From: Ylistrum balloti
Taxonomy: Eukaryota
DNA length: 64,000 nucleotides
Direction: 5' to 3'
NCBI RefSeq assembly: GCF_031769215.1
Contig: NW_026782269.1
Coordinates: 1 to 64,000 of the forward strand
How positions within the stretch are numbered: position 1 is the first letter of the stretch; every line of letters starts with the position of its first letter. A program made the position numbers and the translations under genes. The notes under the pieces are model-generated. The model was not told the DNA's origin. It made no database searches and saw nothing but the letters and a program-made list of their open reading frames with translations. This document shows positions 1 through 64,000 of the stretch, piece after piece.

Positions 1-708
1 AGCACTACTCACTGAGCACTATCCAGTCTTTGTTTTAGGATGTTTTTACTGGTTCGTGTAAGACCAAGCATTAAAACATACATTTATGAATATAATTCAA
101 AGCTTGTCTCGGGGCTTTTAAGGAGAATTTATTGCATATTCATAAAGAATGGGGCTACAGATATTGATTGTTAGTCCACAACAGGAAATTGTAGAATATT
201 AAAATCTTCATTTCATCCTTTCCAGTAATATAAAGGGTTTTGCTTGCGGGAAAAAAATCAATGTTTCCGGATTTCTTGTTTCGGACCAGTCACTGGAAAG
301 TTTTACTGTCCATCAGTATTAGTGAGAGAGGTTATTCTTGATAAATAAATTCCGGAATATGTCGGCCTTCCAGAGGGACAAAAGACAAGAAAATTGAATC
401 ATTTATTCATGTCACGTCTCAATTATTATGAATAACAGCATTGGATCAGAATACACCGATATACAGGACAAACTCTAGACATGATCATACATCTTTATTT
501 ACCTCATAAGATATAATTACACCGTTCTAATATGTATATCAACAACAACAAAACCATAAGGCATACTAACGAGTGTCGAACACCTCAAACTACATATCTG
601 TATACCTTATTTATGCGTGGTTGTATACCTTGTTCGCATTTGTGAACGTGTCATTACTGATTTCGATTGACCAAGGTTTACATGGCGGTGTTGAACAGTC
701 TGTATTAT

Positions 709-1548
709 CCTTGTGAACCATCTGATGTCGAAGTGTCTGACGAGTCCTGATGTATAAGACGCTGACGTGTCCTTGGGTAAATATCTTGTGAACCATCTGA
801 TGTCGAAGTGTCTGACGAGTCCTGATGTATAAGACGCTGACGTGTCCTTGGGTAAATATCTTGGGAACCATCTGATGTTGAAGAGTCTGACGAGTCCTGA
901 TTTATAAGACGCTGACGTGTCCTTGGGTAAATATCGTGGGAACCATCTGATGTTGAAGAGTCTGGCGAGTCCTGATGTAGAAGAGTCTGACGTGTGCTTG
1001 AGTTAAGACCGAGGTAACCAGCTGATGTAGAAGAGTCTGACGTGTGCTTGAGTTAAGACCGAGGTAACCAGCTGATGTAGAAGAGTCTGGCGTGTGCTTG
1101 AGTTAAGACCGAGGTAACCAGCTGATGTAGAAGACGCTGACGTGTCCTTTGGTTAAGACCGAGGTAACCAGCTGATGTAGAAGAGTCTGACGTGTGCTTG
1201 AGTTAAGACCGAGGTAACCAGCTGATGTAGAAGACGCTGACGTGTCCTTTGGTTAAGACCGAGGTAACCAGCTGATGCAGAAGAGTCTGACGTGTCCTTG
1301 GGCAAAGTCCGAGGCAACCGACTGATGTAGAAGAGTCTGACGTGTCCTTGTGTAAAAACTGAGGTAACCGACTGATGTAGAAGAGTCAGTCGTGTCCATG
1401 GGTAAAATCCGAGGTAACCGACTGATATAGAAGAGTCTGACGTGTCCTTGGGTAAAGTCCTAGGTAACCGACTGATGTAGAAGAGTCTGACGTGTGCTTG
1501 AGTAAGGACCAAGGTAACCAGCTGATGTTGAAAAATTCTGTCGTGCCC
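709..1548. repeat. Minisatellite: 75-bp units grading into 50-bp units
   Basis: Period 75 at 711/786/861; period 50 from ~971 (GCTGATGTAGAAGAGTCTGACGTGTGCTTGAGTTAAGACCGAGGTAACCA). Confidence 0.95.
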
Positions 1549-3431
1549 TTTATATCAGTTCCTTGTCTACATGGACATGATCAATAATAATTTATTGTTT
1601 ATTTAAGACAGTACATCATTTATACAATACAACTGTGATAGAAAATTTTTCTTTAACATGTTACAATGAGCTCTCCGACTTGTATGTAAACAGCATAGGA
1701 GAAGGTTACCTCACAAGGGTTTGTCATTAGTCCATTGTCTTAAGCAATCCAATTAACAAAAAAAATAACATTATCATTAAGGTGAATGTTCATGTTCACA
1801 AGAGTATAATTGCTGTATAGAATTTCGTTTGTAGGAATAGCTTCCTGTTACCAATAGCCGCTGTGTAATTACCACATTTCCTTGACAGATTCTGTGTTTT
1901 ACTTCAATTCTCAATGATATACAACTCCCGTATAAATGTATTATTGTGCGTCACCGCTTTCATTAAGATGAGATATTGTGTAGATCATATCCGTAAATTA
2001 ACAAGAATTCTGGTAATTTCTTCATCATATTTCTGTTACAATTTTTAATGTCACTATGTACAGGTTAGACACTTCAGTGACCCCATCATTAACAGACATC
2101 GTCAGGATTCTAAACCTCGGTCATTTTATTAATGATGTATCATATTTCATAATATCAGTTACGTATTATAACAATAATATGTCCATATTTCCTGATTCCA
2201 AAAAAAAACTGGAGATGTTGACTGGAACAGTTTCGTAGTGGCCACCATGATTGGTAAATCCTCTAATTTCATTTTGCGATATGAAGTTTTCCAACCTTGT
2301 TAACATGCTTGTTGGTTAATGCACGGTTCTCTATTTTGAGAACGCTGCATTTTAAACACAATTTTATCTTTATGGGTATTTTTATACTTAAAGGAATTTG
2401 ACACTGACCCACCTGGCATTGCTCTGTTACTGACCTGCTTGTTGTAATCATCTTACGTACTATAAGAAGAACAAACGTGTGAGACAGCATTTAAATAACC
2501 AATCGGAAGACATTTGTAAGTAGCACAAGTTTGTTAAGATGGACATCACTATTTGGAGCTTCTGATAAATCCTCTAGGCCTATAACTTAGTTATCCAGCC
2601 TAGAACATGAGGAGACAATAAACAAGTATTAAGCATTAGATTTCGCTTGTTACAGTAAATCTACGTTAAGCTAATTCCACCCGTGTCGAATTATCATTCC
2701 CCTGTTCCATATCGGGTTGACAACCGAAGTTAATCAATTTTGCTGTCTGACCCTGTAGAACGAACGTGTCTTGGCATACCTATTATTACCGGTAGCAAGT
2801 GTCTTAAATATTATGTTCTATTTACCCTGGTGTATAACCCACAATGATGATAATATTTGTGGTTGCTGCTGGATGTACGTATATATAAATATTTTACATA
2901 TATTTGACATTCTAATCATGTTTTGTTAACGGAATCAAGGAATACAAATTTGTTTTTATGTGGATATCAAAGCCGCCGATATTTACAGAGAGTAATATTG
3001 ACCTTAAACTAAATAGCATCTTAAACCTCTTACTACTGCGGTATTCCTTTGTGTTTTCATAACTATGCAAGGTCATTTAGCACTGTGATTATTATAGCTA
3101 TTGATTATTAGCTTTACACATTAAACTGTCGGCAATTAATCCGGACCATATCTCGGTTCAAGGGCAAGATAAATTAAACTGAATTAAAAAAATTTTAAGA
3201 TGTTTAATCACCAAAAAGACTAACAAAAAATGTAATGTCCGAAATTCCACTAAACAAACATGGACATGATAACGTATTCAACTTGTTGATTTCTCATATC
3301 CTACTTCCTGAGTTATCGACCCCACGTTACAGCCTAGTTCTCACTATTTAAGTGACTGTGGAGTGAGTTATCAGGGCTTTCTCGTACCATACTTATTTAT
3401 GCACATCACCAATGATTCGTTATCGAGACTT

Positions 3432-3578
3432 AAGCGTATTCCGGCCACGTTGTATTTTTTATTTTTAATTCGAAATTTCGAAATAGCAACTATTTAGTTA
3501 CTATCTCAAAATTTCGAGTTGTTATCTCGCAATTTCGAGATAAAATAAAGCACAACGTTGCCGGAATACGCTTCCGTA
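3432..3578. mobile_element. Small MITE-like foldback element
   Basis: ~30-bp imperfect terminal inverted repeats AAGCGTATTCCGGCCACGTTGT.../...ACAACGTTGCCGGAATACGCTT around internal ATTTCGAG-type repeats. Confidence 0.6.
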
Positions 3579-3597
3579 GAGACTACCTTTCCACCTA

Positions 3598-3830
3598 CCT
3601 GTATTTTTATACGCCCGGTCAGGTCTTATCCAGTGTTCCTCTCCTTATCTATATTGTGTACAGGCCCGGTCACATCTTGTCCAGGGTTCCTCTTTTTATT
3701 TATATTGTGTACAGGCCCGGTCACATCTTGTCCAGGGTTCCTCTTTTTATTTATATTGTGTACAGACCCGGTTAGGTCTTATCAAGGGTTCTGGTCTTTA
3801 TTTATATTGTGTACAAGCTCGGTCTACAAT
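3598..3830. repeat. 51-bp minisatellite, ~4 copies
   Basis: ATATTGTGTACAGGCCCGGTCACATCTTGTCCAGGGTTCCTCTTTTTATTT repeated. Confidence 0.9.
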
Positions 3831-6800
3831 TTAGAAGGCGACACCCTGTCCTAATTGTAGACCGAGCCTAACAGTAAGCACGACACAGTAAGAGGACCGG
3901 TGTCAGGACTGAGAGGGATATGAAAGGTTTCTACACTAGGTAAATTCCGATATGTCTCACACGGGCCACCGCTTTAAGTCCAAACCGACGGAATGTGAGC
4001 TAATTGTTTGTTGTTGGTATGTGTTGGTGGTGATCTTTTTTTTTTTTTTTTTTCCATGCGTTTCATTTCTGTGTGTCACTCTACATACTGTTCATTTTTT
4101 CATTGTCTATACTTTCTGTAATCCATACTGATCGTTTAGTTTTTAGTTGTGTGAGAGTTTTTGATTTCCAGTTTTAGACCCTGTAGCCAGTGTTGGATAA
4201 GCAGTTCTGTATAATTATAAATAATTATTATTGAGAACTGTTTATCCCCATTGCCCTACCTAAAAGGCTGCCATATGCTACAAGCCAGGGTACAAGACCT
4301 AAATCCGCCTGAAAACCAGACCCTGACCGTTGTACCCGGAAGTTCCATTTATGTATAATGTATACTGAACGCAGAGTCTTAAATGTGGATTTATATATAT
4401 ATATATATCCTTCCTGTTTGGTTGTTTGTCTTAACTATTACATGAAGAGGTGTGTTACTTGTGTGTAATGTTATTATTTCGTAATTCTAAGTTGATTTAT
4501 AGCTCTCAGATAACATTTGCGACACACAAAACAGGATTTTACTGTAGCTGTCATTTCTGCCCGTTTTGTCTTGTTATTATGTATGTTTTCAAAGTTTAGG
4601 AGGAAAGCGTTTAATATAAGTAGGAAAAGTTGTGCCCACTTCCATTTTGATGTTACAATAAAGTATGCTTTGATCAATTTTTGCCCGCCATCATGTATTC
4701 GTGTTTACAAAATGAACTGCCTCGTTTTCGAAACTATCGCGTGACGTTATTAGCGCTTAATTTGAGAGGTTTCCCGAACAAAAGAAGTGGTCAAGCTGGA
4801 CATTGCAAATCGGCTGTGAATCTGGAAACCCATAGAAACGTAACTGGAAGTGTATAAAACACCCACCATCAAAAGCACAATTAATAGTGCCATGCAGGTA
4901 ACGACAATTCAACCGAGACTAAAAGTCCGCTAGCATTGTCTACCACCTGCAATCCCGATGAATGTACAAAAGACATGCGAGTACATCTAATGGCTGACAC
5001 AATTACATTAGGTGACAGAGTACAACGTATACTAGCGGCATGATATAGTTAGTTATATACGGTAGTTCTTTTTTTGAAGTCGCTTGTGTAATCTTGATTT
5101 GACTAGGAGAAGGGGTTGGGAGGTTAAGCTGCACGGTATATTTAGTTTTCCAGACTAGACGTAACTGTGTGATGTCTTAAGGCATGCGAAAAATAGCACG
5201 AGTTAGAAACACGCACTAGTTTTATTGTAATTTTATTAGCTTAAAAAGAGCTGTTGTATAATTAGGGGAAAGCATGCATGCTTTTATGCGCATACTGGAG
5301 ATAATCTTATGAATCGAGAGTTAAAGATTTATAATCTAATCTCCAGCATATGCATAAAAACAAGCATATAATCCCCATTACAAATTACATTGAGTTTATT
5401 ATTTTTGTAATATCACAATATCAACAAAAACAAAACCTGTACAATTTTGTTCGAAACGGTCCCTCACATTGTCTTAGCCAATCAAAACTCTCCTTTCAAC
5501 CATTACTGACGTGAAGCTCCGCCCAATTTCCAGTTAAGCTGTCAATAGTTTCTGGTCAGGATGCATATGAAAAGGCTTTAAAAAATTGTTTGCGTGGAGG
5601 ATTTATTCTGTCTAAATTGTTGTTTATATTCATTCCTGGTGTACATACCCTAAATTCTTCATGTCTATCTCTCTATTGTAAGCTGTATATATTCACTAAA
5701 GTCGATCGATAGAGACGAGAGCTTGACAGGAAACTCAACCGAAGTTGTCAGTATGTTTCTTTCAAATGTAGAATGGGATTTATGTATCATTCTCAATAGA
5801 ATTATGTGATAAAGGAGGACACCATACCATGTGATATGATTTTATTTCCTTGTGATATTATTAACTGGAATAAATTCCTATATTGAGAATATGCCGTCAT
5901 AATAGATTTCTCGTAGGTCAATGTCGATCACCTGCCTCAACCGGAAAAGAAGGCCGCCATCTTTGGACTAGAGTGAGAAATCATGAATAAATCGGGTATT
6001 AGATAAATAAAATATTATCCATCGAAAACATTTTTTACATAACCATTATTTTGGAATATAGTTTCACTTGGCTTCATGTGTCTTATGAGTCTACCGTATC
6101 GTTACTACTACGTGGTTATAATAACTACTCTAATGAAAATAATGTAAAAATGTTTCAAATCAATCAGTAATATATACTTCACTCTAATAGATTTTGATAT
6201 CTCTCTCCTTCACTCTGTCTCCCTGAAATAAGACATTAAATGTCTCCGGCCCACTAGTGGTGAGAATTCCAAGAAAGGCCCGGATGACAGGAGTAAGTGG
6301 GATAAGACACGGGATGTGATGAACTTTAAAATGGTTCGAAGGCATTGAAAAGTGTGCAGTTGTAACTAATACTAGTGTTGCCCGTTTATGGAGAGACTGG
6401 TTTTCACTTAAAAACATAAATTGTATATATCTATGTTATCCCATCATAAGCAAGTGTACTAAGATATAATAAAGTTCTATCAGTTAAATATGGAAAAAAC
6501 ACCTCTTTGATATCAGTGTTATTTCTCTTTAGCTTAAATATCACATTATCACTTCTGCAAAGTTACGCCAATGAGAATAGAGTACACAGATCATCTCGTA
6601 AATTTGACCAATCTTAAGGTACAAAAACACACAGAAAAAAACAGATATATGTAGGCGGATTGTTTACTGGTAACACGACCTGCAAGTCCGCGGTAAACTT
6701 TCGTTTCCGTGAAAGTCAGCAAGTAATGCAGGTCATTAACTCATATTACCTTATCAGATGTCCAACTCAATCCCCAACTGAACATCTAGAAAGTGGGGCT

Positions 6801-8184
6801 AGATATTTCAAAAGGACACGTGCCCCCACCAACAACAGCAACAACGTAGGTTATCACCAAATTTTAGGCGCGTTTGCCAGTTGTCACATAGCATTATTCT
6901 TAAACGTGCTACAGCAAATTTTGTCTGGTTACATTAATTATTAAACTTATCTTTATGAATAAAAAAATAAATTTACATCACTTATAGTGAAGTTATAAAG
7001 AGTGTGTAGTGTTCCCGTAAAGCAAAGTCAGCTTCATCATTATATCTCTGTCCTGGATATGCCAGTGTTTGGGTATTTTTGCTTGTGAACATGTAAGCAG
7101 TGTAGTATTAATATTAGTATTCTCTTCAGTAATAAGATATATTTTTAGATAAAATTTCGACTCTTTTTTATTTATTTTTTTTTAAATTTGAACACTTGTG
7201 AAATATATTTGCTATTACTGAAGACACTTTAGAAATATCCTCTGTCATTATAATTACATAAATACATCTGTCTTTGGTGGTAAATTAAAGCACATAAATT
7301 ATATTTTCTAGAATAAGTACTTGTGTCATAACAAAAACTATATATCAAAGTATTTTTTCCGTTATGTAACGTTTGGGAACCTTCCTACAAGGACAGGCAG
7401 TGTGTTTTTATCAGGGCTGATAACAGAAGGGGGGAGATAGATGTTAAACATATTAACACATCAGGATATACAATATGAACTCGGAGAAATGCCATCAATT
7501 TTTTATCGTTTTAAAACTGACTTTAGAAACAGCTACTGCAGTTCTGGAATTTTGTAACCCCACTAATCACTCTTTACCGACACTTTGTCGCTGACTAAAA
7601 AAATGTCGCAAGTCTTATTTCAAAAATGATTGATTTGTTTTCAAGTGAATATGATGATTTATCAACCGGAGAAAGTGATATTTCAGTGTTTTAGCGCAAC
7701 AGTCGGAAATCTGTTTAACCTCCACTGGAGCCGCCATGACATCCTAATTCTGGTAATTGCGACATGTGTTGCTAAAAAAATTTAGTTAACAAATCATTTT
7801 ACTTAATTTGTTTTATTTTTTTTATCTCAAAAAGAACATCAATTGACATAGTTGTTTAAATGCTTGCACATTGTCTTGCATGCTGAAGCATTTTACAAAA
7901 TCTGCTGGGATGCTATTTTCAGACTTGTTAACGTTATCATTACTGGTTTGTAGTGGCCGATTGGTTTTGCCTCTATTACTGATCTGTAAGTAATTGTGAG
8001 GGATTTTGGAGAGTTAATCCTGTTGTGCTCTGTATTATGTTTCGGATCAGTCTGTAAATATTGATAAGATACAGTTTTATGACGTTTTCTTCCCTCCACA
8101 CCAAAAAGCTAACACAATTTAAATCACAAAATTTATATGGTTTACATTGAAATCTTTCTTGCAAAATCACATGATTTCATGCTT

Positions 8185-9025
8185 GTGCTTCCCGGTCATT
8201 ACCTTGTCAGGTCAAAAGAAATGACTTTTGCTTCCCGGTAGTTAGCTTGTCAGGTCACAAGTAGTGGCTTGTGCTTCAGGTCGTTACCTTGTCATGTCAC
8301 AAGAAATGACTTTTGTTTCCTGGTCGTTACCTCGTTATGTCGCAATTAATGACTTGTGCTTCCCGGTCGTTACCTTGTCAGGTCACAAGAAATGACTTTT
8401 CTTTCCTGGTCGTTACCTCGTTATGTCACAATTAGTGGTTTGTGCTTCCGGTCGTTACATTGTCAGGTCACAAGAAACTACTTATGTTTCCCGGTCGTTA
8501 CCTCGTTATGTCACAATTAGTGGTTTGTGCTTCCGGTCGTTACCTTGTCAGGTCACAAGAAATGACTTTTGTTTCCCGGTCGTTAACTTGTCAGGTCACA
8601 AGAAATGACTTTTTTTTCCCGGTCGTTACCTTGTCAGTCACAAGAAATGACTTTTGTTTCCCGGTCGTTAACTTGTCAGGTCACAAGAAATGACTTTTGT
8701 TTCCCGGTCGTTACCTTGTCAGTCACAAGAAATGACTTTTGTTTCCCGGTCGTTACCTTGTCAGTCACAAGAGATGACTTTTGTTTCCCGGTCGTTACCT
8801 CGTTATGTCACAATTAGTGGCTTGTGCTTCCTGGTCGTTACCTTGTCAGGTCACTAGAAATGACTTTTGTTTCCCGGTCGTTACCTCGTTGTGTCACAAT
8901 AAGTGGCTTGTGCTTCTGGTCGTCACCTTGTCAGGTCACTAGAAATGACTTTTGTTTCCCGGTCGTTACCTCGTTGTGTCACAATAAGTGGCTTGTGCTT
9001 CTGGTCGTCACCTTGTCAGGTCACA
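8185..9025. repeat. 42-43-bp minisatellite with two monomer types
   Basis: GTCACAAGAAATGACTTTTGTTTCCCGGTCGTTACC and GTCACAATTAGTGGTTTGTGCTTCCGGTCGTTACC variants. Confidence 0.95.
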
Positions 9026-11197
9026 TTTGTATCTTATTTGAAAGAGCTCATTTGCATGGCTTCATTCTGTTTGAAGACTGTCTCCAAATATATCCTACAA
9101 ATAATACAAATTCTCGCGGAACTTCAGGAGTTATCAGCTAAACATTGTTAACATCGGAATTCTTCCATTGTCAAATGATTGCCTCCGGCGGTATCTAAAC
9201 TTATTCTCCTAGCAATTCAACACCATAAACACGATACATATTCGATAATCAGTATAAATGTCACAGAACTACCATAAAGATTGTCAAAAAAGAACAAAAT
9301 AAGCCAATCTATATTGTATATACAGAGGTTATGTCAGCTGACGTGGATAGGAGATGAACCCCGTAGCAATTTAATAACTTTCCCCATAAGTGCTTCCAAA
9401 TGATTGTTCTGTGGATTTCCTACCACAGCATCACACGTATTTTGACACATAATGAATGCTCAATTCTTCTCCGATTCATTTCTTTCCGATTCCGATTCGA
9501 AGCACAAAAATGGTTGATAACTCTATCTGATCACGCCTGTTTTGTCTCACTAGACTGCTTTGTATCAGAATAAGAAAACAACTTTGTTAAAAGGACAATA
9601 GGATTCAAGCAGGTTTCTCTCCTATACCGTTCGTATTTTCTCCCTTGAAGAATAAAACGTGACTTCAACATCTAAACAGCTATTTCCCTCTTCGACAAAG
9701 TCTCCCGGGTATAATGTCGTGTCATTATTTTAACAACCAACATCATTCACAGTTTTTGATTTCCAGACCGAAAGATGATATAAGTACATTGAAATTCCAA
9801 ACATAATAACATATTCTATGGAGGCTTAATCAGGATTAAAAACGACATTTTCCAAACACGTGCACAATGACACTTTTAATTGAGAAAATTGGCTTACACA
9901 CTGTATAAGCAGCATTGACAAGAGGATTTACTTCTCAAAGGAGGCACTGATGGAAATAAAGCAGAGCTCCGTCACGACAATCACCCTCACGCATCATTTC
10001 CTGCTGTTTCGGTCATGACAACTGCTCAATTTCTACACATCGAATACAAAGAACCGAGTCTTCAAAAATGTATAGAATATCCGACGAGATAGATAAGAAC
10101 AAATTTTAAAAATAAAATCCATGTCAAAAGTGAAATGGTGGTGATGTCGGTTGATCATATCTTTGAGTTTGGTGATAGATATATTCCAATATGCTTGTAC
10201 CATTTTCACGCCCGTACAAATAAAATGTTCACATTTATTGTCCTAATGGGTTTGTTCCTTTATTGGGGTAAATAAATTGAGTTTATCGGAACATATAACA
10301 TAAAGCTTGCAAAGTCTATCGATCTCACCGCTAGTTATGTCTCCGATACTTTTCTTTGATTCGTTTATCCCTTGGAACTTAAAACCATAAAGACATTCTA
10401 CAGTATCCATCTGCTATATCTCGGTATTTTCGTAATAAACAACATAACCATAAAGGTGCATAATAAACATAAATGAAATATATTACATTTCTTTTTCTTT
10501 TTTAATGCAACTATGATGCTTACATACCCTTATGGTACCATATGTCTTCGTGACTCATTAGCTTGAGACAAAATTTCATTTAATCAGGATTGTCAGAAAG
10601 AGGGGTGTGTCTTCATGACTCGTTCGATGTAGGCACTTCAGTAGCTCTGCATTTTCGTGCAACCATTTGATGAAAAGTATTATTTATAATTTGAGACGAT
10701 ATTGGTTTCATATCACAGGACCTATGACATGTACTGAAAACTGCTATGATAGTGTTAGAACTTGAAACGAAAGTGCACGTTCTTAGCAGTTAGCTAAACA
10801 AATGACCAAAACACCCACGAAGATACAATCGTATCATCAGACTTCAAATTACAGCTTTGGAGATGGAGATGTGACCTTTCTGTTGGCACAAGGCTGGGAA
10901 CAGATGAGATGTAATACACTTATGTTTCACACCTTATATCGAGCAGGATATCAATTACTAGATTAACTTGACATATGCAAAACCCTTACATAAAAGTTAT
11001 TGCTATTTATAAAATGTTATTGACGTATTTATAAATATCGTCGTCATTTAATTTCCTGCTTGCGAAGAACTCCAGGAGGATATTTATGTTTCCTTATTTG
11101 TTTGATAAACACAATAAATCTTTAAAACAAATGTGATAGGTGAACTTATGATATATCCTCCAGTTATTACTTATAATATGATGTTATCCCAATCTAC

Positions 11198-12590
11198 TAA
11201 AATACCACCCCAGAACAACTGATACTTCCACGTGTCTGGTAAAATACCACCCCAGAACAACTGATACTACCACGTGTCTGGTAAAATACCATACACAGAA
11301 CAACTGACACTTCCACGTGTCTGGTAAAATACCACCCCAGAACAACTGATACTACCACGTGTCTGGTAAAATACCATACACAGAACAACTGATACTTCCA
11401 CGTGTCTGGTAAAATACCACCCCAGAACAACTGATACTTCCACGTGTCTGGTAAAATACCACCCCAGAACAACTGATACTACCACGTGTCTGGTAAAATA
11501 CCATACACAGAACAACTGACACTTCCACGTGTCTGGTACCACCCCAGAACAACTGATACTACCACGTGTCTGGTAAAATACCATACACAGAACAACTGAT
11601 ACTTCCACGTGTCTGGTAAAATACCACCCCAGAACAACTGATACTTCCACGTGTCTGGTAAAATACCCCAGAACAACTGATACTACCACGTGTCTGGTAA
11701 AATACCATACACAGAACAACTGACACTTCCACGTGTCTGGTAAAATACCACCCCAGAACAACTGATACTACCACGTGTCTGGTAAAATACCATACACAGA
11801 ACAACTGATACTTCCACGTGTCTGGTAAAATACCACCCCAGAACAACTGATACTACCACGTGTCTGGTAAAATACCATACACAGAACAACTGATACTTCC
11901 ACGTGTCTGGTAAAATACCACCCCAGAACAACTGATACTTCCACGTGTCTGGTAAAATACCACCCCAGAACAACTGATACTACCACGTGTCTGGTAAAAT
12001 ACCACCCCAGAACAACTGATACTTCCACGTGTCTGGTAAAATACCACCCCAGAACAACTGATACTACCACTGGTAAAATACCACCCCAGAACAACTGATA
12101 CTTCTACGTGTCTGGTAAAATACCACCCCAGAAAACTGATACTACCACCACCCCAGAACAACTGATACTTCCACGTACCACGTGCCTGGTAAAATACCAC
12201 CCCAGAACAACTGATACTTCCACGTGTCTGGTAAAATACCACCCCAGAACAACTGATACTACCACGTGTCTGGTAAAATACCACCCCAGAACAACTGATA
12301 CTTCTACGTGTCTGGTAAAATACCACCCCAGAACCACTGATACTACCACGTGTCTGGTAAAATACCACCCCAGAACAACTGATACTTCTACGTGTCTGGT
12401 AAAATACCACCCCAGAACAACTGATACTACCACGTGCCTGGTAAAATACCACCCCAGAACAACTGATACTTCCACGTGTCTGGTAAAATACCACCCCAGA
12501 ACAACTGATACTACCACGTGCCTGGTAAAATACCATACCTAGAACAACTGATACTACCACGTGTCTGGTAAAATACCATGCCAAAACTGA
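11198..12590. repeat. 42/43-bp minisatellite, ~33 copies
   Basis: TAAAATACCACCCCAGAACAACTGATACTTCCACGTGTCTGG repeated, with internal deletions. Confidence 0.97.
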
Positions 12591-14169
12591 TTCCACCACA
12601 TCGGTAGCAAAAGTGATAGGTAAAAAATTCTATATGACAATAGTAGCTGAATATTGGTAACTTTTGATCAACATCAGACATGGCACATGTATATATATAA
12701 CATTATTGCTTTATAAGCTTGTATATGTATGGATGGAACTTGCGAGCATTACACTTCATAACTGAGGTTAGGACAACATTGGCCTTACACGGTATCAGAA
12801 ACAGAATGGACACGAAACTTTTATACCTTAATACCTTCTCTTTGTTGTTGGTCTATGACATGGTACTTTTAACAATTTTATTGACACCTCTGGATAGGTT
12901 TAACCCCTTAACTGACAATATTGTGTCAGGTTTTCATATGTAACTTCCTATAAGAGAAGCTCCACTGTTGAATGAAGTCGTCGCCCAGTTATTAAAAATG
13001 TCTTGAAGTCTGAGTCGTCTAGTTGTTTGATTAGCCTGCAGTCTGTAATTTAAAAAAAAAAAGTTTGATTTATTTTACTGTAGGATTACTACAGTTATCA
13101 TCAGTCCATGCTGGAAGTGAATGGATGATATAAAAATGCTTAAGTACTTGTATTTTTTTAAGGAATTGAAAGTCAACAAACTAATGTTTTCTCAAAAAAT
13201 TATTTTTTGAAAAAAAAAAAAATACTTTGGATAATTACGTCAGTGTTTTGCCTCGAGTAGTGATATTATTCGATTTCGAGCTTATTAAAACCAACATGCA
13301 AGTTTTTGGGCCAGGCCTCGTTATTTATGAGCTCGTCACATCTGGTGTGTCATTAATGATATATGTGGAGGTGTTGATGGGTAGCTCCATTATTACTATA
13401 ACGTCATCAGTAAAATGTCATTAGCGGGGTTCTTAATTTCTATAAAAACAAACCTTTATGGCTCCTAGAAAGACGCAGATGGGGCTAATTTGGAAAGGAC
13501 ATATTTTTGTAATTTTGCCCACGTCCTAATTTAATCTTTATTGTGTGTTATTGGCAGATCACAGTAAACTCCTCAGAATGTAACTTAAAGAAACCAAAAG
13601 TCACCTATGGCCTGTGACCTATTTTATTATCCTTGTCGTGGGTGTGAGCCGATATGCACATCTTAACCCAACCCTTGTTCAAAAACCTGTAACAAAACAT
13701 TGATCAAATCCCCTTCAATTAAGTCTGTTAGATGTTTTGAACTCATATAAAGCTAGGTTTTTCAAATATAAAAAGTTCCGGAATTTTAACGAGGAAAAAA
13801 AATCATGAAAATTTCAACAAAGTCAAATTTTGGAAAACTGTTTGACAAACTTACAGTTGCTGTTCACTTAAAATATTTACACATTTATTTGCCCACTTAT
13901 ATGCATTTAAAAGTACCAAAAAGTTCATCGAATCCCAGGACTGGTAAAATTCTTCCATGGACAGATTTTCTTGTGCTGGCAGAATCAGGAATATAATTCA
14001 AATTTTATCAGGGTGTTTTTCTTTTCATAATAGAACATAAACAAGAGGGCGTGGCTATCAAATACATGTGTTAAGACACAGACAAAGGTTCTGTTTAATA
14101 TGAATTTATAATCAAACACAATTTCTGGTAATGATTGTTGCCATACTTCAGACATACAATGATAATAAC

Positions 14170-15960
14170 TCACAAATATTGATTACTTTTGTCAAATGAG
14201 ATTTCCGGTTCTTCTTTTCTGTTTCTTTCATTGAGACATTGGCAAGTAAGTCCATAGAATTGAATCTTTAAGTTTGTTACTGTGTGGTTGCATTGGTTTG
14301 GATGTACCAAAAGTACATAACACCCAAAGTGATATATCATTGATGCAACGTGGGTAGACATACCAGAGGTTCTCTTTCCTGCAAGACACATTCTCGTTAA
14401 AATGAATTCAAACACTGTACTTCGTTTGAGACTTGTGACGAGAATGAATCTGTCCTTGAATGAGGTCATCATCATGCTGGTAGACTCAAATAACATAATC
14501 ACCGCTATCTGTCTGATGTTCCACAACGTAGCAGGTGATTGTTTGAATTGGTATGTACCGTATGTGATGGTCTCACGGCATTTCAGATCCACACGAGAGA
14601 ATATCTGATGCTTCAAGTTTCTGCCATTCGCTTTTAGCTCGGCGTGTCATGTTGTGGTCTTCACTAACTCGCATTGCCAAAACGTTGTCTTTTTGTAAGA
14701 ACGAAAGCATTCGCTGAGTAATTTTAGTAACTTGTTCCACTCGAAGTGGATCTGAAACATATATGGGTCCTCTGAAGGCATTCAGACATGCATTTACAAT
14801 GCGAACTAACTTACCGATGATCTCAAAGAAGTAATTTGATGGAGGTTGATCCTTGAAAAGTACCCACTTCTTTAGACGTTCATGGTAGGACTCTACAACC
14901 CATTGTGTTTTGGAGCAACAGCGATCGCTATTGGCTGGATGAGAGTCCAATTATGAGTTTCCACCTGGTAAAAACGACGCTATTCTAGCATAATATCCAA
15001 GCTCAGATCTAAGACATCCCTGAAGCCACGATCCACAATCATACTATCGTTTACTTGCAGATTTCAGGACGTCAAATTTCTCGAAGTTGAGTTATGGATG
15101 CATCATTTACATTGCCGTGATAACGACCTTGTGTCAGGTAACACAATGGACATGAGCATAAAAACTGGTGGTCTTTGTATTTGTTGAGGTAGATATAGGT
15201 ACCATCTAGAATTTTAGTGACCTGATCACCATAAAGTGCTTTGGTAGATACAGTATTGTGTGTGACAGCTTCTTGGGATGATATATGGGCCGTACCAAGG
15301 TATTTGGGGACAACGAAATTGTTCAATTTTGTGAAAATATCTTGACGATGTGGCTTTGGGGAGGTTAGCATTAGTACGCATGGTCATTTGATTCCATGAA
15401 AGATTAGCTTTAAGTTTCACCTTAAAATACAGAAACAGGTCTATTGCACTTAAAGTGTCACATGAAGCTGGAACAAAGTCACACGTGCCATACATGTCTT
15501 AAATTGATCCAAGGTCCAGTTAAATTCTCATGTTTGGATACTTAATGTACGAGTTCAAGCAAATCATTGATTACAACTGAGGAAATGAATTCACTCAGTT
15601 AACCTTGCAGAGGAACATAATTGTTTATACTGATGTTTGTATCAGGATGCAGAATGCTTCCTATGAGATGTTCAGAACATATCAGGAGAGCGACAAAGTG
15701 AATATTTAAGAATAAGAGAGTGACTGACAGACTTAAGAATGTTTATACATCTGTCGTTATACTCTAAATTTAAAGAACACTTCCAATGTGAAGAGGAAGC
15801 TTACTGCAAATCTTCTATCCAAAGAAGAGGTAGATATGTAGGGTTCATTTCATTGTCATCTGGATTATCCTCAGTCTCCTCTAATGAATCGCAAGTAACC
15901 TTAGGATCATTATTACACTGGGTGTCGTCCTTTGAGTCGGGTTGTGGTCGTCACCAATAG
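14170..15960 (-). pseudogene. Decayed PIF/Harbinger/ISL2EU-like (DDE_Tnp_4-type) transposase with C-terminal SWIM finger
   Basis: Frameshifted pieces in order on the minus strand: ...ICSEHL, LSAIDLFLYFKVK (HTH-like), ILDGTYIYLNK (first catalytic D), NDASI, WVVESYHERLKKW (catalytic E), ITYGTYQFKQS, CLAGKRTSGMSTHVASMIYHFG (SWIM-like). Multiple stops. Confidence 0.8.
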
Positions 15961-17339
15961 TTGTAAAAGGGGATTGGTCATGTCACAAACAGGTGTAAGA
16001 AGGACTGGTCACTTCACAAGCAGATGTAAGAGGTGAGTATTCACGTCACAAGGCCAAGCAGATGTAAATATGATTACGTAATGATTTGCAGTGGTGTTTG
16101 AACGAGTACGAGTTTAAAATAAGATTGTTCACATGTCGATATTAATTTTGTTGTCTTCTTATATATAATTATATATGTATATCAAATAATTATCTTCCCT
16201 TTATAGTATGTAATCTTATGTCTAATTCACGAATTAAATAAACAATATTCTTCTATGGTATGGATGTATGTTATATTTTGCAGAAAACAGATTGAAAGTT
16301 TATCTTGAAATATTTGGTACAAGAATTTGCCCCATAAAAACACTTTATCAATAAGTTTAACAATATAAAAAAACTGAGGTATGAAACTCACGTCAAAAGG
16401 AAGACATGAAGTTTAAGTTGAGAAGTTCAATAAAATGTATCTATTAAATACGACAATTATCTATTTCAAGTACTGATCTTTGTCCTATATACCTTGTACT
16501 CAATTGCGATCGCTACATCATTTACTTGGGTAGGCTAAGGTTTAGATGGAGGTTACGTCGATGAAGTGATAAACACTGATCTTTCCGGAACTCCTGGTCT
16601 TATCCTACTTACACGATTTAGGGTCTTTAATTTTTTTCAATTCTCGTTTCGTCAATTTTCTACCAACTTTTTCACCAAATACCAAATCAATATTTCCCGT
16701 TGAATACTTTTTTCTCATTCCTAGCTCATCTATTTTATTCTGGCTCCACGTCCTGTTTGTTTTTTAGACAATCTTTCATGTACCAGTAATACTTTACTAT
16801 CTTAATGCTTATTGTTGTTTTCATTATGTATAAGTTTATCGTCAGATATCATAGGGAAGTTGATTCCGAGGCTTTGATTTGTATGTGTCTCCCAGTCTAC
16901 GTTTCTTACTCTCCTAAGTGTCTCTGAGGATATATTCATTAACTGTCGTAGATGTCTCCCAGAATACACTTGTTGTTTGTGTGTGTCTCCTTGTTGGCTA
17001 TACGTTCAAGCTTTGGTATGTTGCACCTTGACTATTCTTATTTCTTAAATTATGTAGGTGTCCTCAACTCTTCTTATTTTCGTAGGTGTTTTCACAGCTA
17101 GCTGTCCCTGTATTCTGTAAACCTTGGAATCTCATTAACTATAGATGCAATTTTTTGTGTTGATGTATGTCCAACTCTCATTTTTGTCTCCATGTTTTTG
17201 TCCTGTTTACTTGTGCTGAAGATATATAGAATTACAATACACACGACCAAGAATTAGTACATGATGTTCCGTCATCTATAACCCAGAGCAAGTGATGGCC
17301 CTGTAGTGGCTTTCTTACTCCGTCTGAAGTAGATACTAT

Positions 17340-17800
17340 AGTGCATTCCAATCGTAATTTATTGAATAATTATAGGGATAAGCTGCTACCTACACAGTTA
17401 TTCAATCCTGCTAATGATCGCATACTTTTCGAAATCCATACAATTTACATTAAGCCATTTTTTCTAGTTTTTTTATTACGAAAAGAAATTGAATTCGATT
17501 GGTTAGCAGTTTCTCACATATCGCTGCTAATCTACATTCTGGATTTTGAATGTCAAGTGCACAACCAATTATAAGACTTAGGTAAATAACTCTAATTATT
17601 GTCGATAAATCTTATAAATCGGGACGGGAAACATGTGATTTTGTATGTCGATGATCTTAAATCATTCTCACAGTATAGTTTCAGCTGTACGTTAATTATA
17701 ACAATGAACACTACTTATAATAACAGATTCATCATTCTCCAGTACCTAGCTACCACACACTGATTTTATTCCAGAAATACGTATCTTACTCAAATTATCC
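17340..17800 (+). mobile_element. Heavily decayed non-LTR reverse-transcriptase fragment
   Basis: LLPTQ...LVFL..E.EFD..VSH..LL in ORF 17341..17574 and LYVDDL at 17641 resemble RT motifs. Confidence 0.4.
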
Positions 17801-18294
17801 ATCTTGTCTTTTTCCAGCAATGACAACCGTCGGAGCTCTCAAATTTATATTGTCCTTCCACATTTGTACTTTGTAATAATACATTTTTGATATCACAGTA
17901 ACAAACGATATCACATGCCATTTGATATACTTGGATTGTAGTGTAAGTGTACCTAATGTCTTCTTAATGGATATTCAAAGTAAAGAAAACACATTCATCT
18001 TATTTTGCCATCCTACATCTATGGTTCGTGCGCGATGACAAAATTTCTTTTTCGACCGTCTTTTGTAATCATTTGGTACAAGCATTAGATGAGTGGTTTG
18101 CACTTTTTTAATTAAAAACGAAGACAAATATTAATATTCCACATTGTGCCTTTTGTACCAATGACTGATTTAATTCACGGGTAATATATCGGGCAGTGTA
18201 TAATATTTATTGGCTGTTATTGCCTGATCCTCACTTTTGTCCCTATCCTGTCTGAGTTTGATTCCTGAGCCTGGTCTTCAACTTTGTCCCTAAC

Positions 18295-18995
18295 CTCTAC
18301 AGCTAGAGCTAGCCTCTATGTCGAGGCTAACGAACCATCACTATATAGTTATCGAGAAAAATTGGCTTTGCAAAACACCATTCAGCTAGATTCAAATCCT
18401 TCAAATCCAGCTTTTTCACTTGTATTTGATCCAAAATATAAAACCTTGTTTCAAAACAAACCACAGACCATTCTACCATTCGGTATTCGGATTTCCGCTC
18501 TTTTACAATATATATTGATATTGACCAAATTCAGTAATTTGCATCGATAGAAATTCCAACCTGGCACATGAATGCACCTGAAGTTGACATTTACACTTCA
18601 TGAAATGGTTAAATCAGACAGTGACAGCTGCTCATTTCGTTCATCCCTCTCGAAATTGCAGTTAAAATATGAATATTTTCTACATTCATATATTGATGGT
18701 TTAAAAGATAATGCTAACGTTGCCGCGGTCAAGGTTACACAGGATGAAGCTTATGGGTGCTGACTACCTAAGAATGCCTCAATGTTCTCGGCGGGATCGC
18801 AGAATTTACCTCACCCTTGAACATATTCAAACAAACAAAATAATGAGAGCTGTTATCTATTCAGACTCTCTTTCTGTAATACACAGTCTTATCAATAGAA
18901 ATATCGAAAATATTTTCATTCATAATATATTGATCCTATGTCATGAACTTGCCTTTAACTTTCGTATTGCTTTTTGCTGGGTTCCTGGGCATACT
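18295..18995 (+). mobile_element. I-clade/Nimb-like LINE fragment with RNase H domain
   Basis: SLYVEANEPSL..REKLALQ, NPSNPAF, PFGIRI, YIDGLK (RNase H first D), VIYSDSLSVI, FCWVPGH motifs across three frameshifted ORFs. Confidence 0.85.
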
Positions 18996-19120
18996 GTAGA
19001 GATTTATAAAATTCTAAGTTGTCTGAAAGATGTTGGTCGTTATTATTGAATGACTTACCATTATAATCTTTTTGTGATAATATTGAAGATATTCACCATT
19101 TTACCTTTTAGTTTGTTTTA

Positions 19121-19705
19121 TGTCCCTATCCCGCCTGAGTGTGATCATCAGAATTGTCCCTATCCCGCCTGAGTGTGATCATCAGAATTGTCCCTATCCT
19201 GTCTGAGTGTGATCCTCAGGTTTGTCTCTATCCTGTCTGAGTGTGATCCTCAGCTTTGTCCCTATCCTGCCTGAGTGTGATCCTCAGAGTGTGATCCTCA
19301 GCTTTGTTCCTATCCTGCCTGAGTGTGATCCTCAGGTTTGTCCCTATCCTGCCTGAGTGTGATCCCCAGGTTTGTCCCTATCCTGCCTGAGTGTGATCCT
19401 CAGCTTTGTCCCTATCCTGCCTGAGTGTGATCCTCAGCTTTGCCCCTTTCCTGTCTGAGTGTGATCCTCAGGTTTGTCCCTATCCTGCCTGAGTGTGATC
19501 CTCAGGTTTGTCTCTATCCTGTCTGAGTGTGATCCTCAGCTTTGTCCCTATCCTGCCTGAGTGTGATACTCAGGTTTGTCCCTATCCTGCCTGAGTGTGA
19601 TCCTCAGATTTGTCCCTATCATGCCTGAGCCTGATCCTCAGTCAGCTTTGCCACTATCCTGCCTGAGCCTGATCCTCAGTCAGGTTTGTCGCTATCCTGT
19701 CTGAG
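19121..19705. repeat. 34-bp minisatellite, ~17 copies (detached units at 18222-18292)
   Basis: TTTGTCCCTATCCTGCCTGAGTGTGATCCTCAGG; each unit holds a CCTGAG/CTCAGG inverted repeat. Confidence 0.95.
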
Positions 19706-20479
19706 AGTTATTGCATGTTACTGAGGAATGGGGGGTTATAAAAGCACAAACACACATCATTTAACTCCTTTATAAACAACTACGTTGGGCATGGCTTAAT
19801 TGACAATATATTGTTTATTTTATGAAACAATACATTATACAATTGTCATTCCGTTAACTTGTACTCAACGGATATGTTTACAGCCATTCTTCTCAAAATC
19901 GTGAGTGCCGTACCTAATTTGTGGAAACAACCATACACAACTCATTCATGTACGTGTTTTACTATCATAATGATCAATTACATTTACACAGATGTACCTA
20001 GAGGGCAAATTTTCAGGCTTTCCTCTTAATTAAACAGAGGAATTAAATTAGAAGTACTCGAACAATGAACTGCCCCGAGGTTAACATCAGCTTGATTTTG
20101 TCGACAAATAGTGCATGTTCTTACTACGCCTCCAGATAGTGTCATTACCGCCATCATTACGTGTCATTGGTGCACATCCATGAAGTTGACTGAAGAGGAG
20201 ATCAAGCTTGAGCATTTCAGTAACGTTAAATAAATACTGTTAATTAGAAATAGTTTGAAAACTATCAAGATCTAAAATTTGTTGATGACGACAAAACTTG
20301 AAATATGATTCTTACAATGCAGTAACGTGCGTGCTTGATTACATATACGCGATCAGCCCATATCGAAGTTAACACTTAAGGTTTCGATGTATGAAAGCTG
20401 TCACATGACATGATTAATTTTAGAAATATCGCTCATTATCTCATATAATGAATAGATTACTAATTTTTAAACGGTTTTT

Positions 20480-21260
20480 AACAATGTACTGCCGAAATTC
20501 AGTGCCCATAAATTTACCATTGAAATCAATAAGAAGGAAATTGCGTTTTTAGATGTCCTCACAAAATGAAAGAAGACAAAATTAGAGCATATGTTTATAA
20601 TTGGCCAAAAGATACACGCCATTACCTTTATTTTGGTTCATGTCATCCGGGACATACAATACCACACGTATCGCACGTCTCAACACTATCCAGCAGGAAT
20701 AATAGAAGACGGCATTATAAACAATATCAGCAGAGATAAACAGGGATCATCAATAATCACATAAGTACATAAGTATGATCCACGATAGAGCAATATCAGT
20801 AAATAACTTGAACATTCTATTGAAAGGAGATGAACATATGAAAAGTGTATTTATAAAACAATTTATCAAAAGTAAACATCTTTTTTTTAAATAAGAAGAC
20901 GTATGCACGCCGTAGCAAACGTGAATATCTACAAGAATGGACTAATGAAAAGTTTGCGAAAAAGGAATTTACTATCAACGCGAATATATCTTGGTGTTCG
21001 AAAAACTTAAACCATGTAATTATATGTCCAAGATGTCATTAGTACTACACAGGAGAAACTGGTTACACTCTAAGAATATGGTCCCAAGTACCCAACCAGC
21101 ACATCACTGTACAAGAATATAGAAAAATAGATTACGTGAACATTTAGATTTTTGTGGACAAAAATGTTTGAGGTATTTACATCTTACAAACTATTTTCAG
21201 AAAATTCTATCGAGAGGAATAAGAAAGAAACATCTCATAAAGATATTAAAACCAAAATTA
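20480..21260 (+). mobile_element. Decayed Penelope-like element (RT thumb plus GIY-YIG endonuclease)
   Basis: KFTIE...IAFLDV, DT.HYL.FGSCHP.HT, FTINANIS...SKNL..VIICP.CH.YYTGETG.TL motifs with stops and frameshifts. Confidence 0.8.
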
Positions 21261-21494
21261 AACAGGCTATTGTAAACATATACTAAATTGTCTCCCCTTT
21301 CTATGACGTCTCTACAGACTTGTGTAACAACCATGTAGGCCTACTGAGGTAGCGAAACTAATTTTAAAAAGCCCGAAGATTTTATATGTAATCGTTTATT
21401 TTATTAATCAGAAATCTTTTCATTTTTATCATTTTTGGCAAAATTGGAAAAAGAAGCCTACTGGAATTCTCTTAATCAAAAGGCAAAAAAATAG

Positions 21495-21715
21495 TCTCTG
21501 AACCAATCCAATCGGCTTTCATTGTCTATGGTATATCTGTAAGCCGAGATAGCTACCCAGCACATGACGATAAAAAAACCTCTGAACCAATCCAATCGGC
21601 TTTCATTGTCTATGTTACATATGTAAGCTGAGAGAGTTACCCAGCACCTGACGATAAAAAATCTTTAAACCAATCCCATTGCCTCCATTATCTAGAGTAT
21701 ACCTGTAAGCAGAGA
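21495..21715. repeat. ~85-bp tandem triplication, diverging
   Basis: CTCTGAACCAATCCAATCGGCTTTCATTGTCTATG recurs at ~21496 and ~21581, with a degenerate copy at ~21665. Confidence 0.75.
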
Positions 21716-23654
21716 AAATTTTACACCGTACAATACATTACTTCTCTTCAATACTTTAAGTTACATGTTTCAACTCCCTTTTAACGTTTAATACTCTGAT
21801 TGCCTTCTGTATACCATTACATTCCGTAATCAATTATATATCCTGTTTGAACTAGTCAAGGTTACGTTCACATCAACTGACAGTTGAACGCTCAGATGAT
21901 ACATCAACAATACTGTTTTGCTTTCCTTTGTCACCTCTCGCACCCACTGTGCTGGGCTAGATCGATTTACAAAAACAGTATACAACGTGAAGGAAGCCTA
22001 CTGTGAAAGGACGTACAAACGACCTGTAAACAAAACCATTATCATAACTTAAAACCAGTAAAACGACAGTAAAATACAAGCTGTGGAAAGTTTTATAGGG
22101 AATTACTCATCTTTCATATCATTGACGACACATTTCGTGTAAATTTAAGTCAGTCAAAAACAACAACGAAAATACCACCAAGTCTACAGATTCTTTATTC
22201 GAACTCAAATTAGATTAATCGATGGCAACACATAAAAAAGACTCGCATGGAAACCTCTGGAAACGTATAAGGAGAATATCACCAGGTGTTCCGGAAGAGT
22301 CAGCGCCTCCTGCTTTATTTACGACAACCCTAATGTAAAGTCATGTTCTCAAAATGAGAATAAGGATAATCACCACCTGCCCTTGATGCCCATCTTCGGC
22401 GTCAATGATCATCAGTGACAGTGACACTAGAAAAGTCCGGAACTTGAAAACTGTATGCGTTTACCTTGAAATTTTGATGAGAACACTGCGTGCCATGAAG
22501 CTTCCTTGTAACTTAAGTGCTGAATTCTTTCACGATACCGTATTTCTTTTGAAGACAGACGTCGACAAAGCTGAAAACAATTATATGTGTGACGCTAGAC
22601 CATGACCTTAACCAGACATAGTAAGACATTAACCAATTTTGCGCCCAAATGAGTGTCTGATGGTGAAAAATGGCGTATCTTGGAAAATTCAATTTCATGA
22701 GTGTTTGTCTTATTATATTAGGACGAGAAATACTTTTCTTACATTTATGTTCAGCAAGTGCGACTGGAGCACGTCCCACCTCATATGGACTAATGTTCGT
22801 TGGAATCGACGTTTACAAGACTTTACTCTCGGTCCTAAACTCAAGACTTAATATTCGTGGTCCGTGACACACGCAATACTTATTCAAAAGTAAACTCGAT
22901 ACTCCCGTATGGTATTACATAACAATTCTAATTAAGATATGAACAATTTACTATCAAACTCTACTTCGTTATAAATTTTCTTTATTAAAAACCTTTTTTG
23001 TAGGAAATTGTATGAGATTTTGGAGGAGGGAGCACCCTTCGCCCTTTCTCTTAACCCATTTCAAGATCTGGGTAATTTCACTTCAACGCCTGTTATATCA
23101 AATTTGCACCGTCTTTCTATGAGTCAGCTACTCTATACTGGCTGCTTACTTCGATCTTTTTTCTACCAGCAAGGATATTTATGACTTCGCTCTACAAGTA
23201 TGGCGTTTTCAACTTGTCTATCATTTTTAAGAAATGGATCTTGAAAAATATCCTCGCGTGATCCTCACTACATAAGAAATACAATGGTATGTTTGAGTAT
23301 TATTGTGATAGACAGAATTCTACGTACGAAATACAATTCTCCATCCCTGAATTAGATTTTTCAGCACGCACGAGTCATAAAAATGTTATCACTGTTTTGT
23401 AATCCTCCTATTCCGCTGTGCTATGCGCACTGATCATTTAAAAAGTGACATGTCGAACGAGAGAGATATGGCGATGACGTCAATATTTATCTGTTGATAA
23501 AAATATGGCGGGATGATTCATTACATAGAAATTGATAAATTCTACCTACTTAAGTTCGTAAAACAAAAGTTACATGTTAGCATGCATTGGAGACACACGA
23601 AACATACTAGTCGTAAGTCATCAGTCAAAAAATAGCTCGTCCAAACCCGTCATT

Positions 23655-24095
23655 CCACAGCCACCAGTCCAATGTCACCAATTCAATGTCACAAATCCAA
23701 TGTCACAAATCCAAAGTCATCAGTCCATTGTCATCAGTCCAAAGCCACCAGTCTAATGTCATAGTCCACAGTCACCAGTCCAATGTCATCAGTCTAAAGC
23801 CACCAGTCAATTGTCACCAGTCTAATGTCATAGTCCAAAGCTGTCAGTCCAATGTCACCAGTCCAAAGCCGCCAGTCCAAAGTTACCAGTCGAATGTCAC
23901 CAGTCTAATGTCATAGTCCAAAGCTGTCAGTCTAATGTCAGCCGTCCAAAGCCGCCAGTCCAAAGTTACCAGTCGAAAGTCACCAGTCTAATGTCATTGT
24001 CCAAAGCCGCCAGTCCAAAGTTACCAGTCGAATGTCACCAGTCCAAATCATCAGTCCAAATCTGTCAGTCCGAGCCCATCAACCCACAGCCACCA
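23655..24095. repeat. Degenerate 13-14-bp subunit satellite
   Basis: ATGTCACCAGTCCA / AAGCCGCCAGTCCA / TGTCATAGTCCA variants. Confidence 0.85.
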
Positions 24096-24405
24096 GTCCA
24101 AATAAAACAAGGTAAGATATTGTGGAACCAATAACAACACCAGTTAAACAAAACTGCGTAGGGCGTACCTTATGATATCCTTGTCCCAGCAAGACTTTAA
24201 TGAAACGTTCCGGTTAACGACACTGCTATCCTCTGTTAGTAGAAGGCTCTCTGTCGTATTTACTTAGATGTTTCAACGGAACGCTTGGCCTAGCGTCAAT
24301 TCAACATAACAGATAATTTATAACCATGGAGAAATATGTCCTGAAGTACTAAGGAATTAAATGAAGCAGAGCAGGAACTATTCAATTTGATGCTGCCCTT
24401 AACTT

Positions 24406-24713
24406 CACTGACGAGTGCTAGAAGGACGAAACCGCTGTATGATGTAGTATCACTGACGAGTGCTAGAAGGACGAAACAGCTGTATGATGTAGCATCACTG
24501 ACGAGTGCTAGAAGGACGAAACCGCTGTATGATGTAGCATCACTGACGAGTGCTAGAAGGACGAAACAGCTGTATGATGTAGCATCACTGACGAGTGCTA
24601 GAAGGACGAAACAGCTGTATGATGTAGCATCACTGACGAGTGCTAGAAGGACGAAACCGCTGTATGATGTAGCATCACTGACGAGTGCTAGAAGGACGAA
24701 ACCGCTGTATGAT
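24406..24713 (+). ncRNA. Tandem array of seven 45-bp minimal hammerhead ribozyme motifs
   Basis: Unit CATCA-CTGACGA-GTGC(TAGAA)GGAC-GAAAC-(A/C)GCT-GTA-TGATG-TAG. It has the CUGANGA and GAAA core, GUA cleavage triplet, stem I CATCA/TGATG, stem II 3 of 4 bp, and stem III AC/GT closing a tetraloop. Units start at 24406, 24451, 24496, 24541, 24586, 24631 and 24676. Confidence 0.88.
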
Positions 24714-25989
24714 ACGGTTTAATTTATAATTATTCTCTCCTGTATCTGGTTCTAAATTTGTATTTTTGTGTTATCTTCGATGTTGCAGGTGCTGCTGATA
24801 CCTTTAGTACACGAGGTTTTACCGTAACCAGCATGCCACGTTTAAATTCATTCAAATAGCGGCACTGTCCACAATGTACATATATACATGACGTTCTTCG
24901 GAAATCATTACCTATATTAGAATTACTAAATTTGTTGAATTATAGTGCTAGTCCTTTTCTATGTAAACTTTTCTTTTGATCACTTTGATTTCCCTCAGTC
25001 GTCTCCTATGTATAAAAAATAAAGCCCATAGCATGAGGTCGAGTTGTATGTTTGCAATTTTAATTCATTATTTGTCTCTGCTGTATCTGATTGCAAACTT
25101 GAATTCAAAGTTGTTATTTACGTATGTATCTTTTGTACAATCTTCGTTTCACTTTTTGTACATTTTGTAAAAGTAAGATCAATGGCCAGGAAGCCGTTGT
25201 TCATTATATGATGTGACAACATGTAGAATACGGACCAGCATTGGGCAGTTATTGTCTAATCGGTGATCTCATCCCAATTATAGCTCTAATACAGCTATAA
25301 ATGATTGAGACATATCCGTCTTATATACCCTTAATAACATAATTAGGGGTTATCGGGATGGTATGTTATAGACAGAACGAATCAATGACCGGAGCCTTAT
25401 CCCAGTCATTTCTTACACACCAATGGACATCGTACGTTACCGATGAGGTATATAGGTTTTTAATCGTCATGAAATGTGATTAAGCAACTTGCAAAGTGTT
25501 TATTTTCTGTGAGACGTTTCAATAAAATCATAATCGCTTGAAGTATCTCCAAAGACCTTCAAAGTCCTTTAAAACTGAGAAATTACAATAAAAAGGTCAT
25601 TTAGAATCGGCATTTCGGCCACCTGGGTCAAGTTTGTAACTGCCAATAAAAATCGTTTCCATATTTCGAAAAAAGTTCTAAAAATTTCACAGAAAAAGGA
25701 ATGGCAAGCACACCCGAGAATTGCCGAACATCAATGTCAGCGAAGCCAAGATGGCGTCGTTAGCATTAACGCCAACAAAATATGCTCCCTTTAAAACGCT
25801 CATTTGTATTTGCGATGTAAAATTTGTGGGGAAAAGTTCAATAAAAAAAGTATTGTTTAATGAAATAGTGTTAAAACATTTAGAATATGCCGACAAGAGA
25901 AATAATCATGATCTAAATTCAAATTCAATAAAACTAATCAATAATATGAAGAAAAAAAGATTTACTGATAGACTCATGAAAAAGCACAA

Positions 25990-26520
25990 AGAGAATAAGA
26001 CCTTGTGTTACGAAAGGGTAAGCATCTTCTGCTTCATCGACGACATCCACCATGTCAATCATTGACAATCCAAGTATGTCACGATCTCAAATGAAAACCA
26101 GGTATACCATAACGGAACCAACAGGCAAACTAATGAGCCCAAACACCTCCAGCTTCATATCTTAAAAAGAAATAGAAAAGTCATCTATGAGATCTCTGTG
26201 ACGAGCGTAAAACTTCCCCATAATTTTCATCGACATGTATCTTTTGAAACCCTGTTTTATGAATTTGTCTGTCTGTGGTTCACGAAGTCGTGATATTGGA
26301 AACAGGACCTTGAATATCGTATCAACTACTGTATGTAAAAACCGTAACATTTTCACTATAGCTCGATTTTTTTTCATCAAAAAATGGTATAATTTGATTG
26401 GTGAATGATACAGCTGACTAGAACGGCTCTTTAAACGGGATGTCGTCAGATATACAGTATGAAGTGAAATGGGATTCGATATAGGGCAAAATGAATTGTA
26501 CAAACGACACACAAGTGAAC
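25990..26520 (-). mobile_element. Penelope-like RT C-terminal fragment plus 3' region (Naiad-like type)
   Basis: ORF 26162..26512 ends ...KFIKQGFKRYMSMKIMGKFYARHRDLIDDF, matching the L..QG+......L.KFYGRH.DL PLE tail; followed by the shared 3' motif. Confidence 0.65.
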
Positions 26521-28896
26521 AGCACCTTTCAATAGAGTTATATATACTAGATCGAAATAGCGAAATGAATTACATCATACAGCTATTTTGTCCTCCTTAG
26601 ATGATTCAGTGCTGGTAAGGACCTAAATTTTGAATCTTAAAAGGCGAATGTTAGTATATTTCAGTAAGACTGCAATTTCATATTGATCTCCACGTGACGA
26701 GATGGGAACCAAATGTGACATCAACTGACATAAGTGTTTAAACTATCTGAAAATTTAAAAGTATCAAATGTCGCATTACTTATACGCTTGTATGGGTCAA
26801 ACATGACGAAGTCCACGTTACCTTGTATTCCAGGTTTAACGTCAACAGCTGAAAGCCCGAAAGGAAACCGTCATCTAATAATGGAGTCAGCTAATGATCA
26901 TTTAAATAGTTTATCACAAAGTTTCAGTAAAGTCTACTTGTTTTGGCTATCTATTAAGTGTCCATCATTGACAAGCTGTCGATGAAGCTTCCTGAACACA
27001 TGATCTTCTTCTCCTGGTACATTTTAGGAGTCTCTGTGTAAATCTTTCTTTTCTTCGTGTTTCCCCAAATTTGATTGAATTCGAGTTTGTATTGTGATTA
27101 TGTTAACATGTTGATATTTTCCTTCTTTTTTCTTTTCTTTTTTACACTCTTTTAAGCAGAATACCCAAAGGAAATTCACAACATACCAATTAATACAGCT
27201 ACAGGTGATTGCACCTACAGGTCATTGTGGTCGATGATATAACGTTCAAACACACTAAAAGAAATATCCGACACTACATAATTATATATGCATTTAGGGA
27301 AGACTTCCTATTAACACCATACAAAGCCTTTGTATTACCAGGAAATACAAATGGTGTTGTCTGGAGATCATTGTATACGGATTCAATACATTAAGTTATT
27401 GATAATTGCGACACAATACTATAGAAATGACAGGCTTCACTTTAGAACACATGTCACTTATCAGTTTCCTTCAGACTTGACCTCTCAACAGTCATTGTCA
27501 TTGTATGAAAATACTGTCCTTACTCGCCTTCTGACCGAGAGGACATAGTAACCTAGACCCCTGACTCCGACAGCTTAAGGTTAGACTTAGCCAGGGGTCA
27601 GTGAAAGTTTTCACACATAAAACAAACAAAATAGTAAATAAATTTGAGACAGGTCATATTGTCAAAGTATTTAACTTACTTTATCATTTCACAACTGTAT
27701 ACTCTTCGAGACAGATCAGATTGAGTTATTTTGAGTGTTAATTATATATACTGTTTTATTCAAACAAACCTTTGAGCCACCGGGGCCAAATGGCCACTCC
27801 GTCATATCGATAGGACAATGACGACCGTATGTAACAGGACCAACACCAGAGTAAAGACATTAAACTTAACAAAATAATACGGTTGTTTTGAAAACAGCAA
27901 AACCACGTGTATGGAGCACCTATCTCTGTCATATAGGGTGTAAGAATGGTACCTTCTGATCCACTGCATGATCGGAAGAGGCTACTAAATTTATAATCCG
28001 ATCTTTTCTTTCTAAACTGCTCTGTGTTTCCTATTGTCTGCCTTGACATAGCCTTACGTGTTCGACCTTTAGTTGACTGTGATTGTCCATCCGAGGAAGG
28101 AGTTTTTGTTTTGTCCCCTTCCCGAGACACGCCTTTAATATTAACAGTTACTAACACTTGATTAACACTCATCATTACTGTAGTATAACGACTAATCCAC
28201 CCGTTCTTTATATACTGTGACCGGGTGGGATTTCCTACTGGCTACCTTCGTTACAATACATCAGAGTGGTAGCGCTATAAATAAGGTTTCACTCCCGCAA
28301 TATCACAAGGAGGCTTACAGGAACATTTTGCAGTCTCTCAAAAACACGCGCACTTCACACATCAACTCTCCTCCTATACTTAATGTGGTCATTTTTCGAA
28401 GATCTATCTCATCCTACACATTTTTTTAGTAACCCTTCGCGTAGTTTTACCATACCTACTGTTCCATGCTGTCCTGTACTCAATGGATACACACAACAGG
28501 TATACACAACAGAGTATATAGTTGGTTAATAATATATATGTTCGTTTTAATGCATAATATATCGTAAACTAAAATCTAAGAAACCGAAAATTTAATTGTC
28601 TTGTGTAATGTTACATTCAATTCTCTTAAAACGTATTTAAACCACATTGTGTTCAATAAAACCATTGATTTATTAATATTGCGCAAAATAGGAGAAGAAT
28701 GCCAAGACAAAAGATATCAGACATGACTATAATTTCCACTGAGTGCTTGTCACTGGTATATTATGTTAAAGGAAGGAGCATCTGTATCTGAAGGATATCA
28801 AACCTAGAGCCAATGCAGCGGAAGAGGAAATTCATAAGATTCAGTCGCAACTATTATTGTCTTGTCTAGAGATTCAGTCTCCCCCTGCCTTGTCTA

Positions 28897-29138
28897 NNNN
28901 NNNNNNNNNNNNNNNNNNNNNNNNNNNNNNNNNNNNNNNNNNNNNNNNNNNNNNNNNNNNNNNNNNNNNNNNNNNNNNNNNNNNNNNNNNNNNNNNNNNN
29001 NNNNNNNNNNNNNNNNNNNNNNNNNNNNNNNNNNNNNNNNNNNNNNNNNNNNNNNNNNNNNNNNNNNNNNNNNNNNNNNNNNNNNNNNNNNNNNNNNNNN
29101 NNNNNNNNNNNNNNNNNNNNNNNNNNNNNNNNNNNNNN
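28897..29138. other. Assembly gap (242 N)
   Basis: Run of N. Confidence 1.
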
Positions 29139-30044
29139 TTTTTCCAATTTTGTTTTACAATGACTATTTTATTTTTAAATTTGCATCTTTAAATGGATGT
29201 ATGTTTTCGTTGTTTAGGACCGACTGTGGAGAAAGAACCGACGAGTAAACGGAGAAAGTCTTAATTGTCGTGGTGTAGATTTAAATCGCAACTTCGGCTT
29301 CATGTACGACCCAGGTAATAACTTACATAATACAACTCTAGCAGACGAAGGTGACAAACTTTGTAATCTAGTTTTTTATGGTGATGATAATGCTTTTGCT
29401 CGATAAATTTAATAAAGTCTTATAACGTCGAAACATAATTTCTAGTATACTTTATACTTGAGTAATCGTTCTGAAGATTAGCTAATTTGTGACATCCGAG
29501 AAAAGAAAACAGTAAAGCACAAACAAACAAACAAAACTTGTAAGATTTAGACACTGAATTAGGGAGAAACTGCACGTTTACCGTGAGAGGGTGTAGATCT
29601 CAACAGTTTGTGAATGATAACATGACAAATTCAAGGATATTACGAAGGATCAATATTACGAAGGATGGTATTGGCATAGTGAAGATGAACCTTACTGTCA
29701 TACAGAAGACTATTACACAACAGGGATTATAAACAGAGGGTATGATGACGTAACAACTTACTTAAAACCCGCCTCCACCTGACTGAAAAAAACATACTCT
29801 AGTCTGGCATAACGACAAACCAGTAGCTGAAAAATTCGTAAAACAAAAAAGGGAGTTCTAAATACAGACACTGCGACGCTTTTAATACAGCTTTTCTGAG
29901 TGCGTGACACAACTCAACTGTCAATGGCTTCGGATATTGACACAAAGGATGGTACACAAGTCGCACCTTCCGATACGTATTTAGAACTAAAAAATCAAAA
30001 TTGACCTTGCAATCTTCTAATGACAACCATAAACCATGAAAAGA

Positions 30045-30130
30045 GGTTGTCCGACATTAATCACATCACTTCGGTTGTCCGACATTAATAACATCACTTC
30101 GGTTGTCCGATATTAATCAAATCACTGCGG
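30045..30130. repeat. 28-bp tandem repeat x3
   Basis: GGTTGTCCGACATTAATCACATCACTTC. Confidence 0.85.
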
Positions 30131-30974
30131 CTAATGCAGACGAATCAATTGTGTCCTTGACATTCCAGTTCTTAAGTCGTGACAACACATCCAAAAGTGT
30201 GCTGTCTTCAATAAGCACTTTGATATAAACAAAAACAAATATTTAAAAAAAAACAGAGATAGACGTTCAAAAGAGGGACACGTGGGTTTCTAGATTACCA
30301 TGTAAGTTTAATGAAATATTTGCAAATAAGTATAAAATACAGCAATGGACGTCGTTATTAGATACTTGTCAATATACACAGCCATCGAAATAAACGTATG
30401 TCATGGAATATAAGTAAGTATATATCTATATAAACTGGTCACGTGTTTAATGTAGGATTTCAAACTGCTACTTCTGTTGATATTGATTAGCTGTTTTTAT
30501 TTCACTCTGAACATAAATGCAGCACGTTCTCATTTTGCCCATATAAGGCGTTGCCTATTACATAATATGAATACTCAATTCCATATAATATTAGGAGTTC
30601 TTCGTGCTTTGGATTTTTCCCGACTATTTTCGTCGGTAAAATTATAGACGATATATAGGTTACAGCTATTAGCGTACAGCTATATCGAAATGAATTTATA
30701 TGAGATTTCCTAAACGTCTGCTAGACCTGAGCACAAGCGTTCTGTGTAGCTTTTAATTGACTCTGCGTGATCATATCCCGACTTAACAATTGAGTATATC
30801 GAGAAATACTCCTTGCTTTGTGGTGACAGGGACAAGTAGAAAATATCAACATGTAAACAAAATCTTAATGCGAACTGAAAAAAATGAAACAAAGGTAAAT
30901 GTAAACAAAATAAATATAAAAATGTGGACTTTTACGAAAGTACAAGGAGAATGTTATCTTAGTCCAAATACTAC

Positions 30975-31210
30975 ATCGATGGTACCACGATAGTTATTTA
31001 GCTGTTCTGAATACCAGTGATAGTACCACGATATTCATTTAGCTGTTCTAAATATCCCATTGATGGTACCACGATATTTAAATAACTGTTCCAAATACCA
31101 CAGTGTCGGTACCACGAAATTTATATAGACGTCTAAATACCACAGTGATAGTACCACGATATTTAGATAGACGTCTAAATACCACGGTGGTGGTACCACG
31201 ATCTTTATAT
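30975..31210. repeat. ~45-bp degenerate minisatellite
   Basis: GTACCACGATATTT...CTAAATACCAC repeated ~5 times. Confidence 0.75.
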
Positions 31211-32399
31211 AGCTGATATATACGTGACACAAAAATGGAACCAGAAGGCACAGATTCGTGTGTTGTCAATTTAAGGTCGGAGATTTCCTCTTCTGATTAG
31301 TACATCGAAACATTATCGATTGGTTGAGTACTTAGTTACTCTTTATATACAAGTCACGAGACATACATCCAGACAAATCACATACGTACAGTCCTGTTGC
31401 GTGATAAATGTTCTGACTCCGGACAAAACATTCACGGCCGATAAAGTCTTCTACTCGGGAAGTGAGGGTGACATTAAAGCGACGTGGGGATAATTTCCTC
31501 AATTTGAGAAGCGGAAAAAGATGTAGGACACCTTTTTGGATTCATGATGACAACTCTTAACAAACCTTCACAATGAACTGTTAAACCGTGTTTCATGATT
31601 TTATGGGTGACATGTTATATCGAACAGTACGTAAGGCACTATAAAACAATGTTGGAGGACAAATAACACTCAGTATTTCCTGTCTATGTATAAGTGTTAA
31701 GTAGGCAAATGATCACGCAGATTCAATTAAAACCTACACAGAACTCTTGTGCTCAAGTCTAGCAGACGTCTAGGAAATCTCACATAAATATATACTAAAC
31801 GAACAGATTCCAGTACAAGTGTTAAGTAGTAGAGGTTTTAGATTTCGTGAATGTCCGACAGTGTGAAAATCACGTGATGCTTATTGATGAAGCCATGTAC
31901 AGTAATGATAGCCAACATGACATCATTTGTAGTCAATTAGGTCAGGTTATTTGGTTGTCTGTGTAGCTGAAACGTGTTTGCGTAACGTAACATGATATAA
32001 GATGACGGAACTACAATAATAACAAATCACAGTCTCAATGTTAAAAATATACGGAACAGACAGTTGCCACCGAAGTATTCTGATAACGAAAACACGACAA
32101 CCCGTAATGACGATAAAGTTATCTTGCTCAAATTCAGTGTTGTTGTGCTTACCCATTCCATTCTCATACACCGTATTCAAGAAAACTTTCGTGCCAAGAT
32201 TTTGAGTATGTTCTCAAGATTGTTCGAATGTTGACTTGCCCACCATCAAGAACTTTAAGTCAACATGATTATTTAAGAAGAAGTTGCGAGAACGAGTAAT
32301 TCAAAGACCTATAGTATTCCTTGAAAGTCAAAAGCCATTCAAGAATCTTGAAGGTTTCCGAATTTTTCCCTTCAGTTCTTCTGGTCGACATATGATTAT

Positions 32400-34225
32400 A
32401 TAATATATATATATCATTGTTTGTATGGACTGCTGGAATAATCGATATTGATTATTGATTTTTCTATTCGATGCTTGACTATATATATATCATTGTTTGT
32501 ATGGACTGCTGGAATAATCGATATTGATTATTGATTTTTCTATTCGATGCTTGACTATATATATATCATTGTTTGTACGGACTACTGGGATAATCGATAT
32601 TGATTTTTCTATTCGATGCTTGACTATATATATATCATTGTTTGTACGGACTACTGGGATAATCGATATTGATTTTTCTATTCGATGCTTGACTATATAT
32701 ATATCATTGTTTGTACGGACTACTGGGATAATCGATATTGATTTTTCTATTCGATGCTTGACTATATATATATCATTGTTTGTATGGACTACTGGGACGA
32801 TCGATATTGATTTTTCAATTCGAAGCTTGACTATATATATATCATTGTTTGTATGGACTGCTGGAATAATCGATATTGATTTGTCTATTCGATGTTTGAC
32901 TATATATATATCATTGTTTGTACGGACTACTGGGATAATCGATATTGATTTTTCTATTCGATGCTTGACTATATATATATCATTGTTTGTACGGACTACT
33001 GGGATAATCGATATTGGTTTTTCTATTCGATGCTTGACTATATATATATCATCGTTTGTATGGACTACTGGAATAATCGATATTGATTTTTCTATTCGAT
33101 GTTTGACTATATATATATCATTGTTTGTATGGACTGCTGGAATAATCGATATTGATTTTTCTATTCGATGCTTGACTATATATATATCATTGTTTGTATG
33201 GACTACTGGAATAATCGATATTGATTTTTCTATTCGATGCTTGACTATATATATATATCATTGTTTGTATGGACTGCTGGAATAATCGATATTGATTTTT
33301 CTATTCGATGCTTGACTATATATATATCATTGTTTGTACGGACTACTGGGATAATCGATATTGATTTTTCTATTCGATGCTTGACTATATATATATCATT
33401 GTTTGTATGGACTACTGGAATAATCGATATTGATTTTTCTATTCGATGCTTGACTATATATATATCATTGTTTGTATGGACTACTGGAATAATCGATATT
33501 GATTTTTCTATTCGATGCTTGACTATATATATATCATTGTTTGTATGGACTACTGGGACGATCGATATTGATTTTTCTATCCGATGCTTGACTATATATA
33601 TATCATTGTTTGTATGGACTGCTGGAATAATCGATATTGATTTTTCTATTCGATGTTTGACTATATATATATCATTGTTTGTACGGACTACTGGGATAAT
33701 CGATATTGATTTTTCTATTCGATGCTTGACTATATATATATCATTGTTTGTACGGACTACTGGGATAATCGATATTGGTTTTTCTATTCGATGCTTGACT
33801 ATATATATATCATTGTTTGTATGGACTGCTGGAATAATCGATATTGATTTTTCTATTCGATGTTTGACTATATATATATCATTGTTTGTATGGACTGCTG
33901 GAATAATCGATATTGATTTTTCTATTCGATGTTTGACTATATATATATCATTGTTTGTACGGACTGCTGGAATAATCGATATTGATTTTTCTATTCGATG
34001 CTTGACTATATATATATCATTGTTTGTACGGACTACTGGGATAATCGATATTGATTTTTCTATTCGATGCTTGACTATATATATATCATTGTTTGTACGG
34101 ACTACTGGGATAATCGATATTGATTTTTCTATTCGATGCTTGACTATATATATATCATTGTTTGTACGGACTACTGGGATAATCGATATTGATTTTTCTA
34201 TCCGATGCTTGACTATTTACATATA
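32400..34225. repeat. 69-bp minisatellite, ~26 copies
   Basis: TATATATATATCATTGTTTGTACGGACTACTGGGATAATCGATATTGATTTTTCTATTCGATGCTTGAC; produces the 23-aa repeat pseudo-ORFs. Confidence 0.98.
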
Positions 34226-36234
34226 AACACATTATCTCACTCCTCTTTACAGTGTTGGCTTTTATGAATGAAAGATAACCTTTCTTTCGTGATTGTTATA
34301 GTTCTGAGCACGTTTTCAACACATCCTAGAAAAATGGACAAATTGGCTACCATTGCCTTTACGAACATGTGTAACAATCCCAGGAGATGTTTGGGTTTGT
34401 GTAATTGAAATGGCTGGTAAAGTTACGTACGGATAATGAGATCCTACGGGTATAGTGAGAGAGTGTAAGACATCGACACGTGAGTAGCAGAACTTGGTGT
34501 CCCTCCTGGACCAGAATGTGTCGCTTCTCACATTAGCACACGTCTGACAAACAGGCGAAATCTTAACCAAAGCAGCAAGAACCATCCAGTGTTCCTTACA
34601 ATGCCATGTTGTCTCTCGAATACTTTTGTTGACCTTGTCTTAAATATGTATAAAAAGAAAGCATTGTCCTCGTAGGTTTTCATTTCTACCACAATATAAC
34701 TGTTCATAAATATATGAAACAAAGTGTAAATACGGAGCATCTCGAGTGATGTAATTTGAATGAAAATGTCCTGTTCCGGTCATATATTAGCTAATATTGA
34801 CACTTCTAATACTACATAGTGAGGCTGGCATAAAAGATTTCCATCCGTCATCAAAAATAAATCCAACATACTCGAGTAACTGAGGTTTTGGTGAATCATT
34901 TTCGACTTAAGAAGACTTTACCGATGACGAAGTAACGGGCAGTCTGCTTATTACATATATCGAGATGTAAGGCAACTTGTTTATGAAGGTTCTACGATAT
35001 TGAGAGAAATGGATTTGGAATTTCAAAACACTAGACAGGGAAATGGGGCAAAATGAGAACATGCTGGATTAAACTGACATCGTTTAAATCGGATTAATTT
35101 CACTGGAACTGTCATTAAAAAAACCGATTGCTCAGCCCCTCCCCAAGCCCTCTGTTTGATAGATATGTAAGGATGTCTGCAGACGCATTGATCCTTGTTT
35201 GGAAACACTTTTACGACTTCATGTTTGCAAAGAGTACTGGTCTTGACTAATCATCAAGGAAACCCTCAATGCACATCATCCTATTTTACCCAATACGGTA
35301 TTATCCTAATGATGTTGCAGAGTTATGTGGATCCTGGCCTTCATCTCTGGTTTAATTGCCGACACTGTTTGTTGCACAGCCATGTCGTTTCATGTGATTA
35401 AATCAGAGTTACATTAATGTATAGGTACATTTATAGTCCGTGGGAGAAAGAATGAAATGTTGATATCAGCTTAAATAAAAGTAGTCCGAGGGGAACATCA
35501 TCTTCATAAAAAATAATTTTCTGCGAAAACAATTCAATTTTTTCTTGTACACTGCGATAACCTGGGGTTTACAAGGATTTTAAAAGTTTGATCACACCGA
35601 AAGGGTTTCTGTCTATTTACGGTGAGACGTCAATGGCATCTATACACGTATAAATGTTGTAATAAGAAGAGATACCGACATTACAATGGCATGTTCCAAA
35701 ACTCTTATGTTTCGTAGCTCCATAAACATAAAACTTGTGTTGACTATAGTGTAATGATTTAATGACCACTGATCTGACGACATCTTTGCGTGTTCTGTGA
35801 AAGCTTCGCTGATAACATTCAATGAAGCCTAACTGATTGAGAAGACGACCGGTTATTTTTCTAGTCCATGGTATAATAAGAAAAATTGATATCTGACTGC
35901 GTTCCGCTTTAATGCATTTCGATGTAATCGCTCATTCTGATAAATTATTGTCGGAAGATGAAGCGCTATTTACGTGAACATGACAAATATAGATACGTTT
36001 TCTACTATACCACTGGGAACTGTCAATAAAGGTATGTGGGGATTCTTTTTACTACCCACATAGATATATTTTCTTTTGGATTAATGGTTAGAATTTGATT
36101 CTGTAATTTTACTGGAGATTAACACAAATCCATTACGTTCGAAACTTCAGGGAACTCTTTGTTTAATATATCGTTAGCTCGACCCTCTATCCGTGAATTC
36201 TTACACTCCGATTGAATGATAAATCAGACTGCAT

Positions 36235-36640
36235 CGTAAAAGTGCTGTCGCCCCTGTAGAACACGTTTGTGATGGTGAAAGTGTAGAAAACAGTAATAAC
36301 ATTTGATATTTCTAATCGTTGGTGACGAGATGGGTGATAATCCGTATCATATCCTGGCCTATTTATCGTAAAAGTTCTGTCGTCCCTGTAGAACACGTTT
36401 GTGATGGTGAAAGTGTAGAAAACAGTAATAACATTTGATATTTCTAAATGTCGGTCACGAGATGGGTGATAATCCGTATCATATCCTGGCCTATTTATCG
36501 TAAAAGTTCTGTCGTTCTGTCGAATCAGGACAGACTTTACTACACACATAGTATGTTAGCAATACCTCTGACAGGAATCAGGACAGACTTAACTACACAC
36601 ATAGTATGTTAGCAATACATCTGACAAGAATCAGGAGGGA
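36235..36640. repeat. Two adjacent tandem duplications (~132 bp x2, then ~53 bp x2)
   Basis: CCCTGTAGAACACGTTTGTGATGGTGAAAGTG...ATCCTGGCCTATTTATCG twice; GAATCAGGACAGACTT..CTACACACATAGTATGTTAGCAATAC twice. Confidence 0.9.
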
Positions 36641-38732
36641 TTAAAAATGATAAATGAAGCTGGAGACAAAAATAAACCTTGTTTAGTTTAGAATCAAAAG
36701 CAATCTCCTCTTATGGGCGACATGTGGTCATTATAATTCTTTGATCAGATAAAAGTCCAGAGAGACTTCAAGCAGTGCCATCTCGACAATGATTGGTGTG
36801 TTTATAACCTAATGGCTGTTACCCTGACGACTAGTGTGGTATCACTGTCGACTCCAGTGAATCGGAAACATTGATGACAAACGTAAATTTAATTCATCAA
36901 GACAACTTACGCATCACATGAAGTATACCAAAACATAACACAACCCTCTCTCTCCGTCTCTCTCTCTATCTCTATTTAGTTGTATGATAAACTCTTATTG
37001 ATTTTTATATCAAAAATTGTACATAAGTTTTATGTGAGAAGGTATGGAAAATACCAACATGTCAACAGAATCTTGATTCAAAATCAAATTCTACGAAACG
37101 AGGGCAAGAACAATTGACAAGCTGACCACTTAAAGAGTACAAGCGTTGCGCTAGGGTAAGCGCCTTTTGCTTCGTTGGTAATACCCGCCATTTGAATTGT
37201 GGTAAAGCAACTACGTGTACGTGTAATGTCATGTTCCATAAAGAGAACAATGTCTAAAGAAACGGAGATCCTAGAGAGCCTCAAACATGTCTGTGAAACT
37301 TCATATCAAAGAAGATGAAGATTTCCCAGTGAGACCGTTGCGGCAAGTTATTGTGAAGTATTTATGTGAAATTAATTAAAAAAGATAAGTTTGGTTTTTT
37401 TATTTCGTAACAGTTTGGAAAGGCCATTTACACGTATGATTTATTAATCTGTAAATCAATCTATATGACTTTTTTATTCCATTTCATGTGGTAAGAGTGA
37501 TCGATACAGAACACAGATATTCTTTAAGAATTTTGGGGGAATATTCATGGCCAAACAGGGACACACGCTAAGCTTAACGACACGAAAATATCACTGGCAA
37601 CAGTGCTTAGCACAGCTTTCCTAATGGTTCACCCACACAGAACGGTCAAAAAAGGTCAACACAGTAGCCTTAAGTCTCCTCCATCTAATAGGGTTAATTA
37701 AAACAACGCCGCGGATTTAGCGTATTCCTAGCCTAGTGACACCATCATCTCTGGCAACATCAGTATTTTATCACACAAATTGGGTGGAATGTAGGGTTGG
37801 GGCGTAAGTGACAGGTTGGGGGGGGGGGGGGTGTGGAGGTGATGGGGTAGAATTTTTATCTCAAACCTTCATAAGATAATCATTTCTATCCATTGAAACG
37901 TGATAGTATTTGATTTTTTAAACAATAATTCAAAATATGTTACTTCATTGTAAATATCTATGACCTTTATGAAATATCACCTCATCTTGTCAGAGTCATG
38001 GACTACGGGATCATTTGTTATTGCGTCTAGTAAAAAGCAGTAATTACTGGTTTCACTTCTTGTGAGTTATTGATCTCAATGGTATGGTGCGACCTTGAAG
38101 CCGCAAATTGTTACCGCTAGGAAGGATCAGACACGTCTTTCTGTAGGTAAACTGTTTTCAAAAATGCTGCAATTTAAAAAAAACGCATTAAAGATAGAAA
38201 ACCGGAAATGAAATATACAGTGACAGGTTTTCAATAACACTAAAGCAATTGTCTGTTGGATGTTTTGTTTAAAGTGACGTGAAAATCATGCTTCTTTCAC
38301 AACAGGAGATAGATCAGATGTCTCCTGTACGTCTTTGTCATTTCCGGTGTAGGGGTCTCTGTAAAGACAAGCATTCATATGGAATCTTCTTTTGTGAAAC
38401 TTTTTGTAAAAGAAATGTGTTTTTATTTCGTTAGGACTAATCGACTTTTGAATAAAACCGTAATTCTATCCACAAAATCGTCTTTTCACAACATTCGAGA
38501 TTGTAAGTGGTAGACACACCTGGTAGATTTTTAATCCATGCATGCCAATTCATTCGAATAGTGGCACAGATCGGAATATACACATGTACTTTTTGAAATT
38601 ATTAGATATATGAAAATCACGAAAATTCATTGAAATATGAGACTAATGTATCTCCCCAGTTAGATTTAAACTTTCTTCTAATCCATTTTGTTTTTTTCAG
38701 TCGCTTGCTCTGGAACAGAATTGAGGCCTTCG

Positions 38733-38775
38733 GTGCCCTTGAAGGACAAAACAGCTGTGTGATGTAGTTTAATTC
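38733..38775 (+). ncRNA. Decayed solo relative of the hammerhead unit (core deleted)
   Basis: TGCCCTT-GAAGGACAAAACAGCTGTGTGATGTAGTTTAATT matches the array's flank and 3' half; the CTGACGA segment is missing and GAAA has become AAAA. Confidence 0.6.
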
Positions 38776-41269
38776 ATTATTTGACTCTACACTATCTAAT
38801 TCTATATTTACATTTTAAAATGTTATTCTCGTGCGTGTCTTTGATATATTTTATTTGGTAAACTTTCTCCTTTGACTTAATTGTTTTTCTTTTTATTTAT
38901 TTCAATTTATAATCTTATTTCAAAAAACCGTTCAATAAGATTAAATAGAGATGAGATATACTATTTCTACGGTTCGTAAAATATTGATTGCCTACACAGA
39001 ACGTTGATACAGATGTTATCCACCAAGTTCCAGGGCAATGAATCAGAAAAAAGGACTCTAAGTTAGGTGTAACATCGTGAACATGACCTCTTTTCATACT
39101 GATAAGTGTTTGTAAGATATATGGCTACTAACGAATAAAAATAGAATAATAGTATATTAGCAATCATCAAGCATGATTTGTTTTCATACATGGCCTTAAT
39201 TTTTAAATTTCCTGTTTAAGTTTAGGTTAAAACAAATAAATTAATTACTGAGTACCTGTTGCTGATGTAAAATCATGTTTAACAGACTCCAACGCTTACA
39301 AATCAGACATATTCCGTTACAATTATATTCTACAAAATCAAAAAGTGCCATGTGTCCTACGTCGCCACACCTATCCAGACAGGAACCGCCGAGAGACCAT
39401 TAATACGATACCGAAGGAACTCGTGTCCTGTTATCGAACTTCCTGGATATCACTTCATTTACTGTCTCATACGATGACAAGGGGTGTATGTGACCCGTGA
39501 AAAGAAAACCCTCCCTTCCAAACCAATAGCATCGGCATCAAATATCGTTCGTCGTGTCTTATATATGGAGTACCTAACGAAACGTGAAGACTCAGAGAAC
39601 TAGCAATGCCTGGCTTTAATCGTTGACAGTAATGGATGATGCTTTTGAACGGTCAAGCGTTAAAGTAACCTTTCTGTATTGGATAACATCACTTTAGGTT
39701 AGTCGAACACATCCCATTAATAAAAGAGTGTTAAAACGGGGGTCAGGGTGTTGTCATGGCGAGAAATGTGACGGCTGCATTAGGAAATATAGACCCGACT
39801 CTGTCCTGCCTTAATATTTATTGGGGTCACTGACCTCTGCATGAATACGTCTGTTCGGAAATATAGACATGTTTGTTGGGTTTTACCAAAGATATTCCTG
39901 TATAGCTTAAAATAGTCCAGCTAAGAAATGAAACATAAACAGGCTTTGTCGGTCATGGATTCACGTCCTTCAGCTATATAAAGACAGCAACAGCAACAAA
40001 GGTAACAATCAAATTTCAAAACGATGATGTAAGAAGTTCACGATAAGACATCTCCATACAAATATAACGCATTTGTTTCCTCTAACTTGATCCTTGTCTG
40101 AAGACATTTTTACACCTAATTCATACAAACAGATCTAGGCTTGTTCGATACAGAAGGAAACCCTAGCTACACATGACCGACTTTTTCAAAAGAAGAAATA
40201 TTAGGTAATCATGGTTCAGTACTATAATCATTGAGATTTCCTATCAATCTCAGGTATACAGACCCCTCTCGTTTATACAGGATTCCTAAACTTCACACAA
40301 ATCCATAGCATTTTATTGCCTGCTCATCCAGTTGTTCAACTAAATCTTTATCAAAGCAGCAGTATTATCAAATCAGGGTTACTGTCTTTTTGTGATAATA
40401 GTAATTGGATTTTAAAGACATCCAAAGAGCTTTCGACCAATCCTGGACGCCTTCTTCTAATAAACATTTATTCTCCAAGAACTTTTTATTCTTTCACACT
40501 CTATTCTAAACTCTAGAAACACATTCGTTTTCATGTTACAAGAACTCTCTTTTCAAAAATTTAGACAGCGGTATAAATAGATGGTTACAGGTTATACTTA
40601 AGCGTATTTCATGGAAATGACGTCAAAATCAAAGAAACATATTCTTCGAGATTGCATGGTTATTTTTTTTTAGATATCAGCATACCTAGACAACAGACTG
40701 TGCCAATCTCCTGGCTGACGTAGTTTCGTCATTATGTATATGGATGAATTTAATGTAGATGTGATAAAGTATGTCACAAAGAGCTGACCAAGTCCTTCAA
40801 TTTCCGAAACTGGACGTGTTTAATGCTCGTTAGTGTGACTGGTGTTTGTTGTGTAACTGGTTTTAATTTCGGAATTTAGCATTTCTTACTGCGATTGGTT
40901 ATCGAGTAAAGAAGAAAACACTTCGTCTTAAGGAACACCTGACCTTGTTGTCCTTGTACCTTTCCAGAGATGTCCATTAAAATCTTTCTTTTGTTCATAT
41001 TTTGCTCTAGTTTTAAGAAATTTTGGTTTGAAGTAAGTTTATTTTTGACATGTCGGTATTTTCTCCGTTGATTCTGTTCTAGTTTGAAAAAAAAAGCGTG
41101 ATAGTGTTATAGGACAGGCGACCGGTTAATTAATAGCTCTGTAATTTATTTTTTAATTCGTAAATTCTGTTTTTGGCAGGAATAGTGTCGTAATATGGTT
41201 ATTACTCTTATTGAAAATGAAGGACAGTAGGACGATACCTTAAATGTTAGATATTACATAACTTTAAAT

Positions 41270-42060
41270 GTATGATGTATCGTCTCCACTCTCCATTTTC
41301 CTGTCCTATATATCGTCACGGTTAGATGTATGATGGTGTCATCTCCACTCTCCATTTTCCCGTCCTATATATCGTCACGGTATCATCTCCACTCTCCATT
41401 TCCCTGTCCTATATATCGTCACGGTATCGTCTCCACTCTCCATTTCCCTGTCCTATATATCGTCACGGTATCATCATCACTCTCCATTTTCCTGTCCTAT
41501 ATATCGTCACGGTATCGTCTCCACTCTCCATTTTCCTGTCCTATATATCGTCACGGTATCGTCTCCACTCTCCATTTTCCTGTCCTATATATCGTCACGG
41601 TATCGTCTCCACTCTCCATTTTCCTGTCCTATATATCGTCACGGTATCGTCTCCACTCTCCATTTTCCCGTCCTATATATCGTCACGGTATCGTCTCCAC
41701 TCTCCATTTTCCCGTCCTATATATCGTCACGGTATCGTCTCCACTCTCCATTTTCCCGTCCTATATATCGTCATGGTATCGTCTCCACTCTCCATTTTCC
41801 CGTCCTATATATCGTCATGGTATCGTCTCCACTCTCCATTTTCCCGTCCTATATATCGTCATGGTATCGTCTCCACTCTCCATTTTCCCGTCCTATATAT
41901 TATCACAGTTAGATGGTATCATCTCCACTCTCCGTTTCCTGTCCTATATATTGTCACAGTTAGATGGTATCATCTCTACTCTCCGTTTCCTGTCCTATAT
42001 ACAATTAATGGTCCTATTATTTGGGTTGAAGGTTGCTGGTCTGATCTATCACGGTATCAT
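41270..42060. repeat. 44-bp minisatellite, ~17 copies
   Basis: CACGGTATCGTCTCCACTCTCCATTTTCCTGTCCTATATATCGT. Confidence 0.96.
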
Positions 42061-43299
42061 CTCCTCTTTCTATTTCCGTCTGGTTCAATCTTGAACAATA
42101 ACTTTGAGAAGAGTGATATCAGACTGTTTTTTTTTTGGCATTCTTTGACCATGGCTGTAACGTCCCTCGGCAATGTCCCTCCTTTCGTTGGTCTTTCTTG
42201 GAAGAATCCCAAAGGTTTTGACCAATGAAGGAGTGTCCATTAAATAAGAAAGGTCCTTTAGATATTTGAATTAGTCTGGGACGAAGTGCTTCTGTCATAT
42301 CACCATTATATTCAGAATATCTTACGCGATAGATGATGCTTGTCACAGACGTACAATACGGTTAATTATACGTTCTTGTCCTTGTGTAACTGAGGTCATT
42401 ACTTTTTTTCATTTCTATCACTTATGATCGTACCGGGAATCAGTTGTTTATTGTTATGCCACTCTACCGAGCGCGTGATAGATAAATCATTCCTAGCCTT
42501 GTTGACAGGAAGCGGACAGTCAGGTTTATACATCATAACATGTGTGTTGAATGTTGCTTCTTTTCTCTTATTTTTCTGTTTTCACGTTCCACCATTAAAA
42601 ATCGACAATAAATTTTCCGATGATTTGTCACTGTATTACACGTGCTTCATTACTTGTTTTAGCAGTAAAGCCATAGAAACATGAGCTATGATGAGTGTGG
42701 CCAATGATGTTAGTTTGTTTTATTACGTAACAGATACAGGCGCCGTTTTAGTATCAGAGAAGTATAATGTTGTATTATACTAAGTTTCTCGAAAACACTG
42801 TTTACAAGTATAAAAATTACATATTGAGAACGTTCTTTGCATAAAAAATGAATTCTTAATATCAGAAAATGGACGGTGTTTTATTTTCTGTGCTCAAAAA
42901 TTGAATTTCTTATTCTGATACGAGACACAAATTTTGAATTCATAGAAAAATGCAACTATTTTCTGGTTTCAAAAATTGCATTTTAATATCAAAAATTGAG
43001 AAAATTATTTTCTAATATAAAAAGATCGAAAATAGGAAATTTGTAGGAGAAATGGGTGACTACTTGTCAACAAGGCCGGCCCAGTTGCTCAAAGCATGGT
43101 TAAATGTAACCAATGATTAGAACTGTTGCTACTGAGAAAACCCAAATACTTTCAAAGGAAAACTAAGATTTAAATTACATGTTTATAAATCAGATGCATC
43201 ACAACAAATCTACAGAGCTCTGTGAAATAACAATGAAGGTTTTCGATTTCGTTTAATTCAAAGCGAGAAAATACCAACAAGTCAACACAATATAATTCT

Positions 43300-44430
43300 A
43301 ACTCAAATCCAAGAAAACTACGGCATAACGTGACCGAAGGAACGACTTACAAGGAGACTCCTTCACAAGGAGAATAAGACCAGGTGTTCCGAAGAGTAAG
43401 CACCTTCTGCTTCATCGACGCAACTCGCAATGTCAATCTTGATCAATCCAAGTAAATAATGTCAGGTTCTCAAACGAGAACAAGGTATACAACAACAGAA
43501 CAAGGAAAAAACATGCAAACTAACGGGCATCAAACACGTCCAGCTTCATATCGTACAAAGAAATATACTATTTCTCGATGAGATCACTATGACGATCGTA
43601 AAACTTTCCCATACTTTTTAACCAGCATCATTTTGAGACCCTGTCCGTCAGTTGACTTCTTGCATGAAAATCGTGATAATGGGTACAGGCCCTTGAAAAT
43701 CGAATCAACAAGTAACAGCAGCTAGGGTGCAGAGAGCGAAAGTGATCGTATCCCCTCGAGTATCGAGGATGCTCTGTCACTGAATATTCCAAAACATCCA
43801 TGTCCGTTACTAATTCCTGAAACTTCGCTGCATGAGAAAAGTTCAAATGTCACTTCGACAAACGATCTGTAATCCTGTTCAACTCTCCTCAATGTGAACC
43901 GCCCGCAGTTCGAACTCATGCATGGTAGAGTAAAAAATTATTTCACGAAGGCGGATGTAGTTGAACATGGACTGCACAGATAACATCACTTGGACAAAGG
44001 CATTGGTGTCCCAATTGACGACAATCTTCTTGCCCCTACAGTCACTCCTCCTAACTTGATACACTACTACCGTGAACAGATCAAGGACATTGATACTCCA
44101 GTTCTGAATAACAATAAACCCTGGAACTCTGTGTGAAAGCCCTTTGAAGATACTCCAACAGCCTGACAGGCATACATCAGATGAGAACCCTCCATCTGGA
44201 ACGGACCATTCTTCCATACACATCATGGAGACTCTGTTATACAAGACGAGAAACTCTCTCTACCACTGACAAGATCGCTCTTGACTTCAACTGGTACCTG
44301 AAGATCCATCTCTTTTCTTCTTGTTACTTTCCAGTCAGTTCAATAATCTGCTGATGACCGCCCGACTTTGTCGGACACAACTGGCAATAAACATCAATTT
44401 CCTCAGTAAGGACTGAATCTCGTGTAAGGA
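43300..44430 (-). mobile_element. Penelope-like RT fragment plus 3' region (same type as 26 kb)
   Basis: IGTPM (cf. GIPMG), YLLIRFSRACTHYHDF.ARSQL and KFYDRHSDLIEKY in broken frames; followed by the shared 3' motif at ~43370-43435. Confidence 0.7.
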
Positions 44431-44729
44431 GGCCATCTTTTTGTGTAACCAAATCAAAACCAAGTTAAGGTCTCCTCAACTCTGAAAGGAGGAACCTCTA
44501 ATGTCCAGGACTCTGTATAAAACAACACTCACAGAAAAATCATTCTGGTAGGGGGAGAAACAGCTTTTTTCTGAGACACTGCTAAAAAAACAATACTTTA
44601 AGACTGTCCCCAAAAATTCAAATACGGCGTGACTTTTGTTGCGCCCCCAAAATAGACCAGGTAATTCAGGTCATCATAGCCTGCTTGCGAACAGATAAAG
44701 GAGACACAAGCAAAGATGATTCCCTGTCA

Positions 44730-45112
44730 TATGTAGGCAACAGATCCGGAGCCATTAGACAACACTCTGATATATGTAGACAGCAGATCTGAGGCCCATA
44801 GACAGCACTCTGACATATGTAGACAACAGATATGGGACCCATAGACAGCACTCTGACATATGTAGACAGCAGATCTGAGGCCCATATACAGCACTCTGAC
44901 ATATGTAGACAACAGATATGGGACCAATAGACAGCACTCTGACATATGTAGACAGCAGATCTGAGGCCCATAGACAGCACTCTGACATATGAAGACAACA
45001 GATATGGGACCAATAGACAGCACTCTGACATATGTAGACAGCAGATCTGAGGCCCATAGACAGCACTCTGACATATGTAGACAACAGATATGGGACCCAT
45101 AGACAGCACCCT
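44730..45112. repeat. 43-bp minisatellite with strict A/B alternation (86-bp higher-order unit)
   Basis: ATAGACAGCACTCTGACATATGTAGAC followed alternately by AGCAGATCTGAGGCCC or AACAGATATGGGACC(C/A). Confidence 0.95.
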
Positions 45113-45659
45113 GTCAAAATAAATTATTCTTTTCCACAATTATCCCACCAGTTGCTTATCCCCGGATCTATGGGACTTTATCTGAAGGCTCTTTTTAAAT
45201 TTGTAAATTAGAAGGGTAGGCAACCCCTCCCCCAGGACTGGTCAAAAGTTACTCACCAAGACATGTATGCGGTGTTGACTACCTATCTGACCGAGAATAC
45301 GGATATACATGCGGGAGTTATTTATACATTTATTGTGACAAATTTTACTTTAGGGAAATTAAGCTAACCAAGCTTTAAGCAACTACAAGTAAACCCTCTA
45401 TGGAATTTTAGTTTTACGCGCAACGGAACCACAGATTCGTGGAAAATACAAGAACCGTTATTTTATGTTGAATGTATGGCAACGGTAAACATAAGCTCGA
45501 ATTAACTTGTATTTCAACAAAGAAAAACAAAGGAACACAGTCATGTAAACATACTTAAGATCATAGACCACAGTAGATAACGGTGAAAAATATCAATTAT
45601 AGCAAAGCATCACAGTTTGACACTATCTGCTGACAACCGAAACCGATGCTATAGGTAGC

Positions 45660-45900
45660 TAAGTAAGGATGAAAGACGTGGGTTTTTTTTTAATGAAGAC
45701 AGTTGATCATGCGGGATTCTTTTACAAACATTGGAGATACTGGGAAGTACACTAACTGACCTATAATTGGTTTTGTCCAGACCGGGGTCATTAGTCTTAT
45801 ATACTGATGTTACCTGAACAAACTTCCGGAAAGATGCAACTGTTAATAAAAAGTAATTAAAGGTCTTAAAGAACTGGAATGGCGGTGTGTACACAACATT
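45660..45900 (-). mobile_element. CR1/L2-like LINE RT N-terminal fragment
   Basis: FRKFVQVTSVYK...DKTNYRSVSVLPSISNVCKRIPHDQL resembles the W+.A.V.P+.K...NYRPIS+LP..SK+.E+++..QL motif. Confidence 0.7.
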
Positions 45901-46523
45901 TTAGGATTGTGCACGATATGTTGTCTACATCTGTGACTTTCCTTTCTAGAACTTTAAATAAAACCGCGGTAACATCGCTGTGCCCAATAGCGGAAAAAGA
46001 AAAACTGAAAGGATAATGAATATGGTCCCTAATAATGACGACACTTTCATGGTATCACAATTAATATTCATTTTTTATATTTTGTTGTCAGCAACATCAC
46101 TAAAGTGATAATTAAAAGTTTCACAAACTACTTTTGATCAACATTTATTTCCCCCACAATAAAATATTATTATCACCTTTGGCTTTGGTTTGATGGTGAA
46201 CCATAAGTCTTCTATAGGACCGTCACTACATCAGACTCTAAAATACTCTGATACAGACATTTTTTTTCAATTTGATAACTAAATTTCTCTTTTTCCTATA
46301 ACTTTTCCAATTTTCTGTAGTTCTTTATTTTCAGTATTAATTAAAACCGTTGGTTTTCTAAAAAATAGCTAAGCTTCTAAGATTTCCATTCATGTATGGC
46401 AGCTTACTTGGTCTGTTTTGTCTTTGCTTCATAGAAGTAAGATCATCGCTTAATTTTTCGGGGGCCCAGTGCTTATATTATAGCTCTGTTTAAACACTCT
46501 TTATTAAAATGTGAGTGAGCGAG

Positions 46524-46568
46524 GGAGAGCGAGCGAGAGAGAGAGGGGGTGGGAGAGCGAGAGAAGAA
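46524..46568 (+). promoter_or_regulatory. GA-rich (GAGA-like) tract in the putative SOWAH promoter/5' region
   Basis: GAGCGAGGGAGAGCGAGCGAGAGAGAGAGGGGGTGGGAGAGCGAGAGAAG about 125-170 bp upstream of the ATG; function inferred from position only. Confidence 0.35.
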
Positions 46569-46691
46569 ATTCAACATGCGTGTATGGACCTACAAGGATA
46601 TATTTCTTTCCCTAATCGAACGCCGCCTAACATGATCAACTACACGCTTGTTTCTGAATGAAGCGTTGTAGCGATAAGGACTATTTTGAAA

Positions 46692-46815
46692 ATGGCAGCT
46701 TCCGGGTTTACATTGGAAGCTGTCAGAGAATTTATCGAACAACGGGGCAATAAAGTCACAAATCACGAACTCGTTACAAGATTCAAGGCCGATTTAAATG
46801 ATCCACAATTCAAGG
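46692..46815 (+). CDS. SOWAH: SOWAH exon 1 (MAASG...PQFK, phase-1 end)
   Basis: ATG in AAAATGG context at 46692; donor G|GTAAGT at 46816. Confidence 0.92.
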
Positions 46816-49800
46816 GTAAGTATCCAATTAATGAAAACATGATATTTCTAGCACGTAACCTTCCACGATTACACCTAATTGTCGAAGATATTTCGACTGG
46901 TCGTCCGATTTACACGTTAAGGTATAGATTAAAATAATTTCGATTTATGTATCATACATTGGGACAATTTGTAACCTAAGGATCGGAACTATTGAGACTG
47001 AGTATGGTTGCAGTAATTCCAGCAACAGGCATGAGATCGGATGAGATACTTCCTTAGGTTAGGCATATCAACCCTTCATGGGGCAATAGTCGGGTGTACC
47101 CAATGAAATGTCCTGGGTATCTTTAGCGCCAGACAGTTCATTAAACTGCTGCCTTTCCAGATGGAGTCCACCCTAAGAAGGACCTATAGACTTGGTTCGC
47201 AAGACAACTGAAGCTGGCATTGTTTTGTAAATAGCCATGTTATTTGACTAAACATTAAAAACAGTACTTTTCAGGGTCAGCATATTTCAAAAGTGCCATG
47301 TCATGCCCGAATACATATGCATTTAATATTAATTTCAATCAAATTTACTGAATAAAAACAAATTGAAATGGCCTAAATATGTACATACTCAAATTCAAAT
47401 TAACTGAAGTACAATTTACCAGTTTTTCATAAAATCTTTATATCACTAATTGTCTTATAATTCATGATGAAAAATGGACATATATGCTATGTAATAGAGG
47501 TCATTTTGCCATCTCAATGCCTCCGCTAGGAATCGAACCCGGGACCCCTGGCTTACTAGTCTGACGCTCAACCAATCAAGCTAAAGAGAAGTTCTCTCTA
47601 GCCAAGTGGTATATTGCGGATAGCATTTTACCAGGGTTACATACTCCCCCTCCAGGAAATAACTCGTCCTCGAGTTTCCAGGGGTTACAGCGATGCTGAT
47701 GGGGCATGACTAAGTACTATTCCCAGGTCCCTACATGGGCGCCAGCGTGGGAGAGGTCATTATTTATTTCAATGCTTCCGCTAGGAATCGAACACGGGAC
47801 CCCTGGCTTACTAGTCTGACGCTCAACCAATCGAGCTAAAGAGAAGTTCTCTCTAGCCGAGTGGTATATTGCGGATAGTATTTTACCAGGGTTACATGCT
47901 ATATATATGCCTAGATGTTTCTATGCTTGTAAAATGAAAATTACACTGAAACTGTAAAATTTCTCAAACATGTTTATTGAGGACACAAGATACACGTAGT
48001 TCCTAACAAACTTTTAACACATATATAATATATATTACATGTACAAATAACTACTTGAGAGGTGACAGGTGACACTCGAACTGTACTTATCATTTAGCTG
48101 TGGTCAGTGTCACCAGGTAGATTAGTTAATCTGTAACATATAGAGTTGGGTATGCCCTCAGTAATTGAGTATAGTGTTATCTGTGGACACTGCATCAACT
48201 TAAACAGCATATTTCAATACTCTGTGGTAAGTCAATCAGAACAATTTTTTGCATGTTACTAGACACTGTAGTAAAGTGTATAATACAAAAACAATATAAA
48301 AAAAATATATTGATTAATGAACTGCTGGGCACTTAATGTGTCTCACGCCACTCCCAGGACACTCAATCCTATTAAACTCCATGACAGTTCACTATACTGC
48401 ATTATCATGTGTATACATTATCTTAAAATGTGGATTAAGATATTTTTCAGATGGTCACTCAGAATGATTTTTCACGTGGTGCTAGACATTGGTGTAAAGT
48501 ATATAATACAAAAGGAATTATTAAATGTTATTACTTCTAACTTTGTGTTAAAATAACGTTTTATATCACTAAATTTGTTCTGTACCTAGTACAAAGTGTA
48601 GCCAGTGGCAGAATTTAGTGCAAATGTCAAAGATAGGCCTGAATTTACTTAAGTTCTATTTTTAGCTACAATATAAGCAGTTGATAAAAAAATGGGGGGG
48701 GTGATAAAATTTGTGATTTTCACAAAAAGTGACACAACATAATTAACAACCTTTTGTTTAAAAATGTGTGATAATGCATTGACACATTTTTTGTTTGGAA
48801 ATGTTTAATAGAACTACTTAAAATGACCCTGCATTTGAGTGGCAACTAACTGATTATTCAAAGTGGTAACTATCCCTCAAGTGTAGGGCTATAACACATA
48901 TGAAATGTTGTGCCCAGCCTGTAGATCAACACACTTTTGCTGTTACGACCAAGACTGAAGTACTGGTAAATCTGGCTGTATAGCAAATGTAAACAAATGA
49001 ATCCTGCCTAGTCTTAATTATGGTGTGCATATCAAAATATGGATGGCAAATCTAGTGAGGCGGTGAATCAAACATAGGGCACCTTTTCCACTGAGTTGGT
49101 CGAACTTCATCTGCAATTTAGGTACTTGCATCCCTTTATACTCATCTTCTTTAATTTCACCAAACCTCCTTTGCATAGATAGATCATCTGGAGTGTGTGA
49201 ATGATGCTAAAAAAGAGATTGAACATATATCTATGTACATACAGTAAAGTTGATGTACAGGAGAGGTGTTAGAATAGTTTGAGCTGATTTTGATTTTGAA
49301 GCTGTATGTGGTAGCACTCTCTACTATGGTCGCAGGGAGGACATTCCATTAGACTGTGATTTGGGTAAAGAAGGATGATTTGAAGGCGTAGTTTTTTGCA
49401 GCTATAGATCTGAAATTGAGGTTCTAATGGTGAGATGTAAAATTTCCTAATTTCATTATTAACTACACTGCATATCTTAATTGCTTCTCCCACACATTTC
49501 ACATTCATAGCACAGTACGTTTTTTGCACAAAAACATCCTGCTGAAAGCACACCTGTGGCTTGCATCTTTATTTGTAGACATCACAATGAGTGAATGATG
49601 CCATATTGGATTGGCACACTATAGTGTGTTACTAAAATGTGTACATAGATACTGAAAAATTGCAAAAATGAAATTCCAAGAAATCATCTAAAATTGAGCA
49701 AATATGCAAAAAGTTTGAATTTCACTGACAACCAGAATGTTCCAGGCAACCAGCTTAGCCTACCAAGTTGAAGTGTGTTGTGGTTTTTCCTAATAGATTC

Positions 49801-52800
49801 AGGCAACCAGCTGTAGCCTAAAATGATGTGTGTTATCAGTTAGGTTTCAGGCAACAAACTGTGGCCTACTAAGTTGATGTGTGTGTTGTTCTATCAGCGA
49901 AGTTTTAGGCAACCAGCTATAGCCTACCAAGTTGATATGTGTTGTGTTTTTTAAAAATAGATTTCAGGCAACCAGATGTAGCCTAAGATGATGTGTGTTG
50001 TTAGCAAGGTTTCAGGCAACCAGCTGTGGCCTACCAAATTCAGACAACCAGATGTAGAAGAAAGTAGAATATACTGTTTGGTGACCTGGCTTCAGGAGTT
50101 GCTTCTCTTCTTTTTTCGATTTACAGTGTACATGTATTTTTTTTTTAAATAGGTTACATTCACCTTAATCCCCTTTCAAGATTACAGAGGTCAGATGTTT
50201 GAAAATCTTCAAACAACTTCTCAATAGAATGAAATGCCTAAAGTACTGATATTTTAACTGTATCATGCTGGCTGTGAAGGGATACAAAGTTGATGCAAAT
50301 GTATGACCTTGACCTGCTTTCATGTCACTGAGGTTTTCCATAACTGCATCCCACATTTTAATTCATTCAAACAATGGCACACTTCAGAATCTACATATCT
50401 ACATAACATTTTTCTAATTATCAGATATATGAAAGTTATGAGATTTACTGAAGTATGGGGCTAGTACACCTCCACATCTAGCTTTAGACATTTCTTATTA
50501 CCACTTTGGATGTTCCTTAATCACCTCATATGTTTAACGTTTAGGCCCTTAGCATCACTGACAAGGCCTAGGAGAATAAAACAGCTGTAGCATGCAGTTT
50601 AATTTATTGATTGGCTGTACTATATCTAACTCTAAATTTGTATTGCCTGGTAAATGGTGTTATTCACTTGTGTGTCGTTTGTACAATCTGTATTGATATA
50701 TGACTTCTAAAAAAAGCATAAATGACCTTTACATAGGTTTTTGTTCCACTTAGGAAACAAAGTCAACATGTAATTCAACCATAATCATTATTAACAGTGT
50801 TAAAAGGCTTTGTGGAGCTCATTCTAGACATGAACTGATAGAGGCACTACATACAACACTGAACAGGATCTGTTTGCAAATATGTTTCTCGGAACAAAAT
50901 ATCAAAATTACAATTTGTATATGGTGCTCTTCAGTTTCAAACCCACAAAGGAATAAGCTTGTTTGGATAGCTGTCTTCACCAGAAGTCATTTTGGAAACT
51001 TGCTGTGAACACACACTGTAGAGCAATAATTTGTTCATGGTAGCAACATAACTTTGCAAATGTCAATTGCTCTACTATCTGACGTCAATACACAAAACGT
51101 GTGCATTTCAGAAAAGCTCTGTGGGTTTATATCTCCTACCACATATTCTCATTTATCTTAATAATGTGTGATACTAATTAGGTCTTATACATTCTGCAGA
51201 AAAAAGTTAAAAAAATATATTTCCTATTCCCAATGGCTTTCCCTTCATGCCAGTGTCAGGCAAAAGTAACAGATAAGCAGAAGAAAGAGAACTAAACAAG
51301 CATTGTCATTTTGATTGTCCACACGTTACTCTAGTTAAACGCTGCTGTTTGTTAGCTATAAATACCTTGTCAAGAGAGAATTTCTCTCTGGATTAATCAG
51401 AAAAGCAATATTCTAGTGAGTCAGGAGTTCTGGATCTGATTTCTAGCCGGGATGTAGAAAAATAATGGCTGTTTCATTGGTGCTCAGTATTGTTCATGTA
51501 AGAGAAAAAACTGACAAAAACACTCAACCTTGTTTTGTCTGTTCACTTAACAAGTTTTGTTGCTTGTTGCATATTCTTCCAATTTTTCAGTGTGAAGTAT
51601 TTTGTTCAAGTGAGATATTTCATAGATCTCTCAACAGATTTATTTCATATTTATACCATAGTATCACAACATTAAGGTTTACAGCTTCTAAGATTTTGAT
51701 AGTCATCAGTCAAAGTTAGAGTCAAAAGTCACATGATCACTTTACTTTTATCAAGGGACAGTACTTTTACATTTGTGATAGTGAAGAGTCATGTGAATGA
51801 AGGCTGTTCTTGTAAATGTGATTACCATTTCTTCATGAAGGATTTTCAATTTTCTAAATACAAATAAGCTAAAACAATTAGCTATACCAGGTACATATAT
51901 TCAAAATGGTATTTGCAGATACCTTTGATAGTGTTTATTTCTATTTCAGGTAAAAATCGAGAAAATTTCAAGGATTTTGTAAATACTCTAGCAACTATCA
52001 AAGTAGATGAGGTAAGTACCTTTTTCATATTTCAGTGAATCTTGTAGTATATTTTACTAGGTATTGCGTCTATCAGGGGCCTGTCAGTAGAGGATGTAAC
52101 ACTTGTGTCTATCAGGGGCCTGTCAGTAGAGGATGTAACATTTGTGTCTATCAGGGGCCTGTCAGTAGAGAATGTAACATTTGTGTCTATCAGGGGCCTG
52201 TCAGTAGAGAATGTAACATTTGTGTCTATCAGGGGCCTGTCAGTAGAGAATGTAACATTTGTGTCTATCAGGGGCCTGTCAGTAGAGGATGTAACACTTG
52301 TGTCTATCAGGGGCCTGTCAGTAGAGAATGTAACATTTGTGTCTATCAGGGGCCTGTCAGTAGAGAATGTAACATTTGTGTCTATCAGGGGCCTGTCAGT
52401 ATAGGATGTAACACTTGTGTCTATCAGGGGCCTGTCAGTAGAGTCTATCAGGGGCCTGTCAGTAGAGAATGTAACATTTGTGTCTATCAGGGGCCTGTCA
52501 GTATAGGATGTAACACTTGTGTCTATCAGGGGCCTATCAGTATAGGATATAACCTCTGCCTTTGTTGGTATCAGAGTAACTTGTTAGTATACATTTGACT
52601 CTTTATGATTGTGATTGATATTTCACATCTAACCTGAATTTTCAACAATAAGCCCACGCTGATAATAAGTCCACTTACTGCAGATCAGTCATGTTATTCT
52701 ACTTATGTCCTGTAATAAGGCAACACCCTGATTTTAAGAGTTAATATGTTGATCACCTGGCTTCATTCTTGTCATGCCACAGATAAATGGCATTCATAGC

Positions 52801-55800
52801 AGTGTGTTTGCCACTGTTTTTGTTTTCTTTTTTTTAAATCATGAAATCTTCATAATGGATGTCACAATGACATTTTAATTTTCTTTCTTTTACATTTGGT
52901 TTGTATATTGTGACAAAAAGATCTGTTTTATACATTATCTATGTTCATAACATTATTTTCATGATTAGCCTTACTTCTCTTATACATTTTTTTCATGTTA
53001 ATATCATCCCAATCAGGTTAAACTAAAATGAATTATGGAAGATTCAGGTCTACGTTTGATGTTTTGACCCAGGTTAGTAATACCTGGTTTGAGCCAAACT
53101 TTCATAACAAACAAAAAAAATGTCACTTATACTGATGTTTCCATTTCTTCATCAGAGAGGTGAAAAGGTTTTGGTGCTGAAGAAGAAATTTCGATCCGAT
53201 GCTAAGGAACAGGGTCAGAAGGTCAATGACAACCAGGACCCACGAAATGATATCCGTGCTCACTCTGAGCCTCCAGCAAACCCAGGGGGTTCAGATCAAG
53301 TTGATGGAGGTGGCATGTCTAAAGTACGCAGTGAGACAAATATCACTTCAAGGGAGACAACTCCAGAAATGTCCATGACTAGTAGCGCCAGTATGGGAAC
53401 AATATCTGTATCATCAGCAGCATCGTCCACGGTAAGTATAAACACTTACAGGACTTTGGTCGGAGTATCTTTGGTTATAGAGCATCAGGTAAAATATTCA
53501 ACCTTCATTCCAACAGTACACATATCAAAAGTAAAAATCATGTCTACAAAATTTCTTATCATACTATCCACATTCCCTGGACAACATATATATACATGTA
53601 TATAAAAAGCTCTGACTATCCAATGATATATCTGTGATGACCTGTAAAATATTCAGCCTTGTTTTGTGGTTGTTTGTTAGACAAGGACCTCAAGGACCTC
53701 CTCATCCTTATTCCAAACTTGTGCATTTCAGCACATACCCATTTCAAGAACTCTGACATCGCTTAAAGCAGGAACAAAAACCTTCTGTTGGTTCCTTTTA
53801 ATTTTTACTATTGTACTGTTTGTACTATTTGTACTATGATAAAGGCAAAATGGGGTTCATCTGTTAAGGCCTTTTTACTTTTTAAATAGAGTTCAACTGG
53901 TTTTTTCACTTTTACTGTGACTCCAACATACACCTGAATCTTCCTTTTAAAGATAAATGACTGCCACTGTACAGATTTATATCAAATAACCATGTGTTAT
54001 GTGTTCAAAGTTTAAACACTGACATTGTTTCATGTTGCATATAGTCAGTATGCAGTGCATGTTCATGTTTTAAAGCATGTTTCATGACAATGTTTGTTTT
54101 TAGATTCACACTTTTACATATGGAAATTGTTGTGAGGTTTATGTCACCTAAAGTCCTGACTAGATAGTTGTGATTCTATTGTAGAAACATACCAGTAGTT
54201 GTGTACTTGTCAATATGAGTGAAAGTCTTTTAAGTCTGTTTTGATCTTTAAAACATCCTCAATGTTTGACTGATACCAATAAATACAACTGTAGACATAC
54301 AAACCTGTCTATATCTATTGTGCTGTGCTAACAATCTTGGTTCACAAAGTTCTTTATTGAAATTTCAAAATTAATTCTGTCAATAACTTGTTATCTATTA
54401 TTTTTTTATTCATCATATCTATAAATAGATGATTTAGAATCATCAAAACAACTTAGATTTGACTTCTTTGGATATTAAACCCTTGAAGGGAATATCTTCC
54501 TTTTATTGATGAAAACCTGTATACATTACCCTTGTCCGGTACCAAAACATCTAAACCTGTTTCTTTTTAATTTTCGACATTGATCAATGCACAACTTACC
54601 AGACATTCTGCACCTATAATATAGCACAACATTTACAACACGTAATTATTATTGTATGTTAATACACTGTGTAAGTCTGGTTTGTATATAATTTGCTTAT
54701 TGGGGCAAGTTTAGGGCTTTTTCCGCTGGGAGAGAACATATATAAAGAAGCTGGTGTGTATAGCTTACCAGTATATAATCCAACATTGTATATATGGTAC
54801 ATTTTGTATTCCCATTAAAATTGCAGTTTTTACATAATCAAGGGTGAATAATACAGAAAACGACTAATTACAAGGTACTTCTCATTATGTTTTTAATTCT
54901 ATAGGTAAATAGATAAACACTGCCCCTTTACTTACGATTGTTCTCATCATTTCAGCATTCATGTGAACCTTGTTTGAAGGGTATGTTTACATGAGATTAT
55001 TATGTAGGGGAATTAGAACACAGTATACAGGGATGATACACTTTATAGTGGGAGGAATGGTATACTGTATACAGGGATAGAATACTGTATACAGGGATGG
55101 TATACTGTATAGTGGGAGGAATGGTATACTGTATACAGGGATGGTATACTGTATAGTGGGAGGAATGGTATACTGTATACAGGGATGGTATACTGTATAG
55201 TGGGAGGAATGGTATACTGTATACAGGGATGGTATACTGTATACAGGGATGGTATACTGTATAGTGGGAGGAATGGTATACTGTATACAGGGATGGTATA
55301 CTGTATAGTGGGAGGAATGGTATACTGTATACAGGGATGGTATACTGTATAGTGGGAGGACTGTATGGTATACTGTATACAGGGTATAGTGGGAGAATGG
55401 TATACTGTATACAGGGATGGTATACTGTATAGTGGGAGGAATGGTATACTGTATACAGGGATGGTATACTGTATAGTGGGAGGAATGGTATACTGTATAC
55501 AGGGATAGAATACTGTATACAGGGATGGTATACTGTATAGTGGGAGGAATGGTATACTGTATATAGGGATAGTACACTGTATTTATCGTTAACAATTCAA
55601 GTTAAGGAGAACGTCTTGAAGGGAAATATATGGGACAAGCTGTTTTTCCATCACAACTTCTAATGAAACATCAACTTGTACCATCAGATGTGATGAGTTG
55701 ATCATGATAAGAACCTGTATCTACTTACCTGCCTGACCACTTGTTTATCATACTTAATATTTGTGTGAAATCCTAGAAATTTGCATGCTCCAGATATCAT

Positions 55801-58800
55801 ATTTGGATATGTCATCTGATATTGTATGGTGATCATTGATGACCTTTGGGCGGTTTTGTACCCGTTTGACCTTGCAGGTGTCCAGGGGTTCCCAGCAGTC
55901 CATTGCCTCCAGTACAGACTTGGATGATGTCAATGCCTCAATCATAAGTGTCAAGGACCGTGCCAAACATTTGAATCGCATGGAGACAGAGTCTGAATTA
56001 CAACGAGTCAGCCATCATAAAAAGAAAGACATAAGAGTCAGTTTTATACTAACTGGGGTTTTATCAGAATTTAGAGTTCATCTAAGTAGAACAAAAAATA
56101 TTGTAATCATACTTACTATAATCCTTTCAGAAGATCTCTGACTATTTGTACCAAAGAACTTGTAAATTGCTATATTTTTACCAAAGGAATGAAAAAAAGA
56201 ACTGTTGCTGAGTAGGATAAAAAAAAATCTTGATAAATCAGGTTTAAAATCTACATTTGACTTCATTACATTTTGACAATTTACAGTAATGTGATTCATT
56301 ACTAAGATATGGAGAGAAATTTGTTTATAAACATATAGATGTATGTTACATTACTTTGATGTTTAGGTCTACTCCCAAGTATTATACAAGTACATGGTCT
56401 TTGATAATAGTGACTTTGACTCAATAACCTGTCAGAAAGATGTAGAAACGTACTGGTGACAGTCCTGTAGTTATCAATAGATAGGTAAAGTTGTCAAAGG
56501 TTTCAACATAAATTAGGTAACTTACATAACAGCATGTAGGTTTCACTGCCAGAGACTTGATGATGACAGTGATATTTTAAAACATCTTGTAAGTATTTTA
56601 CAGGAACAAGCATGATTTAATGAAATTGTTTAGGTATAACAACAAAACACATTGTTTGCTTCTTCTTGCTAACTTTAATCAAAGTTCCTTGTTTTGCAAA
56701 ATAACTGCTGCATACAATTGCTTCATTATGATTATAGTTAACATCACAGAACTGGAATCACATTTTTGTTTAAACATTCTCAGTTCCTAGTCTAATAATA
56801 TGATACAGGGTATCGCTGAAGATTAACCTGAGCAGGTTATGCATGGGGAACTGCATGAAGTATTTTACCCTTTGTTGTGATATCAGCAAACTTTCTAACA
56901 TGTGATGGTAGATAGTATTATATATGCCTCTTTACCTAATTTTCTGGTTGGATAATTGATTTATAAATTTAATTATTAAGGTGTCTTCTGTGCCATGATT
57001 CCGATTCAGACTATCCATGAAAAAACAGGATCTTTGAATTGGTCATCAGCTTATTATAAATATTAATAGTCTCTAGGTATAGTTCTGGTATACAATAGCC
57101 TTTATTTACAATTCCAGAGATATTTATAAATGATAATAAATGTCATGTACAAGTAGTTTCTTGGGAATTCCTTTATGAAAAAAATTTATATATCTACTCT
57201 CATTTTTTTTTTTTAAACTGTTGTTGAAAAAGATGCATTTCTATATTTCTATACTCAAACAGATCTATGTTTATCAGAAAACAACGTTGTATCCCCGAGA
57301 CTGAAACACAGATTTAAGCCAAAACTTGTTCATAACATTTTACATGTACTTTTAGTTAGTACAAAGTGATATCCTTATGCATGGCCAATTTTTAAAATTT
57401 TCATTGCTTTTCTATAGAGTTCTAGGTTGAGACACAAAATCTTAAGATCTTTGTATAGTTTACTTACAAAATTAGTTTTTCAGGGTCTAATAATTTATAA
57501 TATTATGAATGAAGTAAGTCAGGTTTTATATGAAATATTTGATTCTTTTTTTTTTTTTTAATTTTTGGATGGGAATACTTGTATACTAACAAAAGACTGG
57601 AGCTTTGTTTCTGTTTTTTGTTATAAGCATGCTTTAACTAAATTAATCAGTTTACTAAATTAAGAAAGTGTTTGTTTTTTTCATTTGTATTGATTTTGCT
57701 TTAACAACTATAAATTTCAGTCACGTGATCGAGAACGAGATGTTGATGAGGACTCCCACTCCTCAGGATCTGCCTATACTTTGGTATGTATGTCAACATG
57801 GTAATTACCTCCCTTTTAAACTGTATGCTGGAATGGAAACTCCATTACAGAAGTTGTTACTTCCCTTTGTTTGTATCTAAAACTTAAATACCTGGGTACA
57901 TGTATATTATAAAAAAAAGTTAGTACAATTCATATATCTGTGAGCTGTTATCTATACATTAAGGAAAGGAGAATGTTTATCTCTTTTTCATTTGGTATTT
58001 GATGATTTTGCATGATTTAGAAAATTATGGAGAAGTTTTTCAATGGTAGTAGTGATCTCATTGAGAAATATTCTGTTTATTTGTGTGATACAAGACATGT
58101 GTGATGCTCATTAGTTTGCCTGTTTATCCCATTGTTATATACCGTGTTCTCATTTGAGAATGTGACATTACTTACATGGATTGACAAAGATTTTCATGGC
58201 GGGTCTTGTCAATGAAGCAAAATATGCTTGCTCTTCTGGAACATCTGGGTTTAGTCTCCTGCTACTTTTTTAAGAGTCTTTGTGTAAATATTTCTTTTGT
58301 CCATATTTTACCTCCTTTTTAATTAATTTTATATTGGGTTATGATTGTGTTCACATAGTTGGAACCTCATGAGCGTGAGTGGTTGGTAGTTTGTGCCTCC
58401 GGAGATTATCATCCCATGCACAAACTCCTCTCCAAGAATCCTGACTTGGTGAGAGTGAGGGTAAGTATTTTACATGCTGTAGTATTAGTGTGTAGGATTG
58501 TGTGTGGAGGCATTCTGTAAATTAGTTGGAGATAAGATTAGTGTTTATGCTAAAGTTTTAAATGCTACTAAAAACTATTTCAGCCACATTACATGAACTT
58601 ACATGGATAAACATACCTACATCCCTGTAAATAACTGCCATTTATCTAGCATGACGATTGGGATAAGATAAATTTGTCATGGTCACACTACCTAAACAAG
58701 AACGATATTAACAACAAAATAAGGACCAGGATTTTTTGTGGGTTTATTAGGTGCTGGTTTATCTGAAACTGACAGACATTTGCATGCCCTGAGATTTTTT

Positions 58801-61800
58801 GTGATTGATGAACTGCATTTGATTGCCCAGAATCAGCCTGCCATAGTTTGTGTTTTGATTTAATATCAATTTTAATGAAAACATTTGACCGTAAATAGGT
58901 GAATTATCACAACATTAGAGCTTGTGATTATGGTCAGCTTTAGATGACCGTGTTTAAACATCAGGTAATTTAATGTCTGTTTTCTTTCTTTTTTCCCTGT
59001 TTCCTGTTCCATCTGAAAGGACTTCACAAATGTAAGTACTGTCTCTTTACCCCCCAACTGTTGATGGATTACCTCCCCAAGTAACAAACATTAGCTGTCA
59101 CTATAACGTCTTAATCTTAACGTGTACTGAAACAACAAAGTTATATGTTTAAAGAGTTATTTCTGAAAGTTTTGGTTATACCTAGTTGTGTAAACCCTTT
59201 CTAGGAACTAGAATTAAAGTCTATACTTCCATGGTGCCTGCTTCACCTCCTCTTTGATGTAGAGTAATGTCTTAAGATAAGTGAAGTGCTGCTTACGCCT
59301 TCCTAGGACTGTCCAAGATTATAACACGTATGGTTTGAGATTGTTACAGCGAAAATGGTACTGAAAATAAAATAAGACATAAAGAGATTGGTGTCTTTTT
59401 ACTGGATACTAGTGTGAATACTCTAAATTTAATCTCCTTCTTTTATTTCTAATATTTTCTCTTGATTCTCTTTTTCATGTCCTACCTCTCCAGGGCGTAA
59501 GTATAACACAGAATGTGATGCTGGCTAATGCCTGTAGTTGGTAAACAGGAGATTTATATGATAAGTCATTGCTTAGTAATGTTTTCTTCAGAGGTAATGT
59601 ATTACTAGTTCACTGTACAAAAAATATTTATTGTATCTGTTAAAAATTTTGATGATATATTTCTCATATTCTGACGGTGTTACCACATACTGTCAATATA
59701 TATATCTTTGTGGTGAACATATTTTAGCACTTTCAACACTCAAAATATTGTAATAAGATATTATTGCTTTCATTGCAGTTTCTGTCTGTTGAATATATAA
59801 CAATTATTGCGGATGTATAAATTTATCGTTGTACCTATTTACCATAAGTTGATACTATTTTATTGTTTACAGTCTCTATATAAGGAGTCTTAATTGATAT
59901 AAACAATTAGATATAGTAAATATAAATACTTTTCATGGTAAAAAATTACTGCCTGTTTTTGTGTGGATGATTTTTTAAAGGAATATTTATCATGTTATTG
60001 TTTCCCTGTCTTGTTGCGGCTGCTGCACTGGTTGGATCCTTCCTCATTAGTATGTAAGTACAGCTGGATGTGTGGTGATTTCATATAGGTGATAATTCTG
60101 TGTTTATGTTCTTGATTTTGATATCATGAATTATCTGTATACTGACCAACTGACTGAACGTTGTCATGTTAATGATGACCTGTACAAATGTTGTCATGTT
60201 GATGATGACCTATACAAATGTTGTCATGTTCATGATGACCTGTACAAATGTTGTCATGTTCATGATGACCTATACAAATGTTGTCATGTTCATGATGACC
60301 TGTACAAATGTTGTCATGTTAATGATGACCTATACAAATGTTGTCATGTTAATGATGACCTGTACAAATGTTGTCATGTTAATGATGACCTATACGAATG
60401 TTGTCATGTTAATGATGACCTATACAAATGTTGTCATGTTAATGATGACCTATACAAATGTTGTCATGTTAATGATGACCTATACGAATGTTGTCATGTT
60501 AATGATGACCTATACAAATGTTGTCATGTTAATGATGACCTATACAAATGTTGTCATGTTAATGATGACCTATACGAATGTTGTCATGTTAATGATGACC
60601 TTTACGAATGTTGTCATGTTAATGATGACCTGTACGAATGTTGTCAAGTTAATGATGACCTATACAAATGTTGTCATGTTCATGATGACCTGTACAAATG
60701 TTGTCATGTTCATGATGACGTATACAAATGTTGTCATGTTCATGATGACCTATACGAATGTTGTCATGTTCATGATTGTCATGTTCATGTTAATGATGAC
60801 CTATACAAATGTTGTCATGTTAATGATGACCTATACAAATGTTGTCATGTTAATGATGACCTATACAAATGTTGTCATGTTAATGATGACCTGTACAAAT
60901 GTTGTCATGTTAATGATGACCTGACCTGTACAAATGTTGTCATGTTAATGATGACCTATACAAATGTTGTCATGTTAATGATGACCTATACGAATGTTGT
61001 CATGTTAATGATGACCTGTACGAATGTTGTCATGTTAATGATGACCTATACAAATGTTGTCATGTTAATGATGACCTGTACAAATGTTGTCATGTTAATG
61101 ATGAGGTATACAAATGTTGTCATGTTCATGATGACCTGTACAAATCACAAGAAACCATCGGAATCATCAAACATTTCATTGCCATTTTCTGGAATTTGGA
61201 AATTCAAAGTTAAGTCTTAAAACATAAAATAGTTCTGAATTTTATTTACAAAAATGTGATGATTATATCGTAGAAGTGATTAAAAGACACTGCTGATTTT
61301 TTAGGGCTATGATATTTGATCACCATGCGTCAGTGACTGTTAACCGATGTGTGTAATTGTGTTGACAGACAGCTGTACATTGGGCTGCTAAACATGGTAA
61401 CCCTGAGGTTCTGAAGCTTGTGTTGGGCAAGACAAACATTGACATCAACAAGAGAACGGTAAATATCTCCTTAATCTTCTGTCCTTTTCTTACACTGGTT
61501 GGTTGACAGGTTTTCCATCTGTTCTGGCAACACATTCTTTCACAGATATTCTTATTTTATATCTCTTTCTTTGGTGACCTCACAAAGCTATGATGTTACC
61601 ATAGAAACAATTGAAACCTTCAGCCAATCACAGTTCTTTTAGGTCATATTACACATGTGAAATTACAATTATGGAATAAGTCTTATTATACTTATAACAG
61701 GGTAGTTACATGATAACTTTATTTTGTAATAACTAGATAATGTATAGTATTTTACAACTGACTTCTGTATTGAATTTTGTCTCCACACTGATAATACATT

Positions 61801-62806
61801 TAATGATTCCTTTCTTTCCATGATCACCTGGATATGCAGAATGTAAGTATAATCTACACACTTTTCTGGCAAACTAGCTATCATTTATATACTTTTTTAG
61901 TGGAAGGAAGGTATCTCAGCTGAACAGACATGTTGCTGTCGGTTAATGTCATGAGTTATTCTGGTGTTGCATTTTTCCTAGGAGTTACTTCCCTTTAATA
62001 GTTCCTGCTTACTTTTGTATTTATGAGTACTTGTGCATAATATGGTTAATTTATGATTCTAAGTAATAAATTTCTGATTTTTATTGTCAGGATACAGTCG
62101 AGTAATGAAGCATGGATGCTTGTTTTTGACTGACCCAACACATATAACCTTAAGATATCAGGGTTTTAAACTGTGATACTTCAGCCTTACAAATATATGT
62201 CAATACGCCCAGCATGTATTTATGTCTGTTTTGTTCTTTTTCCATATGATGATCTTGTTGATGTCTGATCACTTGGCTGTCATGGTTACCATCACTAGGG
62301 GGTGAGTCTACACTGTATATATGATATTTGAAAATCAACCTCCTTGAAATCTGACATGAACAGTGTATCAACGAACAAAGATTTATCATATAAGACTACT
62401 CAAGTATTGAAGATAAAGGTTATCATCATTTCTTATCCACTTTAAAAGATGGCAGACAGTGAAAACTTTAAATATAAGTTCTCCCTAACTAATGATACTT
62501 GGGAAAAAAAGATTGTACATGTTACATATGAGTACTAAAACCAGGTCACAATTCACTATATTACAGGGCTATACACCTCTACATCTCGCCTCGATGCATG
62601 GCCATGAACAGATCATCGAGTTACTAGTCCAGACATTCAGTAAGTAGATCTACAATCACTTCTGTTATATTGATCCGAATACATCCTGATCAGCATTGAT
62701 GAATTTTCTTATTTGTTCCTTCCAGAAGCTGATCCAAACATTCGAGACTTCAGTGGTAAAAAGGCAAAGCAGTATCTACCCAATTCAGCTTCTACGAAGG
62801 CTCAAC
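46692..62806 (+). CDS. SOWAH: SOWAH/sosondowah-family ankyrin-repeat protein, whole spliced CDS span (15 exons; the 3' end may continue to 63015 or beyond the window)
   Basis: Manual GT-AG assembly keeps one open frame: MAASGFTLEAVREFIEQRGNKVTNHELVTRFKADLNDPQFKGKNRENFKDFVNTLATIKVDERGEKVLVLKKK...LEPHEREWL...DFTNGYTAVHWAAKHGNPEVLKLVLGKTNIDINKRTNGGYTPLHLASMHGHEQIIELLVQTFKADPNIRDFSGKKAKQYL. The N-terminal block (V.N.EL..RFK...R..FK.FVN..A..K....K..VL+KK) and the two-ankyrin C-terminal block match SOWAH proteins as I recall them. Confidence 0.93.
47490..47896 (-). mobile_element. 407-bp miniature LTR retrotransposon (TRIM) with tRNA-derived LTRs
   Basis: TG...CA termini (TGTAA/TTACA); 5-bp TSD TGCTA at 47485-89 and 47897-901; direct repeats 47490-47641 and ~47746-47896; PBS TGGCGCCCATGTAGGGAC (minus strand, 47744-47727); PPT GGAGGGGGAG abutting the 3' LTR; 104-bp non-coding interior; A/B boxes in both LTRs. 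Confidence 0.88.
49735..50060. repeat. Degenerate ~45-50-bp minisatellite in SOWAH intron 1
   Basis: TTCAGGCAACCAGCTGTAGCCTACCAAGTTGATGTGTGTTG, ~7 copies. Confidence 0.85.
50543..50605 (+). ncRNA. Decayed solo relative of the hammerhead unit, in SOWAH intron 1
   Basis: GGCCCTTAGCATCACTGACAAGGCCTAGGAGAATAAAACAGCTGTAGCATGCAGTTTAATT: same flanks, CATCA-CTGA and ACAGCTGTA, but the core is mutated. Confidence 0.6.
51950..52011 (+). CDS. SOWAH: SOWAH exon 2 (gKNRENFKDFVNTLATIKVDE)
   Basis: Acceptor TTTCTATTTCAG, donor GAG|GTAAGT; phase 1 matches exon 1; contains the conserved R..FK.FVN motif. Confidence 0.93.
52062..52545. repeat. 39-bp minisatellite in SOWAH intron 2
   Basis: GTGTCTATCAGGGGCCTGTCAGTAGAGAATGTAACATTT, ~12 copies, starting 50 bp after the exon 2 donor. 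Confidence 0.96.
53156..53431 (+). CDS. SOWAH: SOWAH exon 3 (RGEKVLVLKKK...SSAASST)
   Basis: Acceptor TTTCTTCATCAG, donor ACG|GTAAGT; 276 nt, phase 0-0; lies within ORF 53120..53605. Confidence 0.92.
55025..55580. repeat. 20/24-bp compound minisatellite in SOWAH intron 3
   Basis: ATACTGTATACAGGGATGGT alternating with ATACTGTATAGTGGGAGGAATGGT. Confidence 0.95.
55878..56036 (+). CDS. SOWAH: SOWAH exon 4 (VSRGSQQS...SVKDRAKHLNRMETESELQRVSHHKKKDIR)
   Basis: Acceptor CCTTGCAG, donor AGA|GTCAGT; 159 nt, phase 0-0; lies within ORF 55836..56141. Confidence 0.85.
56553..56588 (+). CDS. SOWAH: SOWAH 36-nt cassette exon candidate (RLDDDSDILKHL)
   Basis: TTTCACTGCCAG acceptor and CTT|GTAAGT donor; 12 codons, no stop, phase 0-0. 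No homology support recalled. Confidence 0.65.
57721..57783 (+). CDS. SOWAH: SOWAH exon (SRDRERDVDEDSHSSGSAYTL)
   Basis: Acceptor AAATTTCAG after a T-rich tract, donor TTG|GTATGT; 63 nt, phase 0-0; GC-rich relative to flanks. Confidence 0.85.
58359..58460 (+). CDS. SOWAH: SOWAH exon (LEPHEREWLVVCASGDYHPMHKLLSKNPDLVRVR)
   Basis: Acceptor TTCACATAG, donor AGG|GTAAGT; 102 nt, phase 0-0; matches the LEP.EHEW...LL..DP.L pre-ankyrin motif. Confidence 0.92.
59020..59031 (+). CDS. SOWAH: SOWAH 12-nt microexon (DFTN)
   Basis: A ~35-nt pyrimidine tract, then AAG|GACTTCACAAAT|GTAAGT; supplies the expected DF motif after the basic residue. Confidence 0.9.
59494..59496 (+). CDS. SOWAH: SOWAH 3-nt microexon (GGC = Gly)
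   Basis: TTCTAAT branch-like motif at 59447-59453, a long pyrimidine tract, then CAG|GGC|GTAAGT. Confidence 0.87.
60051..60053 (+). CDS. SOWAH: SOWAH 3-nt microexon (TAT = Tyr)
   Basis: CCTTCCTCATTAG|TAT|GTAAGT; completes G-Y-T-A-x-H. Confidence 0.85.
60158..61145. repeat. 30-bp minisatellite, ~33 copies, in the intron after the Tyr microexon
   Basis: AATGTTGTCATGTTAATGATGACCTATACA. Confidence 0.97.
61369..61458 (+). CDS. SOWAH: SOWAH ankyrin repeat 1 exon (TAVHWAAKHGNPEVLKLVLGKTNIDINKRT)
   Basis: Acceptor GTTGACAG, donor ACG|GTAAAT; 90 nt, phase 0-0; canonical ankyrin T-x-x-H-W-A-A-x-x-G. Confidence 0.95.
61840..61842 (+). CDS. SOWAH: SOWAH 3-nt microexon (AAT = Asn)
   Basis: TTCCTTTCTTTCC...ATATGCAG|AAT|GTAAGT. 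Confidence 0.83.
62299..62301 (+). CDS. SOWAH: SOWAH 3-nt microexon (GGG = Gly)
   Basis: CCATCACTAG|GGG|GTGAGT, with a distal pyrimidine tract at ~62221-62243; yields RTNGGYTPLH. Confidence 0.82.
62567..62639 (+). CDS. SOWAH: SOWAH ankyrin repeat 2 exon (GYTPLHLASMHGHEQIIELLVQTF)
   Basis: Acceptor TATTACAG, donor TCA|GTAAGT; textbook GYTPLHLA..GH...+.LL ankyrin. Confidence 0.95.
62726..62806 (+). CDS. SOWAH: SOWAH exon (kADPNIRDFSGKKAKQYLPNSASTKAQ); may read through to the stop at 63015
   Basis: Acceptor TTCCTTCCAG after an 86-nt intron, phase 1 compatible; matches the A...+RD.SG++A.QYL SOWAH motif; candidate donor AAC|GTAAGC at 62807. Confidence 0.88.
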
Positions 62807-63594
62807 GTAAGCAAATCATTCCTACGGTACCTAACCCTGGCCCAGGGGACATAACCCATGATCTAACAACCTCCGTTACCCTACAAGGGCCGGAGCTCCC
62901 ATCCTCAGCTCGATCCTCTCTGGTCCTTCGCAGATCATCAGGGGTGGAGCCTAATTCCCGACAAAGTCTCCGATCTTCTATACAAATACAGCACCTCAGT
63001 ATGGGTGGCCTATGACTTCCAACCTCCATTGGAATTGTTAATTACATGGATGAGGTTCAGTAGTTCCTAGACCTCTTTGCTCATGACTTTATTTGATAAG
63101 TTTGTTTTCTAAAAGATGGTAATGTTTACAAGAAAAGTTAAACTATAGTTTGCCATCTTAGATTTTAATTTCATCATATTTGATTTTTTTAGTTTTGTAA
63201 GTTTAAGATTTAATCATAACCTTAGACTTGTTGCCCTCGATATTGTTAGTGAGGGGGTAAAGGCACAGCAGACCCTGTTTCTTTGTAAGTGGTTTCAGAG
63301 ACAGGTTGTTACAACGATTCAGTTATGTTACTGAGCTGTATACGCAGACAATGTTTACAAGGCAGCAGACATTATCATTTTTTTCATTGACTCTTTATTT
63401 ACAGCTGTATTTTTTTTCTTTAATTGTTGCTTTTTCCATTTAACTGTATACATGCTGCAAACATATAGGTTATATAGACAAAGTTTGCACAGCAGATGTG
63501 TAAACAAGGTCATCTGTCTGTGCCATTCTAACACATCATATTACTCTTTGCTACAAAGCTTTTAATTTAGCTGTTATTGTTAGGATTGATACAG

Positions 63595-63683
63595 GCATCT
63601 AGAGAGTGTGTGTGTGAGGGAGGGGTATATAGACATCTAGAGAGTGTGTGTCTGTGTGTGAGGGAGGGGGGATATCGACATCT

Positions 63684-63758
<75 letters not shown>

Positions 63759-64000
63759 GAGGGGGGATATAGACATCTAGAGAGAGAGTGTGTGCATGTG
63801 TATATGGGAGGGGGATATAGACATCTAGAGAGAGAGTGTTTGCATGTGTATATGGGAGGGGGATATAGACATCTAGAGAGAGTGTGTGTGTGAGGGAGGG
63901 GGATATCGACATCTAGAGAGAGTGTGTGTGTGTATATGGGAGGGGGGATATAGACATCTAGAGAGAGAGTGTGTGCATGGGTATATGGGAGGGGGATATA
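63595..64000. repeat. (GT)n microsatellite embedded in a ~40-bp GAGGGGGATATAGACATCTAGAGAGAGTGTGTG repeat
   Basis: Directly visible; runs off the window end. Confidence 0.95.

What the first reader, a model, noticed from the sequence alone, without database searches (positions are those of the whole stretch)
24406..24713. A 45-bp 'satellite' whose monomer is nothing but a hammerhead ribozyme
Seen: seven head-to-tail copies of CATCA CTGACGA GTGC-TAGAA-GGAC GAAAC (A/C)GCT GTA TGATG TAG, with an intact catalytic core in all seven and only TAG as spacer. Established: minimal type I hammerheads with a 1-2 bp stem III capped by a palindrome occur in metazoan Penelope LTRs and non-LTR retrozymes, work as dimers, and normally sit in monomers of roughly 150-400 nt. 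Inference: the tandem itself could rescue activity in cis. TGATG-TAG-CATCA folds as a stem I hairpin, and the palindrome ACAGCTGT (copies 2, 4, 5) of one unit can pair with the next to give an up-to-8-bp stem III (type III topology). A transcript would then be cut after each GUA into 45-nt monomers that might be circularised, an extremely small retrozyme-like RNA. Caveat: stem II has a G-G mismatch in all copies.
Basis: partly seen in the sequence, partly recalled or inferred. Interest (0 to 1): 0.85.

Follow-up and report, generated by a model that had tools for sequence, protein, structure and literature searches.

The report
Hammerhead-ribozyme minisatellite inside a decayed retrozyme
Seven back-to-back copies of a 45-base self-cutting RNA motif are really there, but they are a local DNA repeat expansion inside an old, broken copy of a 400-base mobile element found thousands of times in this bivalve genome, and this copy carries a mutation predicted to spoil the ribozyme fold.

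Summary
Window 24400-24714 is seven in-register 45-bp units, each with a complete hammerhead core.

It is not a free-standing satellite. The array sits at the ribozyme position of a 5'-truncated copy of a ~399-bp non-coding, retrozyme-like element. A full but decayed copy of the same element follows directly (24785-25144).

The family is large: at least 11,630 ribozyme cores and at least 3,606 candidate parent copies in this 648-Mb genome. Arrays of 2-48 units are common.

Two adjacent consensus units fold, as minimum-energy structure, into a type III hammerhead and pass Rfam's threshold.

This window's units share a rare stem II C-to-G change. They score below threshold, and their predicted best fold is not the ribozyme.

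Array growth looks DNA-driven:
- units with dead cores are multiplied within arrays;
- in 22 of 22 arrays the units are far more alike than the age of their flanks allows;
- this window alone holds about 15 other 30-53-bp minisatellites.

No RNA data were available, so cleavage, 45-nt RNAs and circles remain untested.

This scan has already reported the same family on other windows of this genome. I found no paper describing a ribozyme-only 45-bp repeat.

The parts
24395..24399 (+). Last few bases of the parent element's 5' part. The copy is 5'-truncated just upstream of the ribozyme.
   Evidence: Only 'gccct' plus the diverged stem I strand match the parent consensus. Further upstream there is no credible similarity (local score 32).
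24400..24714 (+). Seven head-to-tail 45-bp hammerhead units. Each unit is: 3-nt spacer, stem I 5' strand, CUGACGA, stem II hairpin, GAA, stem III palindrome, GUA cleavage triplet, stem I 3' strand.
   Evidence: All units carry C>G at unit position 18 (stem II). Units 1, 3, 6 and 7 carry A>C at position 34 (palindrome).
24566..24618 (+). Best cross-unit (type III register) hammerhead: palindrome of unit 4, stem I hairpin across the unit junction, core and stem II of unit 5, palindrome of unit 5. Predicted cleavage is after 24574.
   Evidence: Rfam Hammerhead_3 scores 39.4 bits at 24567-24617 (cut-off 48.5). This is the only junction with a perfect 8-bp stem III. Its MFE (-14.6 kcal/mol) is not the ribozyme fold, which lies 2.3 kcal/mol higher.
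24437..24439 (+). First of seven GUA triplets. Predicted cleavage sites are after 24439, 24484, 24529, 24574, 24619, 24664 and 24709.
   Evidence: Positions computed. Cleavage itself was not tested.
24715..24784 (+). 3' part of the truncated parent copy, diverged and with an internal deletion of about 10 nt.
   Evidence: 80.8% identical to parent consensus 302-386.
24785..25144 (+). Adjacent near full-length copy of the parent element. The two copies form a partial tandem of the kind described for Penelope-like elements.
   Evidence: Aligns to parent consensus 7-398 at 80.8% identity.
25029..25054 (+). Dead remnant of the downstream copy's single hammerhead. Gaps of 15, 1 and 4 nt remove CUGACGA, part of stem II and the GAAA box.
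   Evidence: Alignment; sequence.

Best explanation
The array is an internal minisatellite of a decayed mobile element, not an independent ribozyme satellite. The host is a ~399-bp non-coding element with 39.6% GC. Its single type I hammerhead lies at consensus positions 268-312. It is dispersed in thousands of copies and often sits as a 5'-truncated copy abutting a full copy. That layout fits the non-LTR retrozyme / Penelope-like non-autonomous kind. In many copies the 45-bp ribozyme module is repeated head to tail, with the same boundaries in the arrays whose flanks could be aligned. This argues that the first duplication arose once in a master copy and was inherited by transposition (inferred). 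After insertion, arrays grow, shrink and homogenise as DNA, by unequal exchange or replication slippage, whether or not the units can still cut (shown by sequence patterns). In this window a founder unit that had already gained a rare stem II C>G change was multiplied to seven units long after the element inserted. The units keep the catalytic core, but stem II is broken and the new G allows a competing helix. This copy is therefore most likely catalytically crippled and has no role. At family level, adjacent consensus units do form a proper type III hammerhead. A transcript through an intact array could probably cut itself every 45 nt in vitro (inferred, not tested).
For: Embedding in a parent element. 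Flanks are conserved between loci. The parent consensus is 399 bp. The genome holds at least 3,606 candidate copies. Upstream 5'-truncated copies abut full copies in roughly 8 of 30 loci. Arrays with alignable flanks start at consensus 267/268 and end at 312/313.

Abundance. There are 11,630 cores within 2 mismatches and none for the reversed control pattern. The dominant variant has a perfect stem II. The window's exact variant occurs only 33 times, 7 of them here. Arrays of 2-48 units mostly have 45-bp spacing.

DNA-level growth.
- Lethal core changes are multiplied within single arrays: A6>C in 27 of 48 units, A14>G in 13 of 17, G5>A and G8>A each in 12 of 21, and A15.1>U in 9 of 9.
- A 42-bp unit with two core changes and a shortened loop 2 is repeated about 45 times.
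- In 22 of 22 arrays, unit-to-unit identity (mean 89.7%) exceeds the square of flank identity (70%); Wilcoxon p = 4.8e-7. For this window the figures are 96.2% against 64%.
- As a control, in solo copies the ribozyme (90.6%) and the flanks (88.4%) have decayed alike.
- Across 303 units, the catalytic core (7.2% divergence) is no better kept than stems or loop 2 (6-8%).
- The window holds about 15 other arrays of 30-53-bp period.

Folding. The consensus junction has the type III hammerhead as MFE and centroid (-17.5 kcal/mol, z = -3.06). In the window junctions the MFE is a different fold, and the ribozyme fold is 2.3-3.6 kcal/mol worse. Rfam: the window scores below the cut-off; consensus units score above it.
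Against: No RNA data exist, so a biological role for transcripts cannot be excluded. The unit boundaries coincide exactly with the whole ribozyme domain plus 3 nt. An unguided DNA duplication would achieve that only by luck, or through selection on a master copy. Flank identity to a consensus is an imperfect clock if subfamilies differ. The window's flank estimate rests on only 60 aligned bases. A tree of flanks is star-like and cannot show that array-bearing copies share one origin: 11 changes against 13 in shuffles. A stem II with two intact pairs next to the core can still support some cleavage in minimal hammerheads (general knowledge), so 'crippled' is a prediction from thermodynamics only.
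Confidence: 0.78

Rival explanations
1. The array is a working mini-retrozyme: it is transcribed, each GUA is cut by a hammerhead formed across two neighbouring units, and the 45-nt products are circularised and copied back into DNA by rolling-circle reverse transcription. This would create and spread the arrays.
For: Consensus neighbours form a canonical type III hammerhead as MFE and pass Rfam's cut-off. The unit equals the ribozyme domain plus a 3-nt loop. The family is very abundant. Larger retrozymes do make circular RNAs in mussel, coral and axolotl (PMC7229834).
Against: Most arrays sampled lie at the ribozyme position of the 399-bp parent, with the parent's 3' part after them and often its 5' part before them. 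In the sample they are not free insertions. Units with dead cores are amplified to dozens of copies. Arrays are much more homogeneous than the age of their flanks allows. This window's units carry a fold-disrupting mutation yet were amplified seven-fold. No RNA evidence is available.
Confidence: 0.06
2. Arrays are born during reverse transcription. After copying the compact ribozyme domain, the reverse transcriptase repeatedly jumps from the 5' base of stem I back to its 3' base, which lies next to it in space. Each new insertion would then carry a variable number of identical units. DNA-level turnover would act only afterwards.
For: The unit boundaries sit exactly at the base of stem I, with no microhomology at the junction. 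Boundaries are identical across loci. Some 5'-truncated copies begin inside an array. Array-bearing and solo copies are intermixed in a star-like tree.
Against: One ancestral duplication followed by inheritance explains the identical boundaries equally well. Arrays are younger than their flanks in 22 of 22 cases, so most of the present copy number arose after insertion. Some arrays show repeating blocks of several units, for example a spacing of 37 bp recurring every 11 units, which is typical of unequal exchange. There is no direct evidence of template jumping.
Confidence: 0.12
3. The array is kept by the host for a function, such as cutting a host transcript or acting as a regulatory RNA.
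For: All seven units keep the catalytic core.
Against: This is one of many similar arrays that decay neutrally. Its host element is broken. The shared stem II change disfavours the active fold. No coding exon was recognised nearby in a limited ORF and Pfam check of six ORFs.
Confidence: 0.03

Closest known systems
Metazoan non-LTR retrozymes (Cervera & de la Pena 2020, PMC7229834; Li, Clavereau & Pollet 2026, bioRxiv 10.64898/2026.07.22.740005)
   Same: Type I hammerhead with a very short stem III capped by a palindrome. Non-coding, low GC (parent 39.6%). Head-to-tail or partial-tandem genomic copies in thousands. The ribozyme is expected to act through pairing of two copies. The 399-bp parent matches the mussel monomer size of 350-390 bp.
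   Different: Described monomers are 150-450 bp with one ribozyme each. Here the ribozyme module alone (45 bp) is reiterated 2-48 times inside the element. Expression and circles are shown for the published families but not here.
Minimal hammerheads of Penelope-like elements (Cervera & de la Pena 2014, PMC4209133)
   Same: Same minimalist architecture and dimer logic. The partial-tandem insertion layout matches pseudo-LTR organisation. A tandem element in this genome with long open frames and a GIY-YIG match carries a motif of the same design at about L081:1561-1602.
   Different: The parent element has no reverse transcriptase or endonuclease ORF. The ribozyme of the one such element I could fetch has a different sequence, so the autonomous partner is not identified.
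Double hammerhead of newt satellite 2 and avocado sunblotch viroid transcripts (Forster et al. 1988, as cited in PMC4209133)
   Same: An unstable stem III is rescued by pairing the stem III regions of two ribozyme copies.
   Different: There the two copies lie a few hundred nucleotides apart or on two molecules. Here they are adjacent, so the double form is in effect a single-molecule type III hammerhead that shares each stem III strand with its neighbour.
Tandem-repeat cores inside non-autonomous elements of bivalves, such as the DTC84 MITE of Donax trunculus (PMC3879986, abstract) and satellite/TE networks (PMC5139131, abstract)
   Same: A short internal segment of a dispersed non-autonomous element is expanded into arrays of variable length.
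   Different: The expanded unit here is a complete ribozyme, and the element is of retrozyme rather than MITE type.

Membership tests
Hammerhead ribozyme (Rfam clan CL00010: RF00163 type I, RF00008 type III) | Conserved core: C3 U4 G5 A6 N7 G8 A9, G12 A13 A14, the A15.1-U16.1 pair, and H17 not G | tested here: met
   All seven units carry CUGACGA, GAAA, the A...U closing pair and GUA.
Hammerhead ribozyme (Rfam clan CL00010: RF00163 type I, RF00008 type III) | Three helices around the core, with stem II intact | tested here: inconclusive
   Stem I has 5 bp. Stem III has 2 bp within a unit, or 6-8 bp across two units. Stem II has a G-G mismatch at its third pair in all seven units. The MFE of every junction is a non-ribozyme fold. 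The family consensus has all three helices.
Hammerhead ribozyme (Rfam clan CL00010: RF00163 type I, RF00008 type III) | Score at or above Rfam's gathering threshold | tested here: not met
   In the window, Hammerhead_3 scores 39.4 and 32.3 bits (cut-off 48.5) and Hammerhead_1 scores 22.9-26.3 bits (cut-off 34). Consensus-type units elsewhere pass, at 50.5 and 35 bits. Five of 66 scored genome candidates pass.
Hammerhead ribozyme (Rfam clan CL00010: RF00163 type I, RF00008 type III) | Site-specific self-cleavage | not testable with these tools
   This needs in vitro transcription or RNA end mapping. No RNA run was available.
Non-LTR retrozyme | Non-coding tandem or partial-tandem repeat of 150-450 bp with one type I hammerhead and low GC | tested here: met
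   This is met by the 399-bp parent (39.6% GC) and by the window's two-copy layout. It is not met by the 45-bp array taken alone.
Non-LTR retrozyme | Expressed as linear and circular monomer RNAs | not testable with these tools
   The one run found is of unrecorded kind and kept as contigs.
Penelope-like element | ORF with reverse transcriptase and GIY-YIG endonuclease between pseudo-LTRs | tested here: not met
   The parent is 399 bp and has no such ORF. GIY-YIG matches lie elsewhere in the genome.
Minisatellite (DNA-level tandem repeat) | Head-to-tail units of tens of bp, with copy number and sequence turning over locally and independently of any product | tested here: met
   Variants private to an array, including lethal ones, are multiplied within it. 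Units are younger than flanks in 22 of 22 arrays. Many other 30-53-bp arrays lie in the same window.

The most novel reading that the evidence does not exclude
At family level, the tandem ribozyme module is an adaptation of the mobile element. Two or more adjacent units give a built-in, single-molecule type III hammerhead, which removes the need for a second distant copy. Transcripts through intact arrays would then be cut every 45 nt in vivo, releasing the smallest natural hammerhead RNAs known, possibly as 45-nt circles.
Probability: 0.12. Interest if true: 0.75.

Novelty: new variant of a known kind. Interest (0 to 1): 0.35.

Why it matters
Animal hammerhead repeats are described with monomers of 150-450 bp, where the ribozymes must find each other over a distance or between molecules. 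A family in which the ribozyme alone is the repeat unit, so that neighbours complete each other, is a compact natural layout. I could not find it in the searched literature. It offers a simple test bed for cis-dimer cleavage. It also gives a clear example of a mobile element's functional RNA module turning into ordinary satellite DNA. This particular locus adds little: it is a mutated, decayed member of a family the scan has already met several times.

Tried and rejected
RNA evidence. The run search returned a single run of unrecorded kind, kept as contigs, and no RNA run. Laying it confirmed both flanks of the array, with single-letter differences, and showed a very high summed depth for the unit words. 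It cannot show transcripts, ends or array length.

Other organisms. An exact scan of metagenome contigs for the unit junction found nothing. A scan for the core with its stem II found three hammerheads with different stems I and III, which I take to be unrelated. No paper in the library holds the core or junction strings. Searches for hammerhead with scallop, bivalve satellite or minisatellite gave nothing relevant.

Autonomous partner. GIY-YIG matches exist. The one tandem element I could fetch has its own, different minimal hammerhead and no similarity to the parent.

One origin of array-bearing copies. The tree of flanks is star-like, with no significant clustering. This is unresolved.

Signature of past cleavage. 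The 5' ends of truncated copies do not pile up at the cleavage site (starts at consensus 276, 282, 284, 291, 301, 314, 326 and 360). The sample is too small to conclude anything.

Selection on the core in genomic copies. No excess conservation was found, even though my detection was biased towards intact cores. One compensatory stem I change (C-G to A-U) was seen, in only two arrays.

Coding reading. The 111-codon open frame across the array follows from the 45-bp period. Pfam gave nothing nearby apart from weak matches inside a 69-bp tandem repeat.

Full report
**1. What is in the sequence**

Window 24400-24714 consists of seven in-register 45-bp units.
- TRF reports period 45, 6.9 copies and 98% matches at 24405-24713.
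- Each unit reads, in order: 3-nt spacer, stem I 5' strand, CUGACGA, a stem II hairpin, GAA, an 8-nt stem III palindrome, the GUA triplet, stem I 3' strand.
- The 25-nt core string occurs seven times exactly, against 0.08 expected from shuffles.
- The units differ from the family consensus by C>G at unit position 18 (stem II) in all seven. Units 1, 3, 6 and 7 also have A>C at position 34 (palindrome). There are small changes at the two outer ends.

**2. Is it a hammerhead?**

Rfam finds nothing in the window at gathering thresholds. With permissive thresholds:
- The best matches are Hammerhead_3 (type III), at 39.4 and 32.3 bits against a cut-off of 48.5. They lie in a register that spans two units: the palindromes of two neighbours form stem III, and the sequence across the unit junction forms the stem I hairpin.
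- Hammerhead_1 scores 22.9-26.3 bits against a cut-off of 34.

At another locus of the same family the units have the consensus stem II. There the same cross-unit register scores 50.5 bits and the type I register 35 bits, both above threshold. A genome-wide run of the type III model gave 45 matches among only 66 scored candidates, five above threshold, and none in 14 control genomes.

Folding agrees with this:
- The 53-nt consensus junction has the type III hammerhead as both MFE and centroid (-17.5 kcal/mol, z = -3.06).
- In all six junctions of this window the MFE is a different structure. The new G lets the stem II 5' strand pair with the stem I region. The ribozyme-competent fold is 2.3-3.6 kcal/mol less stable.
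- Only the junction of units 4 and 5 has a perfect 8-bp stem III.

**3. The array is part of a larger element**

The core occurs 11,630 times in the 648.5-Mb genome within two mismatches, and the reversed control pattern occurs not at all. The dominant form has a perfect stem II. The window's exact variant occurs 33 times, seven of them here.

In sampled loci the motif occurs singly or in arrays of 2-48 units, mostly spaced 45 bp apart, with 44-, 43- and 42-bp derivatives. The sequences on either side are conserved between loci.

Aligning 23 copies gives a 399-bp consensus:
- a 267-nt 5' part;
- the 45-nt ribozyme at positions 268-312;
- an 87-nt 3' part;
- 39.6% GC.

A search with one solo copy found at least 3,606 candidates. 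In roughly 8 of 30 loci a 5'-truncated copy abuts a full one head to tail. That is the partial-tandem layout described for Penelope-like elements and their non-autonomous relatives (PMC11167929, PMC8557442).

Arrays with alignable flanks begin right after consensus position 267 and end right before 313, so those arrays share one register.

In the window:
- The array-bearing copy is truncated a few bases upstream of the first unit.
- Its 3' part (24715-24784) is 80.8% identical to consensus.
- A near full-length copy follows directly (24785-25144; 80.8% identical to consensus 7-398).
- That copy's own ribozyme has lost its 5' core box, part of stem II and the GAAA box through deletions.

**4. 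How the arrays grow**

Four observations point to DNA-level turnover that does not depend on catalysis.
- Lethal changes are multiplied within single arrays: A6>C in 27 of 48 units, A14>G in 13 of 17, G5>A and G8>A each in 12 of 21, G5>A in 9 of 16, A14>C in 11 of 24, and A15.1>U in 9 of 9. A 42-bp derivative with two core changes and a shortened loop 2 is repeated about 45 times.
- In 22 of 22 arrays with alignable flanks, the units are more alike (mean 89.7%) than they could be if they had diverged since the element inserted. That expectation is the square of flank identity, mean 70% (Wilcoxon p = 4.8e-7). For this window the figures are 96.2% against 64%, though on only 60 flank bases. As a control, in solo copies the ribozyme (90.6%) and the flanks (88.4%) have decayed alike.
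- Over 303 units, the catalytic core (7.2% divergence) is no better kept than stems or loop 2 (6-8%). Only 138 units have an intact core, and 89 are intact throughout.
- This 64-kb window alone holds about 15 other tandem arrays with periods of 30-53 bp, so minisatellite formation in this size range is commonplace here.

Some arrays also show repeating blocks of several units.

The shared register, with no microhomology at the junction, suggests that the first duplication happened once in a master copy and spread by transposition. A tree of flanks is star-like and cannot confirm this. A structure-guided origin during reverse transcription remains possible for the first step.

**5. What could not be shown**

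- No RNA run was available. The one run found is of unrecorded kind and kept as contigs. It confirms both flanks of the array with single-letter differences.
- Truncated copies do not start preferentially at the cleavage site, but there are too few to judge.
- The autonomous partner is not identified. A tandem element on another contig, with long open frames and a GIY-YIG match, carries a minimal hammerhead of the same design but a different sequence.
I did not verify it.

**6. Comparison with what is known**

- Published animal hammerhead repeats have monomers of 150-450 bp. The mussel monomer is 350-390 bp. They make linear and circular RNAs (PMC7229834).
- Minimal hammerheads of Penelope-like elements are thought to act as dimers and cut poorly in vitro (PMC4209133).
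- The 399-bp parent fits this kind by sequence features.
- The ribozyme-only 45-bp repeat was not found in the searched literature.
- Expansion of an internal segment of a non-autonomous element into arrays is well known in bivalves (PMC3879986, PMC5139131).

**7. Verdict**

- The replicon-like reading is not supported.
- The locus is an ordinary, decayed member of an unusual family.
- This scan has already reported the family on other windows of the same genome. My independent tests reach the same conclusion as those notes.

Noticed in passing
window 710-1532: A 75/50-bp minisatellite whose 50-bp unit aligns collinearly, though weakly, with the 45-bp hammerhead unit. It shares CTGACG.GT.C, then AA.CAGCTG, then ATGTAG. 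The alignment score is 23, against 12.1 +/- 2.3 for shuffles (4 of 2000 reach it) and 8-16 for eight other minisatellites of the window. It may be an old, dead derivative of the same module.
   Followed up: partly
window 23650-24060: A 14-bp tandem repeat (about 29 copies, 71% matches, with 69- and 83-bp higher-order periods) lies 340 bp upstream of the array. No link to the hammerhead element was seen.
   Followed up: no
window, whole: The window is unusually rich in minisatellites: about 15 separate arrays with periods of 30-53 bp in 64 kb. Examples are 8182-9025 (43 bp), 11198-12578 (42 bp), 41335-41900 (44 bp), 52064-52553 (39 bp) and 60160-61145 (30 bp).
   Followed up: no
window 32453-34224: A 69-bp tandem repeat of 25.6 copies at 95% identity. 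Its open frames give weak Pfam matches to Msl2-3_C, which look like a repeat artefact.
   Followed up: partly
L081:1561-1602 (G000:C422, tandem element of about 5.36-kb period): A tandem element with long open frames (485 and 687+ codons) and a GIY-YIG match carries, about 370 nt upstream of the first frame, a minimal hammerhead-like motif. It has a 4-bp stem I, CUGAAGA, a 3-bp stem II, GAAAC, a stem III palindrome ACUAGU and cleavage triplet GUA. The design matches the satellite's ribozyme but the sequence differs.
   Followed up: partly
L078:2237-4110: An array of about 45 copies of a 42-bp derivative of the hammerhead unit, with A6>G, G12>A and a shortened loop 2. It is a clearly dead unit that went on multiplying.
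   Followed up: yes
L084 (metagenome contig Ga0136604_1000105), about 10220-12694: Four hammerhead-like motifs lie within 2.5 kb of an unrelated metagenome contig. They share the same stem II and loop 2 as the bivalve unit but have different stems I and III. I take this to be an unrelated hammerhead family.
   Followed up: no

What the first reader, a model, noticed from the sequence alone, without database searches (positions are those of the whole stretch)
47490..47896. Miniature LTR retrotransposon with a tRNA-derived Pol III promoter inside each LTR (tRNA analogue of Cassandra)
Seen on the minus strand: TGCTA TSD, TG..CA ends, two ~151-bp LTRs 255 bp apart, PBS TGGCGCCCATGTAGGGAC (14/18 identical to the tRNA-Lys PBS TGGCGCCCGAACAGGGAC), PPT GGAGGGGGAG, and no coding capacity. 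Each LTR holds a tRNA-like block with A box TAGCTCGATTGG (47838-27; variant at 47583-72), B box GTTCGATTCC (47793-84, 47538-29) and a CT-AGT-AA loop, but broken stems. There is no T4 run on the sense strand from the A box to the element end; the first T5 lies in the flank at ~47470-74. Established: plant Cassandra TRIMs use 5S rRNA-derived Pol III promoters in their LTRs, and TRIMs have been reported in bivalves. I do not know whether those carry tRNA boxes. Inference: a SINE-LTR chimera transcribed by Pol III and mobilised by an LTR-element RT/integrase.
Basis: partly seen in the sequence, partly recalled or inferred. Interest (0 to 1): 0.78.

Follow-up and report, generated by a model that had tools for sequence, protein, structure and literature searches.

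The report
Helenus-type tRNA-bearing miniature LTR retrotransposon
This is an old copy of a 406-base non-coding LTR retrotransposon whose two terminal repeats each hold a worn threonine-tRNA gene; the structure is real, but this kind was published in 2024 as "Helenus", scallops included, so it is ordinary.

Summary

It belongs to a family with at least several hundred copies in this genome.
- 19 of 22 clean copies have exactly 4-bp TSDs. The window copy has 5 bp.
- The two LTRs show no fixed differences across copies.
- Solo LTRs and LTR-I-LTR-I-LTR tandems exist.
- The PBS is 18/18 complementary to this genome's own tRNA-Lys(UUU)+CCA.
- The LTR block aligns 43/56 to its tRNA-Thr(AGU).

The claimed novelty fails. 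Kojima 2024 (PMC10886601) named tRNA-bearing TRIMs "Helenus" (TRIMp3). The scallop families Helenus-1_PeMa, Helenus-2_ArIr and Helenus-3_MiYe are clear homologues. This scan also reached the same reading earlier on other DNA of this genome.

Beyond the paper, I found a candidate autonomous partner. It is a low-copy Ty3/Gypsy element with open gag and pol frames. It shares the last 8 LTR bases, the 1-nt spacer, the 18-nt PBS and the PPT/LTR junction with Helenus. One old copy appears, by coordinates only, to carry Helenus units between its LTR and leader.

Pol III use remains untested because no RNA runs were available.

The parts
47897..47901 (-). Upstream target-site duplication copy (TAGCA on the minus strand)
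   Evidence: It is 5 bp here; the family norm is 4 bp.
47746..47896 (-). 5' LTR (151 nt). It starts TGTAAC. Its end is mutated, reading CCCACG where other copies read GTTACA.
47784..47838 (-). tRNA-Thr(AGU)-derived block of the 5' LTR: A box 47838-47827, anticodon-loop relic CTAGTAA 47814-47808, B box 47793-47784 (with a G>T change just before it at 47794)
   Evidence: 43/56 identity to the genome's own tRNA-Thr, z about 15. Not called as a tRNA by ARAGORN or the Rfam model.
47727..47744 (-). Primer-binding site, 18 nt
   Evidence: 18/18 complementary to the 3' end plus CCA of tRNA-Lys(UUU) genes of this genome.
47642..47745 (-). Internal region (104 nt including the 1-nt spacer), non-coding. 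Its last 56 nt differ at 2 positions from Helenus-1_PeMa.
   Evidence: (hand alignment).
47644..47653 (-). Polypurine tract GGAGGGGGAG, followed by TA and the 3' LTR
   Evidence: The PPT/LTR junction 20-mer occurs 152 times in the genome.
47490..47641 (-). 3' LTR (152 nt), TGTAAC...ATTACA
47529..47583 (-). tRNA-Thr-derived block of the 3' LTR: A box variant 47583-47572 (C>T), B box 47538-47529 intact
47485..47489 (-). Downstream target-site duplication copy (TAGCA)
47470..47474 (-). First T5 run on the sense strand, 16 nt beyond the element. It is a possible Pol III stop for read-through transcripts (inference).
   Evidence: 29 of 30 copies have no T4+ run inside the element.

Best explanation
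The element is a decayed copy of a Helenus-type TRIM (TRIMp3 in Kojima's terms). It is a 406-bp non-autonomous LTR retrotransposon. Each 151-nt LTR holds a relic of a tRNA-Thr(AGU) gene that keeps the A and B boxes but has lost the stems.

Most likely life cycle:
1. An RNA starts in the 5' LTR. It is probably made by Pol III from the tRNA boxes, starting about 10 nt upstream of the A box. I put this at about 0.6, and it is inferred.
2. The RNA runs through the T4-free element and ends at the first T-run in the flank.
3. It is packaged by a Ty3/Gypsy element.
4. tRNA-Lys(UUU) primes minus-strand synthesis at the 18-nt PBS.
5. The PPT primes the plus strand, and both LTRs are regenerated.
6. The integrase inserts the cDNA with a 4-bp staggered cut.

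Shown here: the architecture, the TSDs, the PBS-tRNA match, LTR homogenisation, solo and tandem derivatives, and homology to published Helenus families.

Inferred: Pol III use, packaging, and which Gypsy family supplies the proteins. The window copy itself is old and probably inactive.
For: - Family size. There were 2338 first-look candidates, and all scored full-length copies were 91-95% identical to the window copy. An LTR 20-mer occurs 268 times exactly and 1205 times with up to 2 mismatches.
- TSDs. Exactly 4 bp in 19/22 copies, against 2/462 in controls.
- LTR behaviour. No column differs in majority base between 5' and 3' LTRs. There are 30 sites where both LTRs of one element share a private base. 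Two elements have identical LTRs.
- Derivatives. A solo LTR with TSD GTAT. Tandem LTR-I-LTR-I-LTR forms at 4 loci.
- PBS. 18/18 to the genome's own tRNA-Lys(UUU).
- tRNA block. LTR positions 59-113 align 43/56 to the genome's own tRNA-Thr(AGU), with an identical anticodon loop and z about 15. This is better than to Lys, Arg or Gln.
- T runs. No T4+ run in 29/30 copies, nor in the three published scallop consensus sequences (read).
- Published class and homologues. PMC10886601.
- Candidate partner..
Against: - There is no transcript evidence of any kind. The only public run holding the locus is not on record as RNA.
- The tRNA-like block is not recognised by ARAGORN or by the Rfam tRNA model even at E up to 10. 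'tRNA-derived' therefore rests on sequence alignment.
- The window copy has a mutated box in each LTR and a mutated 5' LTR end.
- Absence of T4 runs in about 400 nt has roughly a 0.3 chance for one sequence, and all copies share ancestry.
- The partner is supported only by 27 nt at the LTR end plus PBS, 9-10 nt at the PPT/LTR junction, and one chimera inferred from coordinates.
Confidence: 0.9

Rival explanations
1. It is the same TRIM, but transcribed by Pol II, either from an LTR promoter or by read-through from host genes. On this view the tRNA relic is a leftover of an old SINE or tRNA insertion, or serves another role such as RNA structure or packaging mimicry.
For: - No RNA data exist here.
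- The 57 nt upstream of the A box are about as conserved between scallop species as the boxes themselves (hand alignment).
- Kojima states that promoter function is unvalidated.
Against: - The boxes are kept while the tRNA stems are broken.
- The differences between four scallop families fall on the degenerate positions of the A and B boxes.
- The whole element is free of T4 runs, even in its A/T-rich LTR tails.
- Cassandra, the 5S analogue, is reported to give Pol III transcripts (stated in PMC10886601).
Confidence: 0.3
2. It is two neighbouring tRNA-derived SINE copies, or a local 255-bp tandem duplication, and not an LTR element.
For: - The repeat unit holds a tRNA-like head, as SINEs do.
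- Tandem arrays of the 255-nt unit exist.
Against: - More than 25 independent loci have the same LTR-PBS-PPT-LTR layout with sharp TG..CA ends, and 4-bp TSDs flank the whole unit.
- There is no A-rich or LINE-like tail.
- The PBS matches tRNA-Lys 18/18.
- The two repeats show no fixed differences, as LTR replication predicts.
Confidence: 0.01
3. It is a member of the biv-TRIM family described in bivalves in 2019.
For: biv-TRIM is also a bivalve TRIM with tandem and solo forms.
Against: - biv-TRIM has 202-218-bp repeats and a 77-80-bp inner domain.
- Its PPT is GGGGAGA, and it has no canonical PBS.
- It has a conserved inner segment TGATCCCAAAGGAC. That segment is absent here even with 4 mismatches.
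- All sizes differ.
Confidence: 0.01

Closest known systems
Helenus (TRIMp3), especially Helenus-1_PeMa (Pecten maximus), Helenus-2_ArIr (Argopecten irradians) and Helenus-3_MiYe (Mizuhopecten yessoensis); Kojima 2024, PMC10886601
   Same: - TRIM with a tRNA-like block in each LTR, a tRNA-Thr-like anticodon loop and 4-bp TSDs.
- Same LTR start (TGTAACCCTGG) and end (CTGTTACA).
- The 18-nt PBS is identical to PeMa and ArIr.
- Same PPT and TA spacer.
- By hand alignment, the window's 3' LTR is 116/128 identical to PeMa over its first 128 nt.
- The last 56 nt of the internal region differ at 2 positions.
   Different: - The LTR is 151 nt rather than 159-160.
- The roughly 25-30 nt LTR tail after the tRNA block and the middle of the internal region do not align.
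- No exact 13-17-mer of this family's LTR start or end is in the paper's sequence file. It is therefore a sister family from another scallop genome.
- The paper aligned this PBS group to Aplysia tRNA-Lys-CTT with a gap. Here it fits the genome's own tRNA-Lys(UUU) perfectly.
Cassandra (plant TRIM with a 5S rRNA-derived Pol III promoter in its LTRs)
   Same: Same design: a small-RNA gene relic with an internal Pol III promoter inside each LTR of a non-coding TRIM. It also forms tandem arrays.
   Different: Cassandra has a 5S-derived block, not a tRNA-derived one. It is found in plants, has 5-bp TSDs and is 565-860 bp long (as cited in PMC10886601). The two are not homologous.
biv-TRIM (Satovic et al. 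2019, PMC6934838)
   Same: A bivalve TRIM with solo and tandem forms.
   Different: It has no tRNA-like block reported, no canonical PBS, longer repeats and a different inner motif.
tRNA-derived SINEs (SINE2)
   Same: A tRNA-derived head with A and B boxes, a short non-coding body, and a probable end at a flanking T-run.
   Different: SINEs are moved by LINE machinery, with variable TSDs and a 3' tail. This element has LTRs, a PBS, a PPT and fixed 4-bp TSDs.

Membership tests
Helenus (TRIM with tRNA-derived LTR sequence) | TRIM architecture: two short LTRs, with a PBS right after the 5' LTR and a PPT right before the 3' LTR, and no coding capacity | tested here: met
   The same layout is seen in 27 distinct loci.
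Helenus (TRIM with tRNA-derived LTR sequence) | tRNA-like sequence in the LTR, with box A (TRGCY...YGG) and box B (GGTTC) kept | tested here: met
   TAGCTCGATTGG and GGTTCGATTCC are present in family copies. The block aligns 43/56 to the genome's own tRNA-Thr(AGU), z about 15. The window copy has one box mutated per LTR.
Helenus (TRIM with tRNA-derived LTR sequence) | 4-bp TSD in animal families | tested here: met
   19/22 copies have exactly 4 bp. The window copy is an exception with 5 bp.
Helenus (TRIM with tRNA-derived LTR sequence) | Sequence homology to named Helenus families | tested here: met
   Exact PBS, PPT and LTR-start words were found in Helenus-1_PeMa, Helenus-2_ArIr and Helenus-3_MiYe. 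The hand alignment gives about 90% over 128 nt of the LTR. I did not run a machine alignment, because that would have meant typing the published sequences.
TRIMp3 (TRIM transcribed by Pol III) | Transcription by RNA polymerase III from the small-RNA-derived promoter | not testable with these tools
   No RNA run holds the locus. Only indirect support exists: boxes kept while stems are lost, and no T4 run.
Cassandra | 5S rRNA-derived sequence in the LTR | tested here: not met
   There was no 5S match in the Rfam scans. The block is tRNA-Thr-like.
biv-TRIM | 202-218-bp terminal repeats, a 77-80-bp inner domain and the conserved segment TGATCCCAAAGGAC | tested here: not met
Ty3/Gypsy (candidate partner L067, L068) | pol domain order PR-RT-RNaseH-IN, flanked by LTRs, with a PBS and a PPT | tested here: met
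   Pfam hits run in that order along the 1445-aa ORF. The 381-aa ORF has a PNMA-type gag domain. The LTRs are 830 bp and 99.7% alike over the 626 nt that could be compared.

The most novel reading that the evidence does not exclude
This may be the first concrete autonomous partner for an animal Helenus. The candidate is a low-copy Ty3/Gypsy family (about 14 LTR hits) with open gag and pol frames. It shares with Helenus the last 8 LTR bases, the 1-nt spacer and the 18-nt PBS, which is 27 identical bases in a row, plus the GAGTA|TGTA PPT/LTR junction. In one old Gypsy copy (contig C40), its 5' LTR and PBS are followed, to the base, by a Helenus internal region and LTR. About 1.2 kb further on, CTGTTACAT plus the PBS resumes into the Gypsy leader. 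This heterologous tandem would be best explained by template switching between co-packaged RNAs.
Probability: 0.45. Interest if true: 0.35.

Novelty: new member of a known kind. Interest (0 to 1): 0.15.

Why it matters
The class is already published, so the finding does not change what is known. It adds one more scallop family to Helenus.

It gives three small refinements:
- An exact tRNA-Lys(UUU) primer assignment.
- A family-wide absence of Pol III terminators.
- A testable candidate Gypsy partner, with a possible recombinant.

If the partner link holds, this scallop would be a convenient system for asking how a Pol III-made RNA gets into a Gypsy particle. Kojima leaves that question open for all TRIMp3 elements.

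Tried and rejected
- ARAGORN on the window and on solo-LTR loci, and the Rfam tRNA model at E up to 10, gave no tRNA call. The weak mir-591 and ZNRD1-AS1 hits are noise.
- Two Helenus-like LTRs 6.1 kb apart on C250 looked like the LTRs of a long element. Self-comparison shows a 6.1-kb tandem segmental duplication that carries one solo or truncated copy. I rejected it as a partner.
- The RNA evidence search returned only one run, and it is not on record as RNA. Laying its contigs confirmed both element-flank junctions and showed no empty-site allele. It says nothing on expression. Its summed depth is not a copy number.
- BLAST of Helenus parts against the Gypsy element found nothing above chance except the PBS. 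There is no shared internal or LTR body.
The C40 chimera and the other two PBS-sharing families (LTR ends GTGTGACA-TT and GGCTACA-TTT) could therefore not be read further. I did not try another tool for it.
- I did not reuse it and do not reproduce it. All later comparisons are between natural copies.
- I did not type the published Helenus sequences into an aligner. The identities to them are hand counts.

Full report
**1. Observation**

Read on the minus strand, window 47490-47896 has this layout:
- A 151-nt LTR, 47896-47746, starting TGTAAC.
- One spacer base, then an 18-nt PBS at 47744-47727.
- An internal region of 104 nt counting the spacer, ending in the PPT GGAGGGGGAG (47653-47644) plus TA.
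- A second LTR, 47641-47490, ending ATTACA.

The repeat finder reports the two repeats at 255-nt spacing and 95% identity. The flanks carry TAGCA on both sides. No ORF exceeds 43 aa.

**2. A real mobile family**

The whole element finds 2338 first-look candidates in the 648-Mb assembly. All scored full-length copies are 91-95% identical to the window copy. An LTR 20-mer occurs 268 times exactly and 1205 times with up to 2 mismatches. The LTR/PBS junction word occurs 97 times and the PPT/LTR junction word 152 times.

In 27 distinct loci the layout LTR-PBS-internal-PPT-LTR is the same, with sharp TGTAAC...GTTACA ends.

- TSDs. Of 22 copies with both flanks readable, 19 have exactly 4-bp TSDs, one (the window) has 5 bp, and two have none. 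Mismatched flank pairs agree in 2 of 462 cases.
- LTR homogenisation. The two LTRs of an element differ by a median of 3.3% (range 0-9.3%). No alignment column has a different majority base in 5' and 3' LTRs. At 30 sites both LTRs of one element share a private base. That is what LTR replication predicts and what a static tandem duplication does not.
- Derivatives. Solo LTRs exist, one with the TSD GTAT. LTR-I-LTR-I-LTR tandems occur at 4 loci.

The 'two adjacent SINEs' rival is refuted.

**3. The window copy is old**

Its LTRs differ by 9.2%. Its 5' LTR end reads CCCACG-C where other copies read GTTACA-T. The 5' LTR B box and the 3' LTR A box each carry a point change. Contigs of the one public run that holds the locus cross both junctions and show no empty site.

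**4. Primer**

A pattern built from the PBS complement plus a T-loop found 11 sites in the genome and none in the reversed control. ARAGORN calls tRNA-Lys(UUU) at six of the ten sites that were cut out as loci.

The gene at L034:1449-1521 ends ...GTCCCTACATGGGCG and is followed by a T5. With CCA added, this is complementary to all 18 PBS bases. Complementarity stops at base 19.

**5. The tRNA relic**

Real tRNA-Thr(AGU) genes of this genome were fetched. One (L045:1469-1543) aligns to LTR positions 59-113 with 43/56 identities, and the anticodon loop CTAGTAA is identical. The score lies about 15 SD above shuffles and is higher than for Lys, Arg or Gln.

The acceptor and anticodon stems no longer pair. 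Neither ARAGORN nor the Rfam tRNA model calls the block. So the promoter boxes are kept and the tRNA fold is lost.

**6. What is known**

Kojima 2024 (PMC10886601) defined Helenus as TRIMs with a tRNA-derived sequence in the LTRs, and proposed the name TRIMp3 for TRIMs with a Pol III promoter. The paper reports:
- 51 families in pteriomorph bivalves.
- 4-bp TSDs in animals.
- tRNA-Thr-like predictions in bivalves.
- tRNA-Lys among the primers.
- Gypsy elements as the inferred helpers.
- An explicit statement that Pol III use is unvalidated.

Its sequence file holds three scallop families with the same LTR start, PPT and spacer: Helenus-1_PeMa, Helenus-2_ArIr and Helenus-3_MiYe. Two of them also have the identical PBS.

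By hand alignment:
- The window's 3' LTR is 116/128 identical to Helenus-1_PeMa over its first 128 nt.
- The LTR tails do not align.
- The last 56 nt of the internal region differ at only 2 positions.

This family's own LTR-start and LTR-end words are absent from the file. It is therefore a sister family from another scallop genome, not one of those listed.

biv-TRIM (PMC6934838) differs in all sizes and lacks a PBS, and its hallmark motif is absent here. No later paper in the library tests Helenus transcription. Earlier agents of this scan reached the same reading on other pieces of this genome.

**7. Pol III**

There is only indirect support.
- The differences between this family and the three published ones in the boxes fall on degenerate positions of the box consensus, while the stems are broken.
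- 29 of 30 copies, and the three published consensus sequences, have no T4 run, including their A/T-rich LTR tails.

A Pol III RNA starting upstream of the A box of the 5' LTR would run through the 3' LTR and stop at a flank T-run, which here is T5 at 47474-47470. The whole LTR part downstream of the start would then serve as R. This is inference. No RNA run was available.

**8. Candidate partner**

I searched for the PBS with two downstream positions forced to differ from Helenus. This gave 12 sites in a few families. One family (L058, L066) ends its LTR with CCTGTTACA, then T, then the PBS. That is 27 bases in a row identical to Helenus.

The fetched copies (L067, L068) have these features:
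- 830-bp LTRs starting TGTAGC.
- A PPT region ending GGGAGGAGTA directly before the LTR.
- A 381-aa ORF with a PNMA-type gag domain.
- A 1445-aa ORF with protease, RT, RNase H and integrase in Ty3/Gypsy order.

Only about 14 LTR hits exist in the genome. Apart from the PBS, no further similarity to Helenus was found. Two other families share the PBS but not the LTR end.

**9. A possible recombinant**

On contig C40:
- A Gypsy LTR lies at 90000-90826.
- The alignment to the Gypsy LTR end plus PBS stops exactly at the end of the PBS, at 90845.
- The Helenus PPT/LTR junction word lies at 90922-90941 and the LTR word at 91003. This puts the Helenus LTR start 103 nt after the PBS start, which is exactly the Helenus internal length.
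- The Gypsy alignment resumes at 92101, starting with CTGTTACAT plus the PBS, and runs into the leader.
- A second Gypsy LTR follows at 97186.

The unread gap has the length of about four more 255-nt units. This fits a heterologous tandem joined at the shared 27 bases, as template switching between co-packaged RNAs would give. It needs the sequence to be read.

**10. Verdict**

Interest is low. The only additions are the exact primer assignment, the terminator-free pattern, and a testable partner with a possible chimera.

I describe the Gypsy copies only.

Noticed in passing
L053/L054 (G000:C250:684000-701999): A tandem segmental duplication of about 6.1 kb (97% and 92% identical blocks). Each unit carries one Helenus LTR preceded by GGGGAGTA, which is a truncated or solo copy. 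This explains two LTRs 6.1 kb apart.
   Followed up: yes
L031-L040 (G000:C448, C1175, C336, C30): Repeated clusters of tRNA-Lys(UUU), tRNA-Gln(CUG) and tRNA-Gln(UUG) genes. L033 also has an ARAGORN call with anticodon TTA ('tRNA-Stop'), probably a mutated Gln gene.
   Followed up: no
G000:C351:708626-710295: Two LTRs of the Gypsy family face each other and are joined by only TGGCGCCC, the palindromic start of the PBS. Their leaders lie outward at 704295-705436 and 715893-716431. This is an inverted, tail-to-tail pair of unclear origin. It was seen by coordinates only.
   Followed up: partly
L055, L062-L064 (G000:C35, C854) and L056, L057, L060, L061: Two further repeat families carry the same 18-nt tRNA-Lys(UUU) PBS but different LTR ends (GTGTGACA-TT and GGCTACA-TTT). 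The C854 copies lie 5.5-5.9 kb apart in one orientation.
   Followed up: no
G000:C40:90000-98019: An old Gypsy copy that appears to hold Helenus internal and LTR units between its 5' LTR/PBS and its leader. This was inferred from hit coordinates, and the sequence was not read.
   Followed up: partly
L067:2646-3791: The gag-like ORF of the Gypsy element matches Pfam PNMA (PF14893, E 7e-11). This is the domain family of the domesticated Ty3/Gypsy gag genes of vertebrates.
   Followed up: no

What the first reader, a model, noticed from the sequence alone, without database searches (positions are those of the whole stretch)
59020..62301. Ankyrin beta-hairpins built from four single-codon (3-nt) microexons plus a 12-nt microexon
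Seen: two motif gaps in the SOWAH gene are filled exactly, in order and in frame, by tiny segments with canonical splice sites. They are AAG|GACTTCACAAAT|GTAAGT (59020-31, DFTN), CAG|GGC|GTAAGT (59494-96, G), TAG|TAT|GTAAGT (60051-53, Y), CAG|AAT|GTAAGT (61840-42, N) and TAG|GGG|GTGAGT (62299-301, G), separated by introns of 265-1315 nt. The spliced product reads VRVR-DFTN-G-Y-TAVHWAAKHG and INKRT-N-G-GYTPLH. Established: SOWAH proteins have D-F-x-x-G-[FY]-T-A-x-H-W-A-A-K and R-[ST]-x-G-G-Y-T-P-L-H at these positions (from recall), ankyrin beta-hairpin loops form part of the binding surface, and vertebrate SOWAH genes are essentially intronless. Inference: two tandem runs of consecutive 3-nt exons exist, which aligners and gene predictors would normally miss. 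All are phase 0-0, so independent skipping could give up to 32 in-frame isoforms differing by single residues at the binding fingers.
Basis: partly seen in the sequence, partly recalled or inferred. Interest (0 to 1): 0.92.

Follow-up and report, generated by a model that had tools for sequence, protein, structure and literature searches.

The report
Four single-codon exons in scallop SOWAH
A scallop ankyrin-repeat gene (SOWAH) builds two protein loops from a 12-letter exon and four 3-letter exons; this layout is shared by seven molluscs and largely by flies, where it is already annotated, and automatic gene annotation regularly misses it.

Summary
All five AG-flanked, GTRAGT-followed segments sit at the stated coordinates in the SOWAH gene of the scallop Ylistrum balloti, and they are far beyond chance.

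The same ordered islands (12 nt D/N-F-T-N/S, G, Y, then N/H, G) occur in the orthologous introns of six other molluscs. Those introns are otherwise unalignable. A drosophilid has G, Y and a fused 6-nt NG.

A Mytilus transcript contig contains exactly the letters that the Mytilus genomic islands supply. Transcript-derived SOWAH proteins carry the residues, while genome-based models of the same taxa lack them.

The residues complete the ankyrin profiles and lie in the two inter-repeat loops of a confident model.

It is not new in kind. D. melanogaster sowah has FlyBase-annotated, RNA-seq-confirmed exons of 12, 3 (GGC), 3 (TAT) and 6 (AACGGG) nt (PMC8042270, Suppl. Table 4). The mollusc version splits the 6-nt exon into two single codons.

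No RNA from Ylistrum itself could be examined. The "32 isoforms" idea has no support: every transcript seen includes all pieces, and both glycines are invariant.

A TCATG motif upstream of the microexon acceptors (11/38 versus 0/53 ordinary acceptors) is unexplained. Two first-stage notes from other places in this genome raise similar microexon ideas; I did not test them.

The parts
46692..46816 (+). SOWAH exon 1 (MAASGFTLEAVREF..., start of the winged-helix domain), followed by a gtaagt donor
   Evidence: It is 100% identical to residues 1-41 of P0001, the RefSeq 'SOWAHC-like' model of Ylistrum balloti, which carries PF25877 WHD_SOWAH.
58359..58460 (+). Ordinary exon ending ...NPDLVRVR, the last exon before the first microexon run
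   Evidence: It aligns to Argopecten at 82%.
59020..59031 (+). 12-nt microexon GACTTCACAAAT (DFTN), aag acceptor, gtaagtac donor
   Evidence: It is present in RefSeq model P0001. Orthologous 12-nt islands occur in 6 other molluscs, with a candidate (DPAS) in Zaprionus. The fly counterpart TGCCCTGCAACG is FlyBase-annotated.
59494..59496 (+). 3-nt microexon GGC (Gly, invariant position 48 of alignment A1), cag acceptor, gtaagtat donor
   Evidence: It is conserved as GGN in 7 other loci. Its neighbourhood is one of the few alignable intron pieces against Argopecten. The fly GGC exon is RNA-seq-confirmed.
60051..60053 (+). 3-nt microexon TAT (Tyr), tag acceptor, gtaagtac donor
   Evidence: It is TAT in all 8 loci. 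The fly TAT exon is RNA-seq-confirmed.
61369..61458 (+). Ordinary exon TAVHWAAKHG...INKRT (helices of ankyrin repeat 1)
61840..61842 (+). 3-nt microexon AAT (Asn), cag acceptor, gtaagtat donor
   Evidence: It is AAT in all six bivalve loci (the window and five others) and CAT (His) in Physella. A 20-nt stretch around it matches Sinanodonta at 95%.
62299..62301 (+). 3-nt microexon GGG (Gly, invariant position 81 of A1), tag acceptor, gtgagt donor
   Evidence: It is GGG in all 7 mollusc loci and is fused with Asn into a 6-nt AACGGG exon in flies.
62567..62639 (+). Ordinary exon GYTPLHLASMHGHEQIIELLVQTF (ankyrin repeat 2)
62726..63015 (+). Last coding exon (KADPNIRDFSGKKAKQYL... to the stop codon), followed by the 3' UTR
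   Evidence: A relative's transcript contig (run X1) covers 62777-63035 at about 91% identity.
62091..62105 (+). Segment that RefSeq model P0001 uses as its terminal coding exon (DTVE, then stop). It lies inside the intron between the N and G microexons and is most likely an annotation artefact.
   Evidence: P0001 ends ...INKRTDTVE, and the sequence cag|GATACAGTCGAGTAA is at this position.

Best explanation
These are genuine exons of the SOWAH gene of the scallop Ylistrum balloti, and they are probably included in essentially all transcripts. There is one 12-nt exon and four single-codon exons. Spliced in order, they supply D-F-T-N-G-Y before ankyrin repeat 1 and N-G between repeats 1 and 2. 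These are the loop ('finger') residues, including the two invariant glycines. The 12-3-3 run dates back at least to the common ancestor of molluscs and insects. The second run is 3+3 in molluscs and a single 6-nt exon in flies. How they are spliced is inferred, not shown. A 3-nt exon is too short to carry acceptor-side and donor-side spliceosome complexes at once. Recognition therefore probably rests on near-perfect donors with extended U1 complementarity (GTAAGT, often GTAAGTAT). The neighbouring introns would then be removed one after the other, so that each codon is first fused to a larger exon. A T-run plus TCATG element 17-42 nt upstream of many acceptors may be the branch site or an enhancer for this step.
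For: Shown:
- The islands lie at the stated coordinates and exceed chance.
- The same ordered islands are found in Argopecten, Mytilus, Sinanodonta, two further bivalve assemblies and Physella. Zaprionus has G, Y and NG.
- The introns are otherwise unalignable, both to Sinanodonta and to the other scallop, Argopecten.
- The Mytilus transcript contig L005 reads AGG|GACTTCACGAAT|GGT|TAT|ACAGCA and TCT|AAT|GGG|GGATAT. Its blastn blocks against the genome locus L004 leave just these letters unplaced. The L004 introns hold them as AG/GTAAGT islands, including the species-specific GGT codon.
- Transcript-derived proteins carry the residues, and genome models of the same taxa lack them.
- The fly exons are FlyBase-annotated and RNA-seq-confirmed.
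- The scallop product aligns without gaps to 18 orthologues. Leaving the microexons out opens gaps of 6 and 2 residues exactly there.
- Ankyrin profiles score higher with the residues: Ank_4 66.6 versus 45.7 bits, Ank_5 53.4 versus 35.3 bits.
- In the AlphaFold model (pLDDT 88) the residues lie in loops 42-50 and 69-84. G48 and G81 are invariant.
- Donors: 33 of 38 are GTAAGT and 17 of 38 are GTAAGTAT.
- TCATG lies upstream of 11 of 38 microexon acceptors and 0 of 53 ordinary acceptors.

Background for the inferred splicing order: steric exclusion of U1 and U2 on microexons, with the downstream intron spliced first (PMC10250204).
Against: - No RNA from Ylistrum was examined. Run X2 turned out to be genomic DNA, and run X1 is a relative's 3' fragment.
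- The RefSeq model of this gene joins DFTN directly to TAVHW. That could reflect real skipping and not an aligner failure.
- Some RefSeq insect isoforms contain only G or only Y (Bombus terrestris X2 and X3, D. subobscura, Lucilia), so constitutive inclusion is not proven.
- The splicing order and the role of TCATG are inferences only.
- The motif test used 38 sites that are not fully independent, because the two scallops share alignable flanks.
Confidence: 0.88

Rival explanations
1. The islands are real exons but are used alternatively. Independent skipping of single codons would give a family of isoforms that differ by one residue in the ankyrin loops.
For: All five pieces are phase 0-0, so skipping keeps the frame. 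RefSeq isoforms in Bombus terrestris differ as G-only and Y-only. D. subobscura, D. simulans and Lucilia models lack one or both codons. RefSeq's Ylistrum and Mizuhopecten models have DFTN without G and Y.
Against: Every transcript-assembly-derived protein seen, in molluscs and insects, has all the pieces. G48 and G81 are invariant across 18 sequences. The partial models are what short-read aligners produce when they cannot place 3 nt. 'sowah' appears only in the list of reliable microexons among the 8 supplementary files held for the fly catalogue; this is weak evidence. Removing the residues lowers the ankyrin profile scores.
Confidence: 0.1
2. In Ylistrum the islands are conserved recursive-splicing (ratchet) sites that help remove the introns stepwise. 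They would leave no letters in the mRNA, so the scallop protein truly lacks GY and NG.
For: The motif (Y)nAG followed within 3 nt by GTAAGT resembles recursive splice sites. The RefSeq model lacks G, Y, N and G.
Against: The codons themselves are conserved (GGN, TAT, AAT or CAT, GGG) and lie in the right order, which a ratchet site does not need. In Mytilus and in the fly the letters are in the mRNA. Without them the scallop protein has gaps at two invariant glycines. The introns are short (265-1315 nt) and have no need of ratcheting.
Confidence: 0.02

Closest known systems
Drosophila melanogaster sowah (FBgn0036302) microexons: 12 nt TGCCCTGCAACG, 3 nt GGC, 3 nt TAT, 6 nt AACGGG (FlyBase; PMC8042270, Suppl. 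Table 4)
   Same: It is the orthologous gene. The exons sit at the same positions in the protein (x-x-x-x, G, Y before TALHWAAKHG; N-G before GYTPLH). The order is the same, the first run has the same 12-3-3 sizes, and the Tyr codon is the same TAT.
   Different: Molluscs split N and G into two separate 3-nt exons, giving four single-codon exons against two in the fly. The 12-nt exon encodes DFTN or DFTS, not CPAT or DPAx. The mollusc exons are absent from the seven mollusc genome models listed; three other mollusc models (P0052, P0053, Saccostrea) carry some of the residues.
Animal microexons in general (3-27/30 nt; e.g. the 3-nt exons of Ncam, TnT/up, hth, cytohesin-1 and MAP4K5, found)
   Same: They are very short, frame-preserving, strongly conserved, have strong donors, encode surface-loop residues, and are often missed by aligners.
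   Different: Most described cases are single, alternatively spliced and neural. Here there are runs of two or three adjacent ultra-short exons that look constitutive. The UGC motif of SRRM4/eMIC-dependent exons lies next to only a minority of the acceptors.
Plant ultra-short microexons and their misannotation (PMC8831610)
   Same: They include adjacent microexons (5 + 12 nt in rice), conserved GTRAGT donors, and systematic loss from annotations that damages the predicted protein domains.
   Different: They are in a different kingdom and different genes, and no run of single-codon exons is described there.
Recursive splice sites / RS-exons (PMC6224609, PMC5126111)
   Same: An acceptor is followed almost at once by a consensus donor, and a stepwise splicing logic is plausible.
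   Different: Here the 3 nt between the acceptor and the donor are kept in the mRNA and code for conserved residues. The introns are also short.

Membership tests
Microexon (exon of 30 nt or less, retained in mRNA) | Canonical AG acceptor and GT donor directly flanking the segment | tested here: met
   All five have YAG or AAG acceptors and GTAAGT or GTGAGT donors. Over 8 species, 38 of 38 have AG...GT and 37 of 38 have GTRAGT.
Microexon (exon of 30 nt or less, retained in mRNA) | The letters are present in mature mRNA between the flanking exons | tested here: inconclusive
   This is met in Mytilus (transcript contig L005 against genome L004) and in the fly (RNA-seq). For Ylistrum itself no RNA was available. 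Only the 12-nt exon appears in its RefSeq model.
Microexon (exon of 30 nt or less, retained in mRNA) | Conservation of the exon in orthologous introns | tested here: met
   7 molluscs and 1 drosophilid have them in the same order with matching codons, in introns that are otherwise unalignable.
Neural SRRM4/eMIC-dependent microexon programme | UGC motif close to the acceptor, a weak polypyrimidine tract, and neural-specific inclusion | not tested
   TGCAG or TGCACAG occurs at a few of the acceptors (for example Ylistrum N, Sinanodonta G, Zaprionus G and NG). Tissue specificity could not be examined.
SOWAH family (PF25877 winged helix plus two C-terminal ankyrin repeats) | N-terminal WHD_SOWAH domain | tested here: met
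   P0001, whose first 41 residues are identical to window exon 1 and whose later residues match the other window exons read here, carries PF25877. The orthologues carry PF25877 plus Ank families.
SOWAH family (PF25877 winged helix plus two C-terminal ankyrin repeats) | Two ankyrin repeats with the motifs D-x-x-x-G-Y-T-A-L-H-W-A-A-K and x-G-G-Y-T-P-L-H | tested here: met
   The spliced product aligns without gaps to 18 orthologues. The consensus and invariant columns are, and the Pfam Ank hits on the Mytilus orthologue are.
Orthologue of the fly sowah microexon set | Same protein positions and same order of the short exons | tested here: met
   Dmel isoform J reads LVKLQ-CPAT-G-Y-TALHW...ART-NG-GYTPLH. 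The exon list is, and the Zaprionus genomic islands are.
Orthologue of the fly sowah microexon set | Same exon sizes (12, 3, 3, 6) | tested here: not met
   The first run is identical (12, 3, 3). The second run is 3+3 in all 7 molluscs and 6 in flies. Which state is ancestral could not be tested, because no spider locus could be obtained.
Recursive splice site | No nucleotides retained between the acceptor and the regenerated donor | tested here: not met
   3 or 12 nt lie between them, and they are retained in Mytilus and fly mRNA.

The most novel reading that the evidence does not exclude
Ultra-short exons of this gene may be recognised through a dedicated upstream element: a T-run followed by UCAUG, 17-42 nt before the acceptor. 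The element is found at 11 of 38 microexon acceptors and at none of 53 ordinary acceptors of the same genes. It would work together with maximal-strength donors and obligatory ordered splicing. If so, this would be a cis-code for single-codon exons that lets them be predicted genome-wide in molluscs. Other notes on this genome report missing ankyrin hairpin residues and microexon cassettes elsewhere.
Probability: 0.2. Interest if true: 0.7.

Novelty: new member of a known kind. Interest (0 to 1): 0.5.

Why it matters
- **How small an exon can be.** A gene with four stand-alone single-codon exons sits at the lower limit of what the spliceosome handles. The 12-3-3 run is shared by molluscs and flies, and the searchable literature does not describe that sharing. 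It gives a compact natural system for asking how 3-nt exons are recognised and in what order their introns are removed.
- **Annotation errors.** The exons break automated annotation. RefSeq and other models of mollusc SOWAH lack conserved loop residues, end in false exons (Ylistrum, Mizuhopecten), or are split into two genes (Argopecten and an unnamed bivalve assembly). Many insect models drop one codon.
- **A simple fix.** Scanning for AG-NNN-GTRAGT in introns that flank truncated repeats recovered every case here with no false positives inside those introns. This could repair such models, and it may apply to other ankyrin genes flagged in this genome.

Tried and rejected
- **Direct RNA evidence in this species.** The look-up of sequencing runs gave two runs. 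When laid on 61150-63100, X2 proved to be genomic DNA, because one contig spans all the introns. X1 was a relative's contig covering only 62777-63035. There were no joints. I left the 30-bp minisatellite at 60160-61145 out of the laid stretch on purpose, so the first microexon run could not be bridged in any case.
- **Transcript-derived proteins from scallops.** The search found only three RefSeq models, all defective at this spot.
- **Single-sequence AlphaFold model.** Confidence was too low to use (pLDDT 62). I replaced it with the alignment-based model.
- **Chelicerate outgroup, to polarise 3+3 against 6.** One protein was not on record and the other gene range was too long to fetch. The Mizuhopecten and one Mytilus look-up also returned nothing.
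- **TTCAT/TCATG enrichment.** I first measured it against random intronic AGs. That control was too easy, so I repeated it against real acceptors.
- **Chance as an explanation.** Rejected.
- **Recursive-site-only reading.** Rejected, because the codons are conserved and the letters are retained in relatives.
Full report
**1. What is in the sequence**

The window's + strand carries a SOWAH-type gene.
- Exon 1 is 46692-46816 (MAASGFTLEAVREF...). Further exons lie near 53156-53431 and from 55878 on. The ankyrin part begins at exon 58359-58460.
- Joined in order with exons 58359-58460, 61369-61458, 62567-62639 and 62726-63015, they give one open frame...NPDLVRVR-DFTN-G-Y-TAVHWAAKHGNPEVLKLVLGKTNIDINKRT-N-G-GYTPLHLASMHGHEQIIELLVQTFKADPNIRDFSGKKAKQYL....

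**2. More than chance**

- AG-NNN-GTRAGT occurs five times in the whole 64-kb window on both strands. Four of those are the claimed sites, all inside 4.1 kb of two introns. A second-order Markov model expects about 1.5 per strand per 64 kb.
- No other GTRAGT lies on the + strand inside those introns.
- Over eight orthologous loci, 30 such sites lie inside the two introns and all 30 are the proposed exons. The background rate predicts 1.41, giving P of about 3e-29. That figure does not yet use the codon identities or their order.

**3. Identity of the gene and state of its annotation**

An exhaustive search with exon 1 returned a 300-aa protein, P0001, that is identical over the exon. A later search named it as RefSeq [quoted passage not shown].
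- P0001 reads ...VRVRDFTN-TAVHWAAKHG...INKRT-DTVE and then stops. It has the 12-nt exon, omits G and Y, and ends in a 15-nt segment at 62091-62105 that lies inside the intron between the N and G microexons.
- The Mizuhopecten model has DFTN without GY and a different false tail. The Argopecten model reads from DFTN into the intron.
- In Argopecten and in assembly GCA_053477285.1 the annotators split the gene into two models at this spot.

**4. Comparative genomics**

I fetched the orthologous loci and scanned them. Each mollusc shows the same ordered set:

| Locus | Species or assembly | 12-nt exon | G | Y | N or H | G |
|---|---|---|---|---|---|---|
| L008 | Argopecten irradians | DFTN 21570 | GGT 21859 | TAT 22262 | AAT 22983 | GGG 23257 |
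| L004 | Mytilus galloprovincialis | DFTN 14532 | GGT 15527 | TAT 15922 | AAT 17579 | GGG 18470 |
| L001 | Sinanodonta woodiana | DFTS 17141 | GGG 17778 | TAT 18252 | AAT 23897 | GGG 24312 |
| L002 | GCA_029721355.1 | DFTN 13464 | GGG 14777 | TAT 20352 | AAT 22460 | GGG 23673 |
| L003 | GCA_053477285.1 | DFTS 17423 | GGT 17595 | TAT 17780 | AAT 18357 | GGG 19942 |
| L006 | Physella acuta (gastropod) | NFTN 11678 | GGG 11920 | TAT 12187 | CAT (His) 12981 | GGG 13361 |

- The His codon in Physella agrees with the "SHGG" seen in gastropod-like transcripts.
- The drosophilid Zaprionus bogoriensis (L007) has cag|GGT|gtaagt at 27990 and tag|TAT|gtaagt at 28978 in a 22-kb intron. It has a candidate 12-nt exon GATCCGGCGTCG (DPAS) at 25550, and a single 6-nt cag|AACGGG|gtaagt at 31888 in the next intron.
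- The introns are otherwise unalignable. Against Sinanodonta, only the ordinary exons and a 20-nt stretch around the N exon match.
- Against the fellow scallop Argopecten, only the ordinary exons and the neighbourhoods of the 12-nt and first G exons match.

**5. Transcript evidence in relatives**

- A Logan contig from run SRR13891808 (L005, 1,764 nt) encodes a complete 496-aa Mytilus-type SOWAH without introns.
- Its blastn blocks against the Mytilus genome locus leave unplaced exactly the letters between ...AAAACAAGG and ACAGCATTG, and between ...AGATCT and GGATATACA.
- Those letters read GACTTCACGAAT-GGT-TAT and AAT-GGG. They match the genomic islands, including the Mytilus-specific GGT glycine codon.
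- More broadly, proteins from short contigs whose length is close to that of their coding sequence carry D-[FIL]-x-x-G-[YH] and x-G (P0067, P0064, P0057, P0060, P0063; likewise P0071 and P0124).
- Genome-based models of the same or sister taxa lack precisely these residues: M. galloprovincialis P0015 and P0061, Solemya, Nucella, Physella, Babylonia, Lymnaea, Sinanodonta and Potamilus.

**6. What the residues do in the protein**

- The scallop product with the microexons aligns without gaps to 18 full-length mollusc and insect orthologues. Without them, gaps of 6 and 2 residues open at exactly these places.
- Taking Mytilus with the residues (P0067) against without them (P0061), every ankyrin profile scores higher with them. 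The gain is largest for the two-repeat profiles that span the inter-repeat loop: Ank_4 66.6 versus 45.7 bits, and Ank_5 53.4 versus 35.3 bits.
- In an alignment-based AlphaFold model (pLDDT 88, pTM 0.81), DFTNGY are residues 44-49 inside the loop 42-50 that precedes helix 51-58. NG are residues 80-81 inside the loop 69-84 between the repeats.
- The two glycines, each encoded by its own 3-nt exon, are invariant in the alignment.
- DSSP did not assign beta strands there, so "loop" is what the model shows. "Beta-hairpin finger" is the established description of that part of ankyrin repeats.

**7. Is it known?**

- No paper in the library mentions SOWAH together with microexons in its text.
- However, Supplementary Table 4 of the Drosophila microexon catalogue (PMC8042270) lists four sowah (FBgn0036302) exons. 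All are tagged as FlyBase-annotated and counted as reliably detected by RNA-seq. They are 12 nt TGCCCTGCAACG, 3 nt GGC, 3 nt TAT and 6 nt AACGGG.
- Only ten 3-nt exons are listed for the whole fly genome, and two of them are in sowah.
- FlyBase isoform J reads LVKLQ-CPAT-G-Y-TALHW...NART-NG-GYTPLH.
- So the scallop exons are orthologues of an annotated fly set. What differs in molluscs is the split of NG into two single codons and the complete failure of current mollusc annotations to capture them.
- I could not determine which state is ancestral, because the spider loci were not obtainable.

**8. How it probably works (inference)**

- The donors are near-maximal. 33 of 38 are GTAAGT and 17 of 38 are GTAAGTAT, the full complement of the U1 5' end. 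The exonic part of the donor consensus cannot be met because it is the codon itself.
- Published work on microexons argues that U1 and U2 complexes cannot sit on such short exons at the same time, and that the flanking introns are removed in order, often the downstream one first (PMC10250204). For 3-nt exons in tandem, an ordered and stepwise fusion seems unavoidable. I have no data on the direction.
- An unplanned observation: TCATG, usually after a T-run, lies 17-42 nt upstream of 11 of 38 microexon acceptors and of none of 53 ordinary acceptors of the same genes (p = 2.5e-5). For TTCAT the counts are 16 of 38 against 4 of 53. It may be the branch site (UUCAU fits yUnAy) or an enhancer. This is unexplained and rests on a modest sample that is only partly independent.

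**9. Alternative splicing**

Nothing seen here supports it.
- All transcript-derived sequences contain every piece, and the glycines are invariant.
- Partial RefSeq isoforms (Bombus terrestris G-only and Y-only, D. subobscura, D. simulans, Lucilia) look like what short-read aligners produce when they cannot place 3 nt. I cannot exclude that some are real.

**10. Limits**

- No RNA from Ylistrum was examined.
- The conclusion for this species therefore rests on conservation, on the 12-nt exon being present in its RefSeq model, and on transcripts of relatives.
- The claim that vertebrate SOWAH genes are intronless was not tested.

**Verdict**

These are real microexons that are very probably always included. 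They are ancient, being shared between molluscs and insects, and they are a new member, with a small structural variation, of a set already annotated in the fly. The finding is useful as a model for single-codon exon recognition and as a warning about annotation.

Noticed in passing
window 60160-61145: A 30-bp minisatellite (33 copies, 92% matches, unit GTTGTCATGTTAATGATGACCTATACAAAT) fills most of the intron between the Y microexon and exon 61369. The Potamilus model P0012 also reads through a tandem repeat in the orthologous intron (GKQDTILAGNLIAMFE repeated), so this intron hosts tandem arrays in two distant bivalves.
   Followed up: partly
microexon acceptors in the window (e.g. 59470-59480, 62270-62280) and in L001-L008: A T-run plus TCATG lies 17-42 nt upstream of microexon acceptors. 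It occurs at 11 of 38 microexon acceptors and 0 of 53 ordinary acceptors of the same genes (TTCAT: 16 of 38 against 4 of 53). It could be a branch site or a microexon-specific enhancer.
   Followed up: partly
window 62091-62105: RefSeq's model of this gene ends in a 15-nt 'DTVE-stop' exon inside the intron between the N and G microexons. The Mizuhopecten model has a different false tail at the same place. In Argopecten (L008) and in GCA_053477285.1 (L003) the gene is split into two models there.
   Followed up: partly
P0276 / P0267 (Bombus terrestris isoforms X2 / X3), P0177, P0180, P0191: RefSeq insect isoforms contain only G, only Y, or neither of the two single-codon exons. They could be aligner artefacts or genuine single-codon skipping; this is undecided.
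   Followed up: no
P0115 / P0118 (Saccostrea cucullata isoforms X4 / X1): These models read ...VKEFTS-GYTALHLAAMHG.... They appear to join the 12-nt exon directly to the exon of repeat 2, which drops the whole of ankyrin repeat 1 in frame (34 codons). This could be a real isoform or an artefact.
   Followed up: no
window 63567-64000: Downstream of the 3' UTR there is a (GT)n microsatellite (63687-63755) embedded in a repeat of about 48 bp (GGGAGGGGGATATAGACATCTAGAGAGAG...) that runs to the end of the window.
   Followed up: no
same genome, other pieces (earlier notes s1-258856, s1-240630): First-stage notes report another ankyrin gene whose exons all lack the same 5 residues, and an array of 26 acceptor-microexon-donor cassettes before an SK-channel exon. 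Hidden ultra-short exons may be common in this scallop.
   Followed up: no
window 44666-45139 (- strand), 52035-52598 (+ strand) and 54987-55595 (- strand): Long ORFs made of tandem repeats lie upstream of the gene and in its large introns (e.g. the VYQGPVSRECNIC units at 52035-52598). They are most likely minisatellites and not coding sequence.
   Followed up: no
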